A DNA stretch of 63,903 nt, counting the filler, from an uncultured Myxococcia bacterium (GTDB taxonomy: Bacteria; CAZTWC01): assembly GCA_964617105.1 (NCBI GenBank). It is 6 parts of 6 records of this genome, joined end to end, with 100 filler letters (N's around TTAATTAATTAA, not from the genome) between each part and the next. Parts side by side here need not be neighbours in the genome. Positions count along the whole stretch, not along the records: positions 32,704 to 43,368 come from CAZTWC010000110.1; 5 more parts are not named here. One strand, 5' to 3'. The position numbers and the translations under genes were made by a program. Below, piece after piece: positions 1 to 63,903 of the stretch (the stretch's first letter is position 1; every line of letters starts with the position of its first letter). The notes beneath the pieces were generated by a model. The model was given only the letters and a program-made list of their open reading frames with translations. It was not told the DNA's origin and ran no database searches.

Positions 1-49
1 CCTTACGGTCAGAATAGTTGCTCAAAATTTGTTTGAAAGAATGTGGGAA

Positions 50-799
50 TTAACAGACGGAAGCAAAAGCAAAAGACGAATTACCAAGAGCCTCCTGAAT
101 TTGTTTAATTTCAGAATCAATTTCTTCCTCTGTGTTGAGGACTTTTTCAAGGACCTTGCGCGCCTTTTCTTTTTTACCCTTAAGCATCAACCATCTCGGG
201 CTTTCCGGTAGAATAAAAGCGCCAATGAACATAATCAGCGCAAATAATGCTATTATCAGGAACATGAAAGGAAGTCTTGTTACCTCCGAAGGAATAAGCC
301 GCACCAGCAATACATTTGATACGGAAATTATAAATATGCCAATTGTAATCATCAGTTGAAATAATGTGCCCATTGCACCGCGAATGCTGGCAGGTGCCGT
401 TTCCGCCAGATATAGAGGAACAATGAATGAAGCAACGCCTACTGCAAATCCGAGAACAAAACGGCATGCGGATAAAATACCGGCAGGAGGTATAAAAGAC
501 GAGGCTAGCGACATGGAAGAGAATAAGAATCCTGCAAAAACCAGACTTTTTTTCCGGCCGAGGTACCTTGCAAAAAAACCTGACAGGAGGGCCCCCATAA
601 TCGCGCCCCATGCCAGAATAGCTGAGTATGCCTCCCCTTGCGCCAAATCATAGTCATAAACCTTGTCGATTGTGGGCAACGCGTTTGCTATAAACCCCTG
701 ATCCAATCCAAATAACAATCCACCGAGAGCTGCAATGATGCATATTATATAAACAATTGCATTGTATCCTGAATTTGTTTCCCGGCCATCACCGCCCAT
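50..799 (-). pseudogene. Sugar porter (MFS) transporter, N-terminal half only, apparently truncated
   Basis: Motifs GGLLFGLD, GRKKSL, R-F-x-x-G-F-A-V-G, PLYLAETAP..RG and PESPRWL. A TAA at 50-52 ends the ORF after about 6 TM helices (249 aa; full sugar porters have about 12 TM). Confidence 0.7.
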
Positions 800-898
800 A
801 ATCTTCTCCTTGATTTTAAGTTAGCCTTATTTAGTTGCCATCCGATAATTCGCTTAATCGCGAAAATTTTGATGCGCTCGGATAACAAGGCGCAGGTT

Positions 899-1066
899 CC
901 AAAATCGTCCCACGTGGATGACCTTCGGCCTCCGGAGGCATAGGCGGCGCCTACGTTGAGGACGATTTTGGGTTCTGCAACGTCCCACAGGGATCACCTT
1001 CGGCGTCAGTTAGCCGAGATGCAGCAGAATTTGACGCCAACGGTGATCCCTTTAGGGACAGCAGAA
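899..1066. repeat. Two adjacent related GC-rich stem-loops (REP/MITE-like intergenic element)
   Basis: CCAAAATCGTCC (899-910) pairs with GGACGATTTTGG (960-971). A second long imperfect hairpin spans 973-1066. A near-direct repeat CGTCCCACnnGGATnACCTTCGGC occurs at 906 and 981. Confidence 0.65.
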
Positions 1067-1130
1067 GGAGTTTTCGGACGGCAACTATTTAATAGTGTTA
1101 ATAGTTTGTGTCCATCAATAAATGGACCGA

Positions 1131-2528
1131 TTATGGGCAGTCATTAGTTTTCTTTTCAACTTGAGCCGCAATTGCAGCAATAATAGCGGCACCTTTACCG
1201 GAACCGTCTTTGGCGAGAACCAATTCAATGTTGACCGCTTTTTTTCCATAAAGTTTTTCGAAAACAGTATCTATTTTCTGGTCAAAACCTGGATATTTTT
1301 CAAATAATGTCCCATCAATACCAACTGTATGTTTTATTTTCAGATCAGGGTCCTTCCAGGTTATTACTCCGGCGATTGCCGCCGCTCCAATCGCCGCCGC
1401 TCTGGATGAAACGAGTTCACAAAGTTGTTTCAGCGCCTGTCTGTCATACAGCATATTTTTATTTACACCGTTCTCTGTCAAAAAATCTCTGGTTATTTCC
1501 AGATTCTTTGTCTCATCGCCGGCAATGAGTGACATATGTTCGGTTTTCAATGAATCTTTTTTAGAGAAACCTTCCATGGCGGAAGGTTCATTGTTGAACA
1601 AAAGATCGCGTTTTATCATATCATATGCAATCAGCCTGGTTAATTCACCAAGATACATTCCGGAAACCATCTTTTCTAAATACATTTTTCCCGGATTGAC
1701 AGAACCGGCATCCAGTCTCCTGTCGTAATATGTCCGGCGCAGTTTATCAAAATTGCCCCATTCCATGTTGATTATCATATGCCCTTTAGTATCCGGACAA
1801 CCCATTTTCTTTATATTGGAAAGTTTTTCCTGATAGCATGCATTGGTTCCCGTTCCCATAATGACCCCTAAATCACATGTGGAATCTCTATAACTTCTGG
1901 CTACAAGAGTACCCACCGTATCATTAGCCAATGCGGCCACTCTTATGCATTGAATGTTTTTTTTCTTTAATGCTTCATTCAGTAGAATAATAACATCTTC
2001 GCCTTCAACACCGCTGGCGGTAAATCCTTTGGTCCAGCTTATAAGTTTGCCGGCGGCAATACTGGTTTGCTCTACAGGAAAAGAAAAAGTAAATGCCAAA
2101 TCATAGGTTTTTTTTGTGTCGATTTTATTATCAATGAAAAAAGTATGGATGCAGTGGACAATAAAATCAAAAAGCTGTTCACCGGTCCCCATCATGTCTT
2201 GTTTTTTAATCAAAAATTTACTAACTGCTGAAATCCGGGTATTTCCTTTCCCATCAAGCTCGACAGCAAGAACCCTGAAATTAGTACCTCCTAGATCAAG
2301 TGCAATAAATTTTCCTTTTTCAGACCCTCTGGGCCTGTCAACAAAAGACGGGATCATTTTTAATGAACTTTCATTACCCGAAAGTCCCTTCCGCATCTCG
2401 GCATGAAATTCGGAAATAACTGTCTTAATGTCATCAATAGAAATACAAAAAAACTTATCGAGGTAGGAAATAAATTCATCATAAGCAATTGGCGAGGAAT
2501 TGGGCATAAAAAACTCCGTTTTAGTCAA
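1131..2528 (-). CDS. Hexokinase (eukaryote-type, Hexokinase_1/Hexokinase_2 fold)
   Basis: Motifs ALDLGGTNFRV, FTFSFP, WTKGF, NDTVGT, GTGTNACY, INMEWGNF, EKMVSGMYLGE and DGSGKGAA. Confidence 0.95.
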   Translation of the reverse strand: MTKTEFFMPNSSPIAYDEFISYLDKFFCISIDDIKTVISEFHAEMRKGLSGNESSLKMIPSFVDRPRGSEKGKFIALDLGGTNFRVLAVELDGKGNTRISAVSKFLIKKQDMMGTGEQLFDFIVHCIHTFFIDNKIDTKKTYDLAFTFSFPVEQTSIAAGKLISWTKGFTASGVEGEDVIILLNEALKKKNIQCIRVAALANDTVGTLVARSYRDSTCDLGVIMGTGTNACYQEKLSNIKKMGCPDTKGHMIINMEWGNFDKLRRTYYDRRLDAGSVNPGKMYLEKMVSGMYLGELTRLIAYDMIKRDLLFNNEPSAMEGFSKKDSLKTEHMSLIAGDETKNLEITRDFLTENGVNKNMLYDRQALKQLCELVSSRAAAIGAAAIAGVITWKDPDLKIKHTVGIDGTLFEKYPGFDQKIDTVFEKLYGKKAVNIELVLAKDGSGKGAAIIAAIAAQVEKKTNDCP

Positions 2529-3043
2529 TAATCGTTTGTGCTGCTTATTTTCATTAATGGCAAAAAAGTTTTCCTTTCGGTGGAAGCCAAAAAATACAGC
2601 ATACCACTTAATTGTTCAATATTTTTTTCTGCCTTTGGAATGTATGAGGAAATATTTCATTTGTTCAGCATGGTCATAACGGTGATGATAACCATCCGGC
2701 AAACTTTTAAAAAAAATGAATGTCCCCGATGGTTCTCCTGGTGATGACCGATAGGAATGGAAATATCACGTGATTTCAGGGATGATCTAGTTTTCGGGCA
2801 TCACGAGGCACACAATACCGAATTTATATGGTAGGTAGGCGGTGAAAAGGGGGCCTGGTAAATATTTAAAAAGTGCGGATTTTGTTGGCCCAATTGCTGA
2901 TTTTTTAGTGGTTTTTTATCGATGGATTCTATCCGCCCGTGTATAGAATAAAAACTTTTTGTTTTGAATAATTATCATTGGTTTGCTATTATTTAAATAT
3001 AGGAGGTTATTGTTCCTGTTATGAAATTAAAAAAGAAAAACAA

Positions 3044-3424
3044 ATGACTACTATACCTCAACAATGGGCTGAGCGCGCTTTATATGATTTAGATACAGCC
3101 AAAGCCATGCTTGATTCTGGTCGTTATCTTTATGTTTTATTTTGTTGTCAACAATCTATTGAAAAGCAACTCAAAGCGATTATAGCAGAGCGAACCCAAG
3201 AATTTCCACCAAGAATTCATCAACTTGTTCGTCTTGCCGAGAAAGCGTCATTGGAATTAACTGAAGACCAGACAAAGTTTTTACGGAAATTATCATCATA
3301 TTATATTCAGACTAGATATCCTGAAGATATTGCTGACATTGGAAAGGGTGTTGATCTCAATTTAGCCGAAATGTATTACGAAGGAACTAAAGAGGTGTTT
3401 GAATGGCTATCATCCCTAATTTAA
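3044..3424 (+). CDS. HEPN domain protein (HEPN-MNT module)
   Basis: W..RA..DL.TA..M...GRY....F.CQQS.EK.LKA, PPRIHQL..L and YI.TRYP pattern. ATG at 3044; overlaps the MNT gene. Confidence 0.88.
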   Translation: MTTIPQQWAERALYDLDTAKAMLDSGRYLYVLFCCQQSIEKQLKAIIAERTQEFPPRIHQLVRLAEKASLELTEDQTKFLRKLSSYYIQTRYPEDIADIGKGVDLNLAEMYYEGTKEVFEWLSSLI

Positions 3425-3732
3425 TAAAAAAACGTGCCAAAGAGGCGATAAAGGTATTGTCTGAGCGGGCTAATGTGAAAATGGCTTATCTGTTTGGCTC
3501 TTATGTGACTGGTAATTTTGATGAATATAGTGATGTCGATGTTGCTGTATTTATTGAAGATAATGAAAAGTGGAATCTTGAACATAGAGCGGAGATGAGT
3601 GCAGAAGTTCAGAGCAAAGTAGGTGATGATATTGAACTTCATTATTTTTCTTCTGTTGTATTAGACAAATTAGAGCCATCTAGTTTTGCTTCTCATATTG
3701 TCAATCATGGGAAAAAACTTTCAATAGAATAA
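3403..3732 (+). CDS. Minimal nucleotidyltransferase (MNT) antitoxin
   Basis: YLFGSY..G.....SDVDVAV (GS-x10-DxD) motif; 109 aa; paired with HEPN. Confidence 0.9.
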   Translation: MAIIPNLIKKRAKEAIKVLSERANVKMAYLFGSYVTGNFDEYSDVDVAVFIEDNEKWNLEHRAEMSAEVQSKVGDDIELHYFSSVVLDKLEPSSFASHIVNHGKKLSIE

Positions 3733-4164
3733 TAGAGAATGCGGGCAGTTTGCAGCCCGACTCGCTTAATCACATATCGCCCTTTCCTGTTAACCAGAGA
3801 ATTGTAAAGTTCTAGGTGTATTTTGACCGTATCGGTCCCGACCTAAAACGGAAAGAGAATTCTCTGTACTTGCCAAGCGAGAGCGAGACACCACAAAACA
3901 CAAATAATTGGTCGTTTTTACGGCTAAAAGTTCTTTGAAAACAGAATAATAGACAGAGAAAAATAGAGGAAAAGATAGATAATAGTCTGCTACTTGATGG
4001 TGACTGATGGAATTTGTGGCCGATACCAAGAAAAAATCCTCAATCGCCAAATCTTCCTTGCCAGAACGACGTCAATCCCCAATCCCCGGATTGGAGTTGC
4101 CTGAGAGTCGGGAATTAACATTGGGAGTTGGGAAAAAAGTTTTACCGATTTCACGCCGCTTTCT

Positions 4165-4482
4165 TCAACCGAAATCCAGTAACTCTGGTGGCCTTGAAAT
4201 ATCGCTTTTCAATTTCAAAATTAACAGGGAACACCTTGGGTTTGGCGCCCTTCTCCGGTGCTGGTGGCTGCCAATCATGGAGAAACATTTGTCATCAGGC
4301 CGTCCACCACGAAGAGTCATATGTGGTCGCCACTGGTTATACCAGACAGTGAACTCCTGGCAGAGGCTGGTAATATGATCGAACCCTTTTAGCAGTGGTG
4401 CACGGTTTAACCATTCGTATTTTATGGTTTTGATGAGCCACTCAAAAATCGGGCAGGGTAACGCCTCCCGGAAGGTTAACAA
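4165..4482 (-). mobile_element. Transposase/integrase-core C-terminal fragment (IS3/IS481-like), pseudogene
   Basis: TIKYEWL...WYNQWRPHMTL.G..P matches the end of rve integrase cores; no N-terminal part is present. Confidence 0.7.
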
Positions 4483-4941
4483 AAAAGCCCGGAGAGCCGA
4501 AATTAGGTTCTGCGGGCTTTTTTGTGGCTGGAGAGCGGCAGGGGCTGCCGCAAAATCTTTGTGATATCACGTAGTTGGATGATCGTGGTGTTTTAGTTCG
4601 CCACCATGGGGCAGGTTCGATTCCGCCATAATTCCAGTCTCAGCAAAAGAGACCAAAATCGATGCCATCTCACATTTTATACAAAATTCACGCAAATTAT
4701 ACCGGGCATTTTGAGTCTCTGCTAAGAGTCTCTGTTTCTCTGTTTTGGAGACTGCCGAGTGGTTAACAGGGTTGTTAACCACTTTGTGAATGCCATTGGA
4801 GCGACCGGATGGTTAACTTGGGGTGGCTGTTAACCATCCGGTCGGATGCTGCTATTTGCTGTTAGCCACGATTGGAGAAACTGTTGTTATTACAGGGGAA
4901 TTACTGCTGACGCTTTTGGGGCGACACTGCGATAAACTTCC

Positions 4942-5748
4942 TCAGGATTTTCCTTTCCATTGTCTGCCGGGAAGTTTGGAGATCAATTTTTTCTGCACTA
5001 TCTCTGCGGCAGCCACTGGATTATAATTTATATCAGCAGGTATGAGAGGATTAACATCCTCGGTAAATCTAATGCTATTCATTTTTTCAGCCAGATTAGC
5101 CGCGAACTCAGCCCGTGATAAAGCCGTGCCATCATGCTCTATATACCGTTGGAAGGATTTGATAACTTTGTTGCAGTTGGATTTTAGAGAGAGCCAAAGA
5201 TCAAAAAGATCACGGCCTTTTTTCCGTTGAAAGAGAGCCCGCAATTTAGTGCCAAGTAACTCTTCAAAATGGTAAATCGGGATATTGGCTGTTCCGTTAA
5301 ACCATGGGTTATCAACTGGAAAACCTTTTTTGGTTGTGCCAAATACAGAAAAATGTTCCCTGGTGTTGATTTCAATTTTTAACCGCATTGTTGTTACAGG
5401 AACAAAGGTAGTATTGAATCGGTAAAATAGAGTAAATTGTCCTTTACCCTGTTTCCATTTTGGTTTTCCAAGCCACGGATCAAGAGCGTCTCTGATGGTG
5501 TTGATGATTTTTCCAATAGGGCCGGCATTACGTTGAACCAGGTCAATATCTTCAGAATACCGACTGGCTTTACTGAAGAAAAATTTGTTCAAAGCAGTAC
5601 CTCCCCGGACTATAATTTGATCAGCAATTAGTGCCTGACTAAACATCTCCACCATTGCACGGGAAAGCACTAAGTCTTGTTCCACTTGCTCGTTGGATGG
5701 CCAGGACGCATAGGTGCGCCAGGCGGTAATATTTGCACGGGGAATCAA
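4942..5748 (-). CDS. abiEii: AbiEii/AbiGii-type nucleotidyltransferase toxin (type IV TA)
   Basis: EQDLVLSR, RGGTALNK, RYSEDIDL and KLRALFQRKKGRDLFD motifs. Confidence 0.92.
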   Translation of the reverse strand: MIPRANITAWRTYASWPSNEQVEQDLVLSRAMVEMFSQALIADQIIVRGGTALNKFFFSKASRYSEDIDLVQRNAGPIGKIINTIRDALDPWLGKPKWKQGKGQFTLFYRFNTTFVPVTTMRLKIEINTREHFSVFGTTKKGFPVDNPWFNGTANIPIYHFEELLGTKLRALFQRKKGRDLFDLWLSLKSNCNKVIKSFQRYIEHDGTALSRAEFAANLAEKMNSIRFTEDVNPLIPADINYNPVAAAEIVQKKLISKLPGRQWKGKS

Positions 5749-6539
5749 ATATCCACCTCCAGTTCAATATTTGGCAATATATGCCAACGATTATTAATAT
5801 TAACATCTGCTGCATCTACTCCAGGCTGCAGCGGGATAGCCCGTGGCGAACGTATTTCCAGCCATTGATATAAAGAATCAGCCAGTTGGCTCTCACCAAT
5901 GGCATCCAACAGAAATCCCAGCCGCTGAACATCAGGAATTTTTACTAGATCGGCAATTTCTACTAATGCCTTTGCGTCAATACTATCCGCCAGTTCGCTG
6001 AGCACAGTTGCTACATTATTAAAATGTCCAGCAATAGCCGAATAACGAACTAGATCAAAAGCAGTAGTTTCAATGGAAGCGACCAGCATTGTCCCAGTTT
6101 CTGTCTCTTTTTCCACTACTGGCATCTGGGTAACATTTTTGCTCATTGAGAGCCGTATAAAGACCTTGCCTGCCTGCATTTCCCGAGTCGGTTTACTGGT
6201 CATCACTTGATAAATCATTGGCTGTTGGTGAGCAGCACCGTGTAATGCTGCTGCACTAAGTAACCCCACATAATATGGCTGGCCAATATAACTCATTAGT
6301 TCATCAATAAACCAACTTGCTGGTGGAGATCCAGTAGCCCGGTATTCAGGAGGGACAATCACGTAAAAACCGCGTCGAGGAGAAACGATTCTCGATTGTT
6401 TTTTTAGCCGGCGCAAAGCGCTTTGAACAGCCACAAATGAACGCTTAGTTCCCATTTCTGCATCAATGCGAGTAAAGGTGTAGCGTCCCTGTGCTTGCAG
6501 GCTTTCAACCCAATTTAATAAAGAGTATTGTGAAGGCAT
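5745..6539 (-). CDS. abiEi: AbiEi-family antitoxin (type IV TA)
   Basis: N-terminal wHTH-like region, RGFYVIVPPEY, YYVGLLSAAALHGAAHQQP and QRLGFLLD; 4-bp overlap with abiEii. Confidence 0.9.
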   Translation of the reverse strand: MPSQYSLLNWVESLQAQGRYTFTRIDAEMGTKRSFVAVQSALRRLKKQSRIVSPRRGFYVIVPPEYRATGSPPASWFIDELMSYIGQPYYVGLLSAAALHGAAHQQPMIYQVMTSKPTREMQAGKVFIRLSMSKNVTQMPVVEKETETGTMLVASIETTAFDLVRYSAIAGHFNNVATVLSELADSIDAKALVEIADLVKIPDVQRLGFLLDAIGESQLADSLYQWLEIRSPRAIPLQPGVDAADVNINNRWHILPNIELEVDI

Positions 6540-6650
6540 TGATATTGGCCTGGTATCTAAAAGCGAATATGTATTGCACTTTTAAATATTAGCACTTTTT
6601 GTTAACAATGGCAACTGAAATTACAGCGATGATAACCGGAACTACAGTTT

Positions 6651-6896
6651 CTAGTTGGTTGGGGTATTGGCATTAATGTAATCTGTCACTATAACCACCG
6701 ACTTGCCCTCTCTCGATGCTTTGAGGGCCAGGCGAATATTCTGGATCTCCAACTCCGAGAGTTGTCCCAGATTGGCTACCACTTTGTGAGCCGGAACACC
6801 ATCATCCCGCCGGTAACTCTCTACCAGTTGAGCATATCGGTAGGTTTTTCCATTTTGTTTTTTGGTGGAGACTCTCAGATGCATTTCTTTTGTCAT
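6651..6896 (-). mobile_element. IS1634-like transposase N-terminal fragment (pseudogene)
   Basis: MHLRVSTKKQNGKTYRYAQLVESYRR..G.P.HKVVANLG resembles the IS1634-family N-terminus; the ORF stops after 81 aa. Confidence 0.75.
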
Positions 6897-7123
6897 CTAC
6901 CTCCGGCATTTTCCTTACCAAACACCTGATCAAAATTTTCCCCTTTATTGAGCTTGCTCTGCCAGAGACGGTGTCTTTCCACCGTTTCCAGCCTCTTTCC
7001 CTGAGTGATAGAGAAAAACCGAGCGGTCTCCACCGGACCCAGGTTGTCCACCAGTAGTTTAACCGCTTTTTCAATCAGTTTTTCTTCTTTTATATAAGTG
7101 CTTGTGCCAGTGTTGGTGTCAAT
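6893..7123 (-). CDS. Small partner protein of PIN toxin (putative antitoxin); not in ORF track, no ATG found
   Basis: Manual translation IDTNTGTSTYIKEEKLIEKAVKLLVDNLGPVETARFFSITQGKRLETVERHRLWQSKLNKGENFDQVF... The LGPVETARF pattern resembles small ORFs found downstream of PIN genes. Confidence 0.6.
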   Translation of the reverse strand: MDTNTGTSTYIKEEKLIEKAVKLLVDNLGPVETARFFSITQGKRLETVERHRLWQSKLNKGENFDQVFGKENAGGR

Positions 7124-7580
7124 GCTCCTGGTCGTAGTGGTGGTTCTCCTCTTTCATGCAAAAAGTTACCGGGTTTAAAGCCGTTACTTTTAGTTTTTTG
7201 TCAACAACCATTTTGCGGCATTTTTTTAATAATTTGTCGTCACAGGTTATAAAAAAATCAGTCGTTTTCTCGGCAAAAGCCACATGGGCAGCATCAGCCA
7301 CTCCAAAAGATTTTGAGTGTAGTTCTTCAGCTCTTTTTCTAAGTTCTGATTGATCAATCTCAGGAGTTTTGCCCAATACCGCCAACAATGACAACAGTTT
7401 CTGCCTTTCCTGAATATCTGTTATAGCCTCGATTTCCGCTATATGCACTGATGATACAATTATAGCATACTTTTTGTCCTGAATCGCCTTTAAAATCAAG
7501 TAAAAGGCATCGGTCTCCAGTTTTATCCTCATCACATCCTGGTCATCAAAGGGACGACAGAGGGTGCAGACATCCAGGTA
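7119..7580 (-). CDS. PIN domain protein (VapC-like); native start apparently lost
   Basis: The frame extends upstream of 7535 to YLDVCTLCRPFDDQ (first PIN acidic motif); also DAAHVAFA and FITCDDKL. An in-frame TAG lies further upstream with no ATG in between. Confidence 0.8.
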   Translation of the reverse strand, partial: YLDVCTLCRPFDDQDVMRIKLETDAFYLILKAIQDKKYAIIVSSVHIAEIEAITDIQERQKLLSLLAVLGKTPEIDQSELRKRAEELHSKSFGVADAAHVAFAEKTTDFFITCDDKLLKKCRKMVVDKKLKVTALNPVTFCMKEENHHYDQEH

Positions 7581-7811
7581 TGAGAGTGAACCAATCCCGT
7601 CAAGGTTGGTTGGAGCAGTGTTTGGCTATACAAGGTAAAAAAAAAATCAGGGTTCCAGTTGTCAACCTAAATCAATATCAAAACATTTGGATAGAGAGAT
7701 GGCCAGATTAATGAAAATCCTTTCAAATATGTGTGTAGGATTTTAAATGCTCTTAAGGCTGTAAACAAATAATAATGTCTAGTAAATCCATGTTTCTAAG
7801 AGGTTGAAAAA

Positions 7812-8168
7812 ATGAAGAAATTAAGTGTAAAAGTAGTCACTTTTGGAGTGTCTATTATGCTGCTGGTTTATTTTCTCAGTTGTAGGGGGACCCAAAATGA
7901 TTGCTGCCAATCACTAGAGAAATGTAATCAAGAGCGACAGGAACTGATAAAATTCAACGAGGAATTAAAAGCGCAATATTCAACTTGGAAAAAGAAGATT
8001 GATTATTTGGAGATTGAGCACAAAGAAAGGAAAAAAGAGATCGAAGAGATAAAAAAGGAACAGTTAAAAGAGATCGAAGAGTTAAAAAAGATTGTTAATA
8101 CCTACTTGGAGAGAGAAAAAGTTTATTTGCCAAGCACCAATGAAACGCCTCAAAACATGAATAAGTAG
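7812..8168 (+). CDS. Hypothetical coiled-coil lipoprotein
   Basis: Basic N-terminus, hydrophobic stretch and FLS-C lipobox-like site, followed by an E/K-rich heptad region. Confidence 0.6.
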   Translation: MKKLSVKVVTFGVSIMLLVYFLSCRGTQNDCCQSLEKCNQERQELIKFNEELKAQYSTWKKKIDYLEIEHKERKKEIEEIKKEQLKEIEELKKIVNTYLEREKVYLPSTNETPQNMNK

Positions 8169-8354
8169 TTGTTTTGTTGTGCCCCGAAAAGCATTTTCGC
8201 CGAGCAGCAGCAACAGTTTCCTCGGTTTCTGAGTTTGAGAAACAGTTGTAGAGCCAGTCACATTCCATTCCTAACCCACCACATTTTTCACTGGTCGATC
8301 ACCCGTTGATCACCCCAAACTCAACTGTGCGGAATCACAGGGAAAAATAGGCCT

Positions 8355-8386
8355 GGACGCGGGTTCGACTCACGCCGCCTCCACCA
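8355..8386 (+). mobile_element. tmRNA (ssrA) 3'-end fragment, probable integrative-element att core
   Basis: GGACGCGGGTTCGACTCACGCCGCCTCCACCA is a T-arm plus acceptor 3' strand plus CCA. One T-stem mismatch; no matching GGGGGCG 5' end upstream. Confidence 0.75.
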
Positions 8387-8708
8387 TTTTGTCTTGTATT
8401 TACGTCAAGTTACGGCGAAAAAACCCAAAAAATATGTCGATCACTGGTCGATCACCCCCCAATGCGGGGGTGAGATGGCATTAATTTCATGTGTCCGCAT
8501 GTGCATGAATATTGAGCAGAACCGGTGGTGAAATCGGAGATGACCAGACCGGGGAAATAGGTGCTTTTTGGACGCCAGACACTCTCCCCGAACGCAGGCG
8601 GGGTCTCCCGTGTCCGCCAGGGATGGTTTTGGTGTGATCTCATACAGTTAGGGGATGATGGCAGGGGAGGTGATCGATGGTGTGAGTCGGAAAGTGGGCA
8701 GCAAAAAA

Positions 8709-9134
8709 TCAGGGGGTGTTGGCGATCTTGCTTTCAGTTATCACAAAATCTTTACCAGGATTTACCGCATTTAGAAGTTCTGTCAATTTGCCAATAGTGG
8801 GGTCTGCTTTTGCCTGTTCGTATCGAGCATAGGCATTGTGTGATTTCTGGCCAATTTTTGCTACAGCCTCTTTTAATGTCAATCCCCGCATTTGCCTTTG
8901 CCGTTTCAGCAAAAGAGCCACCAGTTCAAGAGTATCGGCGGATATTTCGAAATAATCGCCTTTTCCGGGATGGACATTGACCTGCACACCCTCTTTGTTG
9001 ATCAATTCTTCGGTTGCGTCTTTGATCATCTCAAAGGCTTCTTTTTTAGTCGTGCCTTGAGTCATTATATCGAGCATTGGAATTTCAATCAGCCAAAAGC
9101 GCCCATCTTTCCAAACTTTGCCTTGTAATCTCAT
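8709..9134 (-). CDS. hicB: HicB-family antitoxin with C-terminal XRE HTH
   Basis: W.IEIP.LD..TQG.T..EA..MIKDA N-terminal domain, then RQMRGLTLKEAVAKIG....AYARYEQ...PT HTH. Confidence 0.88.
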   Translation of the reverse strand: MRLQGKVWKDGRFWLIEIPMLDIMTQGTTKKEAFEMIKDATEELINKEGVQVNVHPGKGDYFEISADTLELVALLLKRQRQMRGLTLKEAVAKIGQKSHNAYARYEQAKADPTIGKLTELLNAVNPGKDFVITESKIANTP

Positions 9135-9137
9135 TGA

Positions 9138-9311
9138 TTAACCCTCTTTTGCCTTTTTGATTATCTTTTTGGCCAATGGTTCAGCAATTTCAGTATGCCT
9201 GGGAACAGGCTCCTCAATGGAGCCGTTTGTCCAGATATCGTGTTTTTTACCATGTCTGGCAAGTTCCCATCCCAGCGACTTTAATTTTTTCTCTAACTCT
9301 TTTCTTTTCAT
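9138..9311 (-). CDS. hicA: HicA-family mRNA interferase toxin (57 aa, below ORF-track cutoff)
   Basis: Manual translation MKRKELEKKLKSLGWELARHGKKHDIWTNGSIEEPVPRHTEIAEPLAKKIIKKAKEG; lies directly upstream of hicB. Confidence 0.9.
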   Translation of the reverse strand: MKRKELEKKLKSLGWELARHGKKHDIWTNGSIEEPVPRHTEIAEPLAKKIIKKAKEG

Positions 9312-9351
9312 AAAACTTACAATTATAATTTACACTGATACGTGTAATTAG

Positions 9352-9734
9352 TCAAGGGTTAATTTTAATCTCTAAATTCTCCAGCCCGTTTTCTTCAAAT
9401 TCATCAAAATATTTTTCACTAATCGTTTCTTCCCTGGTAAACCTCTCTTCCCAATTCATTTTTTCAACTTTGTCAATACCTTCTTGTTTAATCAGGTCCC
9501 TTTTAGCAAGTCTACTCCTGAGTTCATCCCAGAAAGAATCATCTACGAACTCATCTATATATATCAGGACCTGGCTATTTTCTTCATAGTCCCTGGTGGG
9601 GAAAAATTGTTTCAGTTTTTGGTCATAAATAATAGAATTGCCAAATCCAAATTCCTTGGCAAAAGAAAAGAATTTTTGCTCCAGATCCAAATATTTCTGC
9701 CGCTTTGGATCATCGCCAACCTTGTGCTCCCCAC
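9352..9734 (-). CDS. Hypothetical acidic protein, possibly 5'-truncated
   Basis: Open frame from GTG 9734 with protein-like composition (FPTRDYEE, FWDELRSRLA); an in-frame TAG lies immediately upstream. Confidence 0.45.
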
Positions 9735-10215
9735 CTAATTATGAGAAATTTTAGAGTTAAAATAGGGTAACACTTTACCTCCAATTCGGATTTTGATGTG
9801 GCCAAACTTTCTCATCCATGTTTCGCATGCGATCCTCAAAGCTGAGTCCGCTACCTTTTTGGCAGGTTTACCTATGGATTTGATTATACGTTTGGCCAAG
9901 TCCAAAATCCAGTTAAATATATTACCCCTTTCACGTTTGTTGTATTTAACCTCTCCTTTCTTCTCAAAAAAGCATTGGCAAGAGTTTTTTCCGCCTAAAG
10001 AACGGCGCTGTAAGTGGTTCAATTCGTTGGCAGCACTTCGGCAGTAAGCCTCAAGATGATCTGGTCAAGTAAAAATGGACAATTTCCTAAGCCGCTTTTC
10101 TCATAGCCATCATTTCTTCAAATTCAACAGGACTCAGATATTGAGGTAAGTTGAAAAAACTAGACAATTACCATTCGTATGTTTTAATGGAAAAAACGTA
10201 ATTGGAGGTACAATT

Positions 10216-10993
10216 TTGCCGCTAAATATTAAACATTTCGTTCCAGTAACTCCTAATGCAGGTGACAGCCTGATCAGCCTAAAAAGCCGTGATTTGCTTA
10301 GAGAAATAATTCCTGATGCAAATATTATGACCTTTCCGGCTCCTTTAACCGAGTTTAAGATAAATGCTTTTTTTAAACCCGATATAATTGTTATTGGCGG
10401 CGGTCCGCTGTTTGCGTCTTATCATCTGGACCAATTTCCTGGCCGAATAGATATTCCCACTTATATATTGGGCCTTGGAACAATGGCCAGAGCCTTTGAG
10501 GGCGACCAGATTAGAATCAGACTTAATCGCTTTTTTGATAGCCTGCACAATTTAAGACTTGTTTCAACCAGGGAGAACGCTACTAAAGATAGATTTGAAC
10601 GGTTAGGAGTCCAAGCGGTCAATATTGGCTGTCCGGTAATGCATATTGGCCGGGAACCACGGTGGCGCCAAAGACCACCTACCGCGCAAAACAGAGATAT
10701 TCTGCTGATAAACTATCGAGACTTGTATATTCCTAAAGAGTTAAAAATAACACCCCAGAATGCCGGGGAAATTGCTCGGAAATTGAATTACAATAATGCA
10801 ATGATTATTGCTCATTCTTATAATACTGCCATAGATAGGACAAAAGGGATTACGGAAGAGCAGGCAGACTCTCTTAATCATTTTTTAGAATTGAGAAAAA
10901 AGTTTAATGAGTATCTAAGCGAAAAAGAAGAGACTCATCCAGTAGTAAAGAATATTTTAGCCTATGCTCCCAATTTTTTTGTCGATACATTGG
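10216..10993 (+). CDS. Polysaccharide pyruvyl transferase family protein (3' partial)
   Basis: NAGDSLI, DIIVIGGGPLF, LVSTRE..T and GCP motifs; runs into the contig end. Confidence 0.75.
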
Positions 10994-11093
10994 NNNNNNN
11001 NNNNNNNNNNNNNNNNNNNNNNNNNNNNNNNNNNNNNTTAATTAATTAANNNNNNNNNNNNNNNNNNNNNNNNNNNNNNNNNNNNNNNNNNNN
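10994..11093. other. Artificial contig spacer (also 21825-21924, 32604-32703, 43369-43468, 54130-54229)
   Basis: 44 N + TTAATTAATTAA + 44 N. The internal contigs are in decreasing length order (10731, 10679, 10665, 10661 bp). Confidence 0.98.
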
Positions 11094-11605
11094 ATTCCCA
11101 GGTCTGGCTGCCTGGTCAGAAAAACCACAAACAGGGAGGTCACCAGCAAAAGGGGAAAAAATCCCCTGAAAAATGATTTAATCGACTGGGTTTCACTCAA
11201 GCCGGCCAATTTTTTAGCCAAAAAAATCAGCAAAGCCAATTTGGCCAACTCTGAGGGCTGCAGGGTAAAAAAACCGATCCGCAACCAACGTACCGCTCCT
11301 CCCACCTTGATGCCTACGCCAGGAATAATAACAATTACCAGCAGTACCAGGCAAATAATCAAAAATACATTCGCCATCTTCTTTAACAACTCCAGATCGA
11401 TAATCATACAAACATAGAGGGTGATAAAACCCAATACCAGGTTGATAACCTGGCGAATAAAATAGTGAAAACTGCTCAAAGAGTTGTTTAGAGCATACAC
11501 TGAACTGGCGCTGTATATCATCACCAGACCAAAAAGAGTCAGGCCCAATACAGCGTAATAAAAACTGAGGTCAATCCCCTTTTTGCCGCTCTTGTTAAAA
11601 ATCAT
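11094..11605 (-). CDS. ftsW: Cell division protein FtsW (3' partial)
   Basis: GLVMIYSASS, GAVRWL.IG.FTLQPSELAK and QPDLG motifs; ATGA overlap with murD. Confidence 0.93.
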
Positions 11606-12993
11606 AAACCAAAACCACAAGTTTCCCGGGCCACTAGTTGACCAAAATGCTCACCCCGATGTTGATATGACTTATACTGATCAAAACTGGCACAGCCCGG
11701 GGCTAAAAGCAAAGTGCCTCCATTGGTTAATATCTCTATCCCCTTTTTTACCGCCCTCTCCATAGTGCCACAACTAAAAATCCTGGTGACAGACTCTAAT
11801 TCCTGCTCGATATTCCCGGCTGCTTCACCAATGGTCAAAAGATAAGTTTTCTCCCCAAACAGATTTTTTAGAGAGATAAAATCCGCCCCCTTTTCCCGGC
11901 CGCCCATAATCACCGCTAAAGGACCGGTAAAGGTGGAAATAGCTCTTTTGGCGGCATCCACATTGGTGGCCTTGGAGTCGTTAACAAAAGTTATACCGCG
12001 CCAGGTTCCAACTTTTTCCAACCGGTGGGGCAATCCTTGAAAAGCCGTTACGCTGGCTTTGATGGTTTCCTGATCCAAACCAAGAGCCCTGGCGGTTAAA
12101 ATGGCTGCTGCACTATTTTCCAGGTTATGGCTGTTGGCCAGCACCGGATTATCAATGCAGTATTTTTCTGTTTTTTGGCCGGGCATCTGGACAATAATCC
12201 GTTCACCCTCTATCCTGGCCTCTACTCCAGTTTGGCGGCCATAACGAAGCAAAGGGCTATCAATTTTTTCCGCTATTTCACGGCACCAGCGATCGTCCCA
12301 GTTTATAACCGCCCAATCGGACACGTTTTGCCGGGCGAAAAGTTTTCCCTTTAATGAGGCATAATGCTCCATGCTTCCGTGTCGATCCAAATGATCCGGG
12401 CTAATATTGAGCAGCACTCCAACATGGGGGCGAAAACTGTCAACTGTTTCCATTTGAAAACTGCTCACCTCGGCCACCACTACCTGGTAAAGGTCATCTT
12501 GCATGTAACCGGGATTCTTCTCATCTTTAGGTTCCGGCACCAGACAATTCACCAAAGGCCGCCCTATATTACCGCCCACAAAAGTTTTCAGCCCATAATC
12601 CTGGCACAACCGTCCAATCAAACTGACCACCGTACTTTTGCCGTTAGTGCCGGTAACCGCCACCAGAGAAGATTTCAAATGGCGGCTGACCAGTTCGATA
12701 TCTCCTAGTACTGTTTTAGATTTTTTAATAGCCGCTGCCAGGGGATGCACCTCCAGGGGAACTCCGGGGCTGGGCACAATCAGATCTGCTTCAAAAAAAC
12801 TTTTCTCCTGGAAACCGCCAAACTCCCAACTGATCTTCTGGTTAGCAAATCGCTCCTTTATCGAGCTTAATTGATTCGCGGATTTGATATCGGTAACAGT
12901 AATTAAAGCGCCCCGCTGCAAGAAGAAAGGGATCATAGCCTCAGTTGTAGAGGCGGCACCCACCAGCAGAATCTTTTTATCCTTTAAATTCAA
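11602..12993 (-). CDS. murD: UDP-N-acetylmuramoyl-L-alanine--D-glutamate ligase
   Basis: PSPGVP, VTGTNGKST, EVSSFQ, PDHLDRH, NDSKATN and APGCASFDQY motifs. Confidence 0.96.
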   Translation of the reverse strand: MNLKDKKILLVGAASTTEAMIPFFLQRGALITVTDIKSANQLSSIKERFANQKISWEFGGFQEKSFFEADLIVPSPGVPLEVHPLAAAIKKSKTVLGDIELVSRHLKSSLVAVTGTNGKSTVVSLIGRLCQDYGLKTFVGGNIGRPLVNCLVPEPKDEKNPGYMQDDLYQVVVAEVSSFQMETVDSFRPHVGVLLNISPDHLDRHGSMEHYASLKGKLFARQNVSDWAVINWDDRWCREIAEKIDSPLLRYGRQTGVEARIEGERIIVQMPGQKTEKYCIDNPVLANSHNLENSAAAILTARALGLDQETIKASVTAFQGLPHRLEKVGTWRGITFVNDSKATNVDAAKRAISTFTGPLAVIMGGREKGADFISLKNLFGEKTYLLTIGEAAGNIEQELESVTRIFSCGTMERAVKKGIEILTNGGTLLLAPGCASFDQYKSYQHRGEHFGQLVARETCGFGL

Positions 12994-13011
12994 GCGATTA
13001 CTCCTACTTTA

Positions 13012-14472
13012 TCAACCAAATGACTGATTTAAGTGTTCAACCACTCTTTCAGTAGCCATCCCCCTGGATCCCTTGACCAGTATTGCATCACCGGGTTTAA
13101 CCTGCTTATCCAACCAACCGAGCACCTCCTCCATATCCTGGCTGTGAAATAGAGGGTCTTCACAACCATACTTGGTCAAAATCTGATGACAATCCTCCAT
13201 ATTGGGTCCATACAGGGCAATAACGTCCAATTCTGCCACCGCCAATGCAGCTCCAACCTGCTGATGACTCTCCAGGCTGGCCTCTCCCAATTCCAGCATA
13301 TCTCCCAAAACTACCACTCGACGTTTTCCCTCTTTGGAGGTGAGGTCATGAAGGGTTTTAATAGCCATATCCAGAGAACGGGGGTTTGAATTGTAAGTAT
13401 CATCAATAATTACAATTTTCCCCGACCGGACTACATTTAAGCGGGAGGGCGCCACCTGTGCTTTCTGAAGTCCGGCAGCAATATCTTTGGCAGGGATCCC
13501 CAGTATCCTGGCCGCACAGATGGCTGCCAGGGCATTAAAAACATTGTGCTTACCCAAGTGGGGCAATTGAAATTGAAATTTTTCTTTATTAATCTGAACT
13601 TCAAAGACCAGGTTTAACACATCATTGTAATCCCAATGGGTAAGACGAACGTCAGAACCCCGATTTTTTCCAAAGGTGATGGTGCTGATATTCGGCAGTT
13701 TTATCGCGCGCATCGCTAGAGGATCATCGGCGTTGATCACAGCGGTAATATCCCCTTTGGCCGGGTAGTTATCTTTTACTTTCTTTTGGATCATCATAGC
13801 GAACAACTCTGCCTTGGCCTTGAATACCTCCTCGATATCCTTGAGAAACTCCAGGTGCACCGGGTGAACATTGGTGATCACACCTACATGGGGAGAGGCT
13901 ATCTCTGCCAACCGGGCGATCTCTCCCCGGCGGTTCATTCCCATCTCCACCACAGCGAATTTGTGCTTTTCTTCCATTTGCAAAAGGGTCAGGGGCATAC
14001 CAATCAGGTTATTGAAATTACCCTGATTTTTCAATACCGCATCTTCTCCGGCATGATGAACCAGAATTGAATAGAGCATCTCCTTACAGGTGGTTTTGCC
14101 ATTACTGCCAGTTATTGCCACCAGAGGAATATGGGGTAGTTTATTACGTATAAAGGCAGCCAGATTACCCAAAGCCTTTAGCGTATCCTTAACCATAATA
14201 ACCACCTCTTCCCTGGCCAGAGCAATGACCAAGGCTGAATTGGCCTTCAGGAAAGCGTCATCCACCATCACTCCCCCGGCCCCTTTTTCTAGAGCATCTT
14301 TAATATAATCGTGGCCATCATAATTTTCCCCTTTCAGGGCCAGGAACAACTGGCCGGGCTTAATAGTGCGACTATCTATAGAAATACCGTCAAAAGCCTC
14401 GACACCGTGGCGGGCCAACATTTTTCCTTTTACCCCTTCCATTACATCAACAATGTCCAACCTGATATTCAT
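13012..14472 (-). CDS. murF: UDP-N-acetylmuramoyl-tripeptide--D-alanyl-D-alanine ligase
   Basis: ITGSNGKTT, GNFNN.IG.PLTL, EMGMN, DDTYNSNP, LGDMLELG and VKGSRG motifs. Confidence 0.96.
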   Translation of the reverse strand: MNIRLDIVDVMEGVKGKMLARHGVEAFDGISIDSRTIKPGQLFLALKGENYDGHDYIKDALEKGAGGVMVDDAFLKANSALVIALAREEVVIMVKDTLKALGNLAAFIRNKLPHIPLVAITGSNGKTTCKEMLYSILVHHAGEDAVLKNQGNFNNLIGMPLTLLQMEEKHKFAVVEMGMNRRGEIARLAEIASPHVGVITNVHPVHLEFLKDIEEVFKAKAELFAMMIQKKVKDNYPAKGDITAVINADDPLAMRAIKLPNISTITFGKNRGSDVRLTHWDYNDVLNLVFEVQINKEKFQFQLPHLGKHNVFNALAAICAARILGIPAKDIAAGLQKAQVAPSRLNVVRSGKIVIIDDTYNSNPRSLDMAIKTLHDLTSKEGKRRVVVLGDMLELGEASLESHQQVGAALAVAELDVIALYGPNMEDCHQILTKYGCEDPLFHSQDMEEVLGWLDKQVKPGDAILVKGSRGMATERVVEHLNQSFG

Positions 14473-16052
14473 GCTATTTTTTCTCCCAAATAGTTTAAGG
14501 CCAGGTAATTCGAGCCGATAGCCTTGACTATCTCTTCTCGATCATCAAAATGGTAGCGCTTCTCTCCTACCAACTGATAATTTTCATGCCCCTTTCCGGC
14601 CACCAACAGTGTGTCCCCGGCTCTCATCGATTCCACCGCTTGATAAATAGCCTGACGCCGGTCGATGATAACCAGGTGGCAATGTTGGCCAACGGTTATG
14701 GTGTTTATATCTTTCTCATCCACCTGTGGGCATTGGTTAGAAGAGATACCTTTGCAAATATCTTCTATAATCTCCCGGGACTCCTCAGTACGAGAATTAT
14801 CGTTGGTTAGGATAGTCACCTCTGCCCCCTGGGTGGATATCTTTCCCATTTTGGGACGTTTATCCCGGTCCCGATCGCCTCCGCAGCCAAACAGAACCAA
14901 AAGACGGCCAGCAGTTATCGATTTTAAGGTTTCAATAGCCTGAGCCAGGGCATCAGGAGTATGAGCGTAATCAACCACCAGGTTTATCCCTAACTTGTTC
15001 TCTACCCTATCCATCCTGCCCGGCACCCGCCTAAAAGTAGACAGCGGTGGTAAAAACTGTTCATCTTCCAAGCCCAATCCGCAACATATAGCCATAGCGC
15101 AGAGCAAATTCTCCAAATAGCATTTGCCCATTAAAGGTGATTTAAAGGGATACTCGCGGCCCGCTATCTGCACTTTCGCCCTAATCCCTTTTTCACTAAA
15201 GGAGCAGTCGTGAGCGCTTACATCGACATCCTTAATCGGCGTTTCGATTCCATAGGTGATCACTTTAGGTCGAATAGAGTTTTCCAGGCTGGATACGGTT
15301 TTCAGGATACGCCTACCGGCCCGGTTACCAACATTGAGTACCGCCAGTGGTGGCTGCAAACCTTTGCTGGCAGGTAATAGTTGGCTAAAAAGGCGCTCCT
15401 TTTGCTGGAAATATTCCTCCATATCGGAATGGTAATCCAGGTGATCCTGAGAAAGATTGGTAAAAGCGGCCAGGCGAAAATCCAACCCCGCTACCCTCTG
15501 CTGTTTTATGGCATGGGAAGATACTTCCATCACCACGGTTTCCACTTTGGCATCCGCCATTTCAACTAGCATACGGTTTATCTTTTCCACCTCCGGTGTG
15601 GTGTGGGGAGCGGAAAATTCCTTTTGCAGGTATCTATAGTTAATAGTGCCGAGGACACCGCATTTACGCCTTAAATATTGGAAAACCGCTTCCACCAAAA
15701 AAGTCACCGAAGTCTTGCCATTGGTCCCGGTTATTCCCACCAGTTTCATCCGCCGGGATGGATGTCCGTGAATCCTGGCGGACAGTTGGCCGAAAATATA
15801 GGCACTGTCTTCCACTACCATATAATCGGTGGCAATATGGTCGGGAATATTTTGAGCAACGATACAAACTGCCCCTTTATTTACAGCATCATCAATAAAC
15901 CGGTGCCCATCAACCTGCAAACCAGACCGGGCGCAAAAAAGGCTTCCCTTCTCTACCTGCCGGGAATCACTGGTAACATTAGTAATTGACGGATTATTCT
16001 TTATCCTCAACTGCTTATGTTCCAACCCGGTTATCAATTGCTCTAGTTTCAT
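14469..16052 (-). CDS. murE: UDP-N-acetylmuramoyl-L-alanyl-D-glutamate--2,6-diaminopimelate ligase
   Basis: ITGTNGKT, HTTPE, EVSSH, DHLDYH, DYAHTPDAL, FGCGGDRD, DNSR and AGKGHE motifs. Confidence 0.96.
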   Translation of the reverse strand: MKLEQLITGLEHKQLRIKNNPSITNVTSDSRQVEKGSLFCARSGLQVDGHRFIDDAVNKGAVCIVAQNIPDHIATDYMVVEDSAYIFGQLSARIHGHPSRRMKLVGITGTNGKTSVTFLVEAVFQYLRRKCGVLGTINYRYLQKEFSAPHTTPEVEKINRMLVEMADAKVETVVMEVSSHAIKQQRVAGLDFRLAAFTNLSQDHLDYHSDMEEYFQQKERLFSQLLPASKGLQPPLAVLNVGNRAGRRILKTVSSLENSIRPKVITYGIETPIKDVDVSAHDCSFSEKGIRAKVQIAGREYPFKSPLMGKCYLENLLCAMAICCGLGLEDEQFLPPLSTFRRVPGRMDRVENKLGINLVVDYAHTPDALAQAIETLKSITAGRLLVLFGCGGDRDRDKRPKMGKISTQGAEVTILTNDNSRTEESREIIEDICKGISSNQCPQVDEKDINTITVGQHCHLVIIDRRQAIYQAVESMRAGDTLLVAGKGHENYQLVGEKRYHFDDREEIVKAIGSNYLALNYLGEKIA

Positions 16053-16105
16053 TGATCTCACCAATTTTCAACCCGACATTGAAATCACGGGGATTCTTTT
16101 CGATC

Positions 16106-17884
16106 TTAATCTTCTGATTCATCCAGAAGAACCAACCCCTTGGAGCCGGAAGAGGGGATAACCTTCAAGTAACGCAAAGTTTCGTTTACCACCTTGCTAA
16201 ATACTGGTCCAGCCACCACTCCGCCATAATATTTCCCTTGGGGTTCATCCACCACTGCCACCACCGCTATACGGGGATTATCAATGGGGGCGATACCGGC
16301 AAAAGAGGCGATATATTTTCCCCGGGCATAACCCCTCACCAACCGGTCCGCTTTTTGGGCTGTTCCCGTCTTTCCCCCTACCCGGTAGCCGGGCACTCTA
16401 GCCAGAACTCCCGTGCCATCTTGCTCCATCACTTTTTCTAACATAACCCGCAATTCAGCCGCTGTTTCCCTGGAAATCACCTTGTCAACCGCCTGGGGAG
16501 CAAACTCTTTTATGGTTTTTCCAGTACAGGTGACAATCTTCTTTACCAGCCGCGGACGAAAAAGAGTTCCGCCATTTGCTACCGCCGCAAATGCCGCTGC
16601 CAGTTGCACACCAGTAATCGATATTCCCTGGCCAAAACTTCTATTAATATAACCGATTTTAGACCATTTCTTGGGAGAGGATAAAATTCCCTTTCCTTCT
16701 CCAGGTAAGTCGATGCCGCTTTTTTTACCAAATCCAAATTTTCTGAGATAAAAATATAATTTTTGGGCAGACAACCTGTCCATAATTTTACCCACCCCAA
16801 TGTTACTGGAAAACTTGATTATCTCCCTGGGAGTCAACCATTGATAAGGATGGGAATCGTGAATAATCTTTCCTCCTACCGCCCATTTGCCGTTTTCGCA
16901 AAAAATCTTCTCTCCTTGCTGAACTTTTTTCTCCTCCAACGCTGCGGCCATGGCTATAATCTTCAAGGTTGAGCCTGGTTCAAACAGATTGGTTACCGCA
17001 TAATTTTTACGCAATTTGGAACCAAATTCTTTGAAACGATTAAGATCGTAACTGGGATAATTGGCCAGGGCCAATATCTCCCCATTAGAAACGTCCATCA
17101 CTACTACAAAACCGTTTAGGGCCTTATGTTTGGTAACCGCCTGTTTGAGATACTTTTCCGCTACATACTGTAGATTGCTGTCCAAAGTTAACACCAGGTT
17201 ATGCCCCTCGCTGTCTTCCTGGGAAATCTCCTGGTGAGGAAATAGTTTTCTTCCCCGGTTATCTTTGACTACCTCGATATTTACCCCCTGAGCAGTCATT
17301 TGCCGGTTAAACTTCAACTCCAATCCCTCTAACCCTTTACCTTCACTACCAATGAATCCTATCAAATTAGCGGCTAAAAATGTGTGTGGATAGTAACGTT
17401 TACCCTCGGTGATATAAAACAAGCCCGCCATTTTTCGCTTTTTCATCTCCTCCTGCATGGCATTTATGTTCTTCTTCAAAGAAGGGTCTAAACGCCGGGC
17501 CACCCAAACAAATCGAGAATCCTGGGATAATTTCTTCTCCATCTTTTTTTTATCCAGGCCCAGATATTTGTCCAGCAGTTTGGCATATTCTCCAGGATGA
17601 GACACCATGGTGGCATCAGCGGTAATAGAGGTGGTTTTAATACTTAACGCAAAGGGTTCCTTTTTTCGATCGTAAATATTTCCCCGTTTTCGAGGAAGTT
17701 TAGCCACTCGGACATGCTGGCGCCTGGAGAGTTCCGAGTAATGTTTCCCTTTTATTATTTGCAGGAAAAAAGAGCGGTAACCAAGCCCTAAAAGACAAGT
17801 GACAAAGATCATAAAAACCAAATAGACCCTCACCCTGGTCCAATTAATCTGCTTTTTATTTTTGGGCGATTTGTATACTTTCAT
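16106..17884 (-). CDS. ftsI: Penicillin-binding protein FtsI (PBP3)
   Basis: RGNIYDR, EPGSTLK (SxxK), SSN (SxN) and KTGTAQK motifs; one N-terminal TM helix. Confidence 0.95.
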   Translation of the reverse strand: MKVYKSPKNKKQINWTRVRVYLVFMIFVTCLLGLGYRSFFLQIIKGKHYSELSRRQHVRVAKLPRKRGNIYDRKKEPFALSIKTTSITADATMVSHPGEYAKLLDKYLGLDKKKMEKKLSQDSRFVWVARRLDPSLKKNINAMQEEMKKRKMAGLFYITEGKRYYPHTFLAANLIGFIGSEGKGLEGLELKFNRQMTAQGVNIEVVKDNRGRKLFPHQEISQEDSEGHNLVLTLDSNLQYVAEKYLKQAVTKHKALNGFVVVMDVSNGEILALANYPSYDLNRFKEFGSKLRKNYAVTNLFEPGSTLKIIAMAAALEEKKVQQGEKIFCENGKWAVGGKIIHDSHPYQWLTPREIIKFSSNIGVGKIMDRLSAQKLYFYLRKFGFGKKSGIDLPGEGKGILSSPKKWSKIGYINRSFGQGISITGVQLAAAFAAVANGGTLFRPRLVKKIVTCTGKTIKEFAPQAVDKVISRETAAELRVMLEKVMEQDGTGVLARVPGYRVGGKTGTAQKADRLVRGYARGKYIASFAGIAPIDNPRIAVVAVVDEPQGKYYGGVVAGPVFSKVVNETLRYLKVIPSSGSKGLVLLDESED

Positions 17885-18180
17885 TTCGGGTCTGAAATCA
17901 CTTTTTTCTGGGTTGGTGATTTAAAATTCATCTTTTTGGCACTTTGCCGTAAATGCCGGGGCGACTTCAATTCGGCCAGGTTTAAAACCAATTGTTGCTG
18001 TTGCTCCTTCAAATTTGCCTTAATCTTGTACTCCGAGGACAACTGGTAACTCAATCTGATGGTTGACATCTTTAGCCATACCAGGGAAACCAGCACTATC
18101 AAAAAGCCCATAAACACCAAAAGCCCTTTGGCAAACTCTTTAAACAGAGGGTAGGAATTTTTCGGTTTTTTTCCTCTCAT
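17881..18180 (-). CDS. ftsL: Cell division protein FtsL
   Basis: One TM helix plus coiled coil ending L.SP..L...A; lies between rsmH and ftsI. Confidence 0.8.
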   Translation of the reverse strand: MRGKKPKNSYPLFKEFAKGLLVFMGFLIVLVSLVWLKMSTIRLSYQLSSEYKIKANLKEQQQQLVLNLAELKSPRHLRQSAKKMNFKSPTQKKVISDPK

Positions 18181-19133
18181 ATCACTTTTTCCACTGCTCT
18201 CAGGCGGGCACTCCTGGCCCTGGGATTAGCATTTACCTCTACCGGATCAGCTATGAGCCCTTTTTTGTTCAACAAGTTGAACTCCTTTTTGGCTCCACAA
18301 CAGCAAACTGGAAATTGGGGTGGACAATTGCACTGTCCGGCCAACCGATTAAAACTCCTTTTCACCCTTCTATCTTCCAGAGAATGGAAGGTGATCACCA
18401 ATAACCTCCCCCCTTTTTTTAACAACCCCGGCGCTTGAGCCAGAAAACTGTCCAGGTTTCCCATTTCATCGTTTACCCATATTCGTAGGGCCTGAAAAGT
18501 TCTGGTAGCCAAATCTATTTTACCTCTTTTGCACCCCTTGCTGATTAATACCCCGCGCACCACATGAGCCAACTGTAAAGTATTTTCCAGTTTTCCCTGT
18601 TTAAATTCCCGAAGAATCGCCCTGGCTACAGCGTTTGCCAACCTCTCCTCGCCAAAATTACGGATATGGCCTGACAACTTCTTATGGTCTGTTTCAGACA
18701 ACAATTGAGCCAGGCTTTTCCCCTTTAAAGGGTTCATACGCATATCCAGTTTTCCAGCCCCGCCAAAACTAAATCCTCGCTTTTTACAATCTAACTGCCT
18801 GGAAGATAGCCCCAAATCAACCAAAATACCATCCACCTGATTAAATCCGGCCAAATTGACCAATTGCTGGATATCTTTAAAATTTCCGTGTATAAAGTGT
18901 GTTCTCTCGCCAAAAGAGGCAAGCTGTTCCCGGGCCGATTGTAACGCCTCGGAGTCTGTATCCATGCCCAACAAACGGCTATTGGGCGCTGCTTTTAATA
19001 TCTGGGCCGAATGTCCACCTCCGCCTATTGTGGCGTCAATATACAAACCGTCCTCTCTGGGAGCGAGCACTTCTAATACCTGATTCGGCAATACCGGTAG
19101 ATGCCCGCCATATTCTCTCCCCCCATAACTCAT
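18177..19133 (-). CDS. rsmH: 16S rRNA (cytosine1402-N4)-methyltransferase
   Basis: HLPVL, DATIGGGGHS, DLGLSS.QLD, TFQALRI.VNDE, FHSLEDR and NPRARSARLR motifs. Confidence 0.97.
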   Translation of the reverse strand: MSYGGREYGGHLPVLPNQVLEVLAPREDGLYIDATIGGGGHSAQILKAAPNSRLLGMDTDSEALQSAREQLASFGERTHFIHGNFKDIQQLVNLAGFNQVDGILVDLGLSSRQLDCKKRGFSFGGAGKLDMRMNPLKGKSLAQLLSETDHKKLSGHIRNFGEERLANAVARAILREFKQGKLENTLQLAHVVRGVLISKGCKRGKIDLATRTFQALRIWVNDEMGNLDSFLAQAPGLLKKGGRLLVITFHSLEDRRVKRSFNRLAGQCNCPPQFPVCCCGAKKEFNLLNKKGLIADPVEVNANPRARSARLRAVEKVI

Positions 19134-19138
19134 AATTT

Positions 19139-19621
19139 TTAAAGCCCATACTCCCGCATAGTCTTTTCAAACTCCTCCGGGTTATCCAGCAACAAGTTTT
19201 CTTCCTCTTTCTCCTTGATCCGCCAGTTTTCAGGACTCCATATCTCAATTTCATTACCCATACCCACCCAGACCGACTCCTTATTGATTGCAGCATACTC
19301 CCGCAACTCTTTTTCTAACTTAATCCGGCCGTTAGCTTTAATTTCGCAATGACTGGCACTGCCTAAAAAATAGTGCCGCAGGGCTTGCAATTTCTTTTCA
19401 AACTTGGATTGTTCAGAAATTTTATCGCTGAATTTTTGCCAGACACAACAAGGAAAAGCCTTCAAGCAATTTTCTCTGGGCCATTTAGTGATCACCAGAG
19501 TAGACTCCCCCATTGCAACCAAATAATCTCTGACTCTAGCCGGCAAAATCGTCCTACCCTTATCATCTATCGACCGGGTGTAGGTTCCGTGAAATGGTTT
19601 TATTTCACAGACAAACTCCAT
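19139..19621 (-). CDS. mraZ: Division/cell-wall cluster repressor MraZ
   Basis: FHGTY..SIDDKGR and second repeat NGRI.L...LREYA; likely ATG at 19621. Confidence 0.93.
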   Translation of the reverse strand: MEFVCEIKPFHGTYTRSIDDKGRTILPARVRDYLVAMGESTLVITKWPRENCLKAFPCCVWQKFSDKISEQSKFEKKLQALRHYFLGSASHCEIKANGRIKLEKELREYAAINKESVWVGMGNEIEIWSPENWRIKEKEEENLLLDNPEEFEKTMREYGL

Positions 19622-19625
19622 AAAT

Positions 19626-19665
19626 TCCCCACTTTCGTACACTTCATGACACTTTACGCCACAAT
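19626..19665 (-). promoter_or_regulatory. MraZ operator: four GTG-core direct repeats at a 10-bp period
   Basis: Minus strand reads TTGTGGCGTA AAGTGTCATG AAGTGTACGA AAGTGGGGAA immediately before the mraZ ATG. Confidence 0.75.
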
Positions 19666-20057
19666 CTTTCTAAAATTTGTCATATATATATTAGCCTGTC
19701 AACAAAATACAAACAGGAGATAAAATCTTTTTTTATCGATATTATTAGGCACAACATATAGTATATGCAACGTATTAAACCACCTCCTTTTGGGCCTTTA
19801 CACAAAATGTCAAACTATGACTTTCAAAGTGCTTTATCGAGATGTTTTGTTTTCTTTATAATGCCGGAAGGTTATATGAGATTGCTAATGTAAACTATTT
19901 AATATGGATAATACAGGTGTGATAATCACCCTGATTACTGATTGACAATCTGCATTTTAGGTGCAAATTTGCGGAAAACTGTAGATATTGACTGTTTTTT
20001 AGGCAGAAAGTAAATAGACATTGGCCAGTGCCCATCAGGAAATCAACTGGCTACTTA

Positions 20058-21092
20058 CTACAATCTTTTCCAATTGGCGGTGGGGAAATCGTTGCCTTTG
20101 GCAGGAGGATAGCTGGTCAGCAAATAGATCACTCTCCTATTTTTCTCGCTGTCCGTTTCGTCTGGGGTCATCTCGGCCAATACCGACTCACCAAAGCCCT
20201 GGTAATAAATTTTAATACTCACCCCTTGGCGCCGAAAATAGGCGGCTATTGATTTGGCCCGTTTACAGGATAAACCCTGGTTGTATTTCCTATCACCAAC
20301 TGTGTCAGTATAGCCAGCGATGTAGAGACGGATATCATCGATATCACGGCTGTGTTTAGCCAACAACTCCTTAATTTTGTTTATTGAATCAAGCAGTTTT
20401 GGCTCCTGTATTTTTTCAATTTTCGCGCTGCCCGACTGGAAAACCACCTCCTGGTGAGGTATTTTAACCATAAAGGGGGTCAAATTGACACCGTTATAAA
20501 AACCCTGAGGGCCGGTAACCTTCAACTCCAGACGGTTCACTTCCCCTTGCTTTTGCCAGGTCATAGTTACAGGAGTATTGGCTCTTTTTGACGCCAGATC
20601 TATTTGGGTCTCCTCCTGTTCCCCATTTGCGAAAAATACCAACAAGTCAGCTTTGGCCATTTTTCGGTCAAAAGAGAAGATAAGTTTGTGTTCCTGGGGT
20701 GAAAAACGCTCCCTAAACACTTTGATTTTAGGAGGAAGCAAGCAATAAACTGGAAAATGTGCCTTTTGGAAATATTTACCACCATCGGCAAATACGCCTT
20801 TGAATTGAGCCTGGTATTTAAAAATTCCGCGATCTTCCCGCCAGGAGATCTCCTTGCTCTGGCCAGGAGGCAAATTTTTTACCGTAAAAGTCCGGCGACG
20901 CCCATCGTTACGTTTTAAAGAAACCTTTAAAAACTTTAAAAAAGAGGTTGACGTGACAGTGACAGATGGCTTTTGCTGCTTATAAAGCACAGTATTGCTG
21001 ATCTGAAAATCAAGACTATTTTGCCCCCAGGCTGGTGACGAAAAAAGGTAGATCACTAATACAAAGACAAATACTCGATTAAACTGTTTCAT
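20058..21092 (-). CDS. OmpA-like peptidoglycan-binding domain protein
   Basis: Signal peptide; C-terminal IAGYTDTVG...YNQGLS..RA and NRRV motifs. Confidence 0.85.
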   Translation of the reverse strand: MKQFNRVFVFVLVIYLFSSPAWGQNSLDFQISNTVLYKQQKPSVTVTSTSFLKFLKVSLKRNDGRRRTFTVKNLPPGQSKEISWREDRGIFKYQAQFKGVFADGGKYFQKAHFPVYCLLPPKIKVFRERFSPQEHKLIFSFDRKMAKADLLVFFANGEQEETQIDLASKRANTPVTMTWQKQGEVNRLELKVTGPQGFYNGVNLTPFMVKIPHQEVVFQSGSAKIEKIQEPKLLDSINKIKELLAKHSRDIDDIRLYIAGYTDTVGDRKYNQGLSCKRAKSIAAYFRRQGVSIKIYYQGFGESVLAEMTPDETDSEKNRRVIYLLTSYPPAKGNDFPTANWKRL

Positions 21093-21104
21093 AATTTTGC
21101 CCTT

Positions 21105-21824
21105 TCATTTTTTTATCCGCCGGGTTTTTTGAGGAAAAATCTGTTTCAGCGCTTTGCGAGCACTATTTTCTCCATTATACAACAGATAATACAAAATATA
21201 ATTGCGTATAATATTACGGATATAGGAGCGGGTCTCCTGATAAGAAACCCGCTCAATAAAGTAATCCAGGTCAATATTTCCCTCGAGCAATTTGGATTTG
21301 CGCCAGGCATCCAGGGCGCCTCTGCCTGCATTGTAGGCTGCCAGCATGTAGATAACATTGCCATATCTCTCTTTTAAATTATTCAACAGATGCACTGCCA
21401 AAGGGATATTGTATTGCGGTTCTAATAATCGGGCGGACAGGTTCAATTGGCGAAAGTTGGTTGTTTCCAGGTGCTGGAAATATCTTCTATCATTGGCTGA
21501 CATCTTTTTAAGAGTAGATTCAGCCACCCTGGGCATCAATTGCAATACCCCTCTGGCGCCGGCCCAGGAAACCGCATCCTTCTCAAAAGCTGACTCCTGG
21601 CGGGCCACAGACAAGATCAAAAAAGGATCCAGTCCATATTTTCGGGCAACAGGCTCAATCAATTGAAGGTAAAGCCGGGGAAAATAGAAGGAGGAAACCG
21701 AAAAACCCTGTTTCCAAAAGGGCCGTAAAAAACGAATAGTCTTTAAATATAAACCATTATCAAAAGCCAATCGACTCATCTGAAAGCCTAAAAAAGGATG
21801 GTTGTGATGATCAATCCTTTTAAT
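21105..21824 (-). CDS. Soluble lytic transglycosylase (SLT domain), 5' partial
   Basis: RQESAF...AVS.AGA.G.LQLMP, AAYNAG and ETRSYI motifs. Confidence 0.9.
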   Translation of the reverse strand: MKRIDHHNHPFLGFQMSRLAFDNGLYLKTIRFLRPFWKQGFSVSSFYFPRLYLQLIEPVARKYGLDPFLILSVARQESAFEKDAVSWAGARGVLQLMPRVAESTLKKMSANDRRYFQHLETTNFRQLNLSARLLEPQYNIPLAVHLLNNLKERYGNVIYMLAAYNAGRGALDAWRKSKLLEGNIDLDYFIERVSYQETRSYIRNIIRNYILYYLLYNGENSARKALKQIFPQKTRRIKK

Positions 21825-21924
21825 NNNNNNNNNNNNNNNNNNNNNNNNNNNNNNNNNNNNNNNNNNNNTTAATTAATTAANNNNNNNNNNNNNNNNNNNN
21901 NNNNNNNNNNNNNNNNNNNNNNNN

Positions 21925-22836
21925 TTGCCCCGGGACCTAAAGGCCGCCCTGAATTTGTTTGTCCAGGGTTGCCAAAAAGGCTCCTCAATTGCCTGTGCCA
22001 GTGCTGGTAATATTTTTTGCCAGCAAATGGATTTTCCCAAAGCACTTTCATATTACGCCAAATCCTGCCGGTTCCAAAATGGAGTGGGCTGCTACAAGTA
22101 TGGCTGGCTTCTGGAAAATAAACTATCCAGGCCGGAAGAGGGGCTACACCATTATCTACACAGCTGCAAACAACAAAATAAAAACGGGTGTTTCGCGGCT
22201 GCTAACTTTTTTAAAAACCGGGGATGGAAGCCAGAGGCGGAGGAGTTTTTTACCAGGGGTTGTCAATTAAAAGATATAGCCGCCTGTAAAAAATTGTGCC
22301 AGATAGGCACCCAGGATAAGTGTGATGCTATTTTAGGCCAGGTTGCGGACAACTGTTCAGAGTATCTTCCCGATTTGATTATGGGTTTGAAAGAGATGGA
22401 CTTTCAGAAAGAAGAGAGAAAAAAATTCTGCCGTTATTATGTGAAAAAAGTTATCGCGCCGCCGGAAAGTAATTTTAAGACAACTGTCTCCTGCCCTTTT
22501 ACTTTTTTCCAAGGGCTAAAAGTTTTCACTCTGAGTAAAAACGGAAAATCCCATGGTATAGGATTCTATTTGATTAAAAGAGGAAGTTTTTTGGATAAAC
22601 TTGGCTTTAAATCAATGGATATTATACTCCAGGTTGAAGGAGAACCAATATCCATGCAACTAGTAGAAAACCTTTGTACGCACAGAGGAAAACTTGAAGA
22701 AATCATAAATAGGGCTGGTAAATTTAACCAGATAAAAGTTAAAGTAAAGCGGATGTTTAAAGAGCAGGAGATTATTTTAAAAGGTAAAGAGCTCTATCAA
22801 ATCTTGAAAAATGGGCTCAAAAAAGATCCCCCCTGA
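21925..22836 (+). CDS. Sel1-like repeat protein with C-terminal PDZ-like region (5' partial)
   Basis: Cys-paired Sel1-like repeats (A...Y.KSC....GC..G); C-terminal GS.LDKLGFK..DIILQVEG PDZ-like motif. Confidence 0.65.
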   Translation: MPRDLKAALNLFVQGCQKGSSIACASAGNIFCQQMDFPKALSYYAKSCRFQNGVGCYKYGWLLENKLSRPEEGLHHYLHSCKQQNKNGCFAAANFFKNRGWKPEAEEFFTRGCQLKDIAACKKLCQIGTQDKCDAILGQVADNCSEYLPDLIMGLKEMDFQKEERKKFCRYYVKKVIAPPESNFKTTVSCPFTFFQGLKVFTLSKNGKSHGIGFYLIKRGSFLDKLGFKSMDIILQVEGEPISMQLVENLCTHRGKLEEIINRAGKFNQIKVKVKRMFKEQEIILKGKELYQILKNGLKKDPP

Positions 22837-22910
22837 AAAGGAAACCCCGAGTTTTCTACACTTGGTTGAGAACGCCGCCGGATTCCCGGACGGCAAACAT
22901 AGGACAAAAT

Positions 22911-23984
22911 ATGAATCGAAACAATTTGCCATCTTTGGTCTTTGGCGTATTTTTCCTGGCTATTTTATCGCTGTTGGGCTATATGCTGTTCCCTTTTTTA
23001 TCCACCATCATTTTTGCCTTTATTCTGGCCGGAGCATTTCTGCCGCTTTCAAACTTGCTTATTAAAAAGTGGAAAATCAAACGTCCCTGGGCTGCCAGCC
23101 TGGTCTGCCTGGTAATTGTTCTGGCCATCTTGCTGCCCAGTCTCTACCTGATCATAGAGTTATCACATCAAGTTATGGAGTTCTACCAGGAGTTGAAGTC
23201 AAAATTGACCCAGGAAACTCTACAGGAGATCTTTTTCGGCGATGGATATTTTGCCCGAGCATTAAAACAATTTTTTCAAGGGCTCAATGTTGACTATACT
23301 TATCAGACTTTTCAGGCAGTGATTATTGAAAACGCTAAAGAATTCAGCCTTAATATTTTTACCGCTCTAAACGCCCTGGTGGGTAATATCTTCTCCTTTC
23401 TTTTTAACGTGCTGGTAATGCTGCTAATTATTTTTGCCCTGTTGAGCGAAGGTCCGAGGCTAAAAGAGTTCGTTCTAAAACTATCTCCATTACCTAAAAA
23501 AGATGAAGAGTTGATTATCCACAAATTTAACCAAATGAATTACGTAACCCTGGTCTGTAATGGCCTGGGAGGTTTAATACAAGGGCTTCTGGCCGGCTTG
23601 GGTTTTTTCCTGGCCGGAATTGGTTCATCTCTGCTATGGGGCACAATAATGGTGTTCCTGGCTTTTATTCCCCTGGTGGGAATCTCTATTGTCTTTATCC
23701 CCGCTACCATCTACTTGCTGGCAACCGGCAAGATAATTACCGCCATAATATTGTGCGTCTTCTGTACCGTGCTCTCGCTGGTGGTAGAAAACTGGTTCAA
23801 GCCCAAGTTTATGGGCAAACAGATAAAACTCGACTCTTTGCTGATTTTATTTAGTATTATTTGCGGAATGAGCGCCTTTGGCATGGCAGGAATATTTTAC
23901 GGCCCTCTGGTAATAATTATCTTTCTCACTATTGTAGAATTATACCATCAAAAATACGCACCAGATGAAACCGAATACCCCTAA
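22911..23984 (+). CDS. AI-2E family transporter
   Basis: Multiple TM helices, FIPLVG..IVFIP, ENWFKPKFMG and FG..GIFYGPL motifs. Confidence 0.9.
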   Translation: MNRNNLPSLVFGVFFLAILSLLGYMLFPFLSTIIFAFILAGAFLPLSNLLIKKWKIKRPWAASLVCLVIVLAILLPSLYLIIELSHQVMEFYQELKSKLTQETLQEIFFGDGYFARALKQFFQGLNVDYTYQTFQAVIIENAKEFSLNIFTALNALVGNIFSFLFNVLVMLLIIFALLSEGPRLKEFVLKLSPLPKKDEELIIHKFNQMNYVTLVCNGLGGLIQGLLAGLGFFLAGIGSSLLWGTIMVFLAFIPLVGISIVFIPATIYLLATGKIITAIILCVFCTVLSLVVENWFKPKFMGKQIKLDSLLILFSIICGMSAFGMAGIFYGPLVIIIFLTIVELYHQKYAPDETEYP

Positions 23985-24098
23985 ACACTTGCTATATTCA
24001 CCTAAAAATGTTAATAAGTTTTCATTTGAGAATCCAAATTCACATCCAAAGTGATTTCCCAGATTAACAATCGCTGATTTTATTTGAAGGTTATTATT

Positions 24099-25274
24099 AT
24101 GTCGTCAGAACAAGAAAAATCGCCCCCGGCTGATAAAAAAGAATCCCAATTTGAGAAAGAGGTTTCTCTCTTCACTCCAGTTGATAAAGCGGAGATTGGA
24201 GCCATTTCCGGACTGTTACTCAAATTACTGTCAACAATATTGATAATTGTTGGAATAGTGGCAGTCCTGACCTTTACCGACTTGGGTTTTATAATGATTG
24301 AACCTGGCAGGGTCGGAATTAAGGTAAACTTTTTGACTGGCGACGCCAAAATCTTCCGGCAACCAGGAAACAAATTTTATATACCATTTATAGAAAAGAT
24401 ATTTATCCTGGACGCCTCTCCCCAAAAATTTACTATGAAGGGGGATAAAAGCATAGATGCCAACAATGTTAAAAAATTAACCGTGCGCTCCAATGACGGT
24501 AGTAATTTCTTTTTTGACGAGGTGGTGATCCATTACCAACTTTTACCAAATTTGGCTCATAAAATACTTTCCGATTCGGGTCCTGGAAACCGGTATAAAG
24601 AGTTGTGGCTAAAACCTTACGTAAGGACGGTTTTACGTAACGAGTTTGGCCGGTACACCACCATTGACATAGCTAATGCCACCACCTACAATGCCGCCAA
24701 AAATGAATCGAAACGACTGTTGAACAAACTGTTAAAACCCCACGGTGTGGAGATAATCGAAATTGTTACTCCAAAACCCAGATTTGAAACCCGGTACGAA
24801 GATGCTATTGAAGACCGAAACTTGGCCCAGCAGGAGATAGAGAAACAGAAAGCCAAAGAGCGGCAGTTGCAAAACGAAATGACATACCGGTTAGCCAAGA
24901 TAGAACGACAGAAAAACCGGGAATACCAAACTCTGCTTGGTAAGTTGGTTGAGAAAAAATTATTGGCCGAAAAAGAACAGGTGGAGAAAACCAGGTCTGC
25001 TGACGCCTACCGGATCAAACATATATCGCTGGGAGAAGCCAAACGTTCCAAAATGCTGGCCGAGGCCAGGGCTAAAACCGAAAGCCATAAAAAAGGGGCG
25101 GAAGGTTTAAAAGCCATGGTAGATGGTCTTAGTAAGTACGGGCCGCTAATGGTCAAAGAAATTATTTCCAGGAGACTGAAGGAGTTGAAGATAAAGGTCT
25201 CCCCTTTCAACCAGGATGGATCTCCAAAACGGATTATTTACGAAGAACTAAAAAGAGCAAAGGGAAATAGATAA
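24099..25274 (+). CDS. SPFH/Band 7 domain membrane protein
   Basis: N-terminal TM helix, IEPGRVGI..N...G, PG..FYIPFIE and a long C-terminal coiled coil. Confidence 0.8.
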   Translation: MSSEQEKSPPADKKESQFEKEVSLFTPVDKAEIGAISGLLLKLLSTILIIVGIVAVLTFTDLGFIMIEPGRVGIKVNFLTGDAKIFRQPGNKFYIPFIEKIFILDASPQKFTMKGDKSIDANNVKKLTVRSNDGSNFFFDEVVIHYQLLPNLAHKILSDSGPGNRYKELWLKPYVRTVLRNEFGRYTTIDIANATTYNAAKNESKRLLNKLLKPHGVEIIEIVTPKPRFETRYEDAIEDRNLAQQEIEKQKAKERQLQNEMTYRLAKIERQKNREYQTLLGKLVEKKLLAEKEQVEKTRSADAYRIKHISLGEAKRSKMLAEARAKTESHKKGAEGLKAMVDGLSKYGPLMVKEIISRRLKELKIKVSPFNQDGSPKRIIYEELKRAKGNR

Positions 25275-25275
25275 A

Positions 25276-26343
25276 ATGCACAGTATGAATCAAAGAGGTA
25301 GGGCCCGTTTTTTGGCTTTGTTTTTACTGATAATATTGCTTCTTACAGCCTTAGCCGGTGGTTTATTAACCGAAAAGGTTCCGGTTGGAAAAGTCGGCAT
25401 ACGCTTCAACAAGTGGTACGGAGGTATATCTAACCAGGATTTCAAAACCGGTTATCACCTTGGAATTACCGGTTACCACGATTGGATCTTTTTAGACTCA
25501 ACCACCCATTTTCTCCTTTTTTCCAACTACCGGGAAGATAATCCCGATGCTCAGCAACTGGAGATCAGGACTCTGGACAACAACATCGCCCACCTGGATG
25601 TGTCCATCCCCTACCGAATTATCGTGGGACAGGGCTGGAAAATTTATAAAAGCGGTCTGAACCAATCCTACCGGGACAGGGTAAGTTCAACCACCGTGGG
25701 TATCTTGAGAGTGGAGTTGGCCAAATTGCATGTAACCGATTTGCAGAACACCAACAAAAGAATTAAAGCATCTGTGAACACCTTGCCTCTGCTTAACCAA
25801 GCTCTGGAAAAATATCATGTCCAGGCCGAATCCATTTTGATTAAACAAGTCTCATTTACCCAAGAATACGAAGGAAAATTGCAGGAGAAGCAGTATATCA
25901 AGCAAGTATCCCTTTTAAACAAAGTACAAGGAAACCTGGAGGCCTACACCCAAAAGACTGACACCAGAGAAAAAGAGATTGTGGCGGCGGAATTAAAGTT
26001 GGCCATGAATTGGGAAAAACGGATCCAGGAACAGAAATCTAACTATCAGGTGGAGATCAGTAAAATAAAAGCGGAAACTATAAAATATGAAGATAGAATA
26101 ATGGCTGATGCCAATGCCCAGAGAATGGTAATGGAAGCAGAAGGCAAACTGGCCTCTGACAAGGCGGAAGCCCTGCGCTATAACCTCTATAGTAAAATCC
26201 TCAACACTCCTGGTGGTAGAACTTTTGTGGCCATGCAGGCAGCGGAAAATATGAGTTTTGACTCCCTGGAATTCAACGCCAACCAGGGAATTCCCTTTAT
26301 CCTTCAAATTGATAAATTAGTTAAAGCCCTGGGGGCTAAATAG
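25276..26343 (+). CDS. SPFH/Band 7 domain membrane protein (second of a tandem pair)
   Basis: TM helix, VPVGKVGIR..K..GG, GYH, IRTLD.N...LDVSIPYRI and coiled-coil tail; starts 1 bp after the first gene. Confidence 0.8.
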   Translation: MHSMNQRGRARFLALFLLIILLLTALAGGLLTEKVPVGKVGIRFNKWYGGISNQDFKTGYHLGITGYHDWIFLDSTTHFLLFSNYREDNPDAQQLEIRTLDNNIAHLDVSIPYRIIVGQGWKIYKSGLNQSYRDRVSSTTVGILRVELAKLHVTDLQNTNKRIKASVNTLPLLNQALEKYHVQAESILIKQVSFTQEYEGKLQEKQYIKQVSLLNKVQGNLEAYTQKTDTREKEIVAAELKLAMNWEKRIQEQKSNYQVEISKIKAETIKYEDRIMADANAQRMVMEAEGKLASDKAEALRYNLYSKILNTPGGRTFVAMQAAENMSFDSLEFNANQGIPFILQIDKLVKALGAK

Positions 26344-26514
26344 TTGCAACACTCCTCTCCCCCTGATATAAGGCCCAGTTGCGCTTTCCTCCCCATAAAT
26401 CATTGATATCTAAAGACAATTGTTGGTTAATTTGCTAAGTTTTTTGCTTGCTTAAATATTTGGCAGCGAAAAATCCTGTATTTTTGCTAGATTAGAAAAA
26501 TGGTGAAAAATAAC

Positions 26515-26566
26515 TTGACACCACAACATGTTGTATTATTATAGCCGTGATGCTACAATATATCAT
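26515..26566 (+). promoter_or_regulatory. Sigma70-like promoter with tandem NrdR boxes
   Basis: TTGACA at 26515-26520 and TATTAT at 26537-26542. ACAACATGTTGT (26523-26534) and ACAATATATCAT (26555-26566) are 32 bp apart, upstream of a ribonucleotide reductase gene. Confidence 0.75.
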
Positions 26567-26584
26567 GGACAAGGAGATTTTTTA

Positions 26585-29149
26585 ATGAGTGAGCCACAAA
26601 AACAGGTAACCGAGCAACCAACCGACTTTTTTGCCCCCCAGGAGTTAGATAAAAATATTCGGTGGGATAAAGATATAGTGGAAAAATCGATTGTTCAAGT
26701 TTTAGTTTCGGAACGAAAAATAGAACCAGATACCGCCCTGGTGATCAGCCAAAACGTGGAGGAAGAGGTCAAGAGCGAAGATCAACTTACTCCCAGAAAA
26801 ATTCTTAATGTACTAAACGATAAGATGGTTGAACTGGGATTTGAAAAGAAGATTCGCCTGAGTTCAAATGCTATCCAGGTTTTAAACCGCCGTTATCTAA
26901 AAAAAGACAACGAGGGAAAAATATTAGAAACCCCCAAACATATGTTCGACCGGGTGGCTAAAACCGTTGCCAGCGCTGATACCAACTTTCTCCGTGGGCG
27001 TCCTGAAGCAGAAAAAAAGTTGCGCTCCAGTGTTGAGACCTTTTACCAGATGATGACCGAATTGGATTTTATACCCAATTCTCCAACTCTGATGAACGCT
27101 GGACGTGAGTTAGGACAACTTTCCGCCTGTTTTGTGCTGCCCGTAGAAGACTCTATGGAGAGTATTTTCGAGGCCATTAAAAGCACCGCCCTAATCCACA
27201 AGAGCGGTGGTGGCACCGGTTTCTCCTTTAGCCGCATCCGCCCCAAAAACGATGTGGTGCTCTCCACCAAAGGCGTTTCTTCTGGTCCCATCTCCTTTAT
27301 GCGGGTTTTTGACATGGCCACCGATACCATCAAGCAGGGTGGTACCAGACGGGGAGCCAACATGGGTATCTTGAACGTAAACCATCCCGACATCCTGGAG
27401 TTTATCAGTTGCAAAGAGGATCATACCCAGTTTAACAATTTCAATATCTCGGTGGGAATCACTGAAGATTTTATGGAAGCCATAGAGAACGACCAAGATT
27501 ACACCCTGGTAAATCCTCGTACGGGCGATCCCATGGGTCAATATAACGCCAAAGAAGTTTTCAACAAAATTGTGGATATGGCCTGGAAAAACGGCGAACC
27601 AGGGATAATCTTTTTAGACCGAATCAACCGGACCAATCCGGTTCTCCATGTAGGAAAGGTAGAAAGCACCAATCCCTGCGGTGAACAGCCACTTTTACCC
27701 TATGAATCCTGCAACTTAGGATCTATCAATCTGGCCAGAATGATCAAAAACGAAGAAGTTGACTGGACACATCTCAAAAAAGTGGTGCATGATTCTGTCC
27801 ATTTTTTAGATAACGTCATCGAAATCAACAAGTTCCCGCTCAGTAAAATTCAGCAACAAACCTTTGCCAACCGAAAAATCGGCCTGGGAATAATGGGGTT
27901 TGCCGAAATGCTGATTAAAATGAATATCCCTTACAACTCCGATCGGGCTCTGCAAATAGCGGAAGATGTGATGCAATTTATCAACTTAGAGTCAAAAATT
28001 ATGTCGCGCCAACTGGCTGAAGAGCGGGGGGGTTTTCCAAATTTTCGGGGCAGCAGCTACGATCAATCAGATGATAGTGGCATCAGGAACGCCACTACCA
28101 CCACCATCGCGCCCACGGGTACTATCTCCATGATCGCTGGTTGTTCCAGCGGTATTGAACCACTTTTCGCCATCTCCTTTATTAAAAATGTAATGGATAA
28201 CGATGAACTGGTGGAGGTAAATCCCCTGTTTGAAAAAATGGCCAAAGAGCGGGGGTTTTATTCCCAGGAGTTGATGAAAAAGATCGCCAAGAAGGGCTCC
28301 CTGAAAGATATCGATTCAGTGCCTGAGGATATCAAACGGGTCTTTGTTACGGCTATGGATATTACTCCTGAATGGCATATTCGCATGCAGGCAGCCTTTC
28401 AAAAACATGTTGATAATGCGGTGAGCAAAACCGTTAATTTCCCAGAATCCGCCACCAAACAAGAGGTTGGTAACGCCTTCAGGATGGCCTATACTCTAGG
28501 TTGCAAAGGAGTCACAGTTTACCGTTACAACAGCAGACCGGCCCAGGTGTTGAACATAGGCAAAGTGAATCGTAAGGAGGGAGAACAATCCCTGGATCAG
28601 CAACTGGCTTTTCCATCCAAACTGATCCCCAGAGATCGTCCGGAGATTATGCGGGGAAGCACCCAGATGATCAATACCGGTTGCGGCCACCTCTATATCA
28701 CTATTAACGAAGATGAACACGGCCCCTTCGAACTGTTCACTGCCATGGGTAAAGCTGGCGGTTGCGCCGCTTCCCAAGCAGAGGCTATTGGCCGGCTGAT
28801 CTCTCTATCTTTTAGAGTGGGGGTGGCGACAGAGGAGATTATCAAGCAATTAAGCGCGGTCAGGTGTCCGGCTCCGGCCTGGGCCAATGGAGAGCAGGTG
28901 CTATCCTGTGCGGATGCCATTGCCAAGGCTTTGCGACGCTATACCACATCTCCGGCCACCGAAGTCGGCCAAAAGATTGCCCCAGGACAGGCTCTGACCG
29001 GTAAAAGCGAAACCACCAATAGCGTAATTGGAGTTTCCAGCCCAGTGAAGACCGGATTTGTCACCTGTCCGGAATGTGGCAGCCAGGCGATAGCCAATGA
29101 AGATGGCTGTGCAACTTGTAAGGCTTGTGCCTGGTCTAAGTGCAGTTAG
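26585..29149 (+). CDS. nrdJ: Class II (B12-dependent) ribonucleotide reductase with degenerate ATP cone, TSCPD domain and Zn ribbon
   Basis: PNSPTLMNAG, QLSACFVL, KQGGTRRGANM, TNPCGEQPL.PYESCNLGS, TIAPTGT, TGCG.LYITIN, SCADAIA and CPECG...C..C.WSKC motifs. Confidence 0.95.
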   Translation: MSEPQKQVTEQPTDFFAPQELDKNIRWDKDIVEKSIVQVLVSERKIEPDTALVISQNVEEEVKSEDQLTPRKILNVLNDKMVELGFEKKIRLSSNAIQVLNRRYLKKDNEGKILETPKHMFDRVAKTVASADTNFLRGRPEAEKKLRSSVETFYQMMTELDFIPNSPTLMNAGRELGQLSACFVLPVEDSMESIFEAIKSTALIHKSGGGTGFSFSRIRPKNDVVLSTKGVSSGPISFMRVFDMATDTIKQGGTRRGANMGILNVNHPDILEFISCKEDHTQFNNFNISVGITEDFMEAIENDQDYTLVNPRTGDPMGQYNAKEVFNKIVDMAWKNGEPGIIFLDRINRTNPVLHVGKVESTNPCGEQPLLPYESCNLGSINLARMIKNEEVDWTHLKKVVHDSVHFLDNVIEINKFPLSKIQQQTFANRKIGLGIMGFAEMLIKMNIPYNSDRALQIAEDVMQFINLESKIMSRQLAEERGGFPNFRGSSYDQSDDSGIRNATTTTIAPTGTISMIAGCSSGIEPLFAISFIKNVMDNDELVEVNPLFEKMAKERGFYSQELMKKIAKKGSLKDIDSVPEDIKRVFVTAMDITPEWHIRMQAAFQKHVDNAVSKTVNFPESATKQEVGNAFRMAYTLGCKGVTVYRYNSRPAQVLNIGKVNRKEGEQSLDQQLAFPSKLIPRDRPEIMRGSTQMINTGCGHLYITINEDEHGPFELFTAMGKAGGCAASQAEAIGRLISLSFRVGVATEEIIKQLSAVRCPAPAWANGEQVLSCADAIAKALRRYTTSPATEVGQKIAPGQALTGKSETTNSVIGVSSPVKTGFVTCPECGSQAIANEDGCATCKACAWSKCS

Positions 29150-30521
29150 TCAGACAAGATTTAAACTCTGCTTCTAGATGCTGATATCGAGGCTCAAATT
29201 CACGGCGGTGCCGGTTTACGTTCATCTTTAAAACAATTTGAACCACTGGCGCCGTCCCATTTCCGGTTTCCTTTTTCTCCTTAACTTCTACCCATATCTG
29301 CTGGTGCACCATAAAAAAGGTTATTAACAAACCCAAAATCATTAGACTACAACCCAACCATACCAATGACACACCAGGCGCTTTGGCTACCTGTAATCCG
29401 GTTGCATAGGATTCCTTCACCTGCTTCAATTTAATCCAATAAGTGTCGTTACGGTGCTTTTTATCAAACTCGGGCATCTCTTTTAACACAATAAAATTGC
29501 CCATCTTACCGGCAGGTTTCCGCTCCATATAGAGAGCCGGCCCAAATTTACGAAAATTTTGGTAATAATCCAGGGCAGTGAAAGTAACCGGTGCATCTGA
29601 GCCTTCCCCCAATATAAGAGGCTGCTGAAAGGTGGTGGTATATTCTTTACTGGTATTGGTCTGGGTATCGGTTATCTCCAACTTTATTTCACTCTGAAAT
29701 GGCTGTTTACGGTAAGATGATTGGTATAGGGATATCCCTTCAAAACTTAGTGGAGAGTTAACCTCAATAGATTTTTGGGCTAAGAGTTTCCCTTTCCGCT
29801 TTATACGCAAGTGGCTGATATAATCCTTAGGCTGGCCATTTGGAAAGAGTTTTAACTCAAACTTGTCGCAGGCGATGGTAAAATCCAATTGCCTCCTGAT
29901 GGGGATGCCATCATTGCCAGATATATAAAAGTGGTCAACCTCCTCCCCCTGGGGTATAAAAACAGAGCCGTTAAAACCCAATAAAGAGGTGGATAAAGAC
30001 CCGGCCAGGATTATCAATAGACTTATATGGACAATATGAACACCCAGACGGGCGTATTTGTTTTTTTGCCAATAAAGCATGGAAAAATCGTGAACTGATA
30101 AAATCCTGCCTCCCCGGGTGGAGAAAAACCGGTGAATGAGGTTAAAGGCACTCTTTTGATCCATTTCGGAAGTTAAAGTTAAGTTGAACATCCCCTGATG
30201 GGGGGATTCACCTTTTGGCCTTATTTTGAAATGGCCTGGCAGTTTGCTCAGACCATTTATGGTGCAGGCAAACAGATTCAACGATAGTAGTAGCAGCAAC
30301 AGAGAGAACCACCAGGCGTGGAACAGGTCATAAACCTGAAAAAAATTGAGCAGGGCGAAGGCCAGAGGAGAATAGGTTTGGCGCAGTACATGAGGCGGTA
30401 TATTCTGGGGGATAAAAGTGCCCACTACCATAAATGCAGCCAGGGACAGCAAAATAAAGATAGCGAACTTCAGAGATGAGAAAACTCGCCAATTTTTATC
30501 GGCAATTGCGGTTATATTCAT
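29136..30521 (-). CDS. resB: Cytochrome c biogenesis protein ResB/Ccs1 (system II)
   Basis: SSLKFAI, GTFIPQ, WWF..LL.LL..NL.ACT, VHISLL, VNSPL...GI.LYQSSY and TGLQV...PG..LVW.G motifs. Confidence 0.9.
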   Translation of the reverse strand: MNITAIADKNWRVFSSLKFAIFILLSLAAFMVVGTFIPQNIPPHVLRQTYSPLAFALLNFFQVYDLFHAWWFSLLLLLLSLNLFACTINGLSKLPGHFKIRPKGESPHQGMFNLTLTSEMDQKSAFNLIHRFFSTRGGRILSVHDFSMLYWQKNKYARLGVHIVHISLLIILAGSLSTSLLGFNGSVFIPQGEEVDHFYISGNDGIPIRRQLDFTIACDKFELKLFPNGQPKDYISHLRIKRKGKLLAQKSIEVNSPLSFEGISLYQSSYRKQPFQSEIKLEITDTQTNTSKEYTTTFQQPLILGEGSDAPVTFTALDYYQNFRKFGPALYMERKPAGKMGNFIVLKEMPEFDKKHRNDTYWIKLKQVKESYATGLQVAKAPGVSLVWLGCSLMILGLLITFFMVHQQIWVEVKEKKETGNGTAPVVQIVLKMNVNRHRREFEPRYQHLEAEFKSCLTNCT

Positions 30522-30534
30522 AATTCATCTTGTT

Positions 30535-32603
30535 TCATCTAGCCCGCCATCTCTCCAGGGAAAAATAGAGGCTGGGCACTAAAATTAAAGTGATCAGGGT
30601 GGAGGAGAGCAAACCTCCTACCACTACTCTGGCTAAAGGAGCCTGCATCTCTCCTCCCTCGCCTACTCCCATAGCCACCGGCACCAGAGCCAAAGAGGTG
30701 GTTAGAGAGGTCATAAGGATAGGGCGCAGCCTCCGCCGGCCCGCCTCCAGAACAGCGGGCAGCAAGTCGGTCTGATCCCGGCTCCGTAATAGATTGATAT
30801 AATCAACCAGCACAATAGCATNNNNNNNNNNGTTTGACTATTACACGAAATTATAACCTATTTTCGACACAAAACGATTCAAAAAGAACATAAATAATCT
30901 CGTATTAGTCATTATTTGACTATTTCCCTTATTTTAGCAGCCAATAGCATTGTTTACCACAATGCCGCAGAGCACAATGGCGCCCAAAAAGGAGTTTATA
31001 TTAAAGGTGGTTCCGGTTAACAGCAGGCTTAATACCACCCCAATCAGGGCAAAGGGCACAGCCAACAGCATAACGAATGGATGGAGCAACGATTCAAACA
31101 GAGAGGCCATCACCATGTAAACCAAAGCGATAGCTAAACATAACCCCAGCAGTAAATTGCTGAAACTCTTTTTCTGCTCCTCTAATTCGCCGGAAAACTG
31201 TACCCGAAAATTGGACGGTAACACCAGTTGGCGGAGTTTTTTACCGATATCGCTGGTCACCGAGCCCAAATCCCGGCCGCTAAACCCGGCATTGACCGTA
31301 ATCAGCCGTTCCTGATTGAGCCGTTCTATCATCATGGGCCCCAGCTTATACTGGATGGTGGCTACATCACCCAGGGAGATACGCTTCCCCTCCGGGGTCA
31401 ACAGGGGCAAATCCAACAGTTGGCTGGTCAATCTCCTATCACTCTCCTGCAGCCGCACTAACACCCGGAATTCATCACCGTATTGGCGAAAATAGGTGGA
31501 AGCAGTACCCAATACATAGGTGGAGATCTCATCGGCTATACTACCCACCGATAATTTCATATCAGCCGCTTTATCAGCATCTATACGGATTATCGCCTCC
31601 AGGTTACCCTCCTTGCGATCGATATCCACATCCACTACGCCGGGCACCTCCTCTATTAGAGAGGATACCTGCCGAGCCAGCCGTCCTCCCGCTTCCCGGT
31701 CATGACCTAAAATACGAATAGATATCCGTTCGCCACCGCCCCGCAACATCCTGAAGAGCCAAAAGGCCTCTCCGGCCCGAACCCGGGCCTTAAAATCCGG
31801 AATACGATTCAGATAGCGGCGCACCTGCATGGCTATCTGATTGGCGCTGCGGTTCCTATCTTTTATATTGGTTAATTTGACAAAAATTCGACAGGCGTTC
31901 TGGCCGGAACGAGACCAAAAACCTGGAGTTCCAGCCACTCCCATCACAGAAACCGATTCTGGAATCTTGGCGGCCAATTGGGACTGTAACCACTTAACTA
32001 CCGCCTCAGTCTTCTCCAGCGGGGTTCCCACCGGCAATTTGCCGTAAATCCGCACCTCGCCCTGGTCACCTTCGGGCATCAACTCCATACCGATGAGAGG
32101 GATGGCGGCAATGCTGCCTCCTAGCAAAGTCAGGCAAATGATGAAAACCAGCCAGGGACGATTCAGAGAGCCTTTGAGCAGATAGAGGTAACCTGACTCC
32201 AGCCGGTTAAGGAAACCAGCCAATATTCCGTTGTTGGTTTCAGCCGATTTATTAGATGATCCTGGTTTATTCCGGGAACCCGCCTGAGATTCAAGAGAGG
32301 CCAACACCGGCACCAGAGTTAAAGCCACCGCTAAAGAACTCAACAGAGCAAAAGAAACCACGTAGGCCATCTGGCCAAAAAAAATACTGGCAAAACCTGT
32401 CATAAATACCACTGGCACAAAAATGCAGATAGTGGTCATGGTGGAGGCCACAATGGCGGTGGAAACCTCAGAACTGCCCAGGATAGCTGCCAATTTTGGT
32501 GTCTGGCCCAACTCCCGTTGACGCTGGATATTTTCCAGAATAACAATAGAGTTGTCCACCAGCATTCCAATACCAAGAGCCAGGCCGCCAAAGGTAATCA
32601 TAT
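30535..32603 (-). pseudogene. RND (AcrB/AcrD/AcrF family) efflux permease, 5' partial, interrupted at GIVVNNAI|VLVDY by an insertion or gap
   Basis: GMLVDNSIV..ENI, YMVMASLFES..HP, GIVVNNAI and RLRPILMT motifs. The two ORF pieces rejoin in frame if 30822-30950 is removed. Confidence 0.85.
30822..30942. mobile_element. Collapsed insertion (probable IS end) flanked by an 8-9 bp target-site duplication
   Basis: AATAGCAT at 30814-30821 and 30943-30950. The visible end reads GGCTGCTAAAATAAGGG on the minus strand; a 10-N gap covers the other end. Confidence 0.65.
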
Positions 32604-32703
32604 NNNNNNNNNNNNNNNNNNNNNNNNNNNNNNNNNNNNNNNNNNNNTTAATTAATTAANNNNNNNNNNNNNNNNNNNNNNNNNNNNNNNNNNNNNNNNN
32701 NNN

Positions 32704-34349
32704 TTGACGAAGATATCATGACCCAATTTATCGAGACTATTAGCGTAAATCTTCACCAGGTATATTTTGCCCGCACTTTTATCCATAAATATATAGATGA
32801 ACTAAAAGATAGAAAAAAACTCAATCAAAATGTCGATTATGACCAGGAAATAAAAAATCTAAAAAATTTGGTGATTTTTCTCTATTGTTTGGAAAATTTC
32901 ATGGCAATTCCCGGCCTTTCACATCCAATAACCGGTGATATTTTGCGTAGACGGATAGAAGAGGTCTATTTAGATATGCAAGACAAACCAAATAGTAAAT
33001 GGCGGCATCCAGATAATCTAGAAGACTTATTAGAAATTATACCACCGAAAATCGACAATGTTATCGACCAAATTTACGTTGACCCCCATGATGAGAAACA
33101 GGAATTGCCATTTCAATTTTTAAACGTTTTATTACCGGTTTTACGCTATGAATTTTTTGAGCGTCAAAAAGATTCAAATCTGTCGAGGCTCCGCTTTTTA
33201 TCCAGGCGCATCAAGGGTAAAGATGGGAAAAACCGTTTTGAAAATATCTTAGAAATTACCCACAAAATAAAGCCACCGCCACTTCCAACTCCAACGATAA
33301 TTTTGGATGCCACCGGCAAAGCCGGTATATATGAGCGATTATTTGATGCCAAACCTATTGTCTATGCGCCAAAGTTAGAGTTTGCCAATAGAGTCATTCA
33401 GGTTTACTCGACTTCCGGCTCTATCGGTGCTCTGCGAAATGCCATCCACAAAAGCCGGATGGTCAAACTGTTAAAATATTATTTGCACGAGCAGCCTCTA
33501 TCATTGGTTATCTGCAAGCAGTCCTTGGAAAATGAACTCAGAAAAATAGTCCCAAAAGGGACTATGGTCAACCACTACTACGGCACCCGTGGTTCCAATG
33601 AATTTGAGAAATTACAACGGGTAATTGTTTTCGGCATGCCGGGGATGAACCCTGAGACAGTCCGCCAATATGCCAGTGCATTTTACTATCAGGATAACCT
33701 GTCTACCGACACTGAAATCGTCATCCGGCAGTACGTCAACAATGATGTCGGCGTCAAAGTCCTGGTTTACAAAGAACCACTTGTCCAGGCGATAGCCGAG
33801 ACCGGCCGGGAGGATGAAGTATTGCAGTCGATTCATCGCATCCGGCCAGGGTTAACCCCCTCAAAAGACATAATTTTGCTAACCAATTTAGTTATTCCTG
33901 ACCTACCGGTTACACAACTGGTTTCAGTTGATGATGTGCTGGGGAGGAAAAAGCAGGATAGAAAGGAGAAAGCGGTAAAAATGCTTCGCAATTTAATCGA
34001 AATGCAATTGGACAAAATTGGTTTTGTCTGTCCGGCAAGGACGCTTTGGCCGATTATTGGGAACAAAGAAAAGCCATCAATTGAGAACGAAAATTTTATG
34101 AAGAGCAATGATATCTGGTGCCAAATCTCCAAAGAAAAAGAAATGACAAAGTCTACGTTCTATCGGCATATTTCCGCCATCAAAAAGGACAGTTCAGTCT
34201 CTACTTATGCACTGTCTGTAAAGGGCAATAAAGGATTTGCCCAGGTTGAAATTATTGGACGTAATCCGGGATGTCAGAACAAGGCAATTGACTTTTTTAG
34301 CAAGCATCCCGAATTTAAAAAAGAAAGGCATAGCATAATTCACACTTAG
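32704..34349 (+). CDS. SF2 helicase-like replication/origin-binding protein (5' partial)
   Basis: DED at the contig edge (motif II-like), ILDATG (motif III), HYYG.RGSNEF and QSIHRIR (motif VI-like). Confidence 0.6.
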
Positions 34350-34351
34350 GG

Positions 34352-34437
34352 TGTCTCATTTTTTTTCCCCATTAATAAGTACTAAGTACTTATATACAAA
34401 TGCATCTGTATAGTTATTGGGGAAAAAAAATGAGACA
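34352..34437. repeat. Perfect 20-bp inverted repeat enclosing two internal palindromes
   Basis: TGTCTCA-T8-CCCCA (34352-34371) pairs with TGGGG-A8-TGAGACA (34418-34437). Inside are ATAAGTACT-A-AGTACTTAT and TATACA..TGTATA. Confidence 0.85.
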
Positions 34438-34471
34438 TGCTCTTGTGTGAATAATGTGAGTGCGGACATAG

Positions 34472-35332
34472 ATGAGTAAGCAAATGGAGAATTTAACAAT
34501 GCACACAGTAAGCCAGGGAATCGTATCAGGAAGAAGGAGAGAAGGTCTTAGTGATGCTACATCCAACTTTACGCAGCAGAAACGGCCAGCGGCCGCCAGC
34601 AAAACCTCTCAAGCATTTAATCAAAGGCAGTTACATGGCCAACACCACTTCCAGCGTGCCAGCGTTTGCAATTACAGAAATGTTGACATTTGGGCGGCTA
34701 CTAATCTGGAAATATTGAATTTGCATAAAACCAACCCCGACAGAGAGGATATCTTGCATGAGAATAAAATTTACCGGCGCCTTTCACCAGACTATTTTTT
34801 GTGGCTTCAAAAGCGGTTTTTTAATTTTAGGCAGGCGGTAGAGAAAAAATTGGTTGACGGTAAAACAGAAACTGAAGTTGCAAACCGCTTTGGTCGGATT
34901 CAATTATTAGCCGAAAGATATTTTAGTCCACACGACTTTGATACAGCAAAATTCCGGCTAAGTCTTCTGCCAATGCTGTCGCCTAACAAAAAAGAGCAAA
35001 CATTTTTTATATACCCGACCGATAAAACCTTACCGGTTTTCAACCCAATAAGCAGTTACGCATTGAAGCAAGTGGATGCGGTTAAACATAGAGCGATTTC
35101 TCTTGGTTGGACTGAGTCCGGCCTCTACCAGAACCAAGGAACTTTCACATTTCCCTATGGATTTGACTGGGGAATTATCAACTTCATTGACCGGGGCGAC
35201 CGACTTGGCGAGGTAACCTCGAAAACCATAGAACTTATAACCGCCACAGGAAGTGTTTTGCACTTTTACAAGCATGGTAATGGCCGCCGGCATCAAGTTG
35301 GACTTAACAAACGGGAGAAAGATAATGGCTAA
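34472..35332 (+). CDS. Hypothetical phage protein
   Basis: 286-aa ORF co-oriented in the phage operon; the real start is uncertain. Confidence 0.6.
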   Translation: MSKQMENLTMHTVSQGIVSGRRREGLSDATSNFTQQKRPAAASKTSQAFNQRQLHGQHHFQRASVCNYRNVDIWAATNLEILNLHKTNPDREDILHENKIYRRLSPDYFLWLQKRFFNFRQAVEKKLVDGKTETEVANRFGRIQLLAERYFSPHDFDTAKFRLSLLPMLSPNKKEQTFFIYPTDKTLPVFNPISSYALKQVDAVKHRAISLGWTESGLYQNQGTFTFPYGFDWGIINFIDRGDRLGEVTSKTIELITATGSVLHFYKHGNGRRHQVGLNKREKDNG

Positions 35333-35621
35333 CAAAATATTCTGCGCCAATTGCATCAACTGCAAAGTGTTTCGTCACTACTCCAGTGATAAGACCACCT
35401 ATACTCAGAAGGTGCGATGCACAGCGGTGCAGTGGAAAAAACCTGGCGGTGGCGAAAAGACATATTTTCTTCACACTTTGCTCAACAGGCAGATGGAAAA
35501 ATGCTCTGAATTTGAATTTGCTGGCGACAATCTAGCAGACGAGCAAACCTTTATTCAGAGCCTGCGCCGGACTTTACCGGGAAGCAAGATCATCCACACT
35601 GTTACAGCCATCGGGAGGTAA
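35325..35621 (+). CDS. Hypothetical Cys-rich phage protein
   Basis: MANKIFCANCINCKVF...RC...C; GGAG RBS; overlaps the previous stop. Confidence 0.65.
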   Translation: MANKIFCANCINCKVFRHYSSDKTTYTQKVRCTAVQWKKPGGGEKTYFLHTLLNRQMEKCSEFEFAGDNLADEQTFIQSLRRTLPGSKIIHTVTAIGR

Positions 35622-35624
35622 ACC

Positions 35625-35891
35625 ATGACTAAAAGTAACTATATCAAAGGCACCTGGTGCCTTACCTCAGAGCAAATTGAAAAATTACAGGATCAGGGCC
35701 TGGAGGGAAAGCAAATATACGTCCCAACCAGAACAGCCAAAAAGCGGGAAGAGCGTCTTAAAAGTGTCGGCCACTTGCATGATAACCAGGGACTGAGTCT
35801 CTCGCAAATAGCAGATCAGTTGCACATATCCCCCCGGAGAGTGGCAACCCTGGTAAAAGAGTTCAGGAAGCAGTCTGAGGGTGAGAAATAG
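35625..35891 (+). CDS. Small HTH DNA-binding protein (sigma70 region 4/Mor-like)
   Basis: GKQIYVP followed by GLSLSQIADQLHISPRRV; GGAGG RBS. Confidence 0.7.
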   Translation: MTKSNYIKGTWCLTSEQIEKLQDQGLEGKQIYVPTRTAKKREERLKSVGHLHDNQGLSLSQIADQLHISPRRVATLVKEFRKQSEGEK

Positions 35892-35962
35892 TGGTGAAAT
35901 AAAGGTGGCGAGCCCCTCCCGCCCGGGAGGAACAATTTTTTATTACGCAGGAGGAACACAAG

Positions 35963-36466
35963 ATGTCCAAGTTTAGTGAAACAGCAAAAAGATGTTCAGC
36001 AATGACTTATTCAGGTAAGTCTTGCCCGAACCCGGCAATGAAGGACAGTGACTTGTGCTGGCAACATAGCAAGGTTCGAAATCCGGAGTTGATTGGTAAA
36101 CCAAAGTGGTGGCAGGAATTGCCAGACACTCTCGAGATAAACAATAGCGAAGAACAGGAGTTGATGATCAGCGCCTTAGAAGCGATAGATGATGATTTTG
36201 ATTTAAACGAGTCCACTGACAGGATGCAGGCGCAGATGTCGGCATTTTATTTTTCCAAATGGGTCTCGGCCTGCAAACAGAATAATCTGGAGTTGGCAGC
36301 CGCCCACGATCATCTCTTGCAAAAGAACCTCAAGTGCCTGAAGGCAACCCGGGACATAAGAGAAGGTGTAGAGGTACAGATGAGCACCCCGGCGGAGTGG
36401 GCGGCCGATTTGTTGGAGGAATACAATAGCAGGCAAGGTGAAGATGCACAATCACGGCCAAAATAG
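35963..36466 (+). CDS. Putative terminase small subunit with N-terminal Zn-finger-like motif
   Basis: C.A.T..G..C..........C..H motif; helical C-terminus; AGGAGG RBS; last conventional plus-strand gene before terL. Function is inferred from position. Confidence 0.5.
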   Translation: MSKFSETAKRCSAMTYSGKSCPNPAMKDSDLCWQHSKVRNPELIGKPKWWQELPDTLEINNSEEQELMISALEAIDDDFDLNESTDRMQAQMSAFYFSKWVSACKQNNLELAAAHDHLLQKNLKCLKATRDIREGVEVQMSTPAEWAADLLEEYNSRQGEDAQSRPK

Positions 36467-36770
36467 AAAAAAAAGGGCGCAGATGTCGTTGGCAGGCAGG
36501 AGGTAACTATGCGTTATCAGGAGAGGCAGATTTTAAAAAAGGGCGCAGAACACCCGTTCTCTGACCTTGCAGACTGGCGGTTTATAATGGAATATCAACG
36601 TGTTAACAAGGATGATCAAGTTGTGCATGGTATAACCCGGTCGCATAAATCTCAGGTGATGTTGGCAGAAAATAGCCCTTCCGGTCAAAGTGAACCAGAG
36701 AACAAAAGTAGTTTGCCAAAAGGTAAAAAATGGGCGAACAAAAACTTATTTACACTATTTCAAAACCCCC

Positions 36771-36852
36771 ATGTACAAACGTGTACAAACCATGTACAAC
36801 TGCGTACAAACCCCCTGTACAAATCGACCTTTTTTTATGTACGATTTGTACA
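36771..36852. repeat. Array of GTACAA(A/C) direct repeats plus an 11-bp inverted repeat
   Basis: Copies start at 36772, 36782, 36793, 36803 and 36816. TGTACAAATCG (36816-36826) pairs with CGATTTGTACA (36842-36852). Confidence 0.85.
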
Positions 36853-36931
36853 TGACAATTTTTGCAGATTTTTTGAAAATCAGGACTCTCAAAAATCAAA
36901 ATTAGTGGAAACGCTGAGAGCGATTTTTTTT

Positions 36932-37888
36932 CTACCCCAAATCCTCGATAGCATCCTCGAGCTCATAATCGAAAAGATGGGTGTATATTTGAGTGGTACT
37001 CACCTGGCGGTGGCCGAGGGCTTTGGATGTCAAAATCAAGTTTCTGGTCTGGCCATAGAGGTTGGTGGCAAAAGTGTGGCGCAGAGAGTGGATGGTGAGT
37101 TTGCGATCAATATTGGCCCAGGTGAGCCACTGAGTGAAGCGGCGTTCCACCTGGCGGGCGGTGATCCTGGTTTTGCGGTTGGAGATGAAAAGTGGTTGGC
37201 CGGACTGACCGCTTTGATTGGTCAGGCTGGTCTGAGCCTGATCTGTTGGGCTATTGCTGATGGCGATATTGCCGGTGCTGTTATCATCCCTTCTCTTGCG
37301 GAGCCAGGCTTTCAAAAGGCGGCGAAGTTTGCTCCCCAAAAAGCGGCTCTCCTTTCTTCCGCCCTTAACCTTAATATCGATTTTTTTGTCATCCAGCCTT
37401 ACATCGCAAATGTCGAGGCCGACAAGTTCGGCCAACCGGATACCGGTGCCCAAAAAGAGTTGGATGATAACCAGGTCTCTTTCTGCGGCCGTCCCTCTTT
37501 GTCTACTGATTGCTTTGATAAGGCGTTTTCTCTCGCCAGGAGTCAAAAAAACAGGGTCTTTTCTCTGGGGTCTTTTTATCTTGAGTGTCCGGGCCGGGTT
37601 TTTATCCAAGAGATCCTCCTCCTCGAGATACCGACCAAAGGAGCGCAAAATTGCCTTAGTGCGAGAAATTGTTATCTCACTTCGATTGTTACCGTTATCA
37701 GACCTGGTGACCAATTTAGAGATCGTGTAGCGGTTTACCATGTCGCTGGTAAACTCTGTAATTTCAATGTTGCCGGTAAAAAGCATCAGCCGGCTGAGTT
37801 CCCGTTTATAGACATCAATGGTAAGTGGGCTCTTCTCTTGAGCGGTCATGCTAGTAAGGAAATTTTCAATACACTCATTGATTATCAT
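36932..37888 (-). CDS. Tyrosine recombinase, XerC/D-like
   Basis: RD..II.L.L.TGIRL.EL..L, VKGGRK, HSLRHTFAT and LGH..VSTTQIYTH give a complete catalytic set. Confidence 0.95.
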   Translation of the reverse strand: MIINECIENFLTSMTAQEKSPLTIDVYKRELSRLMLFTGNIEITEFTSDMVNRYTISKLVTRSDNGNNRSEITISRTKAILRSFGRYLEEEDLLDKNPARTLKIKRPQRKDPVFLTPGERKRLIKAISRQRGTAAERDLVIIQLFLGTGIRLAELVGLDICDVRLDDKKIDIKVKGGRKESRFLGSKLRRLLKAWLRKRRDDNSTGNIAISNSPTDQAQTSLTNQSGQSGQPLFISNRKTRITARQVERRFTQWLTWANIDRKLTIHSLRHTFATNLYGQTRNLILTSKALGHRQVSTTQIYTHLFDYELEDAIEDLG

Positions 37889-37963
37889 CTATCTGTTCCC
37901 TCCTTCTGTTTCTCCTTAGTGTCCTCTCTATTTGTCATAGTCACTCTCTTCTTTCTACATACA

Positions 37964-37999
37964 CATGTGACCTTCCATTTGCCAGCAAGTCAAGTCAAT
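37964..37999 (-). promoter_or_regulatory. Repeated promoter/operator motif upstream of the recombinase (copy 1)
   Basis: Minus strand ATTGACTTGACTTG-N5-AAATGGAAG-N4-CATG, with the same spacing as copy 2. Confidence 0.7.
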
Positions 38000-38032
38000 T
38001 GTCTAGTATTATCAGTACTTTTGCCTGAAACC

Positions 38033-38063
38033 AAAAAGGGCGCCAGGATATTCCTGACACCCA
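38033..38063 (-). terminator. Intrinsic terminator after the 188-aa gene
   Basis: Minus strand GGGTGTCAGGA-ATA-TCCTGGCGCCC-TTTTT. Confidence 0.65.
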
Positions 38064-38101
38064 AGTTGGTCACTTTAAAGTGTTCTAACTCGGCTGGTTG
38101 T

Positions 38102-38668
38102 TCAGTTGTCGTTAACACTGTCTTCACTGTTGTCCTGACTCTCTTGGCCTTCCTCCCTATTGTCTGGACGTTCTTCGCTACTATCAGTATTTTCTCTGCA
38201 ATTATCTTGAACCGTTACGGTTTCTTCTGGCTCGGGCGGATTGTCCGGTTCAGTTTGGCCTTCTTGCTCAGTCTGGCCGCCTTGATTAGCCTGGCTCCCC
38301 TGATTAGAGTTGACACTTTTAACCAACTTCATCTCATCCTTGGGCAAAGGCAGTTTGACAATAATTCCAGTTTCAAAAGCCCAGACCAGAAACTGGCGGG
38401 TTACCCGGCGGATCTGCAGTTTGGTCGGTTCGGCCATGGGACGGTCTTTAACCTTGGTAGCCAGGTCGCTTTTGAAAAAGCCGGCAATATGGGCTGGCAG
38501 GATTTTACCCATCTGTTTTTGCTCTCCCTGATGGGTTACCACCAATTTCAGCAGTCGGCCAATTGTGTTTATGGTGGACTCCTTTTTGCCCTGGCTCTTC
38601 AAATATTCGAGATACTCAGGCACTGTTTCTTTTACTGTTTTTGGTGTTGTTTCTGCAGTTTCATTCAT
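38102..38668 (-). CDS. Protein resembling an integrase N-terminal SAM-like (core-binding) domain, with acidic disordered tail
   Basis: V.E.V..YL.YL...GK.ESTI.T....L...I..FF....T....RRV.RQFL.WA...G pattern; no catalytic motifs. Confidence 0.6.
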   Translation of the reverse strand: MNETAETTPKTVKETVPEYLEYLKSQGKKESTINTIGRLLKLVVTHQGEQKQMGKILPAHIAGFFKSDLATKVKDRPMAEPTKLQIRRVTRQFLVWAFETGIIVKLPLPKDEMKLVKSVNSNQGSQANQGGQTEQEGQTEPDNPPEPEETVTVQDNCRENTDSSEERPDNREEGQESQDNSEDSVNDN

Positions 38669-38713
38669 GGCTCATCTCCTTTAATGGTAAGTTTTTTTTG
38701 GTATCGACGTGTC

Positions 38714-38749
38714 CATGAATGCTTCCATTTTGAAACAAGTCAAGTCAAT
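38714..38749 (-). promoter_or_regulatory. Repeated promoter/operator motif upstream of the 188-aa gene (copy 2)
   Basis: Same ATTGACTTGACTTG-N5-AAATGGAAG-N4-CATG motif. Confidence 0.7.
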
Positions 38750-38784
38750 AATACCAATAAATTTAAATTAGTTAGAGGTGCTTA

Positions 38785-40323
38785 ATGCCAAGACCCAGAA
38801 AACCTATTTTTGAGATGGACCAGAAAAAATTAGTGGCAATATTGAAAGACCCGGTAAGGTGGGGTGAGTTTTTTTTGCTGAACCGGGATAGGAGTAGGCG
38901 CAAATACTGGAGTCACCAGAAAGATGATTTGCGCTGTAAAGCAAGTTTTATCGTTCACAGGGACGGCCGGGACACAGGTAAGACCGTATCTCTTACCACC
39001 CATCTCCTTAATTATGCCTTTACCACCAGGGGAGGCTCGGTCCTGGTAGCGGCACCCCACCAGGCCCAACTTGATACTCTGGTGGATGAGTTTGAGTTCC
39101 AATTGGAAAACTGTTCCGATCTACAGGCCAGTATCGCCAAAAACAAAATTGGCGCTCCCAAGGTAGTTAGAAAACCGTATTTCAAAGTGGAATTTGCCAA
39201 TGGCACAGTGGTCCACTTTCGACCGGGCGGCCCTTACGGAGAGGCATTTCGTTCATTACACGTGCAGATGCTCTATATTGACGAGGCTGCGTATATACCG
39301 GACAAAGCCTGGAAGGCCCTGAGAATGTGTCTTTTAGAAAACGGCAGGATGAGAGTTTACTCTACTCCCAACGGTATCCGCGGCTCCTATTACTACAAAA
39401 TTACCAAATCAGATGATTGGGAACTTTTTCACTGGCCCAGTTGGATAACTCCTCGGTGGAGCAAAGAGAGGGAGCGCTATTTGCTGAGTTTTTACGGCGG
39501 CAAAGATACAGTTGACTGGCAGCACGAGATTGCCGGCGAGCATGGTAAACCCAGTTTTGGGGCCTTTAATATGGAACAGTATTACCGCTGCATGGGTGAT
39601 GTAAAGGAATATCAGCGGATTTTTATCACCGGTGAGCAGTTTAAGGATTGTGACAGTGAAGATGAGATCAAAGAGCGGGTGAATACGCTACTGAATTTGT
39701 CGAAGCACTCAGGGATTTACTATCTGGGAGGTGATCTGGGTTATACAGCCGATCCAACTGAACTAATATTGTTTGCCTTAACTTCCGACACTATGCGGCT
39801 GGTGCTGCGGGTTCATGCTGAGCAGGTGGCCTATCCGATTATTAGCGAACTGATTGCCGCCATAGACAGATACTACCAGCCAGCGGCCATCGGTTTAGAC
39901 AAGGGTGGTAACGGCCTGGCAGTGATGCAGGAACTTCTTACTCTGGACAAGTTTACCGAAAACCAACTGACAGACAGATTGGAGGGGTTTGATTTTGGCG
40001 GCTCCACCATTATTGGCCAGGATGAATATGCTGCCCCGATTAAAAAACGGACCAAGGAATATATGACCCAACTTATCAACTTTGCTCTGGCCAAAAAGCG
40101 GGTGAAATTTCCTGCTGATGACCACGAGATAGAGGACCAGTTCGCAGATCACACTTATCATATTGGCGAGCGGGGGATTATCTACTCCAAAGGTAAAGAC
40201 CATATCATCGATGCTATCAGGTGTGCTTTTTTAGCCCGGGAGATGAATCGGCTTAATGAATATATTGATCAGGAAGAGGAAGTTTACATCCCTTGTATGG
40301 CCACAGAGCCAATTTTTAGATAA
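38785..40323 (+). CDS. terL: Phage terminase large subunit
   Basis: Q motif (WSHQ), GRDTGKT Walker A, LYIDEAAY Walker B, STPNG, GGDLGY..DPT nuclease and DHIIDAIR motifs. Confidence 0.92.
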   Translation: MPRPRKPIFEMDQKKLVAILKDPVRWGEFFLLNRDRSRRKYWSHQKDDLRCKASFIVHRDGRDTGKTVSLTTHLLNYAFTTRGGSVLVAAPHQAQLDTLVDEFEFQLENCSDLQASIAKNKIGAPKVVRKPYFKVEFANGTVVHFRPGGPYGEAFRSLHVQMLYIDEAAYIPDKAWKALRMCLLENGRMRVYSTPNGIRGSYYYKITKSDDWELFHWPSWITPRWSKERERYLLSFYGGKDTVDWQHEIAGEHGKPSFGAFNMEQYYRCMGDVKEYQRIFITGEQFKDCDSEDEIKERVNTLLNLSKHSGIYYLGGDLGYTADPTELILFALTSDTMRLVLRVHAEQVAYPIISELIAAIDRYYQPAAIGLDKGGNGLAVMQELLTLDKFTENQLTDRLEGFDFGGSTIIGQDEYAAPIKKRTKEYMTQLINFALAKKRVKFPADDHEIEDQFADHTYHIGERGIIYSKGKDHIIDAIRCAFLAREMNRLNEYIDQEEEVYIPCMATEPIFR

Positions 40324-40345
40324 CGAACGAGTATAGGAGGAAACC

Positions 40346-41686
40346 ATGAGACAGACAGGTAAAACAAAAAAACAGGAAAAGATGCTCACCGCAGCATCTC
40401 TGGACCCTGGTGTATTCAACCAGCACACTGCGGGAGAGACTGTGCCGGAAAAATGGATTGATGTGGCCCGTAAAGCCTGGGAGTATTACCGGACAGAGCC
40501 GATAGTGTCAAATGCTGTCAACTCCTGGCGGGTCTTTGCCATTGGCGATGAAATCGGCATTTCCTGTGAAGATGAGAGTGCTGAAAAGGAGATCAAAGAG
40601 GTGTTCTACCGACTCAATTTGAATCGATTTGTCAAAGACATGGTTTTGCAACTTTTAGTCAAGGGTGATGCTGTTGGCTATTTTAACCGCACCAATGATG
40701 GGACCGACATCGAGAAGGTGACCTGCGTAAATCCTATCTCGGTGGAGATGAAATTTGACAATGATGTTCTAATCGAGGTAGTTCAAAAATCCAGTCTGGC
40801 TTCAGGAGTAACAGAGGAAAAGACGGTTAACCTGCTATTGGACCAGATGGTCCATCAAAAATGGAACGCCACTGAGTTTTGTTTGCGGGGCAACTCTATG
40901 ATCCTGCCAGCCTTTGATGCCATAGAGTTATTGAGAGACTATCGTCGGGCAGAGCGGGCCATTGCCAAAAGGTGGGCAACTCCTTTGCGGTTTATCAAGG
41001 TGGGCGGATACTATGGCAACAAGTTGATAAAACCAACGGCCAAAATGATCGATGATATCCGTAAAGAGATGAACAACCTGGATTTGAACTCAGGATTGGT
41101 GGTGCCCTTTTTTGTCAAGGCTGAAACCTATGGCACTAACGGCGCCTTAGATACCGAGGGCAAGGTCAAGCAGATAAAAGAAGATATTTTGGTGGCGCTT
41201 GGTATGTCCAGAAGTATTATCGCCGGTGATGGCCCTAACTTTGCCACCGCCAGTATATCGCTGCAAAAAATGGTTATTGGGTTAAAAGAGATCAAACAGA
41301 GAGCCAGGGAACTGCTGGACTGGGTATTTGGCGAATGGATGCTGCTCAAGGGGTACAAAGATATCGCCGTCAATTACCACTTCAATGATCTGGATTTGCA
41401 TAACGAGACAGATATCAAAAAATTGTTTGTGGATATGTATGACCGGGGGCTCATGTCAAAAAAGACGCTACAGACTAAAATCGGTCTTGATCCGGTGGTG
41501 GAAGAGAGCGGCAAAAGCCAGGAAAGAGTTATTCTCGACACTAATTGGAGTGTTCAGGATATAGTCCAATTGGTATCTTTGGGAATACTGACACCCGAGG
41601 AATCGAGGCGGATGCTGGGATTGGAAGGCGATGGCGAGGTAGAGGATGAGGCCGGCGCCACTGAGGCTATTTACCAGATGATGTAA
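40346..41686 (+). CDS. Phage portal protein
   Basis: 446 aa directly after terL; EPIV.NAV, LLVKGDA and G.S.ILPAF..IELL portal-like segments. Confidence 0.75.
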   Translation: MRQTGKTKKQEKMLTAASLDPGVFNQHTAGETVPEKWIDVARKAWEYYRTEPIVSNAVNSWRVFAIGDEIGISCEDESAEKEIKEVFYRLNLNRFVKDMVLQLLVKGDAVGYFNRTNDGTDIEKVTCVNPISVEMKFDNDVLIEVVQKSSLASGVTEEKTVNLLLDQMVHQKWNATEFCLRGNSMILPAFDAIELLRDYRRAERAIAKRWATPLRFIKVGGYYGNKLIKPTAKMIDDIRKEMNNLDLNSGLVVPFFVKAETYGTNGALDTEGKVKQIKEDILVALGMSRSIIAGDGPNFATASISLQKMVIGLKEIKQRARELLDWVFGEWMLLKGYKDIAVNYHFNDLDLHNETDIKKLFVDMYDRGLMSKKTLQTKIGLDPVVEESGKSQERVILDTNWSVQDIVQLVSLGILTPEESRRMLGLEGDGEVEDEAGATEAIYQMM

Positions 41687-41759
41687 ATCTGGCATTGGAC
41701 TTCATTACAACTGGGCTAATCAAGATAGAATAGAGGACAAGGAACAGGGGCACTTTTAG

Positions 41760-42638
41760 ATGGACAAGGTTATGGTTACACTCAAATCGCAAGCCAAGAC
41801 CGATAGCAACGAAAGCCAGATTATCACCAAAATCAGGACTGGTCAGGATAAGTTAACCAACAAACAGGCGCAGGAGTTGGAGACCGTTCTGGCCACAGCC
41901 GCTAAAAAGATCAGGGAGCAGATCTATTACTATGAAGAGATGGCCATGGTCTCCCCGGCCTTGCCGCAAAGCCAGGCGGTGCGATTGGCCTATCTGCCAG
42001 CCATCAAGGAGATGGTGGATCAGATAAAGGAAGAGTTATCCAGAGAACTTTCATCTATCGCCCCTGCCCAGGTTGAGGAAGCGGTAAAGGCTGGGATTGC
42101 CAGCGGCATTGTTGAGTTCAAATATCGGGGAGTGACCGGATATGAAGAATTGAAAACGGCTGAAATTCTCGGTCTGATGGAGAGCTTCCTGCCGGGAGTG
42201 GATACCGAAGCACTGCAGTTTTTACAAAACTACCGTATTCAACTGATGGGCAATCTATCGGAGCAACTCTGTCATGATATCAAAATGAGGATATCTGGCG
42301 GGATTATCAGCGGTAAAAACACTCCTCAGATAGTGCGGGAGATCGGCCGGGTGATAAAGGACAAAGAGGCGTTCAGGCGGGCGGGCAAGACTGTGTTCAA
42401 GAGTGCCCAGCAACGGTTGATGCTAATCTGCCGCACTGAAATCAATCGAGCCCACAACCACGGCCGCTTGCACTTTTACAAAGAGACCGGAGTTAAGAAA
42501 GTCAAGTGGTGGGCGGCCCTGGACAGGCGGTGTTGCCCGGAGTGTTCTGGTCGGCATGGACAGGTGTATGATGTGGGTAAGGTGGAGGCACCCAGTCTTC
42601 ACCCCCGTTGTCGTTGTTCCCTGTTTGCAGTGGTCTAA
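41760..42638 (+). CDS. Phage minor head protein (SPP1 gp7 / Mu gpF family)
   Basis: R...I.RTE..RAHN.G, W.A.LD.R.C..C...HG and P.LHPRCRC motifs. Confidence 0.9.
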   Translation: MDKVMVTLKSQAKTDSNESQIITKIRTGQDKLTNKQAQELETVLATAAKKIREQIYYYEEMAMVSPALPQSQAVRLAYLPAIKEMVDQIKEELSRELSSIAPAQVEEAVKAGIASGIVEFKYRGVTGYEELKTAEILGLMESFLPGVDTEALQFLQNYRIQLMGNLSEQLCHDIKMRISGGIISGKNTPQIVREIGRVIKDKEAFRRAGKTVFKSAQQRLMLICRTEINRAHNHGRLHFYKETGVKKVKWWAALDRRCCPECSGRHGQVYDVGKVEAPSLHPRCRCSLFAVV

Positions 42639-42656
42639 TGGCTAAGATGAATAGAA

Positions 42657-43016
42657 CTACTTTCTGTCTCGAATATTTGCCGTTGGCGGCTGAAATTGCT
42701 GAGTAATATACTCCCGTAAAACCTTGTTTATTTTGGTTTGATATTTACCACCCTGGGCTTTAAACCAGGAGATAATATCAGAATCGAGACGTATAGTAAC
42801 AACTTTTTTAACTGGACGGTAAAACTTACCACGAGCAGCATCTGGCCAATCTGCAACTGAAGGAAGTTCCGGGTCTGTTAAATCAATTTTACTGTCATCC
42901 ATCATCGATAAAGCATCTATTTCTTCTTCCATTTCAGGGGAGACCTTGTAAATATCGTCTCCAATCACGCGAGTGACCTTTCCTGGCCGAGATGATTCTG
43001 ATGATTTCTTCCCCAT
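42657..43016 (-). CDS. brnA: BrnA antitoxin
   Basis: RPVKKVVTIRLDSDIISWFKAQGGKYQTKINKVLR ribbon-helix-helix signature. Confidence 0.92.
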   Translation of the reverse strand: MGKKSSESSRPGKVTRVIGDDIYKVSPEMEEEIDALSMMDDSKIDLTDPELPSVADWPDAARGKFYRPVKKVVTIRLDSDIISWFKAQGGKYQTKINKVLREYITQQFQPPTANIRDRK

Positions 43017-43227
43017 TTTTATCCTCCTCCACTACGTGGGCTACCTGCAAGAGTAAGCGTTCTGTTGCCAGGCCAATACTGATCCATCTCTCCTCGCCAT
43101 AATCATAACGGTTATCCAGCCACGTTAATATGTTTGGATCATTAAAGGCAAGCATGGCAACCTCAAAACTAACTCCATGCTTTTTCTGGTTACTTTTATT
43201 TTTGTTTTCATCCCACTCAAATATCAT
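42934..43227 (-). CDS. brnT: BrnT ribonuclease toxin
   Basis: FEWDENKN.SN.KKHGVSF, YGEERW.SIG and IRIISARK motifs. Confidence 0.93.
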   Translation of the reverse strand: MIFEWDENKNKSNQKKHGVSFEVAMLAFNDPNILTWLDNRYDYGEERWISIGLATERLLLQVAHVVEEDKNGEEIIRIISARKGHSRDWRRYLQGLP

Positions 43228-43245
43228 TCTACCACAATATAATTA

Positions 43246-43265
43246 TATTTACAAAATTGTAAATA
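43246..43265. promoter_or_regulatory. Palindromic operator upstream of brnT
   Basis: Perfect TATTTACAA-AA-TTGTAAATA inverted repeat just upstream of the brnT ATG. Confidence 0.6.
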
Positions 43266-43468
43266 CTTTTATCGAGGTTACTTAAATTTTTGTCAGCTCA
43301 GTTGTTGGATAATAAGAACACTTTTTTTCTTCTGCGACCTCACATTCAGAAATAATTTTTCAAGGCATNNNNNNNNNNNNNNNNNNNNNNNNNNNNNNNN
43401 NNNNNNNNNNNNTTAATTAATTAANNNNNNNNNNNNNNNNNNNNNNNNNNNNNNNNNNNNNNNNNNNN

Positions 43469-44090
43469 AATACTCATCTCCCCGCTCGCTCATATATCGC
43501 GGATATTGAGAAAAATCTATATTGCCCACTCGATAATTAAGGCCAATCCCCTGTGATTCTACCCGGTGGGAACAACCGACCTGAGCCATGACAATTCCAT
43601 CACCAGTGGCATCGATCACCACTTTTGCCAAAATAACCTTTTTGCCAGATATATTGTCAATTACAACCCCTTGAATACGTTTTCCATCTTCGTTTATTAC
43701 ATCGGTAACATAGGTATGCAAATAGAGTTTTACACCACTGGCCAACAGTTGTTGCTGAGATATCAATTTTAATCCCTCAGGATCAAACATATCCCGTTTT
43801 GGACCCGACCCCTGGTATAGAAAACCCCGTCTGAGCATCTCTTGAGCCAGATGATCGCCAATGGCAGGGCAAATATTTTCCTGGCCATTGCTGTACCCAT
43901 CCAACTCCAACACCAGCCCACCGGTAGCCAGTCCACCCAGATAACCACACTTTTCCACCAATACTGTTCTACACCCTTTTTGGGCGGCAGCAATAGCAGC
44001 AGTAGTACCAGCCGAACCACCACCCACCACCACCACATCCACAGTGTCAACGACTTTTAATTTTCTTGAAATTTTGATAGATTTTGACAT
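43469..44090 (-). CDS. FAD-dependent oxidoreductase (3' partial)
   Basis: DVVVVGGGSAG...AIAAA..G....LVE...LGG..T.G and AKVVIDATGDG motifs. Confidence 0.9.
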
Positions 44091-44190
44091 TGTTATCCTT
44101 GTAATTTATTACCGCGATTACTATTTCTGTTAATTATACTGCAAAAAGTGCCCACCTATTTTTTTCAGCCGGCTCGTTAATTGCTGCTGT

Positions 44191-45354
44191 TTATAAGGTT
44201 CTATATAGTGAATAGACCGGCCAAATTTCCACCCCATCAATTTCGGCATAACTCTGAGATCTGCAGATTAATATCTTTCTCAAAGGGACCTTCTTTTTTA
44301 TTTGAAAATCGATTAATCCCTTTACATCTGATCGTTCAGGTCTCTGAGTGGTTTTTATCTCAATGGCAGTTACCATCGACCCTTCATCGATGATCAGATC
44401 TATTTCCCGTCCTTTTTCTGACTTGTAATAATAGAAAAAGTCGCAATCAAAACGCCCCAACTTTCTCCTTTTCTCCAGTTCACTAATAACCAATAACTCG
44501 AACAATTGACCTTCTGAAAGTTGGAGATTAAGGGCCATGGGAATAGAAATATCGGCAAAATAGTATTTACTGCTTTTCAACTGCCGCTTGGAAGAACCAT
44601 ATTGATATCCAGTTAAGCGAAATATTATCCGGGAAGCCTCCAAAACGTTCAGATATTTCTTGGCCGTTGGGTGGCTCAGTCCACTTTCTTTGGCAATGGA
44701 ACTTATTTCAACCCGTGATTGCGTTGAAACACCAAGAAAATTTAGGCAGCCCAGCAGCCCCCTAAAATTCTCAATATTTGTCAGGAACATCAGATCTCTG
44801 GTAAAAAAAGTGTTTTTGTAGTCTTGCAAAATTTCCAATTTCTGTTCATTGCCGTTACAGTCAACTACTTCAGGGAAACCTCCAAATCTCATCCATCTGC
44901 TCAACTCTCTTGAAGCCTCTTTAATCTCTAAACTGTTAGGTTTATGTTCAAGAGATCTACCGAGATTAGGTCCCTTATCCTCTCCATAGCAAAGGGTTGG
45001 ACATTCGAATATTTTTATTCTGCCAGCCAGGGTTTCAGCACTGGAAGAGAGCAATCCGAGGGTGCTTGAACCGGTCATTAATACAATTTGCCGGTAATTA
45101 TCAATTCTATCTTTAACAGCAATTAAGAGCCTGGGCACCCGTTGGATTTCATCAATAACAACTAATTTATGGTCAGAACCTAAAAAGAGATCTTTGGGAT
45201 CTTGTTCAGCTATCTGAAGAAAGTCAAAGTCATCTAACGTGATATACTTTGCTTCAGGGAAAAGTTTTTTTAACAGAGTTGTCTTTCCTGCCCTCCTAAC
45301 ACCGATGAGCAGCAATGACTTATTTCCACTAATATTTAACCATCTCTCAATCAT
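44191..45354 (-). CDS. AAA_14/DUF4143 ATP-binding protein
   Basis: GVRRAGKTT, IDEIQ, TGSS, ETLAGR, GGFPE, KYYFAD, EIDLII and IEIK motifs. Confidence 0.9.
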   Translation of the reverse strand: MIERWLNISGNKSLLLIGVRRAGKTTLLKKLFPEAKYITLDDFDFLQIAEQDPKDLFLGSDHKLVVIDEIQRVPRLLIAVKDRIDNYRQIVLMTGSSTLGLLSSSAETLAGRIKIFECPTLCYGEDKGPNLGRSLEHKPNSLEIKEASRELSRWMRFGGFPEVVDCNGNEQKLEILQDYKNTFFTRDLMFLTNIENFRGLLGCLNFLGVSTQSRVEISSIAKESGLSHPTAKKYLNVLEASRIIFRLTGYQYGSSKRQLKSSKYYFADISIPMALNLQLSEGQLFELLVISELEKRRKLGRFDCDFFYYYKSEKGREIDLIIDEGSMVTAIEIKTTQRPERSDVKGLIDFQIKKKVPLRKILICRSQSYAEIDGVEIWPVYSLYRTL

Positions 45355-45666
45355 ACCTTAATTATACCGGCGTAATACTGAAAGTCAAGTTATTGTTTAA
45401 CGTCATATTTCTGCAAGTCATACCGCAATTTATAACCTTTATCTCTGGTGATTTTCCATTAAAACCAAACAATTTCCACCGGGTATCCCCCATTTTTTTA
45501 TTGCGGAGCAGGTAAATCAGACCAATGGAATAAATTATACTTTGGGCGAAGGCGCTTTTATAGGATTTTGGGCCATTCTTTTTTAGTTCAATGATAGTGT
45601 AAAAGGAACTTTATCTCATAAGAAAATTTGCCTTGACAAGTTTTATCTATAGAGAAAAAATGATGG

Positions 45667-46716
45667 ATGTTAAAAAAACAGGATATGTGGATATTACCAG
45701 GATTTTTAGCCCTCATCTTTCTGAGTATTTTTGGTTTTGCTTGCTCCCAGGACAAACAGGAACAACCGAATAAACCACAGAATCAAGGAGAAATAGTCAG
45801 CCAACTCCCAGAGTTTAAGGAGAGGCGGGTAATCTTCGGCTCCGGCAATGCGTCAAAAGGGGATGGCTATCTGGCCCCTTATGCCCTGTTAAAAGATGGT
45901 ATGGTCTATCTGTATTTTACCAAAAAGGAGGGACTAAAACTCCGTATTTTCCACAGCCGCTCAAAAGATCTGCTCTCCTGGACGAACATGGAGGAGATCA
46001 GAACCCTTGACGGTGATCAAATAATTGCCTACCCCTGCGTAATCGAAAAAGATAACCAGTTTAAAATGTGGTATTCAACTGGCAACATCAACCTGGCTGA
46101 AAGTTCAGATGGCCTCAATTGGAAAACAATTGCCAAAAATGTTCTAAAACCAACTCCGGGGTCATTTGATCAGTATGCAACTATCTATCCTCGTGTTCTG
46201 CTGGAAAACGGCATTTATACAATGTTTTACTCGGGATTTGATGGCCAGGATTATGCTATTTTAAGAGCATCTTCTCCTGATGGCATCACCTGGACTAAAC
46301 AGCCAAAAAATCCCGTCCTGAAAAGAGGTAACTCAGCAGACTACGACAACCGTTCGGTAGCCCAATCTTTTGTATTTAAAAACGCTCAATATACCATGCT
46401 CTATGGCGGCTATGACACCTCTTTGACCAACCCAGGCCCTTATCGGATTCTAAAGGCGGAGTCTGCGGATGGAATTATTTGGAACAAAGTTGGAGTGGTA
46501 CTGGACATCTCTAAACCAGATAGTATTATCCCCGATATCTACTCCACCAGAGACCCGGCAATCCTGTTTTTCAAAGAAAAATATTGGCTATTCTATGCTG
46601 GGATGGGAAAAGACCAGATCTATCGAATTATGCTGGCTTCGAGCAGCCACTTCCAGGCCTCTTTTTCATTATTAAAAAATTTAACCTGGGAGGATAGGCC
46701 AGAGATATATAGATAA
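45667..46716 (+). CDS. Lipoprotein with five-bladed beta-propeller glycoside hydrolase-like fold
   Basis: FA-C lipobox; repeated blades P.V....G.Y.M.Y.G.....I..A.S.DG..W.K. Confidence 0.75.
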   Translation: MLKKQDMWILPGFLALIFLSIFGFACSQDKQEQPNKPQNQGEIVSQLPEFKERRVIFGSGNASKGDGYLAPYALLKDGMVYLYFTKKEGLKLRIFHSRSKDLLSWTNMEEIRTLDGDQIIAYPCVIEKDNQFKMWYSTGNINLAESSDGLNWKTIAKNVLKPTPGSFDQYATIYPRVLLENGIYTMFYSGFDGQDYAILRASSPDGITWTKQPKNPVLKRGNSADYDNRSVAQSFVFKNAQYTMLYGGYDTSLTNPGPYRILKAESADGIIWNKVGVVLDISKPDSIIPDIYSTRDPAILFFKEKYWLFYAGMGKDQIYRIMLASSSHFQASFSLLKNLTWEDRPEIYR

Positions 46717-47162
46717 ACGTTACACAGCATCTTTAAGATTCCCGAACCGTGTTCTACCACAGCCGCCTTACCAAAACGTGGTTTATGCACCTCCCTTTTA
46801 AACAGACGCATAGAATCCATACTGGATTTGATACGCCAGGAGGCTACAAAAAAGATATTTATTTTCTGATCATTTTTTTGGGACAAATGCCAGATCAGTT
46901 TAATGTCAATACGGGCATATTTAGGCTTATAAACAGGAGGCACTCCCAAATCATTGCGGCCACGGATCTCAATAATATTGTCCGATACCAGCCTCATTCT
47001 GGCGGTTTTGGTCTGGTACCATTTTCTTTGCGATTTTTTTTCAGCAGGCCTGCGGTCAGTTGAATCAGCCATACTATTATTATATGTATAGGCAAAAACA
47101 AAAATGATAACCGCAAAGAGAATAGATAAGTTTCTTAATTGCTCGGCCCGGGTTAGTTTCAT
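46620..47162 (-). CDS. Hypothetical membrane-anchored protein, STAS/SEC14 (SpoIIAA-like) C-terminus
   Basis: N-terminal TM helix; ends KAAVV....VKFFNNEKEAWKWL. Confidence 0.55.
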   Translation of the reverse strand: MKLTRAEQLRNLSILFAVIIFVFAYTYNNSMADSTDRRPAEKKSQRKWYQTKTARMRLVSDNIIEIRGRNDLGVPPVYKPKYARIDIKLIWHLSQKNDQKINIFFVASWRIKSSMDSMRLFKREVHKPRFGKAAVVEHGSGILKMLCNVYLYISGLSSQVKFFNNEKEAWKWLLEASIIR

Positions 47163-47311
47163 AATAATTCCTTCCAACAAACTATAACCCAAGAAAAACC
47201 CCTGGCTTCAGTTGTAGGCAGTGATCCCCGGGGGTTAACCCGGGGTCTGGTTGATCTGCTATGTTGTGGTTAACCACCCTCTGCTGTGATGCAGAAAGTT
47301 CGGTGGACGAT

Positions 47312-50300
47312 CTATGGAGTTGGTTTGCAGCCCGGAGTCTCGGGATGTTTTTTACAATCCGGAGTTGAGGGAGTCCAGATGCTGACGGTGGGCTCGGTAA
47401 TAGGGCTGTGGAGCATTTTTTCGGGATTTAGCGAATAGAGTATCCGGAAAGGATCCACCACCATGCGGCTCACGGCGATACCGCTGTTGCGCACAACGTG
47501 AGTGCCGTCCATGCTATACACATCCAGATGGTAATCGCTCTGTTTACTTCCCTGATCGGTGTATGAGAGGACATAGATCAGGCCGGTGAGTTCCACCGCT
47601 ATATCCAGCATGGTTACCGCTTTTTTCTTGGCATCCTCCACTGTCTGGGTCAACACCAGTTTGGAAAATTTTTTCTTCTTGAAAATCTTGCGGGGTTTAC
47701 CCTCCACAGAAAAAGATTTAATGGTGTGGGTGCCGCCCCCTTCTAAGACAATAATATCACTGTCTTTGGTGACCGCAAGGGCAACGGGCCGGTAGAGCAG
47801 GGCATCGTTTTTCTTACCCTTTCCTGCGGCAAGCAGGCTCCTGGACACAGCCGGTTCATCATTTTTGTATTGATCAAGGGAATAGGCTTTTGAGGGAAGC
47901 CGCAAAATACCGATACGATGCCACTCAGTGGAGATACCCACCACATATCCGTTGGGAGTAACCGCCATCCGGTTCAGGGGCATGGTGAACATCCCCCAGG
48001 TCTGCTGGTCATCAAATTTCCAATAGGTTCGATCGGCAGCACCTTTGTCCAGACGAATCTTACGCAGATGATACTGAGGTGATTTGGGATTGGTATTAAG
48101 GGCATCCAGATAAAAATGCCGCCCATCCACCTGGGTATTTTTTGCCACATAATCGTAGGCAATGGCGGTAGCGTTAGGATAACCGCAACCCGGAGATTTA
48201 AAACCCTCCTCTGCCTTACCAGGACGCAGATTCACATTTTGAAACATATACAACTGTCCAGTCCCTTTGCCGCCACACTCTTTGATGTTCTTGGAGGAGG
48301 CCCGCCAACTGTAGCCCAGCATACCGCCAGGTACCCAGATGGTGATATTGTTAAGTTCAGACAGATTGCCACCTGGGGTGTCAGCGCTGAGTTGCTCAGG
48401 CTTGGGAACGGCAGCATCAAAATCCCACTGGTATTTATTGTCTTTATAACCCAATTTGCACTGCTGGCTATAGTTGGTATCTTTGGTAACCGGCACAGGG
48501 TTTTCAGTAATGGTAATATCAGCGGTTACCTTGCCCCCTTTGGAAGGAACCTTATTGAGAAAGTGGTCAGTTCCTTCAGCCGCAATCCATTGAGTATCAG
48601 AGTAGAAGATCACCCGGATTTTCTCGCTTTTGGCGGTGGCGGGTATGCCGCTCATACTGACGGTGATAGTCTCCTGGCCCTTTTGGGTTTCAGTTAGATC
48701 AAAGGTTTTCTTAATCGGGTTTTTGCCGGTATAGATCAAAATCTCCATGGTTTTGGCTACCCGCGGAAACATATAATCATTGGGATCATGGGCAAGGGTA
48801 ATATCCACCGTATGAGTTAAAGATATTTTATTGTCAATTACATAAGGATTGGCAAGAATCTCGGCAGTGGCCGCCACCATATCGGCTGCAGCTCCTAAAT
48901 TGGCGGCAATTTTCATGGCCCAACCGGCAAAGGGGATAGCCTCTTCTACCTCCTCTTCAGTGACTTTTTCGGTTATCCAGGCGGCGATAGCCGGTATTTT
49001 CAACACCAGTCCCTGAGTGATCAAATCGTTGGCAATAGCCGAGATCAAACTGCCAAAAGAACCGGCTAAATCTATTCCAGTCTTGCTGGAGGGACTGACT
49101 ATTAAGCTGACAATAGATTTGACCAACTTGATGATATTGATAATAACCCCTTTTGATTTTAAAACCGCTTTTAGGGAAACATCTTCATTTTCACCAGAGG
49201 TAGTGGCCATCAGGAAAATAGGGATGGCGTATTGAACAATGGCGGTTAGTAAAATACCAAAGAGCAGCAACTCCCAGGCCTCCAAATGCCCGTGATGGCA
49301 ATAGGTGCCCGGTCCCACAAACATGATACGGCAACTGGATGCACCTTCGGGCAGAGTCCAGCGCTCTTCAGTAGGGATGAGTCCTGAAATGGGTACGCCA
49401 AACACCACTGCCGGCGCTCCCACAAAGGTTTTCCAGCGGGTGGTTTTGGTGCTCAAATCGATCTCGTACATCCCATATTCCATTAAATCATCTTTGATCT
49501 CATCTTTAGTGGCTTCAATGGGATCGCCATTAGCATCCAAAAACTGATAGTAACAGCCGTACCAGATAAAATTCATATTGTTCCACTTGATGGAAAATTC
49601 CCGCTCCGACCTCATCTCTGGCTTATGGAACCATACATTGTGGTGATATCCCGAGGCGCTTGCTTCCACCGAGTTAGATATCAACGGTTGTTGGGCTGTC
49701 AGAGGCTGGGATATCAAGCCACTGGACTTGGTATCTTCAGGATCCTCGCCATCATAATAGGTGGTGTATTGTTTGCCATGAAGATCCGGATCATTTTTAA
49801 TGGAACCCAGCACCTGGTGCACTGCAGGATTCAGGTCTTTAAGAATTTGTTCCGACAGGTCATAGCGGTAAATCTGCTCGCCATCCTGATCCACCTGAGC
49901 CGTACCATCATCATTTTCCAGAGCCACCAAAATGGCCCAACCATCCAGATAATCCGGATCGTGCTCCCAGGCCGGACCCTGATTACAGATAGACTGAGCC
50001 AGGTTCATCACCTCAGAGGAGTTTTCAATATGTTGCTCCACTTCAGCGGCAATTGAGGGATCGATGTTCATTATCTCCGGATGATGAGAAACTATCGCCT
50101 TAGCGGTCTCAAAGGCGGAGATAAATTGATCTTCCAACTCATCCTCCAGGCTGCACTCCACCAAAGCAAAATTACGGTTGGAGTTGCAGACCTTAAGAGC
50201 CTGCTTTTTTGCCTCAGTAAATTTTCCCGATTTTTTGGCTGCCTCTTTAGCGTTTTTCCGGTGCTCTACCGGAATATGCATGTGAACCCCAACCAGGCAG

Positions 50301-50812
50301 TCCGACTCTTTTTCCGCACCCTCCCGTTTAGCCTTGGTGGTAACAAAAATCCGGTGTGGTTTGTCAGAACTCAACTGGATATCTGATGCATAGTGGGTGA
50401 GTTTATCTTTGTGCTTTTCCAGTCCCTGGTTGTCCTCTACCGCTTTTTTAAGACTCTCTTCGTCATGGGCTTGCAGAGTAATCTTTTTTCCGGCCGCATG
50501 TAAAGTATGGACACTCTCTTTGGACAAGTTGGAAAAATCAAAGTGCAGAGTATGGGTTTCGGCATTGAACTCACGGCTCTTTTTCTTATGGCTGCTTCCA
50601 CCTACCACCGGACTGCCATCGGTTTTTGAATCACCTGAATCGCCACAACCTGAAAAGAGATTGGCAGATCCCATAGTTACACCGGCACCAAGGGTGCCCA
50701 TAAATATTTTGTTAAAGGCCCGGCGAGTTATTTTGTATAACTCTTTTTCAGATATGGGTAGGCCATCTATTTGGGGAAATAGTTTCTTATCTTTTTTATT
50801 ATTCTTGGACAT
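47312..50812 (-). CDS. Large hypothetical Tat-exported lipoprotein (1166 aa)
   Basis: TRRAFNK twin-arginine motif and FSG-C lipobox; central hydrophobic helices; C-terminal propeller-like repeats; GGAGG RBS. Confidence 0.8.
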   Translation of the reverse strand: MSKNNKKDKKLFPQIDGLPISEKELYKITRRAFNKIFMGTLGAGVTMGSANLFSGCGDSGDSKTDGSPVVGGSSHKKKSREFNAETHTLHFDFSNLSKESVHTLHAAGKKITLQAHDEESLKKAVEDNQGLEKHKDKLTHYASDIQLSSDKPHRIFVTTKAKREGAEKESDCLVGVHMHIPVEHRKNAKEAAKKSGKFTEAKKQALKVCNSNRNFALVECSLEDELEDQFISAFETAKAIVSHHPEIMNIDPSIAAEVEQHIENSSEVMNLAQSICNQGPAWEHDPDYLDGWAILVALENDDGTAQVDQDGEQIYRYDLSEQILKDLNPAVHQVLGSIKNDPDLHGKQYTTYYDGEDPEDTKSSGLISQPLTAQQPLISNSVEASASGYHHNVWFHKPEMRSEREFSIKWNNMNFIWYGCYYQFLDANGDPIEATKDEIKDDLMEYGMYEIDLSTKTTRWKTFVGAPAVVFGVPISGLIPTEERWTLPEGASSCRIMFVGPGTYCHHGHLEAWELLLFGILLTAIVQYAIPIFLMATTSGENEDVSLKAVLKSKGVIINIIKLVKSIVSLIVSPSSKTGIDLAGSFGSLISAIANDLITQGLVLKIPAIAAWITEKVTEEEVEEAIPFAGWAMKIAANLGAAADMVAATAEILANPYVIDNKISLTHTVDITLAHDPNDYMFPRVAKTMEILIYTGKNPIKKTFDLTETQKGQETITVSMSGIPATAKSEKIRVIFYSDTQWIAAEGTDHFLNKVPSKGGKVTADITITENPVPVTKDTNYSQQCKLGYKDNKYQWDFDAAVPKPEQLSADTPGGNLSELNNITIWVPGGMLGYSWRASSKNIKECGGKGTGQLYMFQNVNLRPGKAEEGFKSPGCGYPNATAIAYDYVAKNTQVDGRHFYLDALNTNPKSPQYHLRKIRLDKGAADRTYWKFDDQQTWGMFTMPLNRMAVTPNGYVVGISTEWHRIGILRLPSKAYSLDQYKNDEPAVSRSLLAAGKGKKNDALLYRPVALAVTKDSDIIVLEGGGTHTIKSFSVEGKPRKIFKKKKFSKLVLTQTVEDAKKKAVTMLDIAVELTGLIYVLSYTDQGSKQSDYHLDVYSMDGTHVVRNSGIAVSRMVVDPFRILYSLNPEKMLHSPITEPTVSIWTPSTPDCKKHPETPGCKPTP

Positions 50813-50836
50813 CTATGATTCCTCCATAGGTTATTT

Positions 50837-53443
50837 TTAATGGGCTGGGCGCCGGCCGCCACTATGACAAGATATTACGTTGCCATTATCATCCATATTT
50901 TGTTTTTCTTTAGCCGTCTTGGCTTTTTTTAATGTGCACTTGGTCGGCTCCGCTGGTGGTACTAATGCTTGCCAGGCATAGTTAACATGGTTAGAGGTGC
51001 AAGTTCCACCATCTTCAACCACAATATCACAAATATTGCCGCATTCTCCATTACCTGAATTTGGGCATATATTGCGGCAACTGGTATCATTGGGAGTGGG
51101 TATTTTGGTCATCTTGTAATCTTTTTCCAAAAAGGCCCACCCATCAGTAGAATCCATCACTTCGATGGTAGTTTTACCCGTTCCAACTGAAACCAGAGCA
51201 TTGGAAAAGTCCACTCCATCCAGTTTGGCTGAGGTAAAATCCGCACCTTTGAGGATAGTTGAACTAAAATTGGTTTTATTACCAGCGTCTTTGGAGCAAC
51301 TATTCAAATCCTGATTAGAGGTAGTATTATCCTGGTAATATTTATTTAGGCCCGCACCGGTAAAATTGGTGTTGACCAGAACTGCATTGGTAAAATTAGC
51401 CCCCTGCAGATGGGCATCGGCAAAATCCACTTCTGAGCAGTTAGCATTGGTAAAGGTGGTTTTAACCATGGTAGCCCTTAAAGCAGAAGCATGTTCTCCA
51501 TACCAACTTACATAATCAAAACGCACTTGATTCAGGTGGGCGTCATCAAGTTTGGTATTCTTCATATAACTGTAAGTTAAATTGGCAGGGGTGTATTTAC
51601 CGGCAGCGTCAGCCTCCAGGTAAGATAGCGAAAAATTGGCGCCTTCCAGGTTCGCCTGAGTGAGGGATACCCCACGCAGAAAGGCTGAACTCACCGATGC
51701 TCCGCTCAGATTGGCGCCATCAAGTTTGGCTTTGAGCAGATATACTTTATCCATAACCGCTTTACTAAAATTGGCTTTGTTACAGGTGATCTCATTCATA
51801 CTGGAAACCTTTTTGCTAATATTGTCTGCAGTAAAATCAACCCCCACAAAACTGGCATTCTGGCAGTCAGCTTTATCCATAGTGACCCCTAAAAAAGAGC
51901 CTCTATCCATTACTGAATTGGTCAATTTGGCGTTAGTTAAATTGGCGCGATCCAAAACCACTCCCCGAAGGTTAAGATCAGTAAGGTCAGCCCTGACCAG
52001 GTTACAGCCAGTACAACCATTGCTTTGAACTGTCAGTTGGGTTGAATAAGTTGAGGAGGTCATCACCTTAATAGAAGAGGATACCCCATCCCAACCTGCC
52101 ACTCTACCGCCGGCCTGGGTGAGTAATTTGTATGTATTTCCCCAGGTGTGGCCATTGTCCAGCACATCATATTCTCCTTTGTTGCCATCAACCCGCTTGC
52201 CCTCTCCCATAAATTTTTTGTTGTCAAACCATTCGGTCACCAAGTTGGTTTCACCGTATCGGATACCATGCATTTGATCATCAAAGCCGATAAGTTGCAA
52301 ATCGGTGCAGTTTTGTTTTAAAACATGAGCCTTGGTGCAAAGTTTACCACTAGTAAATAGAGTGGATTTATTAAGGCCGCCCAGAATCATCACCTCACCC
52401 GGTTTGGGAAGGGTGATATCAGTGTAATTGGCCCATTGAGTAGTAACATGACTGCCAGTTCCGCCTGAACCTGCCCGTCCGGTGCAGATAGTATTTGCAC
52501 ATATACAGAAATGGCCGGAACGCTCCACTTTACACTGCTGTGGGTCGCCCTCCTCAAAGGTGGATACCGCAAAAGATATTTTTTTGGTGGTATTTAAGAC
52601 GTGGTGGGCGGCAAAACACTTAACCACTGGTTTATCGGAGTCGTTGACCAACCCAGCCTGGGGCCCGCCGTAATAGTGTTCGGAAAAAAGGATAACCTGA
52701 GTGTAAGGTCCCAGAGCAAAACCTGACAATTTTCCGCCTAAACTAAAACTGTTGCAACTACCAGAAAAGGTCCGAGTCGCCACTGTCGGTTGTTTACAGT
52801 TTCCAATCAGGGGTGTCGCCTGGCCCTTGGTCAAGTCCTGATAGGCCACTGAATCTGAGGTGGCACACTTTGATATTGCTCCCATATCAGTAGCGAGTTC
52901 TTCATCGGTAAGCGCCTGAGAGACGATATTGTCGGTAAAAGGAGTGCTGGGGCGAATAAAGATGATATCATGTTTTGCGCTTTTCCCTTTTTGGCCATGA
53001 TGGATCTCTTTAGTATAATCACCGGCCTTAAGAATAGCGGTTTTACATTCCCCCTCCATTATTTTCATCACCTCTTTGCCGCTTTTGTTTTTCACTAACA
53101 TATAGTGTGAGCCTTCGGTTTCATAGGGATCTCGATCCTTAAAACAAACAGTGTGGCGCGACTTACGGTGAAGATTGTAAGGGATAACATCAAAACCTTC
53201 ACCACCGCTGTCTTTATCATGGCTGCCCGTAGCCTCCAGGTGAAGCACAACTGTGTCTTTTACCGTGGCTTTTTTTTCACCATCGCTAAAAGCCTTTTCG
53301 TGAAAAGCACCGCCCTCTGGTTCCGGCACACCTTTGGCTGACCAGGAGGTATCCTCTTTTTTGCTGCAACCCTTCAGCAGAAGAAAAAGAGATAAAATTA
53401 GTATGGATGATAGTAGGTAATATTTTTTCATAGGTAACTCCAT
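50837..53443 (-). CDS. Pentapeptide-repeat lipoprotein with Cys-rich domains (868 aa)
   Basis: LKG-C lipobox; long A(D/N)LxxAxF pentapeptide run starting at CTGCNL; Cys-rich central and C-terminal regions. Confidence 0.85.
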   Translation of the reverse strand: MELPMKKYYLLSSILILSLFLLLKGCSKKEDTSWSAKGVPEPEGGAFHEKAFSDGEKKATVKDTVVLHLEATGSHDKDSGGEGFDVIPYNLHRKSRHTVCFKDRDPYETEGSHYMLVKNKSGKEVMKIMEGECKTAILKAGDYTKEIHHGQKGKSAKHDIIFIRPSTPFTDNIVSQALTDEELATDMGAISKCATSDSVAYQDLTKGQATPLIGNCKQPTVATRTFSGSCNSFSLGGKLSGFALGPYTQVILFSEHYYGGPQAGLVNDSDKPVVKCFAAHHVLNTTKKISFAVSTFEEGDPQQCKVERSGHFCICANTICTGRAGSGGTGSHVTTQWANYTDITLPKPGEVMILGGLNKSTLFTSGKLCTKAHVLKQNCTDLQLIGFDDQMHGIRYGETNLVTEWFDNKKFMGEGKRVDGNKGEYDVLDNGHTWGNTYKLLTQAGGRVAGWDGVSSSIKVMTSSTYSTQLTVQSNGCTGCNLVRADLTDLNLRGVVLDRANLTNAKLTNSVMDRGSFLGVTMDKADCQNASFVGVDFTADNISKKVSSMNEITCNKANFSKAVMDKVYLLKAKLDGANLSGASVSSAFLRGVSLTQANLEGANFSLSYLEADAAGKYTPANLTYSYMKNTKLDDAHLNQVRFDYVSWYGEHASALRATMVKTTFTNANCSEVDFADAHLQGANFTNAVLVNTNFTGAGLNKYYQDNTTSNQDLNSCSKDAGNKTNFSSTILKGADFTSAKLDGVDFSNALVSVGTGKTTIEVMDSTDGWAFLEKDYKMTKIPTPNDTSCRNICPNSGNGECGNICDIVVEDGGTCTSNHVNYAWQALVPPAEPTKCTLKKAKTAKEKQNMDDNGNVISCHSGGRRPAH

Positions 53444-53536
53444 ATTTTATTTCCGGATTAAGTTGGAAAACAATTTATAACCTTTATATCTTGAATTGAT
53501 TTCTGCAATGTTTAAAATACTGGATTGGTCATCAAC

Positions 53537-54129
53537 CTATTTTTTGGGAAAACATATAAAGTGCTCATAGGAAAAATGGTCCGCTTTGATCTGAATCTCC
53601 ACTTTGGAAAAATCTTTTTCATCCAGGCGCCATCCTGCTTCTGGCTCACATTTCCAGGTGTCATGAGTCATAGATAGTTTGACCTTACCAGTATCCATAT
53701 TCAGATAGGTGATAAAGCCAGAGTGGCTGTCGTTCAGGACTCCATTAGTGGAAAGTTCCAACTGATTATTTTCATTTAGATGATAGGGGCCTTTACCAGA
53801 TTCCGGCGAAACCGTTAGAAGTGCTCCTTTTACGGAACCTTTCTTGTCATGGCTGCTAACCTCAATAATTAGATGGCCCTTTTTCTTGTCCAACTCCTGA
53901 TTGATTACATCTTTTATTTGATCAAACTCTATGCCCGGCAGAACCAGGTTGCCCAATTGCAGGTCAAATACAGTGGTGTGAATATGGCGAATTGCGGTAT
54001 GGAAACCCTCTTTTTTGTAAAGGATAACCACTTTTGATCCGGTGGAGATCTGTTTTAAATAGTACTTTCCATCACGATCTGTTTTAACGCAGTGTTTATC
54101 CTGGAGGCAAACTTCCGCTTCTTTCAAGG
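53537..54129 (-). CDS. Hypothetical secreted-type protein with carboxypeptidase-regulatory-like beta-sandwich (5' partial)
   Basis: AEVC......CVKTD.DG.Y.L......KEGF pattern. Confidence 0.5.
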
Positions 54130-54229
54130 NNNNNNNNNNNNNNNNNNNNNNNNNNNNNNNNNNNNNNNNNNNNTTAATTAATTAANNNNNNNNNNNNNNN
54201 NNNNNNNNNNNNNNNNNNNNNNNNNNNNN

Positions 54230-54762
54230 CCGATACCTCAAAACTCAGCCGGGATCACACCATTTCAGTATCAAAAAGCGGTTTGATGACTATCACTGGA
54301 GGTAAATGGACCACCTACCGACACATGGCCGAGGATCTGGTCGATCATGCCGAAATGCTAGGCGGTTTTGAGTCAATACCTTGCGTGACCAAACAGTTGA
54401 GAATCCACGGTTTTCATCGAAATCCAGATAAATTTGGCGAATTGGCCTGCTATGGCTCTGATGCGCCTGCTCTTAAAGATATGTTGAGACACTACCCCGA
54501 CTGGAAGGAAAAGATCCATCCGCGGCTAACCCCAATTATTGCCCAGGTAATGTGGGCGATAAAATACGAAATGGCTCGAACTGTAGATGATGTTTTAGCC
54601 CGCCGCACCCGTTGCCTGGTGTTAGATGCCAGAGCTGCCCTGGAAGCGGCTCCTAAAGTGGCTCGCCTGATGGCTAAAGAACTTGAGCGGGATGATATCT
54701 GGATAGCGGATCAAATTCAGACTTTTCAGCAACTTGCCCAGGGATATATATTTGGTGAGTAA
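54230..54762 (+). CDS. glpD: FAD-dependent glycerol-3-phosphate dehydrogenase/oxidase, C-terminal part
   Basis: SRDH, ITGGKWTTYRHMAE and EMARTVDDVLARRTR motifs. Confidence 0.9.
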
Positions 54763-54777
54763 TTAAGCATAATTGAC

Positions 54778-56076
54778 TTATCCAAAAACTATCCTGAACA
54801 AAAAGAGTAATCCCACGGCAGTAATCAACACTGACAGGGCAGGGCCCACCAGAAAGCGCATCGATCTAAACAGAGAACCAGAAAAATATTGGCTGGTGAT
54901 AACAAAACAGATATGCACTGGCGAAAAGATCATACCCATGTACCCAAAGGCGTACGACATGGTAACTATAGATTCTAAAGGAAAACCGGTATCTATCTTA
55001 GAAATAAGCATCAAGATAATTGGAAACGATAACCCCACAAAACCAATGGCAATGCCGGTTACCATTCCGGCAAACAGGGGTAATATGGCCAGCAGGGGCA
55101 CAATTGGTATTCCAAAAGACTGTAGTTCCTGACTGATCATGGTCATCACTCCGCTGATTTCCAGCAGGTTGCGAAAAGCCATCAATCCTGAAACCATCAA
55201 TACAAACAAACCTATTTGCTTAGAAAACAGGTGAAAACTTACGGTTTTAACAGACAGTTTGTATTTTGCCATAATAAAGAGCAACGTCACAGCCAAACCA
55301 GTGATAATCGGCAATATTTTGCTGGCTACACCTTTGGGCAGCAGGGGAGAAAACAGAACAGAACAGAAAATAAAAATCACCACCACCATAAAAATGGGAG
55401 CCAATTCAGATAGCAGTTTTCCGTTCACCGATCGTCCCGCAGCAGGGCAGGGCGAAGCTCTATACTCCCTGTCAGGTCTGGGCATGATAAACAACCAGCC
55501 GGCTACAAGACTTATGGGGGTGTAGAGGAAGGTTATCAGGATAAAACGCCAGGTGACCATATCGGCCAAAGTAGCCGCCAGGATCATACCGGGATAGAGG
55601 GGCCACCAGTACTCCCACACATGCCTGAACCAGTAGTTGATGGCAATTTTGCGCTCTGGTTCGATATCCATTCCCTGGAGGGAGGTTTTTACCATGGGAG
55701 CAGAAAACACCGCACCGCCCGGCATAGGTAAAAGGCCTATCAATGCCGGCAACGCTGCCGATGCCAGCCGTTTACTGCCCAGGCGCTGCTCCACCAGAGA
55801 AACCATCCGCTTGAGGCTGCCGGTAAGTTCCAGCAGCCGGTTAAAAAGAATTATTAATGATATAGCCAAGTTAAGCAGGATAGTCTGGGGTTGCAAAAAA
55901 GCCTCTGCAATATGATATAAAGTGCTGGAAAAGGTGACACCGTTTAGAACACCGGTTAGTAAAGCACCGCCCAAAAAGGCTAAGCCGGCCGGTATTTTGG
56001 CTGCAATCACACTCACCATCAGGATAAAAATCATCATCGTCTTGGCAGTGGCAGAAAATTCGATTATCTGTTCCAA
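54778..56076 (-). CDS. DUF401 family (ion transporter superfamily) membrane protein
   Basis: PALIGLLPMPGGAVFSAPMV, NYWFRH.WE..WPLYP and SPVHICF..T..YF motifs. Confidence 0.85.
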   Translation of the reverse strand: MEQIIEFSATAKTMMIFILMVSVIAAKIPAGLAFLGGALLTGVLNGVTFSSTLYHIAEAFLQPQTILLNLAISLIILFNRLLELTGSLKRMVSLVEQRLGSKRLASAALPALIGLLPMPGGAVFSAPMVKTSLQGMDIEPERKIAINYWFRHVWEYWWPLYPGMILAATLADMVTWRFILITFLYTPISLVAGWLFIMPRPDREYRASPCPAAGRSVNGKLLSELAPIFMVVVIFIFCSVLFSPLLPKGVASKILPIITGLAVTLLFIMAKYKLSVKTVSFHLFSKQIGLFVLMVSGLMAFRNLLEISGVMTMISQELQSFGIPIVPLLAILPLFAGMVTGIAIGFVGLSFPIILMLISKIDTGFPLESIVTMSYAFGYMGMIFSPVHICFVITSQYFSGSLFRSMRFLVGPALSVLITAVGLLFLFRIVFG

Positions 56077-56242
56077 TTTAAGTTGACCATTACATTAATT
56101 AAAGTTGACCCAATTAGAGTAGCAAATTAAAATAGTTTCAGCAAGCAGCCCTCGGGCTTGATCCAAAACCGCGTAGGCTGAAAATAAATTAGATTGCGAT
56201 AAAGAGTTATTTTTTGTATGCTTCATTACTTGAAAAAGTATC

Positions 56243-58264
56243 ATGAAAGCGATGGATCTACTTTTGACATCAGAATTCAATTTTAACGACCAGGTGCATG
56301 AAGCGCTGAAAATTCTACGAAAGCGCCTACCCCAATTAGTTGACACTTTGCACCTCCCTGCCGATCAAAGCCTTAACAATTGGCTTCAAGTGCTCTACTC
56401 GCAACTGATCCCTCAATACGATCCTGAATTCCCTCTGCTGGTGGCAATATGCGGTAGCGGCAGTTCCGGCAAATCCACCCTGTTCAATTCCTTAATCAAT
56501 AAACATCTAGCGGTTGTGAGAGGCCAGGCTGGCATAAGCCGTCGGGTTCTGGCGGCCGCTAAGTCAGAAAAGTTTGCCAACCGGTTGTTTATGAATAATA
56601 TGTTCCAACATTTTGGTACTATGCCGCAACCATTGGCCAATCAGAAGGAATTACTGACCCCCGGTCCTCCGGTTTATACTGTTACTCAAGATGTTCCGGA
56701 TAATGTGGTCTTTATCGACACACCAGATTTTGACACTGGTTTCAACCATGATTATACCAATCGAAAAATAGCCAAATCAGTGCTGGTATCGGCTGATATA
56801 CTGATATACATCTTTACCAATACCAACTATAACAATCGGGAAGATACCCGCTTTATCTCCCAAATGCTTACCGAATGCGGGCGTAAAAAATGTATCCTGT
56901 TATATCGTGTTTCCGGCAATTTTACCAATCAGGAGGTGCAGGACCATGCTAACACCCTGGCTAGCCATCTCTATGGCCCTGACTATGAAAAATATATTCT
57001 GGGCACCTATTACACCCGGGACAACAATCAGGTGGCTACCGGCAAAAGCATGATGGCATTGGAGCCGGCCCAGCCAGAAATGGATGATATTTTCACTCTA
57101 CTCTCCAGCCTGGACCCGAGAACCATTCGCCAGGCCGAAAGAGGAGAAAAACTTTCCGCCTTGAGCCAGTACGCCCAATCGATTGCTAATCATGCCCAAA
57201 TTTCTGTTGATAAATTACAACTTTACACCGATCTGGGCCGAATTGCTGAAAGCAATGCTATCTTCGAAGCGCTCAGCCATTTTCCCACCCGGGCTATTGC
57301 CGATTCCTTCAACCGGATATGGATGAATACCAGCCCCAAATATATAAAAACGCTGCGCTGGTTTGGTAAAGCCATGGCCTGGCCAGGTCGCAGAGCATTA
57401 TGGCTGACCCAAAAAACTATGGGCGCGATGAAAAAAGGTAAACCTGAAGAAGAGAAAAAAAACCATCCAGACGCCACCGTGCAGATAGCCATTGATCTCT
57501 TACAGGCAATAAACAATCTTCGCAGTAAGATATTATCTGCTACCCTTCAGGAAAAAACCACTGCTTCTGATCAAAACGGGGCCCGGCTAATCGCCCTTAT
57601 AGACTCCATCAGAGACCGGACAGGCGATTGCTCTCAGGAATACCCCTTTTATGAAAGCGTTGCCAATCAAGGCTGTTATACTCTATTTGCCGAAACCCAC
57701 CCGGCGATGGGACCATCTAAAGACAAACTCGAAACTGCACCTGATATCAAGGTTGAGGTGGATAAACTTGCCAATGAACTCTACTGTAATATACCCCAAA
57801 AACTTGAATCTGAACTGGGCCAAATTATCGCCCAATTCCGGCAAGAGATGAAGCCGTCTCAAAAAAGCCGGGAAATGTTGTTTGCCTCATTGGACGCATT
57901 GCCAACACTTATGGCGGTAAGTTATGTGCTCATGACCTCCGATGTGGTGGGAGGAACTACAATTGCCACCAAAATTGGCGGTATGTTCGGGCTTAATGAC
58001 CTGTGTGCTTTAATTGCAATTCCAGCCAGTTCCGGTTTGAATGAACTCGATCGAAAATATCTTGAAAAAATGTTGGGTCCAGCCACAAAACAGTGGTTCA
58101 ACTTGCGATCCGAGATGGTAAAGCAATTTCTTCGCCAAAAAATAACCAACCAATTCTTAGAGGAATCGGGCCGGATCCTGGCAGAAATTACTCCTCTGAT
58201 TCATGAAACTGAGAAAGCGGCATCTTTAATCATTCAAGCGGCGGAGGCCTATAATGCAACATGA
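56243..58264 (+). CDS. Dynamin-like/TRAFAC GTPase A
   Basis: GSGSSGKSTLFNSL (G1), IDTPDFD (G3), long helical C-terminal region with a hydrophobic segment. Confidence 0.75.
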   Translation: MKAMDLLLTSEFNFNDQVHEALKILRKRLPQLVDTLHLPADQSLNNWLQVLYSQLIPQYDPEFPLLVAICGSGSSGKSTLFNSLINKHLAVVRGQAGISRRVLAAAKSEKFANRLFMNNMFQHFGTMPQPLANQKELLTPGPPVYTVTQDVPDNVVFIDTPDFDTGFNHDYTNRKIAKSVLVSADILIYIFTNTNYNNREDTRFISQMLTECGRKKCILLYRVSGNFTNQEVQDHANTLASHLYGPDYEKYILGTYYTRDNNQVATGKSMMALEPAQPEMDDIFTLLSSLDPRTIRQAERGEKLSALSQYAQSIANHAQISVDKLQLYTDLGRIAESNAIFEALSHFPTRAIADSFNRIWMNTSPKYIKTLRWFGKAMAWPGRRALWLTQKTMGAMKKGKPEEEKKNHPDATVQIAIDLLQAINNLRSKILSATLQEKTTASDQNGARLIALIDSIRDRTGDCSQEYPFYESVANQGCYTLFAETHPAMGPSKDKLETAPDIKVEVDKLANELYCNIPQKLESELGQIIAQFRQEMKPSQKSREMLFASLDALPTLMAVSYVLMTSDVVGGTTIATKIGGMFGLNDLCALIAIPASSGLNELDRKYLEKMLGPATKQWFNLRSEMVKQFLRQKITNQFLEESGRILAEITPLIHETEKAASLIIQAAEAYNAT

Positions 58265-60005
58265 GGCAATGACATTAACTGTTGAAGGTGAGTTGGCTGG
58301 ACTCAGGTCACGAGTCGAAAATATTACCAATACCCTGGCTACCATAACCTATTGGGAAGATGCGGCTAATTTGCAAGCCCAATGCCAACATGTGTTAAGG
58401 CAAATAGATACGATTCATGAACAATTAGAATATAAGTTAGTGGTCACCATCGTGGGTGGCGGGGGCATTGGCAAATCCACCCTGTTCAATGCTCTGGCAA
58501 TGAGCGATGACCTATCAAAAACCGGCAAAAAAAGACCCACTACCCGCAAGATGATCGTTCATGTCCAAAACAAAAGTGATGCCAAAGCCCTTTTGTCCCA
58601 TATCGACCATGACGATGTCAGAATGGTTTCCAGTGTCAACGGGGGAGAGGCGCTGGCCAACATCATCCTGGTTGATACCCCAGACACCGATAGTAGTGAA
58701 AATGAACCACACCACCAATTGCTAAAAAATATCATCCGGCGAAGTGACGTAATCCTTTGCTGCTTCAAAGCGGAGAACCCCAAACGATGGGACAACCTCA
58801 ATTTCCTGAAGCCATTCATCGAACAGTATCCTCATGAGCACCTCTACATTATTCTGACTTTTGCCGACCGCCAGGATGAAACCGAACTCAAGGAACATAT
58901 TGTCCCCGACTTCAAGAAACATCTGGCCAAAGCCTGGGGGAGAAATTTTAGCCAATTGTTCTCTATCTCTGCTCGCCGTTACCTGCCAAATCCAAATTGG
59001 GAAACAGACGCCAAACCTTTGCACCAATTTGACCAATTTGAAGAATTGAGAAACGAAATTACCGGTTCAACCACTAAACCCAGCGCTGTAGTGAGTTCCA
59101 GACTGGCCAGAGCCCATTTTTTAAAGGATACTCTTTTTACCAATATGGCCCACTCTTTTAAGCACCTGGCCCCTTTGCAGGAGGTCAGGAAAGAGATCGG
59201 AAAATTGGAACATCAGGCAAAACAGGAGGCTTTAACTTCGCTGATAAATGAAGATAGGGAGTTGAGGCCAAAAATTAACGCCATGTTTTACAGTCGGCTG
59301 GCTGCAAACTGGTGGGGGCCAATTGGTTGGCTGGTAGCAATCTGGTTCCGCCTAATCGCCCTGGCCGCCAGTTGGCAGTCTTTTCGCTCTACCGGCAATC
59401 CGGCTGCCCTGTTGTCCAAAAGAATTTATTCGCTGGCCAAGACTCAACCAACCAGCAAAAATGCAACTGATAATGCTTATGACCAAAATTTCTACGCCAA
59501 TGCAATACTGCGCTATCGTGACATCTTTTTGCAAAAATGGCCCCCCATAGCTGACCGGCTGGTCCAACTTGGTTTTTCCAACCATGTTCGTGACTTGACA
59601 GTGGTGATGAGTGATCAGCAAGTGTTGGAGGATAATTTGTCAAGTCACTGGTTAAACAGTATGGTAAGGGAGGTGGAGCGACGTACCGCCATCCTCTCTT
59701 CTTTACCTTTGCAACTCTTATTCAACGCGGCGCCTATTTTGCTGGCAATCATATTTTGCCTGGAAACCGTGAACCAGTTTTTAGCCCACCACTACCTGCC
59801 GGCGGAATATTTCCTCCATGGTCTGGTTGCCCTGGGACTGACCCTGCTAATCTCTTTTTTCCTTTTTCAGTTTATTGTCCGGGCATTTAGTAGCTCACGG
59901 CTACTAAAAAAGGTTTGTAACAACTTTACCTACGAGATTGAGAAGGAAAATAACTCTGTCTGCCCGTTGATTAAAGAGATTGATAGGTTGCTAAGGTTAT
60001 TTTAG
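58254..60005 (+). CDS. Dynamin-like/TRAFAC GTPase B with C-terminal TM helices
   Basis: GGGGIGKSTLFNAL (G1), RPTT (G2), VDTPDTDS (G3), TFAD (G4-like) and two C-terminal TM helices; 11-bp overlap with gene A. Confidence 0.78.
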   Translation: MQHEAMTLTVEGELAGLRSRVENITNTLATITYWEDAANLQAQCQHVLRQIDTIHEQLEYKLVVTIVGGGGIGKSTLFNALAMSDDLSKTGKKRPTTRKMIVHVQNKSDAKALLSHIDHDDVRMVSSVNGGEALANIILVDTPDTDSSENEPHHQLLKNIIRRSDVILCCFKAENPKRWDNLNFLKPFIEQYPHEHLYIILTFADRQDETELKEHIVPDFKKHLAKAWGRNFSQLFSISARRYLPNPNWETDAKPLHQFDQFEELRNEITGSTTKPSAVVSSRLARAHFLKDTLFTNMAHSFKHLAPLQEVRKEIGKLEHQAKQEALTSLINEDRELRPKINAMFYSRLAANWWGPIGWLVAIWFRLIALAASWQSFRSTGNPAALLSKRIYSLAKTQPTSKNATDNAYDQNFYANAILRYRDIFLQKWPPIADRLVQLGFSNHVRDLTVVMSDQQVLEDNLSSHWLNSMVREVERRTAILSSLPLQLLFNAAPILLAIIFCLETVNQFLAHHYLPAEYFLHGLVALGLTLLISFFLFQFIVRAFSSSRLLKKVCNNFTYEIEKENNSVCPLIKEIDRLLRLF

Positions 60006-60029
60006 GGCTCACTCAAAATTAACTTTTCA

Positions 60030-60052
60030 ATTGACAATCATTCTCAATTGCA
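60030..60052 (+). promoter_or_regulatory. Fur-box-like site overlapping TTGACA (copy 1)
   Basis: ATTGACAATCATTCTCAATTGCA contains TGACAAT-C-ATTCTCA, 2 mismatches to the 7-1-7 Fur consensus TGATAAT-N-ATTATCA. Confidence 0.75.
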
Positions 60053-60223
60053 TTACGGTTGAAAGAGGCTTTTCCAGCAACAGGAGCAAAACTAACCAGC
60101 AGTGTCCGTCCCGGGTGTCAACTTTGTTGCGAATTTGACACCGACTCCCCCTGGCAGGGGGAGATCCCCGAAGGGGAGGGGGGGTAAAGGTTTTCGGATG
60201 GCAACTGCTATACTGCTATAGGG

Positions 60224-60883
60224 GTGAATCTTATGCAAAGAGAAACAGAAGAGATTATGGAAGCCATTTGGACATGTGAAGAACAACAAAAGAATTCTAC
60301 CGGCCAGATAAGAGATATCTGTCATGTAAAAATATCGGATGATATTTTGGAAACTATGCAAAAAAATAATCTTATTGCCTATGATAACGAAAATATTTAT
60401 TTGACTGGTGAGGGAAAAGAGATCGCCAAGGGGCTAATCAGGCGCAAGAGGCTAGCCGAGGAACTCTTGGAACATGTGCTGAATATCAAGGGTGACAAGG
60501 CAGATAAAATTGTTTGTGAATTCGAACATTCGGTTATCCCGGAAGTGGAGGAGAGCATCTGTATTTTATTGGGCCATCCGGTTGAGTGCCCGCATGGTAA
60601 TCCAATCCCGCCCGGCCCATGTTGCCTGGCCCACAAGAACAATATTGTCAAAAAAGTTGACTCTATCACTCAGTATAGAGTTGGAGATAAAGTAAAAATT
60701 TCCTATATCAGACCCGAATCACACCAAAGGCTTCATAAACTTTCAAGTTTTGGAATAAAGCCCGGAACCATCATTGAAATCCACCAAACCCACCCCAGTT
60801 TTATCGTAAAATATGATAATACGGAAATCGCTATGGACAAGGATATTGCCGAGAATATTTATGGCTGGAAAAGTATGGCCTAA
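60224..60883 (+). CDS. DtxR/MntR-family metal-dependent regulator with FeoA domain
   Basis: LT.EG..IA..LIRR.RLAE, CEFEH, LGHP.ECPHG.PIP and L...GI.PG..I FeoA/SH3-like domain. Confidence 0.9.
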   Translation: MNLMQRETEEIMEAIWTCEEQQKNSTGQIRDICHVKISDDILETMQKNNLIAYDNENIYLTGEGKEIAKGLIRRKRLAEELLEHVLNIKGDKADKIVCEFEHSVIPEVEESICILLGHPVECPHGNPIPPGPCCLAHKNNIVKKVDSITQYRVGDKVKISYIRPESHQRLHKLSSFGIKPGTIIEIHQTHPSFIVKYDNTEIAMDKDIAENIYGWKSMA

Positions 60884-60891
60884 ACTTTTCT

Positions 60892-60914
60892 ATTGACAAT
60901 CATTCTCAATTGCA
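60892..60914 (+). promoter_or_regulatory. Fur-box-like site (copy 2, identical 23 bp)
   Basis: Exact repeat of 60030-60052, upstream of fur. Confidence 0.75.
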
Positions 60915-60938
60915 ATATGGTAAAAAAATAATTTCTGA

Positions 60939-61391
60939 ATGGACGCCACTATGGATGATGAAATAAAAGAATTTAAAATCTTTTGTAAAGAGAACAATCT
61001 AATTATTACCAAGGAACGTTTATCTATTTTTAATAAAATTCTCTCCATTCATCATCACTTTAATATTGATGAATTGTATTTGGAATTAAAAAAAGACCAG
61101 ATAAATATTTCAGTTTCATCTATTTACCGGCTTATTCCCTTCCTGATTCAGGGTAATTTTATTCGGCCTATATATTTGGACGATAAAAATATTTATTATG
61201 AACATATTTGTGGCCATTCCCACCATGACCATTTAATATGCGCCAATTGTAATGAAATAATTGAATTTTGCGATGAAGGCATAGAAGTGTTACAGGAACA
61301 TGTGGCTAAAAAATATAACTATCAAATCGTTAATCACCGGTTAGTGATCAAAGGATTGTGTTCAAAATGCCAAGAAGAAGGCGGGAGTTAA
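60939..61391 (+). CDS. fur: Fur-family transcriptional regulator
   Basis: T.ER..I, S.SSIYR, HSHHDHLICANC..IIEF and GLCSKC motifs. Confidence 0.92.
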   Translation: MDATMDDEIKEFKIFCKENNLIITKERLSIFNKILSIHHHFNIDELYLELKKDQINISVSSIYRLIPFLIQGNFIRPIYLDDKNIYYEHICGHSHHDHLICANCNEIIEFCDEGIEVLQEHVAKKYNYQIVNHRLVIKGLCSKCQEEGGS

Positions 61392-61556
61392 TTTGTTAAT
61401 TTCCGGACAGCAACTAATTTGGTTCGCCTAATATTTTGGGATAAGCACGGAAAGCAAAAGAAACATTGCGCCTACACCATTTAGGCGCTTATTTTTTTAT
61501 CATTGTGTTGCAATTGATTATCAATATCGAAGCAACCCGCCTATGGAGAAAAACAA

Positions 61557-62294
61557 ATGAAACAACAATCTTTACTTTGCCTGCTGGTAACTATTTTTGT
61601 GTCCTGGTCAATCTCTGCCAATGCACTTGACACCACCGAGCCATTTGAACTTGGTTTTACTGACTATGAAATGTACAGCAGTATGGGCGGAGCCAATCTC
61701 AATGCCGGAGAACGTACCATTGGTTGGGATGGAGTAGTTGGGGTTGGATTAACTGATTCTTTTTCAGCTGCACTCAAATATAGTCTGGAGTCAAATGACT
61801 ATTTACAAAGTGATGGCGACCAGTTACATCTCTGGGTTTTCTGGACGGTGACCGCCTCAAAGATATTTGATGTTGATTTTTTTAGCCAAATCGGGACTGG
61901 CGGCGGTTTGGCCTTTGGTTCAGAATTAAATTTGGATTTAGATAAATTTGGACTTCAACTTACTTTGGAGGAGGGGATAGAAAACAGGATCGACTTAAAA
62001 GGTAACCCAACTAAGGAAAGATCCTATAATTTAGGTCTACAGCCGCTGGTCCATTACGCACTAAACGATTCTACCCAACTTTTGGCTGCTATCGACTTTT
62101 CTTTGCCCCATTATCCCAAAAAAGGCGAACGTTCCTTTAATATTGGCTCTGTTGGTATTGGCCTTAATATCGGTGTTCACCCTGCTGTCGAACTTATTAC
62201 CGAGTTAAATATCGATATCCCTCAGGACGATGAAAAAATGGCAATCGGAGCAATGATCGGCTTTTTAGCTACCGTACCAGCAACTAAAAATTAA
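61557..62294 (+). CDS. Hypothetical exported protein, probable outer-membrane beta-barrel
   Basis: Signal peptide (A-N-A); alternating hydrophobic beta-strands; Fur-like site TGCAATTGATTATCA at 61509-61523. Confidence 0.6.
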   Translation: MKQQSLLCLLVTIFVSWSISANALDTTEPFELGFTDYEMYSSMGGANLNAGERTIGWDGVVGVGLTDSFSAALKYSLESNDYLQSDGDQLHLWVFWTVTASKIFDVDFFSQIGTGGGLAFGSELNLDLDKFGLQLTLEEGIENRIDLKGNPTKERSYNLGLQPLVHYALNDSTQLLAAIDFSLPHYPKKGERSFNIGSVGIGLNIGVHPAVELITELNIDIPQDDEKMAIGAMIGFLATVPATKN

Positions 62295-62310
62295 AAAAAA
62301 AGGTGAAACC

Positions 62311-63903
62311 ATGGAACTCAAACAGAGAGATTTTTCCACTAACAGTGATGCCACCTATATTTTAATCGGCAATGTTAATACGGGAAAATCCACTATCTTC
62401 AACAGAATGTGCCGAAAAAATATCAAAGAGGGAAATTATCCGGGCACCACGGTAAGTATTACCACCAGCGAACTGAAATGCCATTTAAAGGAAGCATTCC
62501 TGATTGATACTCCTGGCTCAAACACTATTTATGGAGAGAACGAAGATGAATTGATCTCCAAAAATATGATTTTAGACGCCAAGGCTTCCAATCTGGTTTT
62601 TGTGGCTGATTCCAAAAACTTGAAGCGTTCTCTGGCTTTATATTTTCACTATGTCGAGTTTGACCTGCCAATTCTTTTTAATATAAATATGATGGATGAG
62701 GCATTGATAAAAAATATTGATATCAATGTAGAAAAACTGGCCAGTTTGCTCGGCGTACCCGTAAATACTACCGTGGCCATTGAAGGTGACGGGATCGAAT
62801 CGTTAAGAAAAAATCTGACTGAAGTAAAAGTTGGCAAGTCATCAATAAAATATCCCCAATTTATTGAAAATTATTTGCGATTGGCCCAACAGATTATTGG
62901 AGATAAAAAAATCTCCCGGGGGATTTTATTGTCTGTATTGGCTGAAGATAAATTATCCAAAGAGTATGTTCAAAAAATTTGCGATCAAAACACTTTTTCC
63001 CAAATTGAACGTCTGGTTGAGCAAACCAAGAGAAAAACCAGTAAAAAGATAGGTACCCAACTTTTGGATATCTATCTGGAGAAGGCTGAGGAGATCTATA
63101 ACCAGGTAGTATGGGTAAGCGAGCCCACCAAAATTCCCTTTGCCGATAAATTGGGCGTCTGGAGCAGAAATATCTACACCGGTATTCCCATTGCCATCAT
63201 TATTATCATTCTCATGTACTATTTTGTGGGCAAATTTGGCGCTGAATATTTGGTAGATTTATTAGAAGGAGAACTCTTTGGCGAAATAATTGTCCCATGG
63301 ATAGAAAACATCTGCAAATTAGTCCCATCTGAACTGTTCGCCAGAGCAATTGTCGGTGAATTCGGATTGGTTAGCGTAGGCCTTGCCCTGTCTCTAGGTT
63401 TGGTGATGCCGGTTTTGCTCACTTTTTATTTTTTCTTTGGCATGCTTGAGAGTAGCGGCTATTTACCCAGGTTATCCGTCCTTTTGAACAAGGTCTTCAA
63501 GAAAATGGGTATGAGTGGAAAAGGGATATTGCCTTTAATCATGGGGTTTTCCTGCATTACCATGGCAATCTTGGCCACCAGAGCCCTTGAGACCAGAAAA
63601 GAACGAAATATTGCCACCTTTCTCCTGATTATGGGTATTCCATGTGCACCATTATTGAGCGTGATGCTGGTATTACTGGCCGATTTACCTTTGTGGAGTT
63701 CATTCTTTATTTTTGGATTCTTAACTCTGCAAATACTGTTGATTGGTTTTCTTACCAATAAAATTTTCCGTTCCAAAGTGCCGGATTTTATTATGGAAAT
63801 TCCGCCATTAAGAATCCCGAAACTAAAAACTCTCTTTATAAATTCCATACGCAGAACCTATCTATTTTTAAAGGAAGCCATCCCTGTATTTCTGTTTGCT
63901 GCG
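62311..63903 (+). CDS. feoB: Ferrous iron transporter FeoB (3' partial; absent from ORF track because no stop lies in the window)
   Basis: Manual translation gives IGNVNTGKSTIFN, GNYPGTTV, IDTPG, NMMDE, LESSGYLPRL, MGFSCIT and FIMEIPPLR. Confidence 0.95.
   Translation, partial: MELKQRDFSTNSDATYILIGNVNTGKSTIFNRMCRKNIKEGNYPGTTVSITTSELKCHLKEAFLIDTPGSNTIYGENEDELISKNMILDAKASNLVFVADSKNLKRSLALYFHYVEFDLPILFNINMMDEALIKNIDINVEKLASLLGVPVNTTVAIEGDGIESLRKNLTEVKVGKSSIKYPQFIENYLRLAQQIIGDKKISRGILLSVLAEDKLSKEYVQKICDQNTFSQIERLVEQTKRKTSKKIGTQLLDIYLEKAEEIYNQVVWVSEPTKIPFADKLGVWSRNIYTGIPIAIIIIILMYYFVGKFGAEYLVDLLEGELFGEIIVPWIENICKLVPSELFARAIVGEFGLVSVGLALSLGLVMPVLLTFYFFFGMLESSGYLPRLSVLLNKVFKKMGMSGKGILPLIMGFSCITMAILATRALETRKERNIATFLLIMGIPCAPLLSVMLVLLADLPLWSSFFIFGFLTLQILLIGFLTNKIFRSKVPDFIMEIPPLRIPKLKTLFINSIRRTYLFLKEAIPVFLFAA

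What the first reader, a model, noticed from the sequence alone, without database searches (positions are those of the whole stretch)
36498..38787. Stop-free 758-codon antisense ORF spans an inverted recombinase cassette and is coupled to terL: a possible translational bridge
Seen: an inverted two-gene cassette (tyrosine recombinase and SAM-like protein) sits between the terS-like gene and terL. On the packaging strand one frame starts AGGAGG-N5-ATG (36509), stays open for 758 codons, and stops at TAA overlapping the terL ATG (TAATG, 38783-38787). Both minus-strand genes are in exact codon register with it (offsets 423 and 1593 nt). Neither therefore uses an internal TTA, CTA or TCA codon, even though the recombinase alone has 37 Leu. 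About 250 codons of intergenic DNA (141+71+38) are also stop-free, which a simple shadow ORF does not explain. Inference: selection may keep ribosomes on the late transcript across the cassette, avoiding Rho-dependent polarity and delivering ribosomes to terL, or this is a real overlapping gene. The product resembles no family I recognise.
Basis: partly seen in the sequence, partly recalled or inferred. Interest (0 to 1): 0.8.

Follow-up and report, generated by a model that had tools for sequence, protein, structure and literature searches.

The report
Stop-free antisense frame bridging phage genes
A phage keeps a 758-codon reading frame free of stop codons on the strand opposite two recombinase genes, apparently so that ribosomes can follow its late messenger RNA across them to the DNA-packaging genes, a trick so far described only in some RNA viruses.

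Summary
The frame 36509-38785 (+) is open for 758 codons (772 stop to stop). It lies in exact codon register with a real tyrosine recombinase and a core-binding-domain gene on the minus strand. Both genes use no TTA, CTA or TCA (0 seen, 17.5 expected). All other A-ending codons are used as expected (105 against 105.7). The 264 intergenic codons also carry no stop (about 13 expected). The cassette is not a recent insertion: it sits inverted between the terS-like gene and terL in a whole phage family. Two diverged relatives known only as proteins (875 and 549 aa) keep the same frame open. In two further lineages, with 18 and 27 distinct sequences, the late strand is tiled by two other-register frames. 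There, SNPs that would create stops are missing from those frames (about 12 expected in each lineage; 3 single-site calls and 0 seen). The non-overlapped parts evolve neutrally (omega about 1; real genes 0.05-0.28). Best reading: an ambigram-like frame kept open for translation itself, bridging the late transcript. The Rho mechanism is inferred. Two lineages lack the bridge, and no expression data exist.

The parts
35963..36466 (+). 167-aa gene just upstream ('terS-like'). Its function is not verified. It ends in TAG and lies in the same frame as the bridge.
   Evidence: ORF. No Pfam or PHROG family. Homologues occupy the same position in related phages at 30-49% identity. The same frame is a 1-in-3 coincidence; in L001 the two are in different frames.
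36498..36503 (+). AGGAGG Shine-Dalgarno sequence, 5 nt before the ATG of the bridge frame
   Evidence: Sequence. It is as strong as the best sites on the contig (terS-like, portal). P0001 starts at the homologous Met.
36509..38785 (+). Bridge frame of 758 codons with no stop (772 from stop to stop, from 36467). It is antisense to both cassette genes and in codon register with them.
   Evidence: The product has no Pfam or PHROG family.
36541..36555 (-). Terminator-like hairpin with a T run on the minus strand, downstream of the recombinase. It is one copy of the AAAAAGGGCGC repeat.
36769..36852 (.). Array of TGTACAA-type repeats ending in an 11-nt perfect inverted repeat with a 15-nt spacer (36816-36852). 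It is probably the recombinase's site, or a pac-type site.
   Evidence: D6, D10, I20. The motif can be read in the P0001 product at the same place. P0127 diverges about 14 nt after it.
36932..37888 (-). Tyrosine recombinase, 318 aa
   Evidence: Pfam PF00589, E 1.2e-32, 113.5 bits against a cut-off of 27.1. PHROG_1 integrase, 2.4e-45. 2235 homologues. R151, K175, H267, R270, H293 and Y302 are invariant in 15 sequences.
37972..37999 (.). 28-nt direct repeat (second copy at 38722-38749). One copy lies upstream of each minus-strand gene and carries TTGACT on the minus strand, so these are probably the two cassette promoters.
   Evidence: D3, 86% identical. The promoter role is inferred; the scan did not flag them.
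38038..38062 (-). Strong terminator-like hairpin on the minus strand (11 pairs, 7 of them G-C, then a T run), directly after the 188-aa gene
38102..38668 (-). 188-aa protein with an integrase N-terminal (core-binding, 'SAM-like') domain and an acidic tail
   Evidence: PHROG_1 integrase, residues 10-108 on profile positions 164-253, E 2.6e-6. No Pfam hit. Homologues lie upstream of the recombinase in related loci.
38783..38787 (+). TAATG: the stop of the bridge frame overlaps the terL start codon
38785..40323 (+). Large terminase subunit (terL), 512 aa
   Evidence: PHROG_2, 6.7e-27. The Pfam Terminase_6N and 6C hits are below cut-off. tblastn finds annotated terminases, the best 27% identical.
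40346..41686 (+). Portal protein, 446 aa, followed by a Mu-F-like head protein (41760-42638)
   Evidence: PHROG_2739, 2.3e-43. PF04233, 1.1e-13.

Best explanation
The plus-strand frame 36509-38785 is neither a chance shadow ORF nor an ordinary gene. Selection keeps it free of stops so that it can be translated. The late (packaging) transcript of this phage has to run antisense through a conserved, inverted two-gene recombinase cassette. That cassette has its own minus-strand promoters and terminators. On my reading, ribosomes load at a strong AGGAGG-N5-ATG just after the terS-like gene. They then translate 758 codons across the recombination site, both cassette genes and their control regions, and stop on the terL start codon (TAATG). 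The act of translation is what matters, not the protein. It most likely keeps the RNA polymerase coupled to ribosomes, so that the roughly 2.3 kb of otherwise untranslated antisense RNA is not cut short by Rho or degraded. It also hands ribosomes on to terL.

Shown here: the frame is open; exactly the three codons that would give antisense stops are avoided; the intergenic DNA is stop-free; diverged relatives keep the frame open; and in relatives there is selection against stop-creating SNPs together with neutral evolution of the encoded peptide.

Inferred: that the frame is translated, that the late transcript crosses the cassette, and the purpose (Rho anti-polarity, RNA protection or coupling).
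For: (1) Chance and composition are excluded in the window. P is 2.4e-9 for the coding parts, and 0 of 1000 resamplings reach the observed run. The intergenic parts give 1e-4, 0.043 and 0.089. TTA, CTA and TCA occur 0 times against 17.5 expected, while the other NNA codons occur 105 times against 105.7.

(2) Diverged relatives keep the same frame open. P0001 (875 aa, 49-54% identical) is collinear from the same Met to the same end. It carries about 100 extra codons and in-frame indels in the intergenic parts. P0128 (549 aa, 36-40% identical) spans both genes and the spacer and ends at the same place. L001 has one 975-983-codon frame running from the terS-like stop to terL, but at GC 0.65-0.70 this is not significant on its own (P 0.149).

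(3) The architecture is conserved. The order terS-like, inverted core-binding gene plus recombinase, terL, portal recurs in the IMG/VR loci that fall into groups A (21 loci) and B (40 loci), and in L001, L003, L056, L060-L062 and L082.

(4) The late strand is tiled in other registers. In group A (GC about 0.54), 19 of 19 analysable loci are covered by 4-7 start-to-stop ORFs with 0-6 nt uncovered. The control, antisense of terL onward, needs 11-39 ORFs and leaves 40-342 nt uncovered. In group B, 33 of 34 loci have 0 nt uncovered, against 18-141 nt in the controls. Stretches with no stop in any of 18 (A) or 27 (B) distinct sequences overlap across the cassette. In A they run on without a break to terL. 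Resampling for four group A loci gives P 0.013, 0.005, 0/1000 and 0/1000.

(5) Population test. Among SNPs that the sense genes tolerate, stop-creating ones in the bridging frames number 3 against 12.9 expected in A. In the class synonymous in the sense genes the count is 0 against 8.05. In B the count is 0 against 11.6. The two shifted control frames give 13 against 20.0 and 24 against 27.8 in A, and 21 against 21.4 and 20 against 24.2 in B.

(6) There is no constraint on the protein. The omega-like ratios (transitions/transversions) in the non-overlapped parts of the bridging ORFs are 1.36/0.44 and 1.03/1.73 in A, and 1.0/0.54 and 1.12/1.46 in B. Real genes give 0.05-0.28: terL, terS-like, the recombinase and two small genes. 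The register differs between lineages, so no protein is conserved. None of the bridging products has a Pfam family.

(7) The signals fit translation from upstream. The Shine-Dalgarno site is strong, the stop and start overlap, and clear terminators are found only on the minus strand.

(8) From established knowledge: Rho acts on nascent RNA that is not being translated, and so limits antisense transcription (abstract start of PMC5909445 in the listing).
Against: - There is no expression, ribosome or protein data of any kind.
- For the window's own lineage the relatives are known only as proteins, so no codon-level or SNP test was possible there.
- L060/L061 and L062 share the architecture but have no bridge. 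They need 12-16 short ORFs, and resampling gives P 0.93-0.996, meaning shorter frames than the null. The bridge is therefore not obligatory.
- In the GC-rich lineages (group B, L001, L056) the long frames are not significant by resampling (P 0.07-0.56). In group B only the SNP test carries weight.
- The bridging frames of groups A and B were delimited with the help of the same sequences that supplied the SNPs. Defining them from the reference sequence alone moves the limits by at most 33 nt.
- The 3 stop-creating SNPs counted in group A do not give a stop in any actual sequence.
- terL has its own GAGGTG, so coupling is not needed for initiation.
- A 758-aa, partly very hydrophobic by-product would be costly.
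- It is not known whether the host has Rho. The bin's MurE is only 42-45% identical to named Deltaproteobacteria-type proteins, and whether the phage contig belongs to that bin is unverified.
Confidence: 0.6

Rival explanations
1. The frame encodes a functional 758-aa protein, that is, a true antisense overlapping gene, and the protein itself is what selection maintains.
For: The frame is open, has a strong Shine-Dalgarno site and ATG, and is conserved in P0001 and P0128. Long antisense overlapping genes have been claimed in bacteria (10.1101/2021.02.09.430400; seen only in the listing and abstract start).
Against: The product has no Pfam or PHROG family. Only 11 proteins among 1.84 billion representatives match it, and the four whose sequences I read (P0127-P0130) are made up at least partly of antisense readings of recombinase loci. 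The similarity to P0001 and P0128 is high only where a minus-strand gene or a DNA motif lies underneath. The free N-terminal 140 residues are 32% identical with large indels. Related lineages use other registers, so there is no common protein. Their free parts evolve at omega about 1. The hydrophobic stretch simply mirrors the acidic tail of the 188-aa protein. A bioRxiv survey argues that long antiparallel ORFs are unlikely to encode essential proteins (10.1101/724807; listing and abstract start only).
Confidence: 0.1
2. The frame is translated, or at least kept open, but to regulate the recombinase cassette rather than to serve terL. For example, a ribosome-covered stable antisense RNA, or transcription driven through the cassette, could shut off recombinase expression late in infection or protect the recombination site.
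For: The frame covers both cassette genes, their promoter-like repeats, their terminators and the repeat/inverted-repeat site. This fits all the selection data as well as the bridge reading does.
Against: The frames begin at or near the terS-like stop and end on or within a few nt of terL, or of real small genes that lead to terL. This holds in the window, L001 and groups A and B. Silencing would not require that precision. The reading was not tested directly.
Confidence: 0.15
3. The frame is a shadow ORF with no selection of its own. It would arise from chance, general codon bias, avoidance of poorly decoded TTA/CTA/TCA codons, or a leftover from a GC-rich ancestor in which this register is open by default.
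For: GC-rich relatives do have long in-register antisense frames without special selection: 403-452 codons at gene GC 0.66-0.68 in 17 loci, and 983 in L001. A 'pseudoambigrammatic' state caused by extreme GC3 has been described (PMC13262655; listing only).
Against: Local GC is 0.44-0.48. The three codons make up 3.1-3.6% of codons in neighbouring genes. Other A-ending codons are not avoided. Codon choice cannot explain 264 stop-free intergenic codons. At 46% recombinase identity to L001, silent sites are saturated, so a leftover would have decayed by now. Relatives with GC 0.52-0.59 carry 4-9 such codons in the recombinase.
Confidence: 0.03
4. The frame is the readthrough or fused continuation of the terS-like gene (same frame, a single TAG between them), which would give a fusion protein of about 940 aa.
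For: The upstream gene is in the same frame, and the open stretch starts directly after its TAG.
Against: Sharing a frame is a 1-in-3 coincidence. In L001 the two are in different frames. The bridge has its own strong Shine-Dalgarno site and ATG, conserved as the start of P0001. TAG serves as the stop of 7 of the 32 other long ORFs in the window. No suppressor tRNA was looked for.
Confidence: 0.03

Closest known systems
Ambigrammatic narnaviruses (reverse ORF opposite the RdRp gene). Sources: DeRisi et al. 2019, 10.1101/761890 (listing and abstract start only); Retallack et al. 2021, PMC8316113 (abstract read); Dudas et al. 2021, PMC8155312 (abstract read).
   Same: A very long stop-free frame on the complementary strand, in exact codon register. 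It is obtained by avoiding the forward codons whose reverse complements are stops, and it is kept open by selection in diverged relatives. The published abstracts argue that the reverse frame does not encode a functional protein and that translation itself may be what matters. The omega and SNP results in relatives here point the same way.
   Different: This is a double-stranded DNA phage of bacteria, not an RNA virus of eukaryotes. The frame spans two genes plus three non-coding stretches rather than one gene. It is flanked by, and coupled to, ordinary genes of an operon. In sister lineages the same role is filled by two frames in other registers. The presumed benefit (transcription-translation coupling against Rho) has no counterpart in narnaviruses.
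Translation as protection against Rho-dependent polarity and Rho silencing of antisense RNA. This is general bacterial knowledge; the abstract start of PMC5909445 and the title of review PMC12360218 were seen in the listing.
   Same: The problem this frame would solve is the textbook one: long untranslated and antisense RNA is a Rho substrate, and a translating ribosome prevents termination.
   Different: By my recall, the known cases are short leader peptides, normal genes, or dedicated antitermination factors (lambda N and Q, RfaH). I found no report of a long frame with no protein function that is maintained only to carry ribosomes across inverted genes.
Long antisense overlapping genes and 'shadow ORFs' in bacteria (10.1101/2021.02.09.430400 and 10.1101/724807; listings and abstract starts only)
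   Same: A long ORF lying antisense to annotated genes. The in-register frame is the one that tends to stay open.
   Different: In GC-rich genomes shadow ORFs follow from composition; here GC is about 0.46 and the avoidance is specific. Claimed overlapping genes are said to be under purifying selection on the protein; here the relatives show none.
This concerns the cassette, not the frame.
   Same: A tyrosine recombinase with an adjacent inverted-repeat site lies next to the packaging genes. There, a first headful could carry the site at both ends and be circularised after injection.
   Different: No sequence relationship to Cre was tested. The site has 11-nt arms with a 15-nt spacer plus phased direct repeats. 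The role of the cassette is unknown.

Membership tests
Ambigrammatic sequence (narnavirus-type reverse ORF) | Long stop-free frame on the complementary strand, in exact codon register with the forward gene(s) | tested here: met
   Offsets of 423 and 1593 nt, both multiples of 3; 758 codons
Ambigrammatic sequence (narnavirus-type reverse ORF) | Achieved by specific avoidance of forward TTA, CTA and TCA beyond codon bias | tested here: met
   0 seen against 17.5 expected; other NNA codons 105 against 105.7; P 2.4e-9
Ambigrammatic sequence (narnavirus-type reverse ORF) | Openness conserved among diverged relatives | tested here: met
   P0001 (875 aa) and P0128 (549 aa) in the same register. Groups A and B keep other registers open. 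Not met in L060-L062.
Ambigrammatic sequence (narnavirus-type reverse ORF) | Reverse product not under protein-level constraint | tested here: inconclusive
   Omega about 1 in the free parts of the bridging ORFs of groups A and B. Not testable in the window's own lineage for lack of DNA of relatives.
Ambigrammatic sequence (narnavirus-type reverse ORF) | RNA virus genome in which both strands exist as RNA | tested here: not met
   The context is a tailed DNA phage with terL, portal and a Mu-F-like gene. It works like an ambigram but is not a member of that group.
Antisense overlapping protein-coding gene | Purifying selection on, or a recognisable family for, the antisense product | tested here: not met
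   No Pfam or PHROG family; the register is not conserved; omega about 1 in relatives
Antisense overlapping protein-coding gene | Evidence of translation | not testable with these tools
   No RNA or ribosome data; only metagenomic DNA contigs
Translationally coupled operon ORF acting against Rho polarity | Own ribosome-binding site close to the upstream stop, and a stop overlapping the next start | tested here: met
   AGGAGG-N5-ATG lies 42 nt after the upstream TAG; TAATG with terL. Overlapping junctions occur in L001 and groups A and B.
Translationally coupled operon ORF acting against Rho polarity | Downstream expression depends on translation of the ORF and on Rho | not testable with these tools
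   Needs reporter or phage genetics with and without a Rho inhibitor
Tyrosine recombinase (Pfam PF00589), minus-strand gene 36932-37888 | Profile match above the curated cut-off, and conserved catalytic residues | tested here: met
   113.5 bits against a cut-off of 27.1. R151, K175, H267, R270, H293 and Y302 are invariant in 15 homologues. Assigning them to the R-K-H-R-H-Y catalytic set is from recall.
Small terminase subunit (the upstream 167-aa gene) | Match to a TerS family | tested here: not met
   No Pfam or PHROG family. Only the position before terL is conserved.

The most novel reading that the evidence does not exclude
A family of tailed DNA phages maintains 'ambigrammatic' frames with no protein function. 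Depending on the lineage, this is one 758-983-codon frame in codon register, or two coupled frames in other registers. Their only role is to be translated, so that the late packaging transcript survives its passage through a conserved, oppositely oriented recombinase cassette. This would be the first ambigram-type selection outside RNA viruses, and a new way for an operon to tolerate an inverted insert without an antiterminator.
Probability: 0.55. Interest if true: 0.85.

Novelty: new variant of a known kind. Interest (0 to 1): 0.8.

Why it matters
If this holds, selection can act on a reading frame only to keep it readable, not for what it encodes, in an ordinary bacterial DNA virus. That would extend the ambigram idea from a small group of RNA viruses to phages. 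It would add a mechanism to the known ways of escaping Rho polarity (antiterminators, leader peptides). It would also explain how operons can carry inverted cassettes.

There is a practical warning too. Gene callers take such frames for genes: P0001, P0128 and P0129 are in protein databases as proteins, and where that happens the true recombinase on the other strand may go uncalled. Codon-usage oddities in a gene can also come from constraints on the opposite strand.

The system is open to experiment, because one relative is a prophage in a cultured strain, Ectothiorhodospira shaposhnikovii DSM 243 (L082).

Tried and rejected
**Searches and requests that gave nothing**
- Whole genome: none is held for this window.
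- Close relatives in IMG/VR: none found with terL alone, with the recombinase alone, or with the alignment of the three antisense products (420 pattern matches, none confirmed).
The best metagenome match was 35% identical. The genome scan added only L081 and L082.
- Cultured phages: the nearest TerL is 27% identical and the nearest recombinase about 30%.
- Inverted-repeat pattern in IMG/VR: 26 loci matched, none with a relative of any gene of the contig.

**Sequencing runs**
- No RNA holder is listed. The 8 runs, from 2 studies, are DNA kept as contigs.
- Laying 4 of them gave short, low-depth contigs. Among the differences listed, only two lie inside the frame; 175 more were not shown.
- This allows no test of expression or of polymorphism. 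No joint or loose end near 36866 was among those shown.

**Side questions**
- The tail of P0127 was looked for in all six frames of the window and not found. Whether P0127 marks an att junction or a variant phage stays open.
- Mu-like transposable phage: I considered this because of the Mu-F domain and a Mor-like activator. The search for Mu-transpos_C in 5 records found nothing, but it rang in none of the control genomes either, so it is uninformative. One record is 90 kb with terminal repeats, which does not fit Mu.
- Inversion switch: no inverted repeats flank the cassette.
- Readthrough of the upstream TAG: judged a coincidence.
- Rare-codon avoidance in early genes: rejected, because it cannot explain the intergenic DNA or the other registers.

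**Not done**
- No structure prediction or complex prediction was run. A single-sequence fold of a probable non-protein would not have discriminated between the readings.
- No supplementary files of papers were consulted.

Full report
**What is there**

The window is not one piece of DNA. It is a string of contigs, sorted by length and joined by N44-TTAATTAATTAA-N44 linkers. The finding lies on one 10,665-base contig, window 32704-43368.

- AGGAGG at 36498-36503, five bases, then ATG at 36509.
- 758 codons without a stop, or 772 counted from the TAG of the upstream 167-aa gene.
- TAA at 38783-38785, overlapping the terL ATG (TAATG).

On the minus strand lie two genes. One is a tyrosine recombinase (36932-37888; Pfam PF00589, E 1.2e-32). 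The other is a 188-aa protein whose N-terminal half matches the core-binding part of the PHROG integrase profile (E 2.6e-6). Both are in exact codon register with the plus frame.

Downstream follow terL, a portal gene and a Mu-F-like head gene. Upstream lie a small Mor/late-activator-like HTH protein and the 167-aa gene. The 167-aa gene has no family match, so 'terS-like' rests on position only.

**Is it more than chance?**

Yes, by a wide margin.
- Neighbouring genes of the same contig use TTA, CTA and TCA for 3.1% of codons (3.6% across the window). The two cassette genes use none. Given their Leu and Ser content, P is 2.4e-9.
- The avoidance is specific. The three codons are seen 0 times against 17.5 expected, while the eleven other A-ending codons are seen 105 times against 105.7 expected. 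So this is not a shortage of A at third positions.
- In 1000 synonymous resamplings the longest open late-strand stretch over the cassette had a median of 180 and a maximum of 374 codons. The observed value is 578 of 578.
- Codon choice cannot touch the intergenic DNA, yet its 264 codons also lack stops. Dinucleotide shuffles expect 8.1, 2.8 and 2.2 stops in the three pieces. They give none in 1e-4, 0.043 and 0.089 of trials. The other two plus frames of these pieces carry 7/10, 6/2 and 3/6 stops.
- Local GC is 0.44-0.48.

**The cassette is a conserved part of a phage family**

The recombinase has 2235 database relatives. Scanning IMG/VR with an alignment of the closest ones brought 80 loci. 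In roughly sixty of these, and in one bacterial genome (L082, Ectothiorhodospira shaposhnikovii DSM 243), tblastn with the contig's proteins finds the same order: the g286 homologue, the terS-like gene, the inverted core-binding gene plus recombinase, terL, portal and the Mu-F-like gene. TerL is about 54% identical and the portal 50-60%.

By recombinase DNA these loci fall into eight lineages:
- group A: 21 loci, interval GC about 0.54;
- group B: 40 loci, GC about 0.63;
- L060/L061;
- L001, L002, L003, L056 and L062, one locus each.

The late genes therefore always face an oppositely oriented recombinase cassette. In the window the cassette has its own minus-strand terminator-like hairpins (38062-38038 and 36555-36541). 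A 28-nt repeat carrying TTGACT lies upstream of each of its genes. No comparably strong terminator is seen on the plus strand.

**Relatives of the window's own lineage (known as proteins only)**

I searched the 758-aa product against 5.8 billion clustered proteins and against 1.84 billion representatives. Only 1 and 11 hits came back.
- P0001 (875 aa, 49-54% identical) is collinear from the same Met-Arg start to the same end. It holds about 100 extra codons before the recombinase and several in-frame indels in the spacer between the two genes.
- P0128 (549 aa, 36-40% identical) spans the recombinase, the spacer and the core-binding gene, and ends at the same place. A loose end of a contig in one of the marine runs holding the window's sequence reads like its N-terminus.

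Both products align in this frame over the parts antisense to the genes, so they use the same register. Similarity is high only where a minus-strand gene or a DNA motif (the terminator repeat, the TGTACAA array) lies underneath. The free N-terminal 140 residues are 32% identical.

L001, the nearest relative with DNA, has a single 975-983-codon frame from the terS-like stop to terL. At GC 0.65-0.70 this is not significant by itself (P 0.149).

**Other lineages keep openness, not the frame**

In relatives of GC 0.52-0.59 the in-register frame is broken by 4-9 TTA/CTA/TCA codons in the recombinase.

But in group A (GC about 0.56) the late strand is still tiled from the terS-like stop to terL, by two long ORFs in other registers followed by two small genes, with overlapping stops and starts.
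- In group A, 19 of 19 analysable loci (2 of 21 lacked a flank) need 4-7 ORFs and leave 0-6 nt uncovered. An equal-length control, antisense to terL and what follows, needs 11-39 ORFs and leaves 40-342 nt uncovered.
- In group B, 33 of 34 analysable loci (5 of 39 lacked a flank) leave 0 nt uncovered. L010, which carries an insertion, leaves 91 nt. The controls leave 18-141 nt.
- L003 and L056 are tiled likewise.
- Stretches with no stop in any of 18 (A) or 27 (B) distinct sequences overlap across the cassette; in A they run on without a break to terL.
- Resampling is significant for the four group A loci tested (P 0.013, 0.005, 0/1000, 0/1000) and borderline for L002 and L003 (0.049). It is not significant for the GC-rich group B, L001 and L056 (0.07-0.56).
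- L060, L061 and L062 are clear exceptions. They need 12-16 short ORFs and give P 0.93-0.996, which means shorter frames than the null.

**Population tests in groups A and B**

For group A I used all 19 analysable loci (18 distinct sequences, 90-96% identical). For group B I used 27 of the 34. I left out six by hand because their rows match those of a retained locus (L009, L022, L030, L053, L057, L071). I also left out L010 because of its insertion.

I asked how many of the SNPs that are tolerated would, taken singly, create a stop in the bridging frame. 'Tolerated' means silent in the sense gene, or lying in non-coding DNA.
- Group A: 12.9 expected, 3 seen. All three are in non-coding DNA and none gives a stop in any real sequence. 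In the class silent for the sense genes, 8.05 were expected and 0 seen.
- Group B: 11.6 expected, 0 seen.
- The two shifted control frames behave neutrally: 20.0 expected against 13 seen and 27.8 against 24 in A; 21.4 against 21 and 24.2 against 20 in B.

One caveat applies. The limits of the bridging stretches were set with the help of the same sequences. Defining them from the reference sequence alone moves them by at most 33 nt.

I then compared SNP densities at replacement and silent sites, giving transitions/transversions:
- terL: 0.05/0.06
- recombinase: 0.20/0.09
- terS-like gene: 0.18/0.16
- the two small genes before terL: 0.17-0.28
- free parts of the bridging ORFs: 1.36/0.44 and 1.03/1.73 in A; 1.0/0.54 and 1.12/1.46 in B

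So these frames are protected against stops while their peptide drifts freely. None of the bridging products has a Pfam family.

**Reading**

A frame-specific ban on stop codons can only be felt through translation. The frames start at or just after the terS-like stop. In the window the site is as strong as any on the contig. They end on or within a few bases of the start of terL, or of small real genes that lead to it. The register and the number of frames differ between lineages, and the peptide is unconstrained where this could be tested.

The simplest account is that ribosomes must stay on the late transcript while it crosses the cassette. Why they must is inference. Rho terminates untranslated and antisense RNA (abstract start of PMC5909445, seen in the listing), and about 2.3 kb of antisense RNA would be an ideal target. 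Protection from decay or from pairing with the recombinase mRNA, and delivery of ribosomes to terL, are variants I cannot separate.

A plausible history is that the in-register frame was open for free in GC-rich ancestors (as in L001), came to be relied on, and was then held open as the window's lineage moved to 45% GC.

**Rivals**
- A real 758-aa protein is not excluded for the window's own lineage, but nothing favours it.
- Regulation of the recombinase by a translated antisense RNA fits the selection data, but fits the precise terS-to-terL limits less well.
- Chance, general codon bias, rare-codon avoidance and a GC-rich leftover are contradicted.
- Readthrough from the upstream gene rests on a 1-in-3 coincidence of frame.

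**Comparison with what is known**

The closest analogue is the ambigrammatic narnaviruses. They have a reverse frame in codon register, obtained by avoiding the same three codons. It has been argued not to encode a functional protein and possibly to act through translation itself (abstracts of PMC8316113 and PMC8155312; 10.1101/761890, listing only). The present case works like that but is not a member of that group. It is a DNA phage, the frame spans two genes and non-coding DNA inside an operon, and sister lineages solve the same problem with other frames.

I found no report of such a thing in phages or bacteria. I searched full text for 'ambigram' with 'bacteriophage' (16 papers; none of the 10 listed concerns a DNA phage), for antisense ORF, Rho and polarity terms, and for TTA/CTA/TCA antisense-stop terms. 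These searches cover open-access papers only.

**Limits**
- There are no expression data.
- There is no DNA for the closest relatives.
- The host is uncertain. The bin's MurE is 42-45% identical to proteins named Deltaproteobacteria and the like. Whether the contig belongs to that bin is unverified, and so is whether the host has Rho.
- The role of the cassette itself is unknown.

Noticed in passing
window 10994-11093, 21825-21924, 32604-32703, 43369-43468, 54130-54229: The window is a chain of separate contigs of about 10.7 kb each, in descending length, joined by N44-TTAATTAATTAA-N44 linkers. Neighbouring 'genes' across these points are not physically linked. Only 32704-43368 belongs with the finding. 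There is a further run of 10 N at 30822-30831.
   Followed up: yes
window 36769-36852: Five phased TGTACAA-type direct repeats end in a perfect 11-nt inverted repeat with a 15-nt spacer, just 3' of the recombinase gene. The motif is also readable in the P0001 product. It is probably the recombinase's target or a pac-type site. Relatives have other repeat arrays with 45-nt spacing at the same place (L013 6074-6293, L011 5967-6072).
   Followed up: partly
window about 36866 (protein P0127): A 135-aa database protein is 97% identical to the first roughly 120 residues of the bridge product. It then continues with unrelated sequence for 16 codons. The break lies about 14 nt after the inverted repeat. 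This could be an att-type junction or a variant phage. Its tail is not encoded anywhere in the window.
   Followed up: partly
window 36470-36480, 36536-36546, 38033-38043: The thrice-repeated AAAAAGGGCGC is the reverse complement of a GCGCCC stem plus T run. At 36541-36555 and 38038-38062 it forms terminator-like hairpins on the minus strand. The bridge frame reads straight through all three copies.
   Followed up: partly
window 42657-43227 (minus strand): A BrnT/BrnA toxin-antitoxin pair (PF04365, 6.3e-25; PF14384, 2.7e-16) lies at the end of the phage contig, oriented against the head genes.
   Followed up: no
protein P0129 (no DNA held): This 462-aa database protein begins as the antisense reading of a recombinase C-terminal part and continues in frame into a Mu-F-like head protein. 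It is either a rearranged relative or a gene call that ran upstream through an open antisense frame.
   Followed up: no
L061 late-strand 6560-9316; L062 late-strand 5735-8491: In the two lineages that lack a bridge, the terL ORF is 918 codons long. It has an N-terminal extension of about 400-470 codons with no similarity to the window's TerL. This may be a different solution, or an inserted domain.
   Followed up: no
L011 3709-4256 and L013 3688-4292 (minus strand of the loci): Groups A and B carry two small real genes (about 90-109 aa; omega-like 0.17-0.28 in the three tested) between the cassette and terL. The window, L052-type variants, L056 and L060 lack them.
   Followed up: partly
window 35625-35891: An 88-aa HTH protein shows weak matches to Mor/late transcriptional activator families (PHROG_836, 3.2e-6; PF08765, 0.0044). 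It lies directly upstream of the terS-like gene, which fits a late promoter just before the bridge.
   Followed up: no
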